Source: an uncultured bacterium (GTDB lineage: Bacteria; Margulisbacteria; WOR-1; JAKLHX01). Taken from it: a stretch of 35,298 nt of DNA. Of this stretch, positions 1-35,298 are shown piece after piece (the first letter of the stretch is position 1; every line of letters begins with the position of its first letter). Location of the stretch: contig CAZWKB010000004.1 of assembly GCA_964633925.1 (NCBI GenBank), positions 49,741 through 85,038 of the forward strand, written 5' to 3'. A program made the position numbers and the translations under genes. The notes beneath the pieces are model-generated. The model saw nothing but the letters and a program-made list of their open reading frames with translations, did not search any database and was not told where the DNA came from.

Positions 1-1
1 T

Positions 2-1978
2 GATGGCAAACTCATAGCCATAACAGAAAGATTTTCAGGTTGGATAGATGAAGATAAACAATATTATAAAGATGTTATTTCAAGGAATGAAAAAAAGAAT
101 AAAATATCAAAGTTCAATAAAGCATACGTCTATAGCTTTATTGTTCCCGTCAATGATGAGAATGGCAAAGTTCTTGGTATGGTAGAAATGATATATGATA
201 CATCCTATTTTTTTGCAAGATCCATGGACACCTGGAGAAGCATAATAATCACTCTGGCAGTTCTGATAGTTTCTCTCTTAATGATAGCTTTTTTGTTTTT
301 AAGACAGATGTTTATGTTGCCGATGGAAAAACTTACGATATGGTTTAAAAATTTTCAAAAAGGCGACCTCGATACTATGCATGGGCTCAACCCAAAAGGG
401 ACTTTTGGTGATCTTGCCAGTGAAGTTGAGCAGGTCGCATTAAGCCTGAAAGTTGCAAGAAGATCCATTTCTGAAGAAGCCTCTACAAGATTGATTAAAG
501 ATGAAGTATGGACCGAATCTAAACTAAAAGATCTGGTACGTGCAAAGCTTGATAACAGTACAATGGTGGTCGTTTCGAACAGAGAACCATATATGCATGT
601 TATCGATGAGAAGACAGGATTGGCAAAATGCATAAGACCCGCAAGCGGAGTTGTAACGGCAATAGATCCGATAATGAGAGCTTGTGGAGGCACTTGGGTG
701 GCGCAAGGCAGCGGTAATGCAGACAGGCAATTCGTTAATTTAAAAGATAAATTGGGAGTTCCACCGGATGATGTTTCTTACATATTAAAGAGGATCTGGA
801 TTACTCCTGAAGAAGAAGAAGGTTTTTATTATGGTTTTTCAAATGAAGGGCTTTGGCCTTTATGTCATATTACTCATACCCGTCCGATATTCAGGGAAAC
901 TGACTGGCAGATGTATAAAGCCGTAAATCAAAAATATGCTGACAGTATTATTGAGGAATTACCAGCTAAGAATGCATTCGTATTTATTCAGGATTACCAT
1001 TTTACATTACTTGGCAAAATGATAAAAGAAAAAAGACCGGATGCGACTATCGCTCTTTTTTGGCATATCCCATGGCCTAATACGGAGGTGTTCTCAATTT
1101 GTCCGTATCAGCAGGAGATACTTGACGGTATGCTTGGATGCGATCTTATAGGATTTCATGTCCAATATCATTGCAATAATTTTCTTGACACAGCTAACCG
1201 CCTGCTTGAATGCAGGGTGGATAATGAGAAGAACAGTATCATAAGAAAAGGGAAAGAAACTTTAGTTCGACCTTTTCCAATCAGTATTGATGGGGCATTC
1301 GCTTCTTCCATTTCAGTTAATGAGGGAAAAGAGATACAAAGAATTAAACAAGAACTCGATCTTGAAGGGAAAATAGTTGCTGTTGGCGTAGATAGAATAG
1401 ATTATACAAAGGGTATTGCCGAAAGGATATTGGCTGTAGATAGATTCTTGGAAAAGAATCCGCAATATATTAACAAGTTTGTTTTTATGCAGCTTTCTGC
1501 CCCAAGCAGAACAAAAATTACCCGCTATCACGACCTTCAGGACGAAATAGACTTGCTTGTTGAAAAAAAGAACAGCAAATATGCCAATGGTTCCTGGAAA
1601 CCGATAATATACCTAAAGCGGTATTTCACTCCTGAAGAAATTCATCCGTATTACAGGATAGGAGATATTTGCATTGTAAGTTCTTTGCATGACGGGATGA
1701 ACCTTGTAGCAAAAGAATATGTTGCATCAAAGACTGATCTTTCAGGATCCTTGATACTAAGCAAATTTACCGGTGCGGCAAGAGAGCTTGTTGATGCCAT
1801 TCAGATCAATCCATATTCTATAGAGGAATTTGCAGATGCGATCAAACTGGCTTGTGAAATGACAGACGATGAAAAGAATAAACGTATGGAAAATATGCGC
1901 AGAATTACAACGGAAAATAATGTATATAAATGGGCTGCAAGTATAATCATGGAGCTAAAAAATTTACAAAAAACATAA
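2..1978 (+). CDS. otsA: Membrane sensor / HAMP-domain fusion to trehalose-6-phosphate synthase (GT20, OtsA-type); 5' end runs off the window
   Basis: The frame of ORF 179..1978 stays open back to nt 2 (DGKLIAITERFSGW...PVNDENGKVLGMVEM), so the gene is truncated by the window edge. It has one TM helix (WRSIIITLAVLIVSLLMIAFLFL) and a HAMP-like segment (LPMEKLTIWFKNFQKGDLD...GTFGDLASEVEQVALSL). GT20 motifs follow: VVVSNREPY, GFSNEGLWPLCH, IQDYHF, WHIPWP, GVDRIDYTKGI, LHDGMNLVAKEYV. Confidence 0.85.
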   Translation, partial: DGKLIAITERFSGWIDEDKQYYKDVISRNEKKNKISKFNKAYVYSFIVPVNDENGKVLGMVEMIYDTSYFFARSMDTWRSIIITLAVLIVSLLMIAFLFLRQMFMLPMEKLTIWFKNFQKGDLDTMHGLNPKGTFGDLASEVEQVALSLKVARRSISEEASTRLIKDEVWTESKLKDLVRAKLDNSTMVVVSNREPYMHVIDEKTGLAKCIRPASGVVTAIDPIMRACGGTWVAQGSGNADRQFVNLKDKLGVPPDDVSYILKRIWITPEEEEGFYYGFSNEGLWPLCHITHTRPIFRETDWQMYKAVNQKYADSIIEELPAKNAFVFIQDYHFTLLGKMIKEKRPDATIALFWHIPWPNTEVFSICPYQQEILDGMLGCDLIGFHVQYHCNNFLDTANRLLECRVDNEKNSIIRKGKETLVRPFPISIDGAFASSISVNEGKEIQRIKQELDLEGKIVAVGVDRIDYTKGIAERILAVDRFLEKNPQYINKFVFMQLSAPSRTKITRYHDLQDEIDLLVEKKNSKYANGSWKPIIYLKRYFTPEEIHPYYRIGDICIVSSLHDGMNLVAKEYVASKTDLSGSLILSKFTGAARELVDAIQINPYSIEEFADAIKLACEMTDDEKNKRMENMRRITTENNVYKWAASIIMELKNLQKT

Positions 1979-1979
1979 T

Positions 1980-2762
1980 ATGGCTGATATCTTTAAGCTG
2001 ATGAAAAACCATCATATATTATTATTTATGGATTATGACGGCACTCTTGTCCCAATATCCGACATTCCCGGAAAAGCCATGCTTTCAAATAAAATGAGAA
2101 GGATCTTAACGGATCTTACGGAATTTAGACATTTAAAGTTGGCTGTTATCAGTGGCAGGTCTTTGAGTGAATTAAAAAAAATAGTTGCCATCAATAACAT
2201 TATTTATTCCGGAAATCATGGATTTGAGATTAGTACAGATGATTATGTCTTTCAACAAACTATTTCTGACAGATCAAAAACCGCTATTCAAACTGTGTTA
2301 TTTGCATTAATTGCAGGATTGTCGGATTTGAAGGGGATCATTATTGAGGATAAAAACTTGTCTTTAAGCATTCATTACCGATTAGCGGGTAATAAGGAAG
2401 CTATAAAGGCAAAACAAATTGTAAAAAATATCGCTGACGATTATATCCGAAAAAAGCTGATAAGAATAACAGAAGGGAAAAAAGTCATTGAAATAAGACC
2501 TCAAAAAGATTGGAATAAAGGGAAAGCTGTCAGATGGATATTGAATGAACAGAAAGATCACAATAACAAAAATGTTTTGCCGGTATATATTGGTGACGAT
2601 CAAACAGATGAAGATGCTTTTAAAGCAATAAGAAAAAACGGATTAACGATATATGTTGGCAGAAATGCGAAAACAACTGCTCAATACAGATTAAATGATA
2701 CTAAAGAACTTCAGTGTTTTTTAGAAGATCTGCTAAAAATGAAAAGAGGCGAAGTCTTATGA
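1980..2762 (+). CDS. otsB: Trehalose-6-phosphate phosphatase (HAD superfamily, OtsB-type)
   Basis: HAD motif I is FMDYDGTLVP and the C-terminal motif is YIGDDQTDEDAF. The gene starts 2 nt after the otsA stop. Confidence 0.85.
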   Translation: MADIFKLMKNHHILLFMDYDGTLVPISDIPGKAMLSNKMRRILTDLTEFRHLKLAVISGRSLSELKKIVAINNIIYSGNHGFEISTDDYVFQQTISDRSKTAIQTVLFALIAGLSDLKGIIIEDKNLSLSIHYRLAGNKEAIKAKQIVKNIADDYIRKKLIRITEGKKVIEIRPQKDWNKGKAVRWILNEQKDHNNKNVLPVYIGDDQTDEDAFKAIRKNGLTIYVGRNAKTTAQYRLNDTKELQCFLEDLLKMKRGEVL

Positions 2763-3427
2763 ATGAACAATTAAAAGAGTATGAGCCGTTCCGTTTTTAT
2801 ACGAGGCTGCATTTGTCCGAGCTTACAGGATTACGGGCTCGGAACTTAAAACAACTGGCTGAGCTGATTAAAATGGTGTCCGGTTCTTGTATTTATTATC
2901 ATACTCATAAATACTTGCAGCAACATCAATATCTTTCTCCCGAACCTCCAAATGATTTTGCTTTTTGGGTCGCAAATGTCTGGGGAGATAATAAATTAGG
3001 CGAGAAACTGGCAAGCATAGACACTATCAGTTTTTCAACTATAAGGAGTCTCCGTGAAAAGATACTTGAGATTATTGAAAAACATATAGATGAAACTGTC
3101 CGAGCCAGAGAAGGATCAGTTAATGAAGGCGATGAGTTCCATTTCATCAAAGCGATAAGCTTTGTTCTTCCGACAAATTATATTGCAAGAGATTTAAATG
3201 AATTTGCAGATGCTTTAAATAAAATTACAATTGACTCTATATATTTTCATATTTTCGAATCAAGGCTGAGAAACAAAAAAGGCAAAAATGATTTTTCGTT
3301 ATGGATAGAAAAGTCTTTTGGGGATATCGAAACCGCAAGGAGAATAGAAAAGCTTGATCCCTATACCTATACTCTTGAGGATCTAAGGAACAAACTGGTT
3401 TTGTTGATAAAAAAAGGAATAATTTAA
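2759..3427 (+). CDS. Conserved hypothetical protein made of two tandem copies of a ~95-aa domain; function unknown
   Basis: ATG 2759 overlaps the otsB stop (ATGA) and follows an AGAGG SD, so it is preferred over the upstream start at 2714. The internal repeat is visible by eye: FRFYTRL..LTGLRARNLKQLAELI..SCIYYHTH..NDFAFWV compared with FHFIKAI..NYIARDLNEFADAL..DSIYFHIF..NDFSLWI. Confidence 0.6.
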   Translation: MNEQLKEYEPFRFYTRLHLSELTGLRARNLKQLAELIKMVSGSCIYYHTHKYLQQHQYLSPEPPNDFAFWVANVWGDNKLGEKLASIDTISFSTIRSLREKILEIIEKHIDETVRAREGSVNEGDEFHFIKAISFVLPTNYIARDLNEFADALNKITIDSIYFHIFESRLRNKKGKNDFSLWIEKSFGDIETARRIEKLDPYTYTLEDLRNKLVLLIKKGII

Positions 3428-3428
3428 A

Positions 3429-4640
3429 ATGACAGAAATAAACGATTATCTCCCGATCGTTGGTGAAGCTGTATTAGACGACCTAAGGTTACTGTCTCAA
3501 AATCTAAAAGGCAAAGTCATTCAAAATATAAATTCAACAAGGGTCGGCGGTGGCGTTGCCGAAATACTGAACAGAATGATCCCGCTATTTCGGGAGTTGG
3601 GAGTTGATGCACGATGGGATCTGATAAAAGGGGGAGAACAGTTTTTTGAAGTGACAAAAAAATTTCATAATGCGCTTCATGGCGTCAAGGAAAACCTAAC
3701 GAAAGAAGATTATGATATTTTTATTGAAACCGGAAAAAGCAATATCCAAGATATACATACTTATGGCGATGTCGTGTTTGTTCATGATCCACAACCGATA
3801 TATCTTGTGGAAAAGAGAACTGATAATAAATGGCTTTGGAGATGCCATGTAGATGTCTCAAAACCGGCACCTGATGTTTGGGATTTTTTAAGAAAATATA
3901 TTGATCAATACGATTCAGCCGTATTTTCGGCCCCTTCATTTTCTACTCCTCTTCCGATAAGACAATTCCTAATATCTCCTTCGATAGACCCTTTGAGCGA
4001 TAAGAACAAAGAGCTAAGTCAGAATGTAATAGATGATGTATTAAAAAAGCACAAAATTACGAGCGACAAACCTATAATACTTCAAATATCAAGATTTGAC
4101 AGATTAAAAGATCCTCTGGGGGTTATTGAAGCATATTTGCTGGTAAAAAAATATATAGACTGCCAGCTGATTCTGGCGGGAGGCACTGCAGCAGACGATC
4201 CCGAAGGTTTTCAGGTGCTTGAAGAAGTGAAGCAAAAAGCGGAAAAGGATACTGATATTCACATATTGCTATTACCTCAAAATGATATTGAAGTGAATGC
4301 ATTGCAAAGAGCCGCAACCGTTATCATGCAAAAATCACTTAAAGAAGGTTTTGGTCTTACAATATCAGAAGCACTGTGGAAATCAAAGCCGGTAGTAGCT
4401 TCAGCTATAGGCGGCATTCCGTTACAGATTAAGCACAAATATTCCGGGCTTCTTTGCAATTCAATAGAAGGAGCTGCATTTATGCTTAAACAATTACTGA
4501 ATAGTCCAAAGTTTGCAAACAAACTGGGAGAGAACGGGAAAGAGCATGTTAGGAATAATTTTTTAATAACACGACACATTAAGGAATACATGCTCCTGTT
4601 TCTTTCTCTTTATAATACTGATGACATAAATTATTTGTGA
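3429..4640 (+). CDS. treT: TreT-type trehalose glycosyltransferring synthase (GT4)
   Basis: There are long collinear matches to the Pyrococcus/Thermococcus TreT sequence as I remember it. These include NST.VGGGVAEIL, ARW.LIKG...FF.VTK.FHNALHG, VHDPQP, WLWRCH.D.S.P, SPSIDPLS.KN.EL, ISRFD..K, DDPEG, EVNA.QRA..V..QKS..EGFGLT.SEA.WK.KPV and NFLIT.H. Confidence 0.75.
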   Translation: MTEINDYLPIVGEAVLDDLRLLSQNLKGKVIQNINSTRVGGGVAEILNRMIPLFRELGVDARWDLIKGGEQFFEVTKKFHNALHGVKENLTKEDYDIFIETGKSNIQDIHTYGDVVFVHDPQPIYLVEKRTDNKWLWRCHVDVSKPAPDVWDFLRKYIDQYDSAVFSAPSFSTPLPIRQFLISPSIDPLSDKNKELSQNVIDDVLKKHKITSDKPIILQISRFDRLKDPLGVIEAYLLVKKYIDCQLILAGGTAADDPEGFQVLEEVKQKAEKDTDIHILLLPQNDIEVNALQRAATVIMQKSLKEGFGLTISEALWKSKPVVASAIGGIPLQIKHKYSGLLCNSIEGAAFMLKQLLNSPKFANKLGENGKEHVRNNFLITRHIKEYMLLFLSLYNTDDINYL

Positions 4641-4664
4641 TCTTTTCTATTCATTATCAAGATT

Positions 4665-4693
4665 TTGCCGCTATGGAACTTTTAGACTATAAT
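4665..4693 (+). promoter_or_regulatory. Candidate sigma70-type promoter for the tolC-RND-pyk operon
   Basis: TTGCCG (4665-4670), a 17-nt spacer, then TATAAT (4688-4693). Its position argues that ATG 4696 is too close to be the start and that ATG 4720 is used (GAGGG at 4704-4708). Confidence 0.35.
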
Positions 4694-4719
4694 ATATGTC
4701 AAAGAGGGTAGTGAACAAT

Positions 4720-5964
4720 ATGACTATATTCTTACAAGCTTTTGTGCTTGCGTTTTTTTTATTAGGCAGTTCTGTCGCCTATGCAGCTGTCACAATAGAT
4801 TATTGCATTGATAGTGCGGTTTTAAATGACCAGAGGATACTTGCTATACAAAAGAACATGCAAGCTGCACAGTTCAAACAAAAAGAAAAGCAATATGCAT
4901 ATTTGCCTTCACTTGGTTTGACATCCGGATATATCAGATCTGCGCAGGCAACTTCATCCCGCGGCATAGATGATTATTCTCTATCTCTCATTTTAAGGCA
5001 AAATTTATATAGCGGGGGGAGACTCGACGGCGAAAAGCAGATAGCAGATATTGAATTAAAAAAAGCAGAATCACTTTACAACAAAACAAGGAAAGACATA
5101 GTTCTGGATGTGCAAAAAGCATATTATAGTGCAAGATATGCACAGGATGTCCTTGAGGCAAAACAAAACATAAGAGATAATCTTAAGGCATATTATGAAA
5201 GAGCAAAAAAACTGAATGCCATGACAAATCTTCCAAGGCTAGAAGACCTTTTGCAGATAGAAGTGCAGCTTGGCAATATGCAGATAGAAACAGCAGTTGC
5301 AAAGACAGATCTCCAGAGATCAAAAGCAGTGCTTGCAGATCTTACGTATACGGATATTAAAGACGAATATTTATCTTCTTCTCTGCCAAGAAAAGAGATC
5401 CCGGAAATAAACGAAAGCAATGTGCCCAAAGACAATTATGAATTTATTAACTCCATTTATGACGAGCAAATAGCTGAGCAAAATCTGATCTATTCAAAAA
5501 GTGCTCTGTTGCCGTCAGTAAATATGTCGGCATATACCGGCTGGCAGGGGGCAACCTTGCCTTCGATGAACAATAATGCATACTTTGCAATAGCCTTTGA
5601 AATGACACTTTATGATTTTGGAAAATCTTATTCAAAGACAGAACAAAGCCGCAGTATTTATGAACAAAGGTCCCTCGAAAGAGAAATTAAAGCTGATAAG
5701 ATAGTTCTTGAGCTGTCCAATCTAAAAAGGGACTTAGCAACATATCTGCAAAATCTTGACATAGCGAAGCAGAATATGAAGAATGCGCAAAAAAGTCTGA
5801 AGATATATGAGGACAGATCTCTAAGTTTTACAACGAACAGCAGGCAATTGCTAGATGCTCAACAGTCATATCTCCAGTCGCAGATGAATTATCTTGGAAT
5901 ACTGCGCAACTATAACATCACCTTGATAGAAATATGCAGAATAATGGGTAAAGACTTAATATGA
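4720..5964 (+). CDS. TolC-family outer-membrane efflux protein
   Basis: Signal peptide MTIFLQAFVLAFFLLGSSVAYA, followed by two coiled-coil/beta-barrel repeats typical of OEP/TolC proteins. An alternative start is 4696. The stop overlaps the RND start (ATGA). Confidence 0.8.
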   Translation: MTIFLQAFVLAFFLLGSSVAYAAVTIDYCIDSAVLNDQRILAIQKNMQAAQFKQKEKQYAYLPSLGLTSGYIRSAQATSSRGIDDYSLSLILRQNLYSGGRLDGEKQIADIELKKAESLYNKTRKDIVLDVQKAYYSARYAQDVLEAKQNIRDNLKAYYERAKKLNAMTNLPRLEDLLQIEVQLGNMQIETAVAKTDLQRSKAVLADLTYTDIKDEYLSSSLPRKEIPEINESNVPKDNYEFINSIYDEQIAEQNLIYSKSALLPSVNMSAYTGWQGATLPSMNNNAYFAIAFEMTLYDFGKSYSKTEQSRSIYEQRSLEREIKADKIVLELSNLKRDLATYLQNLDIAKQNMKNAQKSLKIYEDRSLSFTTNSRQLLDAQQSYLQSQMNYLGILRNYNITLIEICRIMGKDLI

Positions 5965-8900
5965 GATTAAGCTCAATAGCAATAAAAAGAATAGTAGGAA
6001 CTCTTGTAATAACGACATTATTGAGTGGCATGGGCATTTATTTCCTTTTCGCACTATCGGTAGATCTTCTGCCAAAAATAACGTATCCGATAATTCGTAT
6101 CAGAATTGCCTATCCGGGAGCATCGCCGGAAGAGATAGAGACAAACGTAACAAGACGTGTCGAGTCTTCGATAGCGGCCGCAGAAGATGCTGTCAAAGTT
6201 GTCTCAACTGTGACCGAAGGTTCATCCCGCACAGATGTGTTCTTTGATTACGGCAAAGACATGGAAGCAGCCCTGAATGATGTCCGTGCAAGGATGGACA
6301 GGATACGGGATCTTCCTGATGAAATAGAAAGCCCCGTAGTATTTAAGGCCGATCCGACACAGCTTCCGATATTTGACATTGCCATGTTCTCAGACATTAG
6401 AGACGATATAGAACTAACAAGATGGGCCGACAAAGAATTGATAGAGCTTTTTACAGGCATAGAGGGGCTTGCTTCTGTCACGGTAAGCGGGGGAAAGAAC
6501 AGGGAGGTACGTGTAGTATTTGACCCTGCAAAGCTTAATCAATACGAATTATCGGAATCAAAAATAATATCAAGGCTTGCTCAAGAGAATATTGATACAC
6601 CGGGCGGCTATATAACACAAGGCAACAGGGAATTAACAGTTCGCCTTGCCTCAAAATTCAGGGATCTAACGGACATAGAAAAGGTGATAGTAGAGAACAG
6701 GGAGGGGCAGGCAATAAAACTCGGTGATGTCGCCAAAGTGATAGACTCACATGCCGATCAGAGAGTAATGATGAGAGTGAATCAAAAACCGTCTGTTGTG
6801 ATAAGTTTTTTAAAACAGCCCAATGCAAACACTGTTGCCGTTTGTGATGCAATACAAAAAAAGATAGCCGAGCTTAAAACAAAAGGGTTGATTGCAGAAG
6901 ATATTAAAACAGCTGTGATCAATGATCAGTCCTATTACATTAACAATTCCATAAAGAGCGTCAGCGAAGCATTGCTATATGGTGCCGGTCTTGCCACAAT
7001 AGTGGTATTTCTTTTTTTAGGAAGTATAATACGCACAATTATCGTAGCAATTGCGGTGCCTGTATCTCTTATGGTGACTTTTTTGTTCATGTATCTCCTT
7101 GGCATGAACATCAATATGATCAGTCTTGGAGGTTTGATGCTCGGAGTCGGGATGCTTCTCGATAATTCCATTGTAGTGCTCGAAAATATTACAAGGTATC
7201 AAAAGATCACAACCGACAGGCATAAGGCGGCGGAAGATGCCAGCAGCGAGATCGGATCGGCAGTTATTGCTTCAACTCTCACAAATCTTGCTTCCGTCGC
7301 TCCTTTCTTTTTAATAGGCGGCGCAGCTGTTCTTTTGTTCAGGGATATCATAATTACAATATCGATCGCTGTTATAGCTTCATTGCTAACGGCACTTACT
7401 GTGGTCCCTGCATTAGCTGCCAGGCTGACAAAGTATTCCGGAAAAAGAGAAAAGATGGGAGACAGGATCAACAACAAAGCTGCGGATATGTATTCTGCCA
7501 TGCTAAAAAAAGTCTTAAAGTTCAGATGGTTTGTTGTGTCTTTGTTGGTCATATCTTCTATAGTTTGCTATTATTCTATAAATCCACAGACAGGAGAGTT
7601 TTTGCCGCAAACAGATGACGGCAAGGCCACCATTTCTGTCAAATTGCCGGATGCAACCGCAATACATATTACCGATGCACTTGCAGAAAAGATCGAAAAA
7701 GCTCTTATTGAGAAATATAAAGATATTGATGTTCTATATTCTTCTGTAGGTGGATTCTGGTTTGCCGGAGGGGTCAGTTCATATTCAAATCAAATAAGAT
7801 TCAATATTCAGCTTGTTGACAAAAATATCAGAAAGAAGCCCACTGCTGATTTTGTTAAAAGTTTAAAGCCGTTTTTGACAAAGATGATGCCAAAGGATGC
7901 AGAGCTAAAAATAACACGGCCGAGGATACGTGGCATGCGAATAGGTTCTGCTGATGAATCTTTTGAAATAAAAATATTCGGACCTGAAATTTCAAAACTG
8001 CAACAATACTCTGATGATATGATCAGCAGGCTTTCAAGTGTCGAAGGTCTTGTGAATCTTGACACTTCGCTTAATCTTTCACGCCCTGAAATTCACATAA
8101 CATTTGACAGAAAAAGATTAAGCGATTACGGGCTTAGTGCGGCAAGTGTCGGAGAAACCGTCAAAGCAAATCTGACAGGTGTTGTTGCAACAAGATTTAC
8201 AGATCCAAAATATGAAGAGGATTTTGATATCCGTGTGATATATCAGAGAGAAATGTTTTCTGACATAAAAAAGATGAGATCCATGCTTATTCCGACAAAT
8301 TCAGGTATGTCTGTTACTCTAGGAGATATTGCCTCCATCACCAGTGCCTTTGGCCCAGCAGAAATCGAAAGAGAGAACAGATCAAGGCTTGTCAGGGTCT
8401 TGGGAGATGCTCAGGGGGTGTCTGTGGGGCAGGTAACAGAAAGTGCAAAAAAAATATTGCAAAATTTCAAACTCGATGAGCAATACAGATTCGAGATCGC
8501 AGGCGAGGCAGAGAGCATCGCCGAAAGCAACCGTACACTTATGATAGCGGCTTTGATGGCTTTGTTTCTTGTCTTTGGTATTATGGCGGTGCAGTTCGAG
8601 TCGCTTAAAGATCCTCTTGTCATAATGTTTACAGTTCCGTTTGCAGTGATAGGGGCTGTTTTGGCACTGGCGATGACAGGGACTGCGTTCAGTGCTGTAG
8701 TATTTCTTGGCATAATTTTGCTTATAGGGATTGCAGTCAACAACGGTATTGTTATGGTAAATTATTTCGGGGTCTTGCGCAGTGAATATGGAAAAACAAT
8801 ATATGAAGCGGTTATGGAAGGAGCCCCCACAAGGCTAAGACCTGTTCTTATGACAAGCATAACAACTATCGCCGGCATGATACCTATCAGTCTTGGCTTT

Positions 8901-9035
8901 GGAGAAGGATCAGAAATGCTTGCTCCTCTCGGGATCACGGTTATAGGAGGGCTTATGATGGCAACTGTGCTAACGCTTTTCGTAGTCCCTTCGATCTATA
9001 TGATATTTAATAACAGTAATAGAGATAGGGCATAA
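5961..9035 (+). CDS. RND efflux permease (AcrB/HAE-type, 12 TM, 1024 aa)
   Basis: AcrB-like N-terminus ([23 protein letters not shown]), two large periplasmic loops and duplicated TM bundles ([14 protein letters not shown]; [13 protein letters not shown]; RLRPVLMTS). Confidence 0.9.
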
Positions 9036-9039
9036 GAAC

Positions 9040-10059
9040 ATGGTTAAAACAAAAATAATCTGTACTTTAGGACCCGCATCATCAAGTCCGGCTGTTTTGA
9101 GAAATATGATCCTGTCAGGAATGGACATTGTTCGTTTGAATTTTTCTCATGGCAGCCACAAGGACAAGATACAAATTATAAAGCTTGTCAGGCAGTTGAA
9201 CAAAAAGATGGGCAGGCACATAAAAATACTCGGAGATCTTCAGGGGCACAGAGTGAGGGTAGGAAGTCTTGCTTCTCCAATTGAACTGAAAAAGAAACAA
9301 ATAGTCTGGCTGACAAAAAAAAGAACAGGCAATGATCCGGCAAGTATTCCCTTTGATTTTAAAGGTCCGCTGAAAAGTATAAAAAAAGGACATCAGATAT
9401 TCATAGATGACGGCAATATATGCCTTGAGGTAATAGGCAGGACTTTGGATGGGATAAAAACCGCAGTAATAGTCGGCGGTCTTCTTAAATCAAATAAAGG
9501 GATAAATATTCCGGATGCAAAACTTGAATTTGGATGCATCAGCGCCAAGGACACCGATGATATTGAGTTTTGCAAAAAGAATAAAGTAGATTATATAGCA
9601 CAATCATTTGTCAGAACAAAAGATGACATCCTCGAAGTGCGAAGCATCCTTGGCACAAAAACGAATTGCAAAGTGATAGCAAAAATTGAGAATGCGGATG
9701 GCATAAAGAATATAGACGGGATAATAAAAACATCTGACGGCATAATGATAGCAAGAGGCGATATGGGTGTTTCTTTACCGGTCTATAAAGTCCCTGTGAT
9801 ACAGAAGATGATAATCAATAAATGCAATGATGCCGCAAAGATCGTAATAACTGCAACACAGATGCTCGAGAGCATGACAGAGAACAAACGCCCCACACGG
9901 GCAGAAGTGTCTGATGTGGCCAATGCCGTCATAGACGGCACTGATTTCGTAATGCTTTCAGGAGAAACAGCGATCGGCAAATATCCTGCAGAGTCTGTCG
10001 ACATAATGAACAAGACTATTCAGTATACCGAAAGATATCTGTCTACTTCAGTTTTTTAG
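9040..10059 (+). CDS. pyk: Pyruvate kinase, short form (A and B domains only; C-terminal domain absent)
   Basis: Motifs present: [73 protein letters not shown]. The protein ends about 10 residues after the A domain. Confidence 0.8.
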
Positions 10060-12767
10060 CGAGCTTTCCTTATCATCTTCTCTATCTCCACAACTGTATA
10101 TACTATTAACCCGCCTATAATTATTTTTCCCCAGGCTTCCAACGAGAGAGGTGCAGTGCCAAATAATGTGTTCATAATAGGGGAATATGTAAACAACATT
10201 TGAACACTTATCATAAGCAGCACACCGGCAAGCACAATTTTGTTAGAGAAAAAGCCAATTTTGAAAGGAGATTTATCAAATGATCTGCAGTTAAATAGAT
10301 AGAACAGTTCACCAAAAACAAGCATATTCGACGCAAGAGTTTGTGCAATAATTACATCGCCGCTAGAAAGCTTTTCCTGCCTGAACAGGAAAAGAATAAT
10401 TGCTATTAATAAGGCACTAACATACAGGGTTCGCTGCGTCAGTATTGTATCGAATATTGGCATTTTAGGGTCATTTGGCTTGCGAAGCATTATACCGTCT
10501 TCTTTTGGCTCAAATGCAAGAGTCATGCCAAGCAATAAGGCAGTCATCATGTTTATCCATAATATCTGAAGAGGAGATATTGGAAGAGCAAAATTAAAAA
10601 TTATTGCGATAACCAGGATCATTCCCTCTGTAAGATTTGTCGGAATGGTCCATACTATGAATTTGCGCAGATTATCAAATACTCCACGTCCTTCTTCAAC
10701 AGCGGCTTGTATTGTTGCAAAGTTATCATCAGTAAGTACAAGATCAGCGGCTTCCTTTGCAACTTCCGTACCGTCTCTGCCCATGGCAACCCCGATATTT
10801 GCTTGTTTGAGAGCAGGCGCATCATTTACACCATCTCCTGTCATAGCCGCTATATGGCCCTGTTCCTGAAGCGATTTAATTATTTTGAGCTTCTGTTCAG
10901 GTGTCACTCGTGCAAACACAGTGGTCTTAAGCGTATTGGCTAAATAATCTTCGTCCGTCCATGATTCCATCTGTGATCCAGTAACAGCGATCAGCTCGAG
11001 CTTGTCGTCTGTCAAAGATGCCTTAATGCCCATTTTTTGAGCAATAGCCTTTGCAGTAGAAGCATGGTCTCCTGTTATCATCTTGACCAACACTCCCGCT
11101 CCGTGGCATGACCTTATGGCTCTTATGGCTTCTTCTCTTGGAGGGTCCATCATAGCCTGAAATCCTAAGAATACAAGATTCTGATCAACATCTTTATGCT
11201 CTATCACCGAATGAGCAGCAGGCATATCTTTTTTTGCAAAAGCTATAACTCTAAGTCCTAATGCTGCCGATCTTTCAGCTATTTTTGTTATCTCTTCCTT
11301 ATTTATTGCTTTTACTATGCCGTCATTCCCCATAAAATGAGAGCATCTTTTCAATATGGATTCCGTAGATCCTTTTATATATATAACATTTGCCGATTTG
11401 TTCATATCTTTGTGAAGTGTAGCCATATATTGTTTTTCAGATTCAAAAGGAAGGCCGTCAATTCTAGGATAAAGCTTCTCAAGATCATTTATGCGTATTT
11501 TTGCCTTCTCGCCGCTCACAATAAGGGCTCCTTCAGTAGGATCTCCCTCAACATAATAGGTACCGTCTTTTTCCGCGATCTTAGAATCATTGCAGAGCAA
11601 ACCTCCTGACAAGATCTCATTCAGTGGAGCGTTAGCTCTGAAATCTGCAGTTTTTTTTGTCAACTCATCAATTATCTCGCCCGAACGGCTGAATCCTTGT
11701 CCTGTTACGCTATAAAAAGCATTCCCGGCAAAAAGGGTTTGTACTGTCATTTTGTTCTCAGTAAGAGTCCCCGTCTTATCAGAGCATATAATAGTAGTAC
11801 TTCCTAGTGTTTCAACAGCAGGCAGTTTTCGTATTATGGCTTTTCTCTTTGCCATGCGCGCAACACCTATAGAAAGTATTATCGTTATGGCTGCAGGCAG
11901 ACCTTCCGGTATGGCTCCAACAGCGATGGCAACAGCGGCCATGAAAGCATCAAGTGGCGGATTTTTGTAAATGACAGTAGAAACAAAAAAAGTGACGGCG
12001 GTAAAGAACATAATAATATAGAGAAGTAAATTGCTGAAATGAGCAAGTTTTTGAGTAAGAGGGGTCTCTATATTATCCGCATTTTCCACAAGTTGAGATA
12101 TTTTTCCGATCTCTGTTTTGTCTCCTGTTGCGATCACTATCCCTCTGCCTATACCGTTCGTAATAAGGGTTGAGGCATACAGCATGTTCTTTCGATCTGC
12201 AAGAGGGGTGTTCTCAGCAAGCTCGGCTATACTTTTTTCTACGGGCAAAGATTCTCCCGTAAGAGCTGATTCATTAGACTTCAACTCCTTTGTTTGGAAA
12301 AGGCGAATATCTGCGCTTACTTTGTCTCCTGATTCAAAAATTACAATGTCACCAGGCACAAGATCTTCAGAGGAGATCTTTTTTTCTCCACCGTTTCTTA
12401 AGACTTTTGCTCTGGTTATCATGGTTTTCGCAAGAGCAGCAAGAGAATCAACCGCTTTAGCTTCCTGAATATAACCCACTATTGCATTTACGATAACAAC
12501 TCCAAATATCACGGCAGAATCGATATATTCATGAAGGATAAATGTAATCACGGCAGCAGCAAGCAGTGCATAAATAAGAGGTTGGTGAAATTGCAGCAAA
12601 AAACGCATCAAAGGGCTTATTGTTTTCTTTTTTGTTAAAATATTTAGTCCGTATTTTTCTTTTCTTTCATCTACTTCTTTTTCATTCAGCCCTTTTTCAA
12701 GGTTTGCAGAAATATTCTCTGCTATTTTTGTAGCTTTCAGAGCGTGCCAATTTTTGATTGTTTCCAT
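10056..12767 (-). CDS. P-type cation-transporting ATPase, type IIA (SERCA/Ca2+-ATPase-like)
   Basis: Motifs present: [57 protein letters not shown]. It has about 10 TM segments. Confidence 0.9.
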
Positions 12768-12839
12768 TTATTTGTCTCCTCGATTAAATTATATCATCAT
12801 TGATATAGCTCTCGCATATATTGGTTGGAGTGCTTTTTG

Positions 12840-12871
12840 TGACAATTATGATATATATGCTAAAATTGTCA
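12840..12871. promoter_or_regulatory. Inverted repeat TGACAATT-N16-AATTGTCA in the divergent ATPase / small-secreted-protein intergenic region
   Basis: There are 8-bp perfect arms at 12840-12847 and 12864-12871. The AT-rich spacer contains TATATA. This makes it a candidate operator. Confidence 0.25.
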
Positions 12872-12921
12872 GGCAAGTTCCGATAGTGGGACAAAAGACT
12901 AAATGCTATAGGAGGAATAAG

Positions 12922-13254
12922 ATGAAAAAGATTATCTTTTCGGTTTTTGTTTTGTTCATCTCTGCAGGGATTGTGTGTGCACATCCGGCAAAGAGTGTTG
13001 ATGTTACGGTAAAAGGTGAGCAATTGACAATAGTAGCGGATCATCCGGTCAATGATACCAAAGCTCATTTCATTACGTATTTTAAAGTATTCTTGAATGG
13101 AAAAGAAATTATCAGACAGGATTATGGTTTTCAAAAAGGAAGCACTCAAACGGCAACATATTTATTGCCTCTTCTAAAAAAAGGGGATGTTATCAAGGCA
13201 GAAGCTGAATGCAATAAATTCGGTGAAACAGTAAAAGAGATAATTGTAAAGTAA
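12922..13254 (+). CDS. Small secreted protein, superoxide-reductase-like (desulfoferrodoxin Fe-domain-like) Ig fold
   Basis: ATG 12922 follows AGGAGG, and the signal peptide is MKKIIFSVFVLFISAGIVCA. HPAK, DHPVNDTKAHFI and AEAECNKFG line up with the SOR motifs (K)HVP, HPM..(K)HYI and CN.HG. Confidence 0.55.
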   Translation: MKKIIFSVFVLFISAGIVCAHPAKSVDVTVKGEQLTIVADHPVNDTKAHFITYFKVFLNGKEIIRQDYGFQKGSTQTATYLLPLLKKGDVIKAEAECNKFGETVKEIIVK

Positions 13255-13582
13255 GTTTTAAAACAGATCAAAGTGACCGGCTTTGATTGAACTATCTCAT
13301 CGGGGCCCCAAAATTGTATTGGCCCAGGATTAATATAGTCGTCCTCGTATGCCCACGAAGCTCTATTTTTCTCGAACAATTTAAACAAAAGACCCTGTTC
13401 CCGATATTCTCACATAATGTTTTTTTTGCATCTTTATAATTAATTTAATGCAAGTATTTAGGTATTGTTCACGATGAATATAATAGAAGCGCATTTTTCC
13501 AGACGAGTTGAGTGGTCCCCGAACCGCCTCACAAAAACCCATTTAGTGAAATTTCTGAGATATCTGTACGATAATACAAGTA

Positions 13583-13591
13583 GGGGGGGGG
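13583..13591 (+). repeat. G9 homopolymer immediately upstream of (or inside) the LysM gene
   Basis: The sequence tagggggggggcggcaATG was counted directly. This is a long G run in an AT-rich genome. Confidence 0.9.
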
Positions 13592-13596
13592 CGGCA

Positions 13597-14553
13597 ATGG
13601 AAATCGGATCAATATCAAACTCTAATCAAAAACCATCTATCGTTCCAAAACGTGGTGACTCTTTATCCTCTATTGCAAAAAAATATGGCACAACCGAAGA
13701 AGCACTGCTAGAACTCAATCCAAGCATTCAACCCCAGGATCAAATAACGGGAAATCGAAAAATATTTATTCCGGTAAATACAATTGTTATAAAAAAAGGC
13801 GACACTTTGGGCGAGCTCGCAAAAGAGTATGGGACAACGATTGATGTATTACAAAAACTCAATCCCATAATAGAATCCAAACATTGGATATATGCTGGCA
13901 AAAAGCTAAATGTTCCTGCATTGGCAAACAACAGTGTTGTTCCTGAGGAACCGGAAACAGCGGTAGCCACAATAGTCCCGGAAACAACAGTGCCCCCAGT
14001 CGTAATAAGTGAGCCTGTTTATGAAATCAAGCCGGCTATAGAATATTTGCCACAGCCACAAAAAGAAATTGATGTTATTCCAGCAATATCACTTCCGGAA
14101 GTAGCAAAACCAAAAATAAATAGATATGTAATACAACATGAAATGTACTCTGTTCCGATTTTTTCAATTGAGCCACTTCCCAATAATACTCAGAATGTTG
14201 AGGGTTCCGTTCAGGATGATATTAAATTTAAAAAAGAACAACTCGCAGACAGTTTAAGGAGTCTATTTGATGATACGATATCAAGCGCAAAAGACAAAGA
14301 AGAGTTAAATACAATAGCGGAAAAAGAAGCACAAGAAAAAAAATTAGAAGAAAAGAGACAGGCCAAGCTGGCCGATCTTAAGCGCCTAAAGAAGAAAAAA
14401 CTAGACGAACTTGCACTTCTGTTACAAAGTTCAAAGAAACAGCAGGCTATTTCTACAATTATTGCCATCACTCAAGAGGTTAACTCCATATCCAGCGTCA
14501 TCAAAGGGATTGAGTCTCAGGAAGCTCAGTTAAAGCAATCCTTCAAAGCGTAA
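13597..14553 (+). CDS. LysM-domain protein (2 x LysM, Pro-rich linker, K/E-rich coiled-coil C-terminus)
   Basis: Two LysM repeats are present (VPKRGDSLSSIAKKYGTTEEALLELNP; VIKKGDTLGELAKEYGTTIDVLQKLNP...GKKLNVP). The start is either ATG 13597, 6 nt after the G tract, or the upstream in-frame start at 13465. Confidence 0.75.
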   Translation: MEIGSISNSNQKPSIVPKRGDSLSSIAKKYGTTEEALLELNPSIQPQDQITGNRKIFIPVNTIVIKKGDTLGELAKEYGTTIDVLQKLNPIIESKHWIYAGKKLNVPALANNSVVPEEPETAVATIVPETTVPPVVISEPVYEIKPAIEYLPQPQKEIDVIPAISLPEVAKPKINRYVIQHEMYSVPIFSIEPLPNNTQNVEGSVQDDIKFKKEQLADSLRSLFDDTISSAKDKEELNTIAEKEAQEKKLEEKRQAKLADLKRLKKKKLDELALLLQSSKKQQAISTIIAITQEVNSISSVIKGIESQEAQLKQSFKA

Positions 14554-14685
14554 CCCCAAGGTCGGGGTCTAATCTGTTGATCCTAAATTGAATTATCCCT
14601 TTCTTTTTGCTAAGATGAATAAGTAACCTCAAATCATTCTTTCTGCTTTTGGGATTTGGTCATTGGGATTTGGGATTTCTATAGT

Positions 14686-14768
14686 GGTGAGGTGGCCGAG
14701 CGGCTAATGGCAACAGACTGTAAATCTGTCGACGCAAGTCTTCGGTGGTTCGAATCCACCCCTCACCA
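14686..14768 (+). tRNA. tRNA-Tyr (anticodon GTA), type II with long variable arm; CCA not encoded
   Basis: The acceptor stem is GGTGAGG/CCTCACC. The anticodon stem ACAGA/TCTGT carries the loop CTGTAAA. The T arm is GGTGG-TTCGAATC-CCACC. Confidence 0.93.
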
Positions 14769-14812
14769 TTTCTCTCTCTTTACGAACTCCCGCCGCCGCG
14801 CCCTCTAAAATA

Positions 14813-15085
14813 TTATGGCTCTTCCCCAATAAAGGGGGCCTCTTCTTCCATCTTTTTCAGGCGTGTGTAATAGTCTTTGATCTCTTTTAAATGTGCAAGT
14901 GCTATTTTACCGGTAAGCACAAGATCATCATCCGTGACATTCGTTTCAGGATCTACGCTTCCATGTTCAAGCTCTACATGAAGCCCCATTCTAAATTGTT
15001 CAATATCGAATTGTTTCCAGTCGATTCCCATCGTATCTCCAACACTTTTTGCTTCTTCTGTAGTGAAACGTATAAGCTTACTCAT
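14813..15085 (-). CDS. Small conserved hypothetical protein (90 aa)
   Basis: This is a clean ORF with a soluble, acidic product. The motif HVELEHG...NVT.DD...KIALAHLKE..DYY resembles a widespread small DUF, but I cannot name the family with certainty. Confidence 0.55.
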   Translation of the reverse strand: MSKLIRFTTEEAKSVGDTMGIDWKQFDIEQFRMGLHVELEHGSVDPETNVTDDDLVLTGKIALAHLKEIKDYYTRLKKMEEEAPFIGEEP

Positions 15086-15106
15086 TATATTTCTCCCTTC
15101 AGTATA

Positions 15107-15379
15107 TTGTGTGTATTATATACCTGTGCGAACACAATAAAAATAGCCAATGATCTTGGATATGATGTTGTAGGATATAGCGTTATTGGTGATGGGGGAG
15201 CTACATTTTCAAGACAAAAAGTAAAAGCATCCTTGGTCAATGCAAAGCCAGGGTCGATCATAATTTGTCATATCAATCATCCTGAAAAACAAACTGGAGC
15301 TGGGGTTATTGATGCTATCCCTGAAATGTTAAAACATGGCATTCGTTTTGTAAAACTATCTGATAGACCGCTTAAATAA
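15107..15379 (+). pseudogene. C-terminal remnant of a NodB-type polysaccharide deacetylase
   Basis: GYDVVGYSVIGDGGA...KPGSIIICHINHPEKQT...IPEMLKHGIRFVKLSD matches only the last third of COG0726-type deacetylases. No ATG is available (only TTG 15107), and the upstream part of the ORF is antisense to the 14813..15085 gene. Confidence 0.45.
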
Positions 15380-15482
15380 CAGATTTACTCTTTATTTTTT
15401 GCCTCTTAATACCGTTGCCTTATTGAGTTCAAGGAATCGCAGATTGTTTTTTATGGATAAATTATATAATATAATTAACAAC

Positions 15483-15508
15483 GTAGGGGCGGACCTATGT
15501 GTCCGCCC
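15483..15508 (+). repeat. REP-like GTAG-headed hairpin, family 1 (copy A)
   Basis: GTAG followed by GGGCGGAC-ctatgt-GTCCGCCC, an 8-bp stem. Confidence 0.8.
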
Positions 15509-15598
15509 TAATAAACATCAAGGAGAGCATAAAATGAAAAAAATCGCCATCAACGGTTGTCTCGAAGCATATGATCTCGGGGTCAGATTGGTTGAAGC

Positions 15599-16219
15599 AT
15601 GAGAATATACTTATATGTACTAAATACTTTAGCCGATTGGGAGATCGGATACTTTACTGCAGAAATGAATAGCGGCAGATATTTAGATAAAAGCAAAAAC
15701 AACGCAGTGATTGTTAAAATAGGCGCTACAAAAGCTCCTATACATACAATGGGCGGTATTTCGATTGTTCCTGACGAAAGTGTAGATAATATTCAATTCA
15801 AAGAAGGCGATCTTGTTATTCTTCCGGGTGCCGATACATGGATGGAGCCGGGCAATCAAAAAATTATCAATCTTGTCCCTGAATTATTGGATAAAAAAGT
15901 AGTAGTTGCTGCGATATGTGGAGCCACTATCGCTTTGGCAAACGCCGGGATCCTTAACAATAGAAAGCATACAAGCAATGATATGGGTTATTTAAAAATG
16001 ATCTGTCAATCATATTCCGGAGAAAATAATTATTTAAACGAGCCGGCAGTTACTGATGAAAATCTTATAACTGCAACGGGGCTTGCGCCTCTTGAATTCG
16101 CATATGAAATATTAAAAAGAATAGGGGCGATGAAGAAAAACACAGTAGATGCCTGGTATTATATGCATAAAATAAAAGAAGCAAAATATTTCTATAGCCT
16201 GATGGAATCACTAAAATAA
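15599..16219 (+). CDS. DJ-1/PfpI-family protein (class I glutamine-amidotransferase-like fold)
   Basis: N-terminus YLYVLNTLADWEIGYFTAEMNSGRY and nucleophile-elbow region VAAICGATIALANAGIL. Confidence 0.8.
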   Translation: MRIYLYVLNTLADWEIGYFTAEMNSGRYLDKSKNNAVIVKIGATKAPIHTMGGISIVPDESVDNIQFKEGDLVILPGADTWMEPGNQKIINLVPELLDKKVVVAAICGATIALANAGILNNRKHTSNDMGYLKMICQSYSGENNYLNEPAVTDENLITATGLAPLEFAYEILKRIGAMKKNTVDAWYYMHKIKEAKYFYSLMESLK

Positions 16220-16290
16220 CCAATAATGCTGGGTTGTCCAAAAGGAAAACCTGAAAAACTGAAATGGTGGGACTGGAAGGATGTTAAATA

Positions 16291-17010
16291 ATGATGCCGG
16301 CAGAATATATAATTTCTAATAAGGAAATTGACCGAAGAAAAATGGCTTTTTTAGCGCTGTCTTTAAGTTTATTGTTCGGGTTCACTATTCTAAGGTTATA
16401 TTTGATTGTTTTGTTATTGTTAGTTTTCATACTACTTATTTCAAATCTTGCTTTATACAGATCTTCCAAGTATTTTTTAAAGATAAAAATTCAGTTTTGT
16501 GATGGATGTCTTATAAGGATTATTGATCATAAGCAGGAAGACTATACGCTTGTTGACCTGAGAAAAATTTATATAAAAAGAACATCAAAAGGAACTATAA
16601 GAGAAGTTAGCATGTTATTTTTAAACGGGAAAAGCCTTATAGTTAATGGTCTGGAAAATTTTGAATTGTTTTGGGAAGAACTGATGCGTAATACTGATAA
16701 ATCTGTTCTTGTAAAACAATATCGCGAACCTATGGATTTTGACCATCCAATATTTTATCCGATTCTTGGGTTGCTGATAAGTTTGTTTTTCGTCTATATA
16801 TTTAAGCTGTTAACAAATTTGAGTGCTGAAAATATTAGAATTGCAAATATTGCAATTTCTTTATATGTGATAAGCGTTGGAATATATTTCATCTATGCAA
16901 AGCCGATCTCAAAGAGGTATGGAAATATGACCTGGTTGGCCGATGTCTTGCCTGGTTTGCTAATGATCATTGCAGGGGTTTGGATAGTTGTTTTGGGAAT
17001 TATCAGATGA
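16291..17010 (+). CDS. Hypothetical polytopic membrane protein (2 TM, soluble insert, 3-4 TM)
   Basis: Hydrophobic segments flank a ~90-aa soluble segment. The stop overlaps the next gene's start (ATGA). Confidence 0.6.
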   Translation: MMPAEYIISNKEIDRRKMAFLALSLSLLFGFTILRLYLIVLLLLVFILLISNLALYRSSKYFLKIKIQFCDGCLIRIIDHKQEDYTLVDLRKIYIKRTSKGTIREVSMLFLNGKSLIVNGLENFELFWEELMRNTDKSVLVKQYREPMDFDHPIFYPILGLLISLFFVYIFKLLTNLSAENIRIANIAISLYVISVGIYFIYAKPISKRYGNMTWLADVLPGLLMIIAGVWIVVLGIIR

Positions 17011-17819
17011 TAATAAAGTATTTATCATATTTTGCAGTTGCTATTATCATTGTTTCAATTTTATATAGTCTATTATTCGGTAAACTATTTGCCTTTTCCC
17101 CATTAACTATCGGCTTCACAAAACATGAAACTCAAAAGGTCATATTTTATGTTCAAAGAGGGGCAGAGTTCAAAGGATATGATCAGATAGATTCTATGCT
17201 GCCGTCTGTAGAAGCATTTCATAAAATGAAATTTACCGGAAAACCAAAAATATATATTTTCCGTGATAAAAATAGTTATTTGCGCCGCTCTTTTTCAAAA
17301 GCAAGGTTCTATGTCTATCCCAATGGAAGCTTTTTTATCTCTCCCTGGGCAATAAAAGAAGCAGGGGAAGGGAAAATATCTCTTGATATATACGTCAGGC
17401 ATGAATTATCTCACGTTCTACTTTATCAACATATGAATCTGATTTCAGCATACAAATTTCCGGAGTGGCTAATGGAGGGGATAGCTGTATATAGTACCAA
17501 TCAAATGGGGACTTCCTGGTATCCTGGCAAAAAAGAAACATATCAATATATCAGACAGGGTAATTTCCTGCATCCTATGGATTTCAAGACAAGCAGAGAA
17601 GAAAAAACAAAAATAGATGTAAAAAATAAAGTGACATTTTATTATTCGCAGTTCGCCTGTATTGTAGATGATTTGATAGAAACGGGCGGCAAAGAGAAAT
17701 TTCTGGAGTATTTGAATAAAGTCTTAGATGGTAGAGATCATGATAAAACATTTAGTGACGTTTATAAAATGGAGTTTAACAATTATATTAATATGTTTAG
17801 GCAAAAGTTGTTGCTATAA
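17007..17819 (+). CDS. N-terminally anchored protein with HExxH metallopeptidase-like motif (peptidase MA-like)
   Basis: ATG 17007 overlaps the upstream stop. It has one TM helix (YLSYFAVAIIIVSILYSLLFG). The motif is YVRHELSHVLLYQH...EWLMEGIAVY, which is HExxH plus a downstream E. Confidence 0.6.
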   Translation: MIIKYLSYFAVAIIIVSILYSLLFGKLFAFSPLTIGFTKHETQKVIFYVQRGAEFKGYDQIDSMLPSVEAFHKMKFTGKPKIYIFRDKNSYLRRSFSKARFYVYPNGSFFISPWAIKEAGEGKISLDIYVRHELSHVLLYQHMNLISAYKFPEWLMEGIAVYSTNQMGTSWYPGKKETYQYIRQGNFLHPMDFKTSREEKTKIDVKNKVTFYYSQFACIVDDLIETGGKEKFLEYLNKVLDGRDHDKTFSDVYKMEFNNYINMFRQKLLL

Positions 17820-17826
17820 TGTTGAC

Positions 17827-17985
17827 ATGCACAAAATAGATTTCAACGGAAAAGTTGTATCTTACAAATCAGGAGACGGAATAAATATTCCTGCAGGTGA
17901 GGAACACAAACACAAAGCAAGAATACTGACTGATCATGCTGCTGTGTTTTTAGTAGAAGATACTAACATTACTCTTCCTCTTTGA
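17827..17985 (+). pseudogene. Possible cupin-domain C-terminal remnant (52 codons)
   Basis: FNGKVVSYKSGDGINIPAGEEHKHKA...AAVFLVED resembles the second half of a cupin barrel, and the first half is missing. It overlaps the 3' end of the convergent sigma-factor gene by 52 nt. Confidence 0.3.
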
Positions 17986-18464
17986 ATTCTTGCTTTTGCA
18001 TTTTCTAAACTTATATTAAACATCTCAGCTATTTCTTTTGCAGAAAACCCTTCAATATCGCTAAGTATCACAGCCGCTCTATAAATGGGCGGTATTTTCA
18101 TTAAATATTCTTGAAGCACGGCATCATTCTCAATTTTCTCAATATTTTTATCGTGCAATCCCTTTTCGTGATTATCTGATAATGGCTCATCGAGTTCCGA
18201 TTTTTGTCTTTTTAACATACGGCAATTATTTGTTGCAATTTGAAACAGCCATGTTGAAAATTTAGAATCTCCACGAAAACCGCTAATGTTTTTATACACA
18301 TTAAGCATTGTTTCTTGAAGCATATCTTCGGCAGTTGTTGGATTGTTGCACATTCTTGTAAGAAAATTCTGCAGTTTAGGTTTATAGGGGATAAGCATCT
18401 TTTCAAACGCGTTTTTGTCCCCAGACTGTGTCGCCTTTATTAATTCTGATTCGTCCATATTCAT
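17934..18464 (-). CDS. ECF-type (sigma-70 family group 4) RNA polymerase sigma factor
   Basis: Region 2 is AEDMLQETMLNVYKNISGFRGDSKFSTWLFQIATNNC. Region 4 is YRAAVILSDIEGFSAKEIAEMFNISLENAKARIQRGR. Confidence 0.85.
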   Translation of the reverse strand: MNMDESELIKATQSGDKNAFEKMLIPYKPKLQNFLTRMCNNPTTAEDMLQETMLNVYKNISGFRGDSKFSTWLFQIATNNCRMLKRQKSELDEPLSDNHEKGLHDKNIEKIENDAVLQEYLMKIPPIYRAAVILSDIEGFSAKEIAEMFNISLENAKARIQRGRVMLVSSTKNTAA

Positions 18465-18509
18465 ATCATATCATTGTATCTTTTCGTCTATTTGCCGCAT
18501 CACATAGAT

Positions 18510-18533
18510 GTAGCCCCACGCCATGGCGTGGGG
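18510..18533 (+). repeat. REP-like GTAG-headed hairpin, family 3 (copy H)
   Basis: GTAG followed by the perfect 20-nt palindrome CCCCACGCCATGGCGTGGGG. Confidence 0.85.
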
Positions 18534-18560
18534 AATCAATATCAAAGGAGGATCACGATC

Positions 18561-18914
18561 ATGGAACATCTAACATTGGAATCATTTAAGGAAAAGGTTT
18601 TTGATTTTGAAAAGAATAAGGAATGGACATTTGAAGGAGACAAACCGGCAATAATTGATTTTTATGCTGATTGGTGCGGTCCATGCAAAATGGTTGCTCC
18701 TGTTCTCGATCAGCTTTCAAAAGAGTTTGAAGGGAAGGTTGATATTTACAAAGTTAATACCGAAGACCAACAGGAGTTAGCAGGTATGTTTGGAATAATG
18801 AGCATTCCTTCAATATTATTCATCCCTATGAATGAAAAACCGCAAATGACGCAGGGCGCATTACCAAAACAGGCATTTGTCGACGCAATAAAAGACGTTT
18901 TGAAAATAATATAA
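18561..18914 (+). CDS. trxA: Thioredoxin
   Basis: ATG 18561 follows AAAGGAGG, and the active site is WCGPC. The longer track ORF (18474) reads through the repeat and is rejected. Confidence 0.85.
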   Translation: MEHLTLESFKEKVFDFEKNKEWTFEGDKPAIIDFYADWCGPCKMVAPVLDQLSKEFEGKVDIYKVNTEDQQELAGMFGIMSIPSILFIPMNEKPQMTQGALPKQAFVDAIKDVLKII

Positions 18915-18958
18915 GATACTATTTATAATTTATTATTCATTATTCATTATTTATTATT

Positions 18959-18982
18959 GTAGAGGCGTATTGCATACGCCCC
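18959..18982 (+). repeat. REP-like GTAG-headed hairpin, family 2 variant (copy E)
   Basis: GTAGAGGCGTAT-tgc-ATACGCCCC. Confidence 0.75.
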
Positions 18983-18991
18983 TGTCTCATC

Positions 18992-19015
18992 GTAGAGACG
19001 CATTGAATGCGTCTC
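18992..19015 (+). repeat. REP-like GTAG-headed hairpin, family 2 (copy F)
   Basis: GTAGAGACGCAT-tga-ATGCGTCTC, a 9-bp stem that includes the last G of GTAG. Confidence 0.8.
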
Positions 19016-19041
19016 ATAAATTCACAGAAAGGTAAATAAAC

Positions 19042-19233
19042 ATGCCAACGGTAATAGAACGTCGATGCCCTCAAAATCATATTTGTCCATGTGTAAGAAT
19101 TTGTCCTGTGAAGGCAATAACACAGAACGGATATGCAGCTCCTGTTATAGATATGAAGATCTGTATAGAATGCGGGAAATGCACCAGAATGTGCCCCATG
19201 GGTGCCATTGTACTATCTGATAGAAGTTCTTAA
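19042..19233 (+). CDS. Small 4Fe-4S ferredoxin-domain protein
   Basis: Canonical second cluster motif CIECGKCTRMCP and an atypical first motif CPQNHICPCVRICP. Confidence 0.7.
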   Translation: MPTVIERRCPQNHICPCVRICPVKAITQNGYAAPVIDMKICIECGKCTRMCPMGAIVLSDRSS

Positions 19234-20133
19234 AATAGCCTGAGGACAAACTGCGATACATTTCATGCACATAATGCATTCAGTTGATTTTACTCTTGAG
19301 TTTGCTTTTACATATTCAGGAATATTTATTCCCATCGGGCAGTTCTCTGAACATGTTCCGCAGTTTGTACAGCTTTTATTATCTCCTTTTATGCGAAGGA
19401 TAGTGAATCTGCTTGAGGCCTTAAGTATAGGGGCAATAGGGCAGAGATATTTGCAAAAAGCCCTGTTGTCTTTAAACTTAATAGCAAGGATTATCCCTGT
19501 TGCATAATACAAAGCATTCCCAACTAGAAACCATATTAGTTCTGTTGTAGTTCCCATAGAGTTTTTCAAAGACTCCGCATCGGTCTGGACAAAGGCATAT
19601 TTTACGACAAAAAATAGAAATGCAACTGTGGCAAAAGACAATGCAAAGTGTATATATCTGTAATAACCCGGCATTTTCGCCTGATTGTTCTCCGTTTTTT
19701 TATATGGTAAAAGGTCAAAGATCATAGCTGACCAGCATCCCCAGCCGCACCAGTTCCTGCTAAAAAATATAGGCCCGAAAACTTTGGCTATACAATAATG
19801 TACGATGACTCCGCTCAATGTGCCTGACAAAAGATAAAAGAAAAATCCTTCGATCTGCAGATTGCTGCTGCTGAATATTCCGGCGAACAAAAAGAGCATA
19901 GTGCCTATTAAAAACATGGAGGTCATTCTTGCTTTCCTTTTGTGCTTATCAGGAAGCAGACCGAACATTGTCATTGCTATTATTTGTATGAGTGCAACAG
20001 TTATGAATACAGGCACTGCACTGGCATCTTTCATAACAAAAATGAAGAATAATACGACAAGCAAAAATCCCATCGCGATGCTCAGTGGCGCGCTCAAATA
20101 TGCTGATAATTTTGGTTTTATATCGTTTTTCAT
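19213..20133 (-). CDS. Integral-membrane 4Fe-4S polyferredoxin (NapH/MauN-like)
   Basis: Strong SD (AAGGAG), about 6 TM segments, the motifs CGWGC and CPIAP, and C-terminal CTNCGTCSENCP / CIMCMKCIAVCP. Confidence 0.75.
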   Translation of the reverse strand: MKNDIKPKLSAYLSAPLSIAMGFLLVVLFFIFVMKDASAVPVFITVALIQIIAMTMFGLLPDKHKRKARMTSMFLIGTMLFLFAGIFSSSNLQIEGFFFYLLSGTLSGVIVHYCIAKVFGPIFFSRNWCGWGCWSAMIFDLLPYKKTENNQAKMPGYYRYIHFALSFATVAFLFFVVKYAFVQTDAESLKNSMGTTTELIWFLVGNALYYATGIILAIKFKDNRAFCKYLCPIAPILKASSRFTILRIKGDNKSCTNCGTCSENCPMGINIPEYVKANSRVKSTECIMCMKCIAVCPQAILRTSIR

Positions 20134-20337
20134 TTATTTCTCCTTGCTGTTTTTTACGATAATACCAAATATTATATGCCATGGCAATGCACGCATACAC
20201 AAAAAAGATAAAGGGTGGGGGACATTATTCCAAAACCAACAGCGAGCTTATCAACAAGCTTTCTTCCTGACAGCTCTATTTGTATTATTTAATATTCCCA
20301 TTCCTTAAGGATCAAACGCCAATTCGATAAAATAAAT

Positions 20338-20361
20338 GTAGCCCCACGCCATGGCGTGGGG
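20338..20361 (+). repeat. REP-like GTAG-headed hairpin, family 3 (copy I)
   Basis: Identical to copy H over about 34 nt (ATGTAGCCCCACGCCATGGCGTGGGGAATCAATA). It is followed by a partial duplicate ATGGCGTGTGGAA and a second hairpin AAGGCC-gca-GGCCTT (20385-20399). Confidence 0.85.
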
Positions 20362-20405
20362 AATCAATAAATGGCGTGTGGAACAAGGCCGCAGGCCTTT
20401 AACAC

Positions 20406-20436
20406 ATTGACACCCCGTGTCAATATGTTGTATCAT
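20406..20436 (+). promoter_or_regulatory. Candidate promoter with a palindromic operator over the -35 box
   Basis: TTGACA (20407-20412), an 18-nt spacer, then TATCAT (20431-20436). The inverted repeat ATTGACAC-ccc-GTGTCAAT (20406-20424) overlaps the -35 box. Confidence 0.4.
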
Positions 20437-20441
20437 AGTTC

Positions 20442-20455
20442 TTGGGTCTTTTGGG
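20442..20455 (+). promoter_or_regulatory. TTGGGTCTTTTGGG motif, copy 1 (5' leader of the regulator gene)
   Basis: An exact 14-mer that is repeated at 21197-21210. It is internally a direct repeat, TTGGG-N4-TTGGG. Confidence 0.3.
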
Positions 20456-20468
20456 GAAGCCCCTAATT

Positions 20469-21173
20469 ATGGAAATTACACAAAGACAAAAAGAATTTTT
20501 AGATAAGTTATTAGATCTGTATAATATGGCAGGGCAACCTGTTCATTACACCACTATCGCGGAAAAACTCGGAATAAGTAAATGGTCGGCTTACGACATG
20601 ATGAAGCTTCTTGAAAAAAAAGGGCTCGCAAAAACTGAATATAATGTACCTGAATTGGGGCGTGGAGGTGGCAGGTCATCAGTAGTTTTTTCCCCCACGC
20701 AAAAGAGCGAAGAAATGATGACCCGTCTTGCTGAAGGGGATCCCGATGCTACTCAGTGGGCTCTGGTGAAAGAGAAGATCCTGACCAATATATCAAAACT
20801 GGAAGGGACCGAGTACGAAAAACTGTTAAATGAAATTACAGAGCAAAATCTATATCAAAAGGATGCTCTTTTATATTGCACAAATATGACAACAGCTTTG
20901 CTTTTGGTAATAAGAGGATTCAGAGATAAGCTAAAGGGAGGAATTCCTGTAAGAGAAATTCTTGAAGAGACTCCAAAGGTAAATGTGAAATTACTTAAGC
21001 TGATGGGACTTACAATAGGGCTTTCTCTAACAGGATTGAAAGCAAAATCAAGATTAGTAAAATTACTTGGCCAGTCAAAAAAATATGAATCAATGGTTCA
21101 AGACATGGACGCAAAGAGGTTGAAAATGCTCTCAGAATTCCTTGACGAAGCTGCAAAAAAACTGCTGGATTAA
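20469..21173 (+). CDS. Putative winged-helix transcriptional regulator with a helical C-terminal domain
   Basis: HYTTIAEKLGISKWSAYDMMKLLEKKGLA is a MarR/DtxR-like wHTH. ATG 20469 is preferred over TTG 20442. Confidence 0.6.
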   Translation: MEITQRQKEFLDKLLDLYNMAGQPVHYTTIAEKLGISKWSAYDMMKLLEKKGLAKTEYNVPELGRGGGRSSVVFSPTQKSEEMMTRLAEGDPDATQWALVKEKILTNISKLEGTEYEKLLNEITEQNLYQKDALLYCTNMTTALLLVIRGFRDKLKGGIPVREILEETPKVNVKLLKLMGLTIGLSLTGLKAKSRLVKLLGQSKKYESMVQDMDAKRLKMLSEFLDEAAKKLLD

Positions 21174-21196
21174 CGTTGCTTTTTTTTGTTTAGCTT

Positions 21197-21210
21197 TTGG
21201 GTCTTTTGGG
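21197..21210 (+). promoter_or_regulatory. TTGGGTCTTTTGGG motif, copy 2 (upstream of the second tolC)
   Basis: An exact copy of 20442-20455, ending 66 nt upstream of ATG 21276. Confidence 0.3.
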
Positions 21211-21275
21211 TGGTAAGTTAGAGTAGAAAGGAGATTGATTTGTGGTTAATAAATTTATAAAAGGAGTGTTGAAAA

Positions 21276-22772
21276 ATGATGAATAGAAAAATAGCCGTAT
21301 GTCTTTTTTTGGGATTGTTGTTTGTCGTTCCTGTTCAGGCTCAAAATGTGAAGGAAATTTCCCTTGAGACAGCATTGCATAAAATAATTGAAAACAATCT
21401 TACTGCGGGCATTTTAAAATATGAAGTGAAGCAGGCAGATTCCGATTATGAGAGGTCTCAGACAAAATATTCTCCTTTTATCAATGCTTCCGCTTCCCAT
21501 CAGTATAGTGACATGGACCTTTCGGGTATGTCTCCTGCGCTTGATGCTATGTATGGGGCAAAATATTCTGCTAATGAAGCTGCTATAAATATTGGACAGA
21601 CATTCAAAACCGGAACCTCCGTGGTTGGCGGGTACAAATATTCTAATATGGATTTTTCAAAAGCTCCTGCAGCAATGACAGGTTATCCAACTACCTGGAA
21701 TAATCCAACGGCATTTATTCAAGTCAAACAGGCTTTGTTAAAAAACGGTTTTGGATATTCGGAGGCAATGCAGGAAGAGCTGTTAAAGAATCAGAGAGAC
21801 AGCAAACAAATAGCTTCTAAGTATCAATTATCAGGACTGATGGTTTCCGGAATATTCGACTATTTCACGGTTACAGAAAAACAAAGAAAACTATTTGCAG
21901 CCCAGAGTGAACTTTCCTCATACAAAAAAATCTATGATGCTGTGAAAGACAACGTGTCTTTCGGACTTTATGAAAAATATAATTTATATCAGTTCAATGC
22001 TCTAATATCAGGTTCGCAAGCAAAACTGGCCGGAGCTGAATTGAATTATAAAAAAGCGACTCACAAATTACTTTGTGATCTCAATATGCCGGAAAGTAAG
22101 GAAGATTCTATATCTCTCGTAAGCGTTGATGAGTCTCTTCATAAATATGATGTTGTATCTCTTTATGAAACAGCACTTAAAAAAAGAGCGGATATATTGC
22201 AGGCAAAACTAGCTCTCGACAGTGCCGAAAAACAGGTAAAAATGATTGACAATCAGGCCCTTCCTGATGCCCAACTGGAGCTGCAGGGAGTTGACGAAAG
22301 ACTAAATGCTGCAAGCACGGGTTCAAACGCTCTAAAATATCTTAATTGGAGTGCCAAGGTCTCGGTAACAAAATTATTATCGGATACTGATAGTTCCATT
22401 AAACAGCGCAATGCAAAATATCAGCTTGAGCAGGCAAAGTTGCAATATCAAAATCTGAAAAATCAGATAAAATATGAAGTTGCTGATGGTGTTGAAACTA
22501 TACAAACGGCATATATCGGAGTAGAAAAAACAAAAGAGATGGTAAGAGACAGTGACTTATATTTAAATGCATTGCAAAAACGTTTAAGACAGGGCAAGCT
22601 TAGCACTGTCGAACTAAAAAACGCTGTTGATATGACCGTAGCTGCTAATAATGCCTACTCAGAGGCAGTAACGGGATATAACATGGCACAACTTAACCTT
22701 GATCTTGTAACTAATACAATATTTGAAAAATACCATCTTGATATAAATAAAGCAGTAGGAGGGATAAAATAA
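21276..22772 (+). CDS. TolC-family outer-membrane efflux protein (second copy)
   Basis: SD AAAGGAG, signal peptide MMNRKIAVCLFLGLLFVVPVQA, and OEP-type duplicated repeats. Confidence 0.8.
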   Translation: MMNRKIAVCLFLGLLFVVPVQAQNVKEISLETALHKIIENNLTAGILKYEVKQADSDYERSQTKYSPFINASASHQYSDMDLSGMSPALDAMYGAKYSANEAAINIGQTFKTGTSVVGGYKYSNMDFSKAPAAMTGYPTTWNNPTAFIQVKQALLKNGFGYSEAMQEELLKNQRDSKQIASKYQLSGLMVSGIFDYFTVTEKQRKLFAAQSELSSYKKIYDAVKDNVSFGLYEKYNLYQFNALISGSQAKLAGAELNYKKATHKLLCDLNMPESKEDSISLVSVDESLHKYDVVSLYETALKKRADILQAKLALDSAEKQVKMIDNQALPDAQLELQGVDERLNAASTGSNALKYLNWSAKVSVTKLLSDTDSSIKQRNAKYQLEQAKLQYQNLKNQIKYEVADGVETIQTAYIGVEKTKEMVRDSDLYLNALQKRLRQGKLSTVELKNAVDMTVAANNAYSEAVTGYNMAQLNLDLVTNTIFEKYHLDINKAVGGIK

Positions 22773-25700
22773 TGAAAACTATAATAGATTTTCTTATTAA
22801 ACAAAAGATGACGGTTTTCTTGTTTGTGATAGCGATCCTTGTTGCCGGATACTTTGCAATTACTTCTATTAATAAAGAATCGTTTCCGGAAGTTTGCCTG
22901 GACATGGTCGTTGTTCAGACAATATATCCAGGAGCCTCACCTGATGAGCTGGAAAATCTTGTCTCGATCCCTATAGAGAAAAAACTCAGAGAGATAAGCG
23001 GCATAAGCAAAGTTGTTGATTTTAATATTGATAATTGTTCTGTGGTTCTCGTGTCTCTTGATGAAGGCTTATCGACAGGTAAACGTTCCAAGATCGTTGA
23101 TGATATTAAGAGCTCCGTAAATGATATAAAAGATTTTCCTTCCACTGTAAAAAAACCGGAAGTGACCGAGATCACTACGGAAAAAACTCAAGTATTGGAT
23201 ATTGCTTTAGTTTCAAACAAACAGGGAGATTCCGCCTATGCGGAGCTGCTTTCAACAGCAAAGAACTTGCGTGAAAAACTATTATTTGTAGATGGTGTGG
23301 CAGAGGTGAAAAAGAATGGATACAATGATCGTCAATATTTGGTAGAAGTAAACCCTGCATCTCTGCGGGATTTTCGTATCGGACTCAATCTGGTACTCTA
23401 CAAACTGGCAACAAGAAATATCAATCTTCCCGGTGGGGTGCTTCGTGTAGGGGATAATGAGTTCGTGCTTCGTACTACCGGAGAGTTTAAAGGTATAGAT
23501 GATATCAGGAATATGGTTATTTTCTCAAACGATGCCGGTTATGTAACAAGATTAAGGGATATTGCCAAAGTTACTGATACTTTCAAAGAAACAGAAATTA
23601 TTCATAGGTTCAACGGTACAGATGCTATAGTTCTTTCCGTAAATAAAAAGCAGATTGCAGACACCATAAAAACGGCGGATAAAATAAAGGGTCTTATGGA
23701 GATTGAAAACAAAAATCTTCCCAATGGGATATCGGCTTATGAATTTAATGATATGAGCCGTTTTGTAAAAGTGCGTTTGTCTGCGTTGATCATAAACTCG
23801 TTGATTGGTTTTGCTCTTTTACTCATAATTTTGGTGTTGATGCTCGGCTATCGCATGTCTGCAATTGTCAGTGTCAGTATTCCTGTAACATTCATGATCT
23901 CTTTTATTTGCATGAAAGCACTTGGGATTACTCTGAATATTGTAAGTATGTTCGCTCTTGTAATGGTTCTCGGCATGGTTGTCGATTTTTCAGTCATAGT
24001 TTGTGAAAACACTTATCGTCACATGGAAAAAGGGCTGAAACGTCGTGATGCTGTTGAAAAAGGTCTAATAGAAATCCTTCCTGCAATGACAACGACAATG
24101 ATTTGTATTGTAGTTGCATTCGCTCCGTTATTATTTGTTACAGGGCTTGTAGGCAAGTTCATTTATGCAATTCCGGCAGTTATTATTATCTGTCTAATTG
24201 CTTCTTTTCTTTGTGCTGTTCTGGTCATTCCTGCAATACTTGACTCTTTTGCAAAGCTGAATAAGAAACATATTGCAGAGTTAAAAAAACAAAAAACATC
24301 GGGTCCGAGTCTTTACCGAAGGCTACTGTCCTTCATTGTAAAACGTCGCTACTGGGCTGTTGCCACTCTGTTGCTTGTTTCTTTTATCGTTATGTTTGCT
24401 GCTGTCCATTATTCAAGTTTTGTTTTTATGAATGGGGCATCAGAGTTAATTGTGATCAAAACAAAAATGCCAAAAAGTACAAGTCTTGAGGCAAATAAAA
24501 GAGCCATCCTTCCGATCGAAAAGATCGTTAAGGATATATATCCAAAATCGATAGTTGAAAATTATTATACATTTATAGGGATTCAGGAAGGGGGCAAGAC
24601 AGACAAGATTCTTGATATGTCTCCAAAGGATGGGACATCCAAGGGTTCTATTCATCTCAATCTTTGTCCGGAGGATGAACGCTCGATAAAGGGAGAAGAA
24701 ATCCTTGAGACGGTACGCAAGAAAATTGATGAAGCTCAAAAACGCGGAAAAATCGATTCTCGCATGGAGATCAAATATGGAATAAGCAGGGTAGGTTTGC
24801 CTGTAGGAACTGCTGTCAATGTTGAAATTAGAGGAAACGATTATGATGTCATGAAAAAGATGGCCGATGAATACAAAGAATATTTGTCTTCAATAAAAGG
24901 GATAGAAGATATTTATGATGATCTGGAGCAGGGAAAAGAGGAATATCATTATACTATCAATGAAGAAAAGGCAAGCCGTGCCGGATTGTCTATGCAGGAA
25001 GCTTCTCAGGCTCTCTACGCTTCATTCAAAGGTGTTGCTGCAACAACACTAAATCAGGGCGATGAAAAAGTTGAAGTTCTTGTGCGTTTTCCGGATTGGG
25101 CGCGCCGTCAGTCAAGCAGCCTAAATGATGTTATGGTCTCAAATGCTTATGGCGCAGTGATCCCGTTGAGCGAGATCACTTCATATACAAAGCAGACAGG
25201 GGTTTCGATGATAAGCCGCAAAAATTATATGCGCATTGTTCAGGTCAAAGCTAATGTAGACGGTAAGAATCTCACTTCTATGACGGCAAATGGCATGCTA
25301 AAAAAACACTTCAAAGATATTGAATCTCGATATCCGGGTTATGTTGTAAATTATGCCGGAGAGCAGGAAGATTCAGAAAAGAGCTTAAAGAGTTTGGGCG
25401 TTTTATTCATATTTGCAATTGTCCTGATATACATGATAATTGCAGCTTTCTTCAATTCTTTATCTCTGCCGATCGTAGTAATGATTTGTATCCCGTTTTC
25501 TCTTGTTGGTATTTGTCTGGCTCTTTTTATGCATGGGAATCAACCCCTGACATTTATGTCAATACTTGGTTTCTTCAGTCTTGCCAGTATTATTGTCAGC
25601 AATACATTGGTGCTGGTGCAGTTTATTATTAATGCCCGCGAGCATGGAATGACTGTGACCGAAGCAGTTGTAGAGGGAAGTGCCGCTCGTATACGTCCGA

Positions 25701-25888
25701 TATTTTTAACAAGCGGAGTTGTTGTGTTAGGTCTCATACCGACAATTTATGGCATAGGAGGAAAAGACGAATTCGTAGTCCCTCTTGCAATGGCCTTTGG
25801 TTATGGTTTATTATTTGCTACTATACTGACTCTTGTAATTGTTCCGTGTTTTTATCATATATGGAGTGATATTAAAGGTGAAAAATAG
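22772..25888 (+). CDS. RND efflux permease (AcrB/HAE-type, 1038 aa; second copy)
   Basis: The start overlaps the tolC stop by 1 nt. Motifs include TIYPGASPDELE, GMVVDFSVIVCENT and RIRPIFLTS. It has 12 TM segments plus two periplasmic loops. Confidence 0.9.
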   Translation: MKTIIDFLIKQKMTVFLFVIAILVAGYFAITSINKESFPEVCLDMVVVQTIYPGASPDELENLVSIPIEKKLREISGISKVVDFNIDNCSVVLVSLDEGLSTGKRSKIVDDIKSSVNDIKDFPSTVKKPEVTEITTEKTQVLDIALVSNKQGDSAYAELLSTAKNLREKLLFVDGVAEVKKNGYNDRQYLVEVNPASLRDFRIGLNLVLYKLATRNINLPGGVLRVGDNEFVLRTTGEFKGIDDIRNMVIFSNDAGYVTRLRDIAKVTDTFKETEIIHRFNGTDAIVLSVNKKQIADTIKTADKIKGLMEIENKNLPNGISAYEFNDMSRFVKVRLSALIINSLIGFALLLIILVLMLGYRMSAIVSVSIPVTFMISFICMKALGITLNIVSMFALVMVLGMVVDFSVIVCENTYRHMEKGLKRRDAVEKGLIEILPAMTTTMICIVVAFAPLLFVTGLVGKFIYAIPAVIIICLIASFLCAVLVIPAILDSFAKLNKKHIAELKKQKTSGPSLYRRLLSFIVKRRYWAVATLLLVSFIVMFAAVHYSSFVFMNGASELIVIKTKMPKSTSLEANKRAILPIEKIVKDIYPKSIVENYYTFIGIQEGGKTDKILDMSPKDGTSKGSIHLNLCPEDERSIKGEEILETVRKKIDEAQKRGKIDSRMEIKYGISRVGLPVGTAVNVEIRGNDYDVMKKMADEYKEYLSSIKGIEDIYDDLEQGKEEYHYTINEEKASRAGLSMQEASQALYASFKGVAATTLNQGDEKVEVLVRFPDWARRQSSSLNDVMVSNAYGAVIPLSEITSYTKQTGVSMISRKNYMRIVQVKANVDGKNLTSMTANGMLKKHFKDIESRYPGYVVNYAGEQEDSEKSLKSLGVLFIFAIVLIYMIIAAFFNSLSLPIVVMICIPFSLVGICLALFMHGNQPLTFMSILGFFSLASIIVSNTLVLVQFIINAREHGMTVTEAVVEGSAARIRPIFLTSGVVVLGLIPTIYGIGGKDEFVVPLAMAFGYGLLFATILTLVIVPCFYHIWSDIKGEK

Positions 25889-27476
25889 AGAATGGTTTTT
25901 AGTATTAATATTAATACTATTACCTTTATTCTTATTCGGTTTTAATCTTGGGCTTCCCAGTTTGTGGGATGAATCTGAAGCCATGTATTGCGAAGTCGCC
26001 AGAGAGATCCTTCAGACTGGGGACTGGATCACTATGCATTTCAATTTTCAGGAGTGGTTTATCCACCCTCCGTTTTACATGTGGCTTACAGCGTTAACGG
26101 CAAAATTTATCGGCTGGAGCGAACTTGTTTGCAGACTTTGGGCTGCCATATTTGGTGTCGGATCAGTACTCGCAACATATTATTTAGGCAAGGATTTATT
26201 TCAAAAGAAGGTCGGATTCTTTGCAGGGCTGATCATGGCAACAACGCTTCAGATAATCATTGCTTCTCGTATTGGAGTAATGGACAGCGCCTTGAACTTT
26301 TTGGTGACGATCTCAATCCTGTTGTTTTACAAAGGTAACAAAACAGGCAAAGACATATATTATTTGTTAGGTGTGATTGCTGCTTCATTTGCCGTTTTAA
26401 CCAAAGGACCAATAGGTATTATTTTGCCTGTACTAATAGCTTTCGTATATTTGTTGTTGGCAAAAGAATTCAAGAGCTTAAAATTTGCGATGCTATTGAA
26501 GGCGGCTGCTGTTTTTTTAATAATAGTTGCTCCATGGTATATAGCAGAGTACCTGCGTCATGGTGGTGAATTCATAAAATATTGCTTTGGATATCAATCG
26601 TTTGGAAGGTTTTTCGGATCTGTCGAGGCTCAGTCTGGCCCATGGTATTACTATCTGGGAATAATCCCTCTGGGTTTTTTGCCATGGACGGCTTTTTTAC
26701 CGGCATCTCTGATCCAATTATTTAGATCAAGAGCAAAAAAGGAATCATTATTACTTTTTGTCTGGATGGTAGTTGTGTTGGTTTTGTTTTCAGTTGCGGG
26801 AACAAAACTGCCAAATTATATTCTCTTTATTTATCCGGCATTATCCATAGTTGTGGCAAAATTTGTATGCGACTATATTTATAAAGACGGGGAGCAATCC
26901 ATTGTAAAAGGGATGCATTTTTCCTTTGTCCTTCTATTACTAATAGTTTCTTTAATGGTTTTTGCAGCTTACAGATACTTGCAATTCGGTCTGCAGGTAG
27001 AATACATTGAAAACGCCCACATTTTTTCTGCTTTGGCTTATGTTGTTATCATTGGGACATCCTTATCTTTTGTCTTGTTTTTGTTTGGCAAAAAAAGATA
27101 CAGTGCTTTCCTGGCAATAATTTTTACTGTGTGCTTAATGATTTGGACTTTGTCTGTCGATATTCTTCCTGTGATAGAGCAGTACAAGCCAATTAAGGCA
27201 TTGGCAACAGAAGTGAAGGGGTTAATGCATCACGATGAACAATTAGCATGCTATAAAACCTCAAGAATTGCCAGTATCGTATATTACATGGGCAGTCCCG
27301 TTATTTGGATTGAAAAGGAAGACTCTCTCAATGCATTTGTTGAACAGAAGAATGATATATATTATTATATTATGAGAAAAAATGATTACAGCGAATTAAA
27401 AAATAAAAAATCTCTGTATTTAATAGGTCAAAAGGCGGACATGTTGCTCTTATCAAAAAAGAAAGGATCGAATTAG
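25839..27476 (+). CDS. PMT/ArnT-type polyprenyl-phosphate-sugar-dependent glycosyltransferase (GT39/GT83-like)
   Basis: LWDESEAMYCEVAREILQTGDW...HPPFYMWL is the typical DE loop plus multi-TM architecture. The start is uncertain: TTG 25839, GTG 25866 or GTG 25878, all overlapping the RND 3' end. Confidence 0.8.
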   Translation: MFRVFIIYGVILKVKNREWFLVLILILLPLFLFGFNLGLPSLWDESEAMYCEVAREILQTGDWITMHFNFQEWFIHPPFYMWLTALTAKFIGWSELVCRLWAAIFGVGSVLATYYLGKDLFQKKVGFFAGLIMATTLQIIIASRIGVMDSALNFLVTISILLFYKGNKTGKDIYYLLGVIAASFAVLTKGPIGIILPVLIAFVYLLLAKEFKSLKFAMLLKAAAVFLIIVAPWYIAEYLRHGGEFIKYCFGYQSFGRFFGSVEAQSGPWYYYLGIIPLGFLPWTAFLPASLIQLFRSRAKKESLLLFVWMVVVLVLFSVAGTKLPNYILFIYPALSIVVAKFVCDYIYKDGEQSIVKGMHFSFVLLLLIVSLMVFAAYRYLQFGLQVEYIENAHIFSALAYVVIIGTSLSFVLFLFGKKRYSAFLAIIFTVCLMIWTLSVDILPVIEQYKPIKALATEVKGLMHHDEQLACYKTSRIASIVYYMGSPVIWIEKEDSLNAFVEQKNDIYYYIMRKNDYSELKNKKSLYLIGQKADMLLLSKKKGSN

Positions 27477-28534
27477 TGTTATCGATAATTATTCCAACCT
27501 ACAATGAAAAAGAGAATATAAAAGAACTGGCTGAAAAAATATTTTGCATTTTTAAACAGAATAATATTGAAGGAGAGATAGTAGTTGTCGATGATAATTC
27601 GCCGGATGGAACAGGATCTGTTGCAGAAAAATTGAAAGATAAATACGCTATAGAAGTAGTTCATCGTCCAAGACGGCTTGGGTTGGCCAGTGCTGTCACA
27701 AACGGATTTATCGCTGCAAGAGGGGATGTCTTATGCGTAATGGATGCTGATCTAAGCCATCCTCCGGAGGCAATTCCTGATATGTTCAGATTAATTCAGG
27801 AAGAAAAGGCTGATTTTGTTGTTGGAAGCAGATATGTAAAAGGTGGCTCTTCAAAAGAATGGCCGTTCATAAGAAGATTTATATCGTCTTTATCCTGTTC
27901 TTTGACTAGGGGATTGACCGGAGTAAAAGATGCAACTTCAGGATATTTCATGATAAAAAAAGAAGTTATTAAGGATGCCGTTTTAAAACCAAAAGGTTTT
28001 AAAATATGTCTGGAAATAATTGTCAGAGGAACTTATAAATCCATTTGTGAGGTCCCGATTATCTTCACAGACAGAAAACACGGAAAAAGTAAATTGGGTT
28101 TCAGCGAATCCATTAAATATGGGGTGCATCTTATAGAATTGTATTCTCATAAATTTCCTCTCATGGCTCAATTTCTAAAATTTGCTTTGGTAGGTCTGAT
28201 TGGTTTTTTCATCCAGATGATTATTCTATATAATTTAGTCGAGATCTTGGATCTTTATTATCTGTATGCAGCTGTCATTGCCTTTTTTGTGGCTGTAACC
28301 AGCAACTTTTTATTGAATAGGACATGGACTTTTACTCCAAGTAGCAATAGAAATATTTATCAACAATACATCTCTTTTGTCTCTTTATGCGTTTTAGGTG
28401 CATTGTTGAACACCTTTCTTCTCTTTGTTTTGGTTGAATATGCTCATCTTTGGTATTTGAATGCCCAATGTATTAGCTTTGTGTTTGTCGGTCTGAGCAA
28501 TTTTTTATTTATTAGATCGATAACATTTAGCTAG
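27476..28534 (+). CDS. Polyprenol-phosphate glycosyltransferase (GT2, Dpm1/ArnC-like) fused to a GtrA-like membrane domain
   Basis: GT2 motifs IIIPTYNEKENI, VVDDNSPDGT, MDADLSHPP. The C-terminal 4-TM region carries the GtrA signature (FLKFALVGLIGF...NFLLNRTWTF). GTG 27476 overlaps the upstream TAG. Confidence 0.85.
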   Translation: MLSIIIPTYNEKENIKELAEKIFCIFKQNNIEGEIVVVDDNSPDGTGSVAEKLKDKYAIEVVHRPRRLGLASAVTNGFIAARGDVLCVMDADLSHPPEAIPDMFRLIQEEKADFVVGSRYVKGGSSKEWPFIRRFISSLSCSLTRGLTGVKDATSGYFMIKKEVIKDAVLKPKGFKICLEIIVRGTYKSICEVPIIFTDRKHGKSKLGFSESIKYGVHLIELYSHKFPLMAQFLKFALVGLIGFFIQMIILYNLVEILDLYYLYAAVIAFFVAVTSNFLLNRTWTFTPSSNRNIYQQYISFVSLCVLGALLNTFLLFVLVEYAHLWYLNAQCISFVFVGLSNFLFIRSITFS

Positions 28535-28548
28535 TAATAAAATGAATT

Positions 28549-28557
28549 TGCTATAAT
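28549..28557 (+). promoter_or_regulatory. Possible extended -10 element (TGcTATAAT) ahead of the flavodoxin gene
   Basis: TGCTATAAT lies 34 nt upstream of ATG 28591, and the SD AAGGAGG lies in between. Confidence 0.25.
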
Positions 28558-28590
28558 TCAAGATAATTATTCAAACAAGGAGGATTTATC

Positions 28591-29067
28591 ATGAAAACAT
28601 TGGTGGTTTATTATTCCAAGACAGGGACAACAAAAAAACTGGCGGAGAAATTGGCAAAAGAGTTTAATGCCGATATAGAAGAACTGATAGATAAAACAAA
28701 AAGATCCGGGATTATTGGTTGGATTTTAGCCGGGCGTGATGGAATGCAAAGAAGAGCGACAAATATAGTTGATACAAAAAAGAATGCGGCAGATTATGAT
28801 ATGGTTCTGGTCGGCGGGCCTCTTTGGGGTTTCAAGGGAGTTGCCCCTGCCTCAAGAACCTATTTAATAAAGAACAAAGACAAAATAAAAAAAGCAGCTT
28901 TTTTTATGACCAGAGCTGGTAATCCTTCAAGTGACCCAGCATTAAATGATCTGATTTCTGTTTACGGAAAACCTGTTGCCGGCACTCTTGATATTAAAGA
29001 GAGCGAGATCAACAGCTCCGAAACCGCCATGCAAATAATCGATTTCGCCAACAAAATAGCTATATAA
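28591..29067 (+). CDS. Flavodoxin-family protein
   Basis: The N-terminal FMN phosphate loop is MKTLVVYYSKTGTTKKLAEKLA. Confidence 0.75.
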   Translation: MKTLVVYYSKTGTTKKLAEKLAKEFNADIEELIDKTKRSGIIGWILAGRDGMQRRATNIVDTKKNAADYDMVLVGGPLWGFKGVAPASRTYLIKNKDKIKKAAFFMTRAGNPSSDPALNDLISVYGKPVAGTLDIKESEINSSETAMQIIDFANKIAI

Positions 29068-29117
29068 AATTTCTCGTGAAATTTATTCGTATCATTTCCG
29101 ATACAGTAATGAATAAC

Positions 29118-29142
29118 GTAGGGGCGGACCTTGTGTTCGCCC
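29118..29142 (+). repeat. REP-like GTAG-headed hairpin, family 1 (copy B)
   Basis: GTAG followed by GGGCGGAC-cttgt-GTTCGCCC, with one G:T pair. Confidence 0.8.
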
Positions 29143-29237
29143 GTTAATAACCGACAAAATGATGGTTAGTGATATTGTTTCTGTTTCGTAAATACTGTAT
29201 ATTTATATATACAATAGATATTGCGTTTTGTCCCATT

Positions 29238-29261
29238 GTAAAGACGCATTGAATGCGTCTC
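29238..29261 (+). repeat. REP-like hairpin, family 2 (copy G, head GTAA)
   Basis: GTAAAGACGCAT-tga-ATGCGTCTC. The stem and loop are identical to copy F, and the head is mutated G>A. Confidence 0.75.
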
Positions 29262-29281
29262 TCAAAAATGAGGGGTAGTTT

Positions 29282-30217
29282 GTGCAAAAAAATCTGTGGT
29301 CCAGAATAAAAAAATATAGGTTTGCTTACTATTTCATAGCACCGACATTGATAAGTATGTTCCTTCTTCATATATTTCCTGTCGCCCAGGCGTTTTACAT
29401 GTCTTTCCTGAAACTGAACCAAATGACCTTAAGTTCCTATCTCGGAGCTCCCTTTATTGGGCTTCAAAATTATTACGAAGTTTTGTTCGATGCAAACAGT
29501 CCTATCCATATAGGGCTTCTCGAAGCTGTTAGAAACACTATCATATATACAATCATCGTTACTACCGGAACCACGGGGGTTGGAATGCTAATCGCGCTAA
29601 TGGTTCATCGCAAATTCAGAGGACAGGCAATGGTTAGGGCTTTATTTCTATTCCCATGGGTAGTCCCTACATATGTAACAGGTCTTTTATGGGGCTTTAT
29701 GTGGCAAAAGGAGATAGGGATTATAAACATAGTTCTCGTTGACTGGTTGCATCTTTTTCCGTCAAAACCATTTTGGTTGCTGGGGCAAAACACAATATGG
29801 GCGATCATTTTTCCGACAATATGGAGATTTTGGCCGCTTTCAATGCTAATGCTTCTTGCCGGTATGCAGTCAATTCCGGATGAGCTTTACGAAGCAGCTG
29901 AACTTGATGGTGCCAGTGGGTGGCGAAAATTCTGGTCCATCACTTTCCCGATGCTAAGGCCTGTTTGGGCAATTCTCATTCTGTTTGGTCTAATTTACAA
30001 CACATACTCCTTTAATATAGTAATAATGATGTTCGGTTTTGGTGCTGGATATCCTGGTGAGTGGGGAGATCTTATGATGACGAATATATTTAGGAATACA
30101 TTCCAGCAATGGGCATTCGGAGTTGGAGCTGCTGCCTCTGTTCTCATAATGGTAGTCATGATAGTAATTGTTAATTTCTGGTATAGATTCTACAGAAAAT
30201 CAGAGGAGCTAACCTAA
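29282..30217 (+). CDS. ABC sugar-transporter permease (MalF/UgpA-type)
   Basis: The GTG start follows GAGGGG. It has 6 TM segments and the EAA loop YEAAELDGASGWRKFWSITFPMLRP. Confidence 0.85.
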   Translation: MQKNLWSRIKKYRFAYYFIAPTLISMFLLHIFPVAQAFYMSFLKLNQMTLSSYLGAPFIGLQNYYEVLFDANSPIHIGLLEAVRNTIIYTIIVTTGTTGVGMLIALMVHRKFRGQAMVRALFLFPWVVPTYVTGLLWGFMWQKEIGIINIVLVDWLHLFPSKPFWLLGQNTIWAIIFPTIWRFWPLSMLMLLAGMQSIPDELYEAAELDGASGWRKFWSITFPMLRPVWAILILFGLIYNTYSFNIVIMMFGFGAGYPGEWGDLMMTNIFRNTFQQWAFGVGAAASVLIMVVMIVIVNFWYRFYRKSEELT

Positions 30218-32022
30218 TGTTGAAAATTCCGTATTACGTACAGCAGAGGATCACAAAGAGAATTATTGATGTGATTATGATAATACTTCTTATCATTACA
30301 TTGTTCCCGATCGTATGGATGGTCTTCTCATCTTTCAAAAGTAATACAGAGATTCTTTTGGGGCAGATCCCATTTGGCAGAGCAGGAAACGATGTTATCT
30401 ATATGGAATCACGAGGCAAGAATCTTTTTGCCATGACCGCCGATGGAGGGATTAGTAAGTTTGACACGGATTCAAAAAATCTCATAGCATATGATTCACT
30501 AAAGTCTATGGCAACAAGTTTCATTATGGATGCAGGATATGTTTGGGCCGCCACGTCAGACAAAGGTCTTGTAAGAATATCAATAGATGATTTTTCAAAA
30601 CAAACATTTTTTGATCCAAAGATAAAAGATCTTGACATCAACAAAGTTGCTGCAACAAATCTAATATTAGAAAAAAATTCCGTTTGGGTGTCATGGCAGC
30701 AAAAAAACACCGAATATTTAATGAGATTCAACAAAGATCTCATGACATTTTCAGACAAGATAGATCTGACCTGTGCACTCTCACCATTTCAGATAACGTC
30801 GATGACAACAATAGGAAATGTTATGTGGATAGGGACAACCAGAGGACTCATATCTTATGATCTAAGCAAAAAATCGATACTAAAATCTTATAATACATCA
30901 GATATCAATTTGCCTTACACTTCAATAAGCAAACTAGTTGCTTACAAAGAAGATCTCTATCTCTCAACAACAGATGGCTTATTTCAATTCTCACCAAAAA
31001 GCGGAAAGATAGTGAATTCATTCACTTCTGATAACGGACTCTCATCAAGTAGGGTAAGTTATGTTATGCCGTACAATGACAAGATAATTGCTGGAACAAA
31101 CAATAGTCTTTCTATCGTTGATTTTAGAACAAAGAAAGTTGTAAATTATGACAAACTATTTGTTCCGGTTGCAAATTCAAAGGCAAAAGGACTTGTTTAT
31201 GGGGATGTGTTCTATATTACAAAGGCTCCAAAAGGTATATTTATCGGATCTTCAGGCGGAAGAGTCAGTGCTCTTGATGGAACTTTTGTTGTAAAGGAAT
31301 CATTAAAAGTAAAAGATGGTCACATAATGGTCAGGTGGCGTAACTATATAGACTTATGGAAAAACATAAATTTTGGCCTTTATTTAAAGAATTCCTTGAT
31401 CATATGCGGAATAACAATGATACTCGCGATGATATTTGCAACAACAGCTGCCTATTCACTAGCAAGATTCAATTTCCCTGGCAATCAGTTCTTCAGCGTA
31501 GGCGTTCTTGCCACGCAAATGATCCCTGCAATTATGTATTTGATCCCAATATATATTATGTTCACTCAATTCACAAATTGGACCGGAATTCCAGTAAAAG
31601 GAACACATGTAGGTCTCATAATGATATACAGCGCGTTTTTTATTCCTTTCTCCATATGGATACTTCGTGGGTTTTTCGCATCCATTCCTGCAGAGCTTGA
31701 AGAAGCAGGTCGCATAGACGGTTGCTCTCAGTTTCAGGTGTTCTGGTATATAGTTCTTCCTCTAGCCATCCCTGGAATAATTGCAACAGGAGCCTATGTG
31801 TTTTTGACTGCATGGGACGAGCTTATGTTTGCTTGGGTTTTATGTAATGCCGATACAATGACTATTCCTGTTGGGATCAGACTGTTTGTAGGAAATTATC
31901 AAAACAGATTTGACCTGATGATGGCTGCTGCAACGGTAGCAACAATTCCTGTAATGGTCCTTTTCTTTATGCTACAAAAATATATCGTAAAGGGGTTAAC
32001 TGCAGGAGCTGTAAAAGGATGA
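30217..32022 (+). CDS. ABC sugar-transporter permease (MalG/UgpE-type) with a ~330-aa periplasmic beta-propeller-like insertion after TM1
   Basis: TM1 is IIDVIMIILLIITLFPIVWMVF. About seven repeats of the two-component-regulator-propeller type follow (VWAATSDKGLVRIS, VMWIGTTRGLISYD, LYLSTTDGLFQFS, IIAGTNNSLSIVD, IFIGSSGGRVSALD). Then comes a normal 5-TM permease core with the EAA loop EEAGRIDGCSQFQVFWYIVLPLAIPG. Confidence 0.8.
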   Translation: MLKIPYYVQQRITKRIIDVIMIILLIITLFPIVWMVFSSFKSNTEILLGQIPFGRAGNDVIYMESRGKNLFAMTADGGISKFDTDSKNLIAYDSLKSMATSFIMDAGYVWAATSDKGLVRISIDDFSKQTFFDPKIKDLDINKVAATNLILEKNSVWVSWQQKNTEYLMRFNKDLMTFSDKIDLTCALSPFQITSMTTIGNVMWIGTTRGLISYDLSKKSILKSYNTSDINLPYTSISKLVAYKEDLYLSTTDGLFQFSPKSGKIVNSFTSDNGLSSSRVSYVMPYNDKIIAGTNNSLSIVDFRTKKVVNYDKLFVPVANSKAKGLVYGDVFYITKAPKGIFIGSSGGRVSALDGTFVVKESLKVKDGHIMVRWRNYIDLWKNINFGLYLKNSLIICGITMILAMIFATTAAYSLARFNFPGNQFFSVGVLATQMIPAIMYLIPIYIMFTQFTNWTGIPVKGTHVGLIMIYSAFFIPFSIWILRGFFASIPAELEEAGRIDGCSQFQVFWYIVLPLAIPGIIATGAYVFLTAWDELMFAWVLCNADTMTIPVGIRLFVGNYQNRFDLMMAAATVATIPVMVLFFMLQKYIVKGLTAGAVKG

Positions 32023-33704
32023 TAAACAACGAGAAAGGAATTTCAAAGATGAATAGACTATTGACTATCTGCTTAGTTCTTCTTGGCCTCGTTTCAGTTT
32101 CATACGCTGCAACCACGGTTGCAAAAACTTCCACATCACAGGCTCCGGGTTGTTATTTTGGCATATTCAGAGAGGGTTCTCCTTCAAATATGGGGAACGT
32201 AGATCAGATAGAAGAAAAACTAGGCAAGAAATTCTCAATGGTAATGTGGTATCAGGATTGGGATTGTAAATTTCCAAAGGCAGAGATCGAGAAAATTCAC
32301 AAAAGAGGAGCAGTTCCTCACATAGTATGGGAGCCATGGTATTGGGCAAACAGAGACAAAAATCTTATGGACGATATTATCTCAGGCAAACAGGATGCAT
32401 ATATTAAATCATGGGCAAAGGGAATCAAGGAATCTAACGGAACAGTTTTCATTAGATATGCACATGAATTCAATATCGATGGATATCCATGGGGCATTGT
32501 TCATAACGGGAAAAATCCAAAGAAATATATAGACGCATACAGACATGTATATGACATTTTTACAAAAGAAGGGGCAAAGAATGCAAAGTTTGTTTGGTGC
32601 CCAATGGCTCAGTCATGGCCTCAAGAACCTTGGAATGACATGAATCTTGCATATCCAGGAGACAAATATGTTGACTGGATAGGTCTAGACGGATATAACT
32701 GGGGAACCTCTCAAGATTGGAGTTCATGGCAATCTTTCACTGAATTATTCAGAGATGTTGCAAGAGAGATGTGGCGCAAATATCCGACAAAACCAATAAT
32801 GGTTGCAGAGTTTGCATCGGCAACAAAAGGCGGCGATAAGGCAAAGTGGATAAAGGATCTCACTAATGAGCTAAAAAAGATGCCATACATAAAAGCTGTA
32901 CTCTGGTTTGATGAAAAGAAAGAAACTGATTGGAGAATAGAATCAACTTCTTCTACATTAGCCGGTTTCAAAACAATGATTAAGGATCCTTATTTTGCAT
33001 CTTCTTCAAAGGGGATTGAGATAATCGGGACATCAGCTATGGATCTTTCAAACAAAAAAAACACAAAGGCCATAATGGTATCGACAGCTCCAAAAATAGA
33101 CGGTGTTCTAAATGATTGGAAAAAAACTTCACCAATCATAATCGACAAACTCAGTCAGGTTCAGGAAGGTTCAACCGTCTGGAAGAATAAAGATAATCTT
33201 AGCGGTCAGTTGTTTGTAAATTGGGACAAAAACAATCTATATGTAGCAGGAGATATTATTGATAACGTTCCTGTACTGAATCCAAACAAAAAAAGCAATA
33301 TCTGGAAGGGTGATGCTATCGAGATTGTTATTGGTTTAGATAAGTCTGCAAAATCTGACAGGGCCTTTACGACAAAAGGAGATTTTCAAATTGGATTTGC
33401 AACAGGGGATAACAAGAAACAAGCTCCTTCTATCTGGGTTTGGAAAAATAATGAATCGCCTGCAGGTTCAAAAATAGTTGTAAAGAAATCAGCAAATGGC
33501 AAAGGTTATACCATAGAAGCCAGCATTCCGTGGAAGTCACTGAATGGTTTTACTCCGTCAGCAGGAGACAAACTAAGTTTTGATGTAGCTCTGGATGATG
33601 CAGATGTTGCAGGTAAAGACAGAACTGTCCAAATGGTTTGGTCTGGTGATTATTTGTTCTACAAAGATCCTGGGGTCTGGGGTTCAATCGAATTTGTAAA
33701 ATAA
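32019..33704 (+). CDS. Secreted GH26-like glycoside hydrolase with a C-terminal CBM9/DOMON-like carbohydrate-binding domain
   Basis: The signal peptide MNRLLTICLVLLGLVSVSYA suggests ATG 32049 as an alternative start. GH26-type motifs are IRYAHEFNIDGYPWG, YVDWIGLDGYNWG and VAEFAS. The C-terminal domain reads APKIDGVLNDW...GDAIEIVIG...GYTIEASIPW. Confidence 0.7.
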   Translation: MINNEKGISKMNRLLTICLVLLGLVSVSYAATTVAKTSTSQAPGCYFGIFREGSPSNMGNVDQIEEKLGKKFSMVMWYQDWDCKFPKAEIEKIHKRGAVPHIVWEPWYWANRDKNLMDDIISGKQDAYIKSWAKGIKESNGTVFIRYAHEFNIDGYPWGIVHNGKNPKKYIDAYRHVYDIFTKEGAKNAKFVWCPMAQSWPQEPWNDMNLAYPGDKYVDWIGLDGYNWGTSQDWSSWQSFTELFRDVAREMWRKYPTKPIMVAEFASATKGGDKAKWIKDLTNELKKMPYIKAVLWFDEKKETDWRIESTSSTLAGFKTMIKDPYFASSSKGIEIIGTSAMDLSNKKNTKAIMVSTAPKIDGVLNDWKKTSPIIIDKLSQVQEGSTVWKNKDNLSGQLFVNWDKNNLYVAGDIIDNVPVLNPNKKSNIWKGDAIEIVIGLDKSAKSDRAFTTKGDFQIGFATGDNKKQAPSIWVWKNNESPAGSKIVVKKSANGKGYTIEASIPWKSLNGFTPSAGDKLSFDVALDDADVAGKDRTVQMVWSGDYLFYKDPGVWGSIEFVK

Positions 33705-33708
33705 TATT

Positions 33709-33734
33709 GTAGGGGCGGACCTTTAAGGCCGCCC
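33709..33734 (+). repeat. REP-like GTAG-headed hairpin, family 1 (copy C)
   Basis: GTAG followed by GGGCGG(A)CC-tttaa-GGCCGCCC. Confidence 0.75.
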
Positions 33735-33794
33735 TCTCTGTATCCATGAATGAAATTCCCTGAAATTCTATCAACATTCTGTCGATAAGTTATT

Positions 33795-33819
33795 GTAGGG
33801 GCAGGCCTAGTGCCAGCCC
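33795..33819 (+). repeat. REP-like GTAG-headed hairpin, family 1 variant (copy D)
   Basis: GTAG followed by GGGCAGGC-ctagt-GCCAGCCC, with one A/A mismatch. Confidence 0.7.
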
Positions 33820-33840
33820 AAATACATAAGGGAAATAACA

Positions 33841-34872
33841 ATGAGAAAATTATTAATTCCAATTTTGCTATTTGCTGCGTCATTAAGCCTTTTTGGTTGC
33901 GGTTCTTTCTACGATGTTATTAGATACGCGCCCTCTGAAATTACTCTTGCCGGTAAGATTTTACCATCTACCGAAGGCTGCTATATCGGAGCCTTTGTTT
34001 CAGATTCAAATATCAAAGACCGCAGCACTCAAATGATTTTAGATGTTTACGAACATTATTTGGCCCGCAAGGTATCTGTTGTGATGTGGTTTGTTCCAAT
34101 ACGAGATTCATTCCCATTGCAGGAATGCAATGTAGTTGCTGCTCGTGGAGATGTCCCATGCATAACTTTTTCTTGGGAAAACTATATGTTCAGTGATTCT
34201 ACGATCAATTTTTCTCTTCAGGATATTATTGACGGCAAGTTCGATACTAATTTTGAAATGTGGGCAATTGCAGCAAAGGAATACAAAAGACCTGTATTTT
34301 TTAGACCATTTCATGAAATGAACGGAAATTGGTATCCATGGGACGGAACTCACAACGGAGGTGCCGTAGACGGACCTGCAAAATTTATTCAGGCTTGGAA
34401 GCATATTCATAATATTTTTGCTAAAGCAGGGGCAACAAACGTAACTTGGGTTTGGAATATCAATGCGGAGAACATTCCAGATGAAACGTGGAATTCATCC
34501 AACAACTATTATCCGGGTGATGATTACGTAGATTGGATAGGAATAGACGGATACAACTGGGGAACAACTAATGGCAGTTCATGGAAAACATTTGACCAGA
34601 TATTTTTGTCTTCATATTCGGATATAGTTGCAAGATATTTAACCAAACCAATCATGATAGGAGAGATGGGCTGTTCTGATATAGGAGGAGATAAATCTTC
34701 TTGGATCACAGATTCTTTTGCTGCAATGAAGTCAAAATATCCCGCAATAAAGGCGTATAATTGGTTTAATATCAACAAGGAGACTGATTGGAGAATAGAT
34801 TCATCGTCAGATGCAAAGGCAGCTATTAAATCGGCAATGGGTGATGATTATTATTTGGGCGATATAAAATAA
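33841..34872 (+). CDS. GH26-like glycoside hydrolase lipoprotein
   Basis: The lipobox is LSLFGC. Motifs are FRPFHEMNGNWYPWDG (acid/base region), YVDWIGIDGYNWG and MIGEMGCS (nucleophile region). Confidence 0.75.
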   Translation: MRKLLIPILLFAASLSLFGCGSFYDVIRYAPSEITLAGKILPSTEGCYIGAFVSDSNIKDRSTQMILDVYEHYLARKVSVVMWFVPIRDSFPLQECNVVAARGDVPCITFSWENYMFSDSTINFSLQDIIDGKFDTNFEMWAIAAKEYKRPVFFRPFHEMNGNWYPWDGTHNGGAVDGPAKFIQAWKHIHNIFAKAGATNVTWVWNINAENIPDETWNSSNNYYPGDDYVDWIGIDGYNWGTTNGSSWKTFDQIFLSSYSDIVARYLTKPIMIGEMGCSDIGGDKSSWITDSFAAMKSKYPAIKAYNWFNINKETDWRIDSSSDAKAAIKSAMGDDYYLGDIK

Positions 34873-34894
34873 AATTTGAAGGGGGTGAAGAAAA

Positions 34895-35298
34895 TTGAAA
34901 AACAAATCGATATTCTTAGCAGTGATTTTCGTGTTTGCACTTTGTGCAAATGCAATTTCTGCAGAGAGGTTGATAGATGATTTTGAAAAAAATCCTAACC
35001 TTAAGACTCCTGAATGGTGGATGTTTGACAGTACAAAAATAGCCGTAGTAAACAACCCTGCGTTTAGACCAGGAGACGCTGTCGCAAAATCAAACCAGAA
35101 AAAGGTTCTCAGCATCAAGGCTGAGGCAAAGAACTGGTATTGTGGCGGATTTGGGTCATATTTTGGAGTAGATGCTTCATCATTTAAAGGTATTTCTATG
35201 AATGTGTATGGGAATGGTGAGGGATCAGGAAAGATCAAGATAGAGCTTTATGATGATGAGAAAGGATCTTATGAAACTGCATATGACAGAACATGGAA
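34895..35298 (+). CDS. Secreted protein, 3'-truncated by the window; N-terminal beta-sandwich/CBM-like region
   Basis: This ORF is not in the supplied track. TTG 34895 follows GGGGGTGAAG, and the frame stays open to the window end. The signal peptide is LKNKSIFLAVIFVFALCANAISA. NWYCGGFGSYFG...GISMNVYGNGEGSGKIKIELYDDE resembles CBM/CIA30-type modules, but only weakly. Confidence 0.5.
   Translation, partial: MKNKSIFLAVIFVFALCANAISAERLIDDFEKNPNLKTPEWWMFDSTKIAVVNNPAFRPGDAVAKSNQKKVLSIKAEAKNWYCGGFGSYFGVDASSFKGISMNVYGNGEGSGKIKIELYDDEKGSYETAYDRTW

Follow-up and report, generated by a model that had tools for sequence, protein, structure and literature searches.

A Cache–HAMP receptor architecture fused to a GT20 trehalose-6-phosphate synthase domain in an uncultured bacterium

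Bacterial osmolyte synthesis is usually described as being governed by transcriptional control or by direct ionic effects on soluble enzymes. The activity of GgpS, a GT20-family osmolyte synthase of Synechocystis, is switched post-translationally by salt; GgpS is a soluble protein regulated through nucleic acid binding that depends on ionic strength, whereas the protein analysed here carries a fused receptor instead. Control of an enzyme by a transmembrane sensor and HAMP domain on the same polypeptide chain is known from Rv3645-type adenylyl cyclases, HAMP-GGDEF/EAL proteins and HAMP-PP2C phosphatases. In these systems, the output domain generates or removes signalling molecules or phosphoproteins, and for most of them dimerization is needed to assemble the active site. 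The output of the present protein is, by contrast, a biosynthetic enzyme that belongs to central sugar metabolism and whose active site lies in a single subunit. The msc-gt-tpsp operon of Thermoproteus tenax combines genes for a mechanosensitive channel, a family-4 glycosyltransferase and a GT20 trehalose-phosphate synthase, the synthase is controlled at the protein level through an activating complex with the glycosyltransferase, and the organism also possesses TreT (PMC3634074). The T. tenax synthase is fused to a phosphatase and has neither a membrane sensor nor a HAMP domain (PMC3634074), whereas the protein described below fuses sensor and HAMP to the synthase and is accompanied by a separate otsB gene.

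The stretch of DNA analysed (the window) is 35,298 nucleotides long. On its forward strand, nt 2–1978 constitute a single frame of 658 codons that is uninterrupted by a stop until the TAA at 1976–1978. The 5′ end of this open reading frame lies beyond the window edge: homologues of ~744 amino acids, which are 66–80% identical to the window protein, match it from their own residue ~87, and their additional ~86 residues comprise TM1 and the rest of a sensor domain, consistent with the proposal of the initial annotation that an extracytoplasmic segment continues past the edge. By this comparison, ~86 codons of the gene precede the window edge; the gene is the first of four in a trehalose operon. 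We infer the N-terminal 86 residues from homologues up to 80% identical rather than from the source contig. A 49-nt exact pattern taken from the window start gave no matches in genome_contigs or metagenome_contigs, two aquatic metagenome runs contained the sequence only in short, low-depth contigs of which none reached upstream, and no database record was found for the exact OtsB product. The ATG at nt 179 was rejected as the start codon because the amino acid sequence encoded by the 59 codons ahead of it is conserved in homologues.

The sole strongly hydrophobic segment of the window protein is aa 81–99 (nt 242–298; Kyte–Doolittle 19-residue mean 3.13). It is flanked by R79 and R101 and forms the core of a helix (aa 68–99, nt 203–298, forward strand) that corresponds to TM2 at aa 167–185 of the full-length homologues, placing the transmembrane helix almost exactly where it had been anticipated (nt 233–300). 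A hydropathy scan detected this one helix in the window and two in the full-length relatives, and an AlphaFold2 model of the window protein shows TM2 and the first HAMP helix (AS1) as one continuous helix (aa 68–119). Since the hydrophobic segment is internal, a cleaved signal peptide, which had been held out as a reason to abandon the receptor reading, was rejected. The full order of the protein is a cytoplasmic N-terminus, TM1, a periplasmic single-Cache (PDC) domain of ~140 residues, TM2, HAMP, a linker and a cytoplasmic GT20 domain; every architectural element of the receptor-type fusion proposed at the outset was thus found.

Only the last three strands of the sensor fall inside the window, with the ~86 residues of TM1 and the N-terminal half of the sensor lying outside it. 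The C-terminal part present (aa 1–67, nt 2–202, forward strand) was assigned from strands in the AlphaFold2 model, weak Pfam hits and structural matches of a homologue model. In the model of the window protein (mean pLDDT 84.1), the strands occupy aa 32–38, 41–51 and 57–66, and the segment NDENGKVLGMVEM (aa 51–63), previously likened to the last strand of Cache/PAS-like domains, covers the hairpin that leads to the final strand of the sensor. The pLDDT of this model and of the N-terminal AlphaFold2 model of homologue P0125 is 84–85; the latter displays a single-Cache/PDC fold, with a long N-terminal helix, a five-stranded antiparallel sheet and flanking helices located between two TMs. Foldseek matched this homologue model to the extracellular single-Cache domain of WalK (4YWZ/7DUD; TM-score 0.73–0.75 on the target), to the full-length WalK model (E 5e-11 over 263 columns) and also to the sensor domains of KinD, CitA and DcuS, bearing out the suggestion of an extracytoplasmic Cache-like domain. 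Sequence profiles gave weaker signals. The window fragment matched Pfam dCache_1 (E 0.028) and sCache_3_3 weakly, dCache_1 matched 38 of 59 family members at E ≤ 0.1, and some homologues reached a Pfam cut-off (P0044, dCache_3, 28.2 against 25.7; P0033, CHASE8, 27.0 against 27; P0005, sCache_4, 24.3 against 22.1), no one Cache model being best across the homologues. Searching the PDB with the N-terminal profile yielded no significant match (Af1503 HAMP, E 0.12–0.13; WalK, E 0.12; a spurious CBS-domain match). Conserved polar and aromatic residues of the sensor include Q79, Y84, T94, R96, W100 and a DTSY motif (P0125 numbering); to our knowledge, WalK-type Cache domains are without an established small-molecule ligand.

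Downstream of TM2, the window model contains a loop at aa 120–135, a helix at 136–163 (AS2 and its extension), a helix at 172–183 and, from 188, the first strand of GT20, and the homologue model repeats the pattern (helix 154–206, loop, helix 220–251). This is the helix–connector–helix arrangement of a HAMP domain (i.e. ~50 residues directly following the last TM, as two amphipathic helices with a connector of 12–16 residues), and its boundaries therefore place HAMP at approximately aa 100–157 (nt 299–472, forward strand), with AS1 at ~100–119 containing the invariant Pro107, the connector at 120–135 and AS2 from 136. The signature residues, namely an early proline in AS1 (Pro107), a glycine opening the connector (Gly121) and a G-x-L-A sequence with acidic residues where AS2 begins (G136-D-L-A-S-E-V-E-Q), are invariant in alignments A1 and A2. 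The single-chain model is weakest at aa 111–170 (pLDDT 54–67), a region covering most of HAMP and the linker. The window protein gave no match to Pfam HAMP (PF00672; gathering threshold 25 bits) at E ≤ 0.1. Close homologues scored 14.8–15.8 bits, 24 of 59 family members matched at E ≤ 0.1, and P0238 exceeded the cut-off at the equivalent position (26.5 bits against 25, aa 188–236). NCBIfam TM2 + HAMP regions from WalK and Tar matched the window protein itself (E 4e-5 and 3e-4, respectively). Comparison of the family profile (A1) with a profile of HAMP kinases (A4) by hhalign returned 99.9% (E 2e-31) and was ungapped through the HAMP columns, and the A4 kinases carry Pfam HAMP at the same residues as the family (aa 185–237, E 1e-13 to 1e-15). 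The predicted location of HAMP (~nt 300–470) and its homology were borne out; the lack of HMM support, named in the initial annotation as grounds for dismissing the receptor reading, is true of the window sequence against Pfam but not of the family. Judged from these profiles, HAMP is supported at the family level, not from the window sequence alone.

An exhaustive profile search recovered uncharacterised kinase relatives (P0212, P0249, P0261 and P0291), while a word-indexed search with the N-terminal 254 amino acids of a homologue returned same-family fragments only and no new architectures. In these WalK-type sCache–TM–HAMP histidine kinases, the input is homologous throughout (TM1–PDC–TM2–HAMP, at the same residue numbers); the output differs, being GT20 in the present family in place of the DHp and catalytic ATPase domains (HisKA/HATPase_c), and here no response regulator is required. 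HisKA, HATPase_c and the MCP signalling domain were found neither in the window protein nor in the 59 family members. The window protein has only the input half in common with sensor histidine kinases and methyl-accepting chemotaxis proteins.

The GT20 domain and its C-terminal tail extend from nt 563, close to the predicted nt ~560, to the stop codon at nt 1976–1978 (forward strand). Pfam Glyco_transf_20 (PF00982) covers aa 188–653 (nt 563–1960; E 1.3e-119, 400.5 bits, profile positions 3–472 of 473), and OtsA structures in the PDB match with E values from 5e-83 (best, 5JIJ) to 2e-46. Pairwise alignment to E. coli OtsA, the sequence of which was confirmed against 2WTX, showed that all 13 of the positions we take from the OtsA structure papers to be substrate-binding or catalytic residues are conserved in the window (R9, G22, Y76, W85, D130, H154, R262, K267, R300, F339, D361, L365 and E369); the least conserved is F339, present in 49 of 59 family members. 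The domain is therein like soluble OtsA (Mycolicibacterium thermoresistibile 5JIJ, E. coli 1GZ5/1UQU), which likewise comprises a complete GT-B GT20 fold with these conserved residues and is followed by otsB; unlike soluble OtsA, the present protein has ~270 more N-terminal residues, by which it becomes an integral membrane protein and gains a periplasmic domain. Its scores fall below the NCBIfam OtsA equivalog cut-offs (TIGR02400, 414 bits against 565; PRK14501, 477 against 634). On these scores, the GT20 domain belongs to a divergent subfamily, and with its catalytic residues intact it is predicted to be catalytically competent.

HAMP and enzyme are joined by a conserved linker (aa 158–187, nt 473–562, forward strand) delimited by its spacing, alignment A3 and the AlphaFold2 model. 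It consists of the AS2 extension, an invariant Trp170–Thr171 pair (nt 509–514) and the short helix at 172–183; L175 is also invariant in A3. The W-T motif precedes the NREP motif of GT20 by exactly 23 residues in every one of 190 sequences. Relatives of the sensor–HAMP module were found at no fewer than 237 loci in species-representative genomes, and the fusion was present in all 80 of the loci that were kept from these. Sensor and GT20 share one open reading frame in 83 of 84 related loci, which speaks against a stop or frameshift that would make the N-terminal part a gene of its own. In the close subset of A3 (66–80% identical, Omnitrophota-type), mean pairwise identity was 59% for the sensor, 67% for HAMP, 64% for the linker and 77% for GT20, the sensor being the fastest-evolving part of the protein. 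Together, the single frame, the recurrence of the fusion, the regional identities and the fixed spacing indicate selection on the fusion. Among Omnitrophota, an uncultured phylum, the fusion occurs commonly. Databases label these proteins as plain trehalose-6-phosphate synthase, and the literature searched contains no account of a Cache or HAMP domain fused to GT20. A few database entries (P0135, P0136) are frameshifted at the HAMP–GT20 junction.

Three genes follow on the forward strand. The first, otsB (nt 1980–2762; Pfam Trehalose_PPase, E 5.6e-49; TIGR00685, 175 bits against a cut-off of 68), encodes trehalose-6-phosphate phosphatase, begins 1 nt after the synthase stop codon and follows the fusion gene in 61 of 64 related loci. 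The second (nt 2759–3427), found in 58 of 64 loci, encodes a DUF5752/OrfY-like protein (Pfam DUF5752, E 1.9e-69; PDB 4CSO, E 2.2e-26); its longest open reading frame runs from GTG 2714, and its likely start is ATG 2759, which overlaps the otsB stop as ATGA. The depositors titled 4CSO ‘OrfY protein, transcription factor’; the protein presumably comes from T. tenax, where we take orfY to be encoded with treT. The third (nt 3429–4640; 57 of 64 loci) encodes a family-4 glycosyltransferase resembling TreT, of the trehalose glycosyltransferring synthase family (Pfam TreT_GT1, E 2.2e-53; Glycos_transf_1), which scored 373 bits against NCBIfam TreT, under the equivalog cut-off of 775. All three genes lie downstream of the fusion in 57 of 64 loci. 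A mechanosensitive channel (MscS) gene adjoins the fusion in 25 of 61 loci (41%); for the gene analysed here, the upstream neighbour lies beyond the 5′ edge of the window. Among individual loci, L002 and L011 contain a CBS gene and a Na+/H+ exchanger within the cluster, L003 has an SNF transporter nearby and L004 has TrkAH nearby.

The architecture follows directly from these observations; from it we infer the regulation and the stimulus. We consider it reasonably probable, reading from sequence and predicted structure, that the protein is a receptor-enzyme that works as a dimer and places trehalose-6-phosphate synthesis under post-translational control of the sensor, serving as a fast arm of osmoadaptation. 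According to this model, the protein would act as a parallel dimer, like every HAMP receptor, and a periplasmic or membrane cue would alter packing of the HAMP bundle. How HAMP couples to GT20 is conjecture: through the rigid W-T linker, the change could reach the Rossmann half at the N-terminus of the GT-B enzyme and shift either the balance between its open and closed states or the way the two catalytic domains are arranged, which would set the rate of trehalose-6-phosphate synthesis. Because the GT20 active site resides in one subunit, control by HAMP would not operate by completing a dimeric site as in cyclases and kinases. OtsB would then free trehalose; hyperosmotic or membrane stress would raise synthesis, and downshock would lead to release through a mechanosensitive channel. 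A transcription-independent role of this kind is suggested by the frequent adjacency of MscS genes and by the ion and solute transporter genes near some loci, and the system probably forms part of osmoadaptation. The T. tenax operon, in which a trehalose synthase activated at the protein level is encoded with a GT4 enzyme and a mechanosensitive channel (PMC3634074), provides a precedent.

The same protein could instead be a tethered enzyme, in which a relic of a kinase-derived sensor–TM–HAMP module anchors and dimerizes OtsA at the inner membrane without relaying a signal, activity being constitutive or substrate-controlled. Such a tether would suit an OtsA active site that is self-contained in one subunit, as known OtsA structures and the PDB matches indicate, as well as a sensor that evolves faster than all other parts and in which no residues could be assigned to ligand binding, and the MscS adjacency could then reflect co-localization (e.g. 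beside the channel or transporters). However, a simple anchor would have no need of a folded 140-residue periplasmic domain, invariant HAMP signature residues (P, G and the SEVEQ...AL motif) or a linker of invariant length, and in relatives the same sensor–HAMP module drives histidine kinases; we regard the tether as unlikely. That the fusion is artefactual in this contig, through misassembly or as a pseudogene, or that sensor and enzyme are in fact two genes, is close to refuted: the missing 5′ end and the frameshifted entries would fit an artefact, but 658 codons without a stop, conservation of the upstream residues as protein and a frame shared by sensor and GT20 in 83 of 84 loci, which are independent and come from many assemblies, argue against it.

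Signalling might also run the other way, with GT20 sensing a sugar nucleotide or sugar phosphate and signalling outward through HAMP in the manner of LapD, or trehalose-6-phosphate might itself be a signal that is read by DUF5752 and removed by OtsB. HAMP-linked enzymes mostly make second messengers, DUF5752 matches a structure named as a transcription factor by its depositors, and the periplasmic domain weakly resembles that of LapD/MoxY (Pfam E 0.04–0.16) and a kinase/GGDEF/EAL periplasmic domain in the PDB (4U64, E 0.015). Every LapD similarity is sub-threshold, though, and the catalytic residues, the 1-nt gap to otsB and the second trehalose route (TreT) in the operon suit bulk synthesis of trehalose as a solute, such that we judge either version very improbable. 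A combined scheme, to which we give only slightly more credence as a long shot, would have the Cache domain of a HAMP receptor with a metabolite output gate trehalose-6-phosphate as both osmolyte precursor and signal; DUF5752 would read the signal, OtsB would end it and, with the adjacent channel, the whole would constitute a transcription-free osmostat. If so, HAMP would be shown capable of controlling a GT-B glycosyltransferase with a single-subunit site.

If the favoured model of a receptor-enzyme is true, a biosynthetic glycosyltransferase would join the known HAMP outputs, posing the structural question of how a coiled-coil signal controls a GT-B enzyme with a single-subunit active site, and the family could provide parts for ligand-controlled sugar synthesis. 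By wiring a receptor directly to the enzyme that commits the cell to trehalose synthesis, such a protein would represent a third route of control over osmolyte production, conserved across an uncultured phylum, by which the cell may turn trehalose synthesis on or off without a change in gene expression.

The fusion gene runs on the forward strand from nt 2 to nt 1978 and translates as 658 codons without a stop, closed by a TAA at 1976–1978. The best 120 of thousands of database matches aligned across the entire query at 66–80% identity, and nearly all of them are ~744 aa long, reaching ~86 residues further upstream than the window's first codon; the sensor segment does continue past the window edge, as the initial annotation had held. 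These homologues begin with MKK or MKR followed by ~22 hydrophobic residues (TM1, aa 4–22), and a hydropathy scan placed ~140 residues between TM1 and the helix equivalent to the TM helix of the window (aa 167–185 in homologue numbering). In the window the earliest in-frame ATG is at nt 179, and the 59 codons ahead of it are conserved with the homologues; this ATG was therefore ruled out as the true start, which lies upstream of the window. A database lookup aimed at recovering the 5′ DNA found no record of the window's OtsB product, and a 49-mer taken at the start of the window had no exact match in genome or metagenome contig collections. The sequence is present in two aquatic-metagenome runs, only on short, low-depth contigs. 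Within the window protein the hydropathy scan detected one strongly hydrophobic segment, aa 81–99 (nt 242–298), with arginines on both flanks. The topology and domain order are an extracytoplasmic sensor, TM2, HAMP, a linker and GT20.

The Pfam Glyco_transf_20 domain is complete at aa 188–653 (400.5 bits, E 1.3e-119) and matched solved OtsA structures with E values from 5e-83 (5JIJ) to 2e-46. On the Pfam and hydropathy positions together, the coordinates first assigned were accurate to within a few codons. For a residue check, the window protein was aligned pairwise with an E. coli OtsA sequence that had been verified against PDB 2WTX. All 13 residues checked were identical (R9, G22, Y76, W85, D130, H154, R262, K267, R300, F339, D361, L365 and E369 in E. 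coli numbering), positions of substrate binding and catalysis in OtsA structures; F339, the least conserved of them, is still the same residue in 49 of the 59 family members. As judged from sequence, the catalytic domain is intact. Its score falls under the NCBI equivalog cut-offs, and it therefore represents a divergent subfamily.

The extracytoplasmic domain is predicted to be a single Cache (PDC) sensor. Searches with full-length homologues gave a cluster of Cache-clan Pfam matches at aa 31–160 (the membrane-distal half of dCache_1, sCache_3_2, sCache_4, CHASE8 and dCache_3), mostly sub-threshold, with a few reaching the curated cut-off. The first 258 residues of one homologue were modelled with AlphaFold2 from a 64-sequence alignment (mean pLDDT 84.8). 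In the model a long helix (2–59) carries TM1 into the sensor. It is followed by a second helix and by five strands interspersed with two short helices, and a last helix covers TM2 and extends into the cytoplasm. When this model was compared with the PDB using Foldseek, the top match was a full-length WalK model (E 5e-11, 263 aligned columns, query TM-score 0.67), followed by crystal structures of the WalK extracellular Cache domain (TM-score 0.73–0.75 on the target) and, ranked after these, by KinD, CitA and DcuS. The peptide first noted for its resemblance to Cache/PAS-like sensors sits in the final hairpin of this fold; in an AlphaFold2 model of the window protein only the last three sensor strands are retained (aa 32–66). 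One family variant, P0155 (913 aa), has an extracytoplasmic region of ~300 residues ahead of the same TM2-HAMP-GT20 arrangement, which suggests that its sensor module was doubled or exchanged.

Pfam had no significant match anywhere in aa 1–187 of the window protein and none to its HAMP model at E ≤ 0.1, and close homologues scored only ~15 bits. Weak NCBIfam matches were found to WalK (window aa 27–160 against WalK positions 125–257, E 4e-5) and to the Tar chemoreceptor (aa 82–151 against positions 194–263, E 3e-4), and in both proteins the matched stretch comprises TM2 and HAMP. Both AlphaFold2 models place a helix, a connector of 13–16 residues and a helix immediately after TM2. When 1.84 billion representative proteins were searched with a profile built from the N-terminal module, 1,625 relatives scored E ≤ 1e-3, 301 of them E ≤ 1e-10. 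Most of the long relatives carry GT20; eight that were examined are histidine kinases. Four of these (P0212, P0249, P0261 and P0291) have a Pfam HAMP domain at aa 185–237 (E 1e-13 to 1e-15), the same position as in the GT20 family, and in the other four the residue numbers are shifted and HAMP comes immediately behind the last TM helix (E 2.6e-7 to 7.4e-15). Comparison of the GT20-fusion and kinase groups with hhalign gave 99.9% probability (E 2e-31) for a gap-free alignment of 244 columns, HAMP among them; the input half is homologous to kinase sensors. Pfam support for HAMP was absent from the window protein alone but present in its relatives: 24 of 59 GT20-family members matched Pfam HAMP at E ≤ 0.1, and one of them, P0238, exceeded the gathering threshold (26.5 versus 25 bits, aa 188–236). 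The HAMP signature (Pro107, Gly121 and an AS2 start of G-D-L-A-S-E-V-E-Q) is invariant in the family alignments. Structure, kinase relatives, profile comparison and family matches together settle the question.

In the AlphaFold2 model the AS2 helix runs on to ~aa 163 and is followed by an invariant Trp170-Thr171, a short helix (172–183) and the first GT20 strand. The W-T motif precedes the GT20 N-R-E-P motif by exactly 23 residues in 190 of 190 sequences, a set that takes in members only ~43–45% identical overall, and in 154 of the 190 it comes 63 residues after the AS1 proline. Invariant length and invariant aromatics would be required by a rigid mechanical connection, not by a flexible tether; the linker is rigid and conserved.

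The fusion is real, and it is old. When species-representative genomes were scanned, at least 237 loci with a relative of the sensor module were found, of which 80 were retained; 60 are labelled Omnitrophota or Omnitrophica and the remainder Planctomycetes-type, Elusimicrobia, Spirochaetes, Nitrospirae, Phycisphaerae, Actinomycetota or unassigned. Acidobacteriota have more distant full-length members (e.g. PYV27934.1, 761 aa). Sensor and enzyme are not separate genes, since they share a single ORF at 83 of 84 loci, the lone exception being cut by a contig end. Among the close, Omnitrophota-type members of the family alignment (66–80% identical), mean pairwise identity was 59% for the sensor part, 52% for TM2, 67% for HAMP, 64% for the linker and 77% for GT20; the N-terminal half evolves faster than the enzyme, yet is clearly maintained. 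Two database entries, P0135 (on a contig of 188 kb) and P0136 (47 kb), are out of frame from just past the W-T linker to the end; they resemble copies of the fusion gene with a frameshift at the junction, whether as pseudogenes or through errors of assembly.

The fusion gene is a member of an operon and is associated with osmotic-stress genes. In the window these genes are tightly packed: otsB starts 1 nt past the synthase stop, the likeliest start of the DUF5752 ORF (2714–3427) is ATG 2759, which overlaps with the otsB stop in an ATGA, and the TreT-like gene starts 1 nt past the DUF5752 stop. Among 64 loci with enough flank, otsB lies downstream of the fusion gene in 61 and the whole trio is present in 57. 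DUF5752, which matches PDB 4CSO (E 2e-26; named by its depositors 'OrfY protein, transcription factor'), is kept in 58 of 64, and the OrfY-TreT pair is therefore joined to the OtsAB pair in one operon. A gene for an MscS-family mechanosensitive channel directly adjoins the fusion gene in 25 of 61 related loci (L002, 6456–7508; L003, 5874–6923; and 23 others), the channel position being upstream in 17 loci and between synthase and otsB in 9. At L002 and L011 synthase and otsB are separated by a CBS protein and a Na+/H+ exchanger, and an SNF transporter or TrkAH is nearby in some other loci. A close parallel to this context is the msc-gt-tpsp operon of Thermoproteus tenax, in which a family-4 glycosyltransferase activates the trehalose synthase by forming a complex with it, and the proposed role of the channel is to let trehalose out upon downshock (PMC3634074).

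Several other genes of the window were recorded. A pyruvate kinase ORF (9040–10059, +) encodes only 339 aa, with a complete barrel domain (E 1e-111) and no C-terminal domain detected, and a Ca2+/Na+-type P-type cation ATPase lies at 10056–12767 (−). Two TolC-like and AcrB-like gene pairs are found at 4696–9035 and 21276–25888 (+); Pfam recognised no membrane-fusion adaptor gene beside either, and the ORF just upstream of the second (20442–21173) had no Pfam match. An ECF sigma factor gene adjoins a divergently transcribed thioredoxin gene at 17934–18914. The segment 29282–34872 (+) holds two ABC permease genes and, behind them, two GH26-like genes, of which one carries a CBM9 module; it may be a mannan-utilisation cluster. 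One permease has 601 aa, and its N-terminal extension of ~400 residues matches a beta-propeller faintly.

The observation of a receptor-type synthase is confirmed and its architectural interpretation supported; receptor control of the synthase is a plausible functional reading that can be tested. According to this model, the protein would form a parallel dimer in which a periplasmic or membrane cue, perhaps linked to osmotic or envelope stress, rearranges the HAMP bundle, and the linker would pass this change to the GT-B enzyme at its N-terminal half, altering the enzyme's activity. Coupling of HAMP to the enzyme is the weakest step. The GT20 active site lies within one subunit, and the mechanism therefore cannot simply copy that of cyclases or kinases. 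The main rival, that the N-terminal half is a passive membrane anchor, is unlikely, as it accounts neither for a conserved HAMP signature and an invariant linker length nor for a periplasmic domain that is folded. Signalling in the outward direction, as in LapD, or through trehalose-6-phosphate as a messenger that the OrfY-like protein would read, is suggested by sub-threshold similarities and by the depositor's label on 4CSO, and we consider it improbable.

Fusion proteins are abundant in databases, where they are named 'trehalose-6-phosphate synthase' and sometimes, in IMG, 'trehalose-6-phosphate synthase/HAMP domain-containing protein'. A full-text literature search found no paper describing or discussing the fusion; a study of Antarctic Omnitrophota mentions only the presence of trehalose synthesis genes (PMC8542988). 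Each part is of a known kind; the protein can be viewed as a HAMP receptor whose biosynthetic output is undescribed or, just as well, as an OtsA whose regulatory module is. This combination is unexpected for the HAMP and trehalose fields alike; it is conserved across a phylum, and routine biochemistry would suffice to test it.

Follow-up and report, generated by a model that had tools for sequence, protein, structure and literature searches.

A 601-aa MalG-type permease subunit encoded in the window (by which we mean the whole 35,298-nt stretch of DNA analysed) carries a seven-bladed beta-propeller in its loop P1, and probably forms part of an SBP-dependent CUT1-family importer of beta-gluco-oligosaccharides in which the propeller is a dispensable accessory module. 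To our knowledge, substrate reaches type I ABC importers solely through classical two-lobe binding proteins (SBPs), and the MalF P2 loop of E. coli is the sole well-studied accessory periplasmic domain among them. Here, a propeller of the glycan-sensor type is placed in the MalG loop that touches the SBP, in a family with members in at least two phyla, Margulisiibacteriota and Fibrobacterota. We found no description of such a permease-propeller architecture in the literature on Reg_prop with BPD_transp_1 and on Margulisbacteria and Termititenax ABC transporters, or in a 2026 glycoside-transporter review.

A MalG-type permease with a propeller between TM1 and TM2

The permease gene and its parts are as follows:
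30217..32022, + strand: MalG-type permease subunit with propeller insert, 601 aa
30265..30330, + strand: TM1 (aa 17-38), from hydropathy; AlphaFold helix 6-39
30373..31332, + strand: seven-bladed beta-propeller (aa 53-372), Reg_prop / hybrid two-component sensor type, in periplasmic loop P1
31333..32019, + strand: MalG-type core (aa 373-601), with the conserved W-x-NY..W.N helix, TM2-TM6 and the P3 loop, which reads TIPVGIRLFVGNYQNRFD
31693..31776, + strand: EAA coupling loop (aa 493-520); ELEEAGRIDGCSQFQVFWYIVLPLAIPG

The initial annotation had described a MalG-type permease with an EAA loop, and both parts of this description hold. The Pfam family BPD_transp_1 is matched at aa 410-594 with 70.6 bits (cutoff 26.4), and aa 388-601 match the MalG model (NCBIfam PRK10998) with an E value of 2e-39; since this second match scores 135.9 bits against an equivalog cutoff of 261, we class the protein as MalG-type and not as a MalG orthologue. 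Hydropathy gives six TM segments (17-38, 390-412, 425-449, 464-488, 505-530 and 566-588), with which the helices of the AlphaFold model agree. Because the N-terminus ahead of TM1 is rich in Lys and Arg, the positive-inside rule and the precedent of MalG indicate that it should lie in the cytoplasm, which would place the insert in the periplasm. The EAA loop is where the ABC ATPase docks. In this permease it reads EEAGRIDG-CSQFQVFWY-IVLP (aa 495-515), which fits the pattern EAA-x3-G-x9-I-x-LP, and its residues E495, E496, A497, D501 and G502 are invariant across 57 homologues. A chimeric misassembly of the gene, named earlier as a possible refutation, is ruled out by full-length homologues (45-67% identity) in more than 100 independent assemblies and by an identical 601-aa protein encoded in a second assembly (L001).

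Alignment with insert-free homologues bounds the insert of about 320 aa at G49 and W374. In an AlphaFold2 model built with the 57 homologues, residues 60-364 form 28 strands in seven groups of four with pLDDT above 90, bearing out the seven-repeat propeller that had been predicted at this position. The blade motif, h-W/Y/F-h-G/A-T/S..G-L..h-D, is found in six of the seven blades (at residues 70, 109, 203, 247, 290 and 341), blade 3 being degenerate, and the blade-to-blade spacing is 41-51 aa. Against the PDB, a profile of the insert matches BT4663 (4a2l, E 9e-33), BT4673 (3ott, 4e-31) and 3v9f (7e-30), the next solved structure following at 2e-6; these profile matches assign the propeller specifically to the hybrid two-component sensor type. 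The proposed kinship with Reg_prop repeats is upheld by the same search and is visible with the family profile only, the Pfam Reg_prop model giving no match to the window's permease itself at E<1. Across the homologues, PorZ_N_b_propeller matches 48 of 57 and Reg_prop 12 of 57. The top Foldseek matches are all propellers, and since generic propellers in the PDB (Tako8, Fbw7, BamB) score about equally with the hybrid two-component sensor domains, this comparison confirms the fold and not the subfamily. When the insert alone was searched against 1.84 billion representatives, some ten permease-sized clusters came first, followed by proteins of 800-1450 aa, each with several propeller stretches.

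The hybrid two-component sensors of B. thetaiotaomicron (BT4663, BT4673 and BT3049, with Reg_prop repeats) and PorZ of P. gingivalis share with the insert the blade motif and seven blades per propeller. The sensors and the insert are further alike in being periplasmic domains, in their polysaccharide-utilisation context and in their profile homology (E 1e-30 to 1e-33). Unlike the sensors, the permease has one propeller and not two in tandem, with BPD_transp_1 as its only other domain and neither Y_Y_Y nor kinase or regulator output, and the propeller lies inside a transporter loop instead of at a sensor N-terminus. BT4663 binds disaccharides at the entry faces of its propellers (PMC5121618); ligand binding by the permease insert is putative.

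The surrounding locus and its likely substrate

Four further genes of the locus bear on its function:
29282..30217, + strand: MalF/UgpA-like permease subunit of 311 aa that has no P2 domain; its stop codon and the propeller-permease start overlap
32019..33704, + strand: secreted enzyme of 561 aa with GH26 (lichenase-like) and CBM9; 4-nt overlap between its start and the end of the permease gene
33841..34872, + strand: GH26 (lichenase-like) lipoprotein, 343 aa, lipobox LFGC; GH26 E 1e-13
34895..35298, + strand: start of a secreted CBM11/SGBP-like protein, cut by the window end

The MalF/UgpA-like subunit (BPD_transp_1 E 7.5e-20, UgpA E 1e-28, MalF E 7e-23) has the propeller permease as its neighbour in almost every related locus. 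The 561-aa enzyme matches CBM9_1 (E 9e-20) and GH26 (E 2e-8), and its best solved relative is the GH26 domain of C. thermocellum endoglucanase H (E 3e-48), which we take to be the lichenase CtLic26A. For the 343-aa lipoprotein, the same domain is matched with E 2e-52 versus 1e-9 to 1e-13 for mannanases, and this much closer match rules out mannanases as a reading of the GH26 neighbours. The earlier assignment of both neighbours to GH26 stands, as lichenase-like and not mannanase-like enzymes, and the expected substrate is corrected from mannan to beta-glucan. The gene that had been called CBM-like is indeed CBM11/SGBP-like, albeit truncated by the window end: the fragment shares 55% identity with a protein of 223 aa from L002, and orthologues of the protein match CBM_11 (E 0.003) and SGBP_B_XBD (E 1e-7). 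Exact-match metagenome scans to extend the window downstream gave no match. Genes for GH16, GH48, GH116 and GH94 occur in related loci; taken with the lichenase-like GH26 enzymes and the CBM11-like protein, these gene families suggest that beta-gluco-oligosaccharides are the likely substrate.

Binding proteins, ATPases and propeller loss in related loci

As the initial annotation had noted, the locus has neither an SBP nor an ATPase gene: no SBP_bac or ABC_tran gene was found in the window (1..35298), and a six-frame search with an SBP HMM was also empty. This had led to the proposal that the propeller is a built-in substitute for the SBP, and it could be so at least in the Saganbacteria/WOR-1-like clade to which the window belongs, where the propeller would be the substrate receptor of an SBP-free importer. 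No SBP was found within 10 kb on either side of the permease in some 18 distinct loci that carry the 600-aa class in this clade, and SBPs were not among the 25 most frequent Pfam families listed for 58 SBP-sized ORFs from 40 SBP-less loci, a list that a single weak match could escape. The insert, moreover, occupies the loop at the SBP docking surface and belongs to a propeller family known to bind oligosaccharides.

Against this, propeller and SBP coexist in cis in other lineages. Fibrobacterota operons (L041, L042, L051, L052, L053, L068 and L073) have the order MalK-like ATPase, SBP, MalF-like subunit, propeller-MalG, with an ATPase of ABC_tran and TOBE_2 domains and a lipoprotein SBP of the SBP_bac_1 family (E 1e-28 to 1e-38); in a further Fibrobacterota locus (L055) the SBP is present and the ATPase was not detected within the available sequence. 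The permease inserts of this phylum match a propeller profile made from Margulisbacteria only (E 1e-18 to 1e-37). An orthologous SBP is also encoded directly upstream of the propeller permease in Termititenax, in termite-gut Margulisbacteria, in Marinamargulisbacteria and in L032, L033 and L083.

Within the Saganbacteria/WOR-1-like clade itself, the orthologous SBP is retained at full length as an orphan gene (orthologues score E ~1e-195). It is linked to catabolic GH94 genes with no other permease beside it: L090, L092 and L095 share the module SBP, GlmS-like, GH94, GH42, GH94, and L094 has a version of it in which an unannotated gene of 1037 aa takes the place of the first GH94. In the Saganbacteria assembly GCA_026387835.1, SBP and propeller permease lie on one contig, 47 kb apart, with no permease gene beside the SBP, and in L092 the operons of SBP and permease are neighbours with divergent orientation. 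It is conceivable that the orphan SBP works with a different, unseen permease pair.

Two sister classes bear on the same question. Permeases of about 478 aa are without blades 4-6, as read from profile coverage (the AlphaFold model, from 10 close homologues, was unusable at a mean pLDDT of 43.9), and permeases of 289 aa are without any insert, the locus being retained in both. The two classes nest within the 600-aa class in a neighbour-joining tree of the transmembrane parts, a tree without support values, and by this placement the propeller appears to have been secondarily shortened or lost, and so to be dispensable. As the insert-free sister lineages equally have no SBP in the locus, the absence of the SBP is not tied to the presence of the propeller. 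Together, these loci show that the lack of a local SBP gene is weak evidence of SBP-independent transport. The P3 'scoop' loop, with which MalG reaches into the binding site of the SBP (PMC6906923), is in addition almost invariant in the propeller-permease family. We consider replacement of the SBP by the propeller very improbable.

The initial annotation also suggested that the propeller could be a dock for hydrolases. In this reading it would tether GH26-CBM9, or further secreted proteins, at the entrance of the transporter, and their products would be taken up directly. The GH26-CBM9 gene does overlap the permease stop codon, both in the window and in many relatives, but its occurrence is uncorrelated with the propeller: it lies 3' of permeases with a full, shortened (~478-aa) or missing (289-aa) propeller alike, and the loci that carry the propeller in Fibrobacterota, Termititenax and L020-L030 do not have it. 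Gene co-occurrence thus lends the proposal no support, and we regard it as most improbable.

We therefore favour an SBP-dependent importer, whose SBP and ATPase we infer from relatives, the organism's own sequence having been searched across the 35-kb window. The secreted lichenase-like GH26 enzymes would cut beta-glucan outside the cytoplasmic membrane, and the MalF-like and propeller-MalG pair would form the membrane subunits of a CUT1 (type I) importer that takes up the oligosaccharides. An ABC ATPase would be needed, and most likely a classical SBP too, both encoded elsewhere than the permease locus, and the imported oligosaccharides may be broken down, as suggested by relatives, by the GH94 phosphorylases co-encoded with the orphan SBP. 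Transport itself would not require the propeller.

The propeller as a probable accessory module, and known systems

In E. coli MalFGK2, loop P1 of MalG contacts and cross-links to MalE (PMC6906923). By this precedent the propeller would sit beside the SBP docking site, where it may act as an extra periplasmic glycan-binding module, as an SBP-retaining module, or as both, making capture more efficient; its position relative to the dock and its role in glycan capture or SBP docking are our reading of homology, and an accessory substrate-capture domain is a possible, putative assignment.

The propeller might instead do nothing other than hold the SBP, as a protein-protein platform like the MalF P2 domain of E. 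coli, and bind no glycan. The position of the insertion in the cross-linking loop of MalG is consistent with this, as are the short MalF-like partner (311 aa, without P2), the coexistence of propeller and SBP in many lineages, and the absence of any glycan pocket conserved across the propeller family: no conserved polar pocket stands out, and the conserved positions of the insert are mostly Gly, Trp and Leu residues with a structural part in the blade motif. Yet the closest relatives of the propeller are glycan sensors and not protein-docking modules, the orthologous locus is retained where the propeller has been lost, and sequence divergence is much more rapid in the propeller than in the transporter core, identity among homologues being 24-48% in the insert versus 72-90% in the MalG-type core (33% in the insert versus 80% in the transmembrane part), a rate compatible either with a change of ligands or with weak constraint. 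On balance, docking without glycan binding seems rather unlikely. Still less expected, though conceivable, is that the propeller of the Saganbacteria/WOR-1-like clade is a true second receptor, which binds longer beta-glucan oligosaccharides at the transporter mouth and either passes them on to the translocation pathway or gates the ATPase; the transporter would then be a type I ABC importer that has receptors of two kinds, or that can do without its SBP. Since natural controls with seven blades, about four blades and no insert exist at the same locus, the role of the propeller, whether in capture, SBP retention or gating, is directly testable.

The SBP-dependent importer that we favour resembles E. 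coli MalFGK2-MalE in its six TM helices, EAA loop, conserved P3 loop and paired MalF-type subunit, in the TOBE-domain MalK-type ATPase and SBP_bac_1 binding protein of the orthologous operons, and in having one subunit that bears a large folded periplasmic domain. In the present family this extra domain is a seven-bladed propeller of 320 aa and lies in loop P1 of the MalG-type subunit, whereas E. coli has an Ig-like domain of 180 aa in loop P2 of MalF; the likely substrate is a beta-gluco-oligosaccharide here and maltodextrin in E. coli MalFGK2; and in the window's clade, unlike in E. coli, SBP and ATPase are encoded at a distance from the permease genes. Importers with fused receptors (the SBDs of the GlnPQ/OpuA type and the MalE-MalF fusion of Bdellovibrio) likewise carry an extracytoplasmic domain covalently on a type I membrane subunit, but theirs are ordinary SBP folds that replace the free SBP, whereas here the domain has a propeller fold and a separate SBP orthologue persists, as seen in relatives.

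The permease gene and its propeller

The transmembrane subunits of the transporter are encoded by two overlapping genes:

29282..30217, MalF/UgpA-like permease, 311 aa; its stop codon overlaps the start of the propeller permease
30217..32022, + strand, propeller-MalG permease, 601 aa

The next gene downstream starts 4 nt ahead of the propeller-permease stop. The initial annotation was right in reading the second gene as a permease, since residues 410-594 match Pfam BPD_transp_1 (E 1.8e-19, 70.6 bits), residues 388-601 cover positions 83-296 of the MalG model, which has 296 positions (E 2e-39, under the equivalog cutoff), an EAA coupling loop is found with core residues invariant across 57 homologues, and hydropathy gives one transmembrane segment at 17-38 and five further within 390-588. 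The protein is MalG-type, not a MalG orthologue. In an alignment that includes insert-free homologues of Margulisbacteria, Endomicrobia and Paenibacillus, the extra sequence falls between G49 and W374, flanked by two motifs common to ordinary MalG-type permeases.

AlphaFold2, run on the 57-sequence alignment, modelled residues 55-372 with pLDDT above 90 as seven four-stranded groups, 28 strands in all, and Foldseek matched this model to propellers only, as expected for the proposed seven-bladed propeller. The repeat signature described for the insert is present in six blades but degenerate in blade 3. Among the 57 homologues, matches to propeller-clan Pfam models were distributed over PorZ_N_b_propeller (48/57), PQQ_2 (29/57), DUF5074 (21/57) and Reg_prop (12/57); the last of these, named in the initial annotation, does not detect the window protein itself. 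The informative test of propeller type was a comparison of an insert-only profile with PDB sequences, in which the best four matches all came from hybrid two-component systems of Bacteroides, namely from their periplasmic sensor domains (4a2l, BT4663, 9e-33; 3ott and 3va6, BT4673, 4e-31; 3v9f, 7e-30) and the next solved structure reached only 2e-6, so that the suspected likeness to these sensors is real. When the insert alone was searched against 1.84 billion representatives, about ten permease-sized clusters ranked first, followed by proteins of 800-1450 aa, the size of hybrid sensors, each containing three to twelve propeller stretches. [quoted passage not shown] This propeller is of the hybrid two-component sensor type and homologous to the propellers of those sensors, whereas the sensor architecture is absent; nor is the domain a fused binding protein.

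Two other assemblies differ in the MalF-like gene. In the JGI contig L001 (9053..10001, equivalent to window 29282..30217), indels split it into calls of 204 and 88 aa, probably through assembly error, while the window copy is intact. In the closed 1.77-Mb chromosome OY969425.1 (L004 / L022 9328..9876), no MalF-like gene was detected 5' of the 601-aa permease and the only upstream ORF, of 182 aa, has no Pfam match, for which long-read frameshifts or real decay are possible causes.

Binding proteins in cis and at separate loci

Candidatus Margulisiibacteriota, with Saganbacteria and WOR-1 among them, supplies over 100 full-length homologues (45-67% identity). When one genome per species was scanned, Termititenax, Marinamargulisbacteria and Fibrobacterota yielded further homologues at 37-41% identity; the scan also recovered a 478-aa class and an insert-free 289-aa class inside Margulisbacteria, besides Endomicrobia and Paenibacillus relatives that lack the insert. 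Databases name the propeller permeases only as ABC transporter permease, and we found no description of the permease-propeller architecture in the searchable literature.

As originally noted for the locus, the whole 35-kb window is free of genes for a solute-binding protein (SBP) or an ABC ATPase. The same holds within 10 kb in the ~18 distinct loci of the full-propeller 600-aa class in the window's clade that have enough upstream sequence, and likewise for the two other classes of that clade, of 478 aa and of 289 aa (insert-free); SBP absence is a clade trait and does not track the propeller. In Fibrobacterota, the gene order is a MalK-like ATPase (ABC_tran and TOBE_2), an SBP_bac_1 lipoprotein (E 1e-28 to 1e-38), a MalF-like permease and propeller-MalG, and the inserts match a Margulisbacteria-only propeller profile over its full length (E 1e-18 to 1e-37). 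An SBP HMM built from these cis-encoded proteins identified orthologues (E 1e-124 to 1e-134) directly 5' of the permease pair in Termititenax, termite-gut Margulisbacteria, Marinamargulisbacteria and the loci L032, L033 and L083; insert-free Endomicrobia and Paenibacillus systems have such orthologues as well. Many lineages thus combine the propeller with a classical SBP, and the partners of the family are an SBP of this kind and a MalK-type ATPase. In Candidatus Termititenax persephonae (L037 7515..9980, protein P0284), SBP and MalF-like permease form one ORF of 808-821 aa (SBP_bac_1/8 and BPD_transp_1), either a natural SBP-permease fusion beside propeller-MalG or a lost stop codon.

Within the window's own clade, an SBP-alignment search recovered orthologues annotated as Saganbacteria or WOR-1 (E ~1e-195, ~50% identical to the Termititenax SBP). 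For several of them, the contig equals in length, to the base, a contig bearing a 600-aa permease. Four loci show the module to which the SBP belongs:

L090 10001..21398, orphan-SBP module
L092 9089..20165, orphan-SBP module
L094 and L095, further copies

The SBP is followed in L090, L092 and L095 by a GlmS-like gene, GH94, GH42 and GH94, the first GH94 being replaced in L094 by an unannotated 1037-aa gene. In Saganbacteria GCA_026387835.1 (contig JAPLKZ010000011.1), the SBP lies at ~10.1-11.5 kb with no permease gene near it and the propeller permease at ~58.8-60.6 kb; in L092, the SBP operon divergently adjoins the operon of MalF-like permease, 603-aa permease and GH26-CBM9. An SBP-less permease pair and a permease-less orthologous SBP, the latter linked to genes for cytoplasmic beta-glucoside phosphorylases, complement each other as one system at two loci. 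The suggestion that the propeller replaces the SBP therefore lacks support, both because the two occur in cis elsewhere and because relatives in the window's clade keep the orthologous SBP outside the permease operon; an importer operating without a binding protein is unlikely.

The protein encoded after the orphan SBP in every case in these Saganbacteria-type genomes is a GlmS paralogue with a glutamine amidotransferase and two SIS domains (607-616 aa), set within a beta-glucoside uptake operon. L094 also carries a lone MalF-like gene (9007..9930, 307 aa), divergent from the orphan SBP and with no MalG-type gene alongside; a 601-aa propeller permease, whose longest contig has the same length of 162,124 bp, may lie elsewhere on this contig, in which case the transporter genes are scattered.

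Loss, divergence and possible role of the propeller

Neighbour joining on the transmembrane parts (Paenibacillus root, no support values) puts the Margulisbacteria classes of 478 and 289 aa within the 600-aa class. The 478-aa class covers only profile positions 1-138 and 284-343 and so is without blades 4-6; L004 (601 aa) is syntenic with L005 (479 aa). Mean identity to the window protein is 33% in the insert versus 80% in the transmembrane part, and the conserved insert positions are chiefly structural residues of the blade motif. Judged from these comparisons, the propeller is dispensable and fast-evolving. In each of the three classes the enzyme gene GH26-CBM9 comes after the permease, yet it is missing from many propeller-bearing loci; it is therefore not tied to the propeller, which argues against the proposed hydrolase-docking function.

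In BT4663, disaccharides bind at the entry faces of the propellers (PMC5121618), and in MalFGK2, MalE is contacted by MalG loop P1 and held by MalF loop P2 (PMC6906923). Because of these two precedents, the propeller is most likely an additional module that binds glycans, retains the SBP or does both: from a position next to the SBP docking site, it would improve capture of the beta-gluco-oligosaccharides that the GH26 enzymes release. For transporter specialists, the main appeal is that full-propeller, shortened-propeller and propeller-free versions occur naturally.

Enzymes and other genes of the locus

The two GH26-like neighbours do match GH26 domains, but they are not mannanase-like: each resembles the GH26 domain of C. 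thermocellum endoglucanase H, the lichenase CtLic26A (E 3e-48 and 2e-52), far more strongly than mannanases (1e-5 to 1e-13 only). Related loci encode GH2, GH16, GH48 and GH116, and the truncated last ORF of the window is an orthologue of a secreted protein of ~220 aa that matches CBM11 and SGBP_B weakly. By homology, the theme of the locus is beta-glucan, not mannan.

Window and L001, which are independent assemblies, are 99.5-99.8% identical over 20080..35257 and stop no more than ~40 nt apart within the CBM11-like gene (34895..35298), as if a repeat or a strain-variable region interrupted assembly at this point. In L002 (14595..20366), L008 (13633..19360) and L092 (1..4417), conserved small secreted proteins (~170-270 aa) of unassigned function are encoded 3' of the GH26 genes, ending with an 815-826-aa protein that matches SdrD_B and T2SS-T3SS_pil_N; the set may be a cell-surface glycan-binding assembly.

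Just 5' of the transporter operon (window 25839..28534) lies a gene for a PMT/ArnT-like glycosyltransferase (545 aa), then a GT2-GtrA fusion (352 aa) resembling polyprenol-phosphate sugar synthases, then flavodoxin. The first two look like a periplasmic glycosylation pair, which is not conserved beside the transporter in relatives. Two pairs of outer-membrane factor and AcrB-type RND efflux genes (4696..9035 and 21276..25888), with no recognisable membrane-fusion protein gene in between, indicate a diderm envelope, which would place the propeller in a true periplasm. A trehalose synthesis cluster occupies 179..4640 (GT20 OtsA-like, trehalose phosphatase, DUF5752 and TreT-type trehalose synthase).
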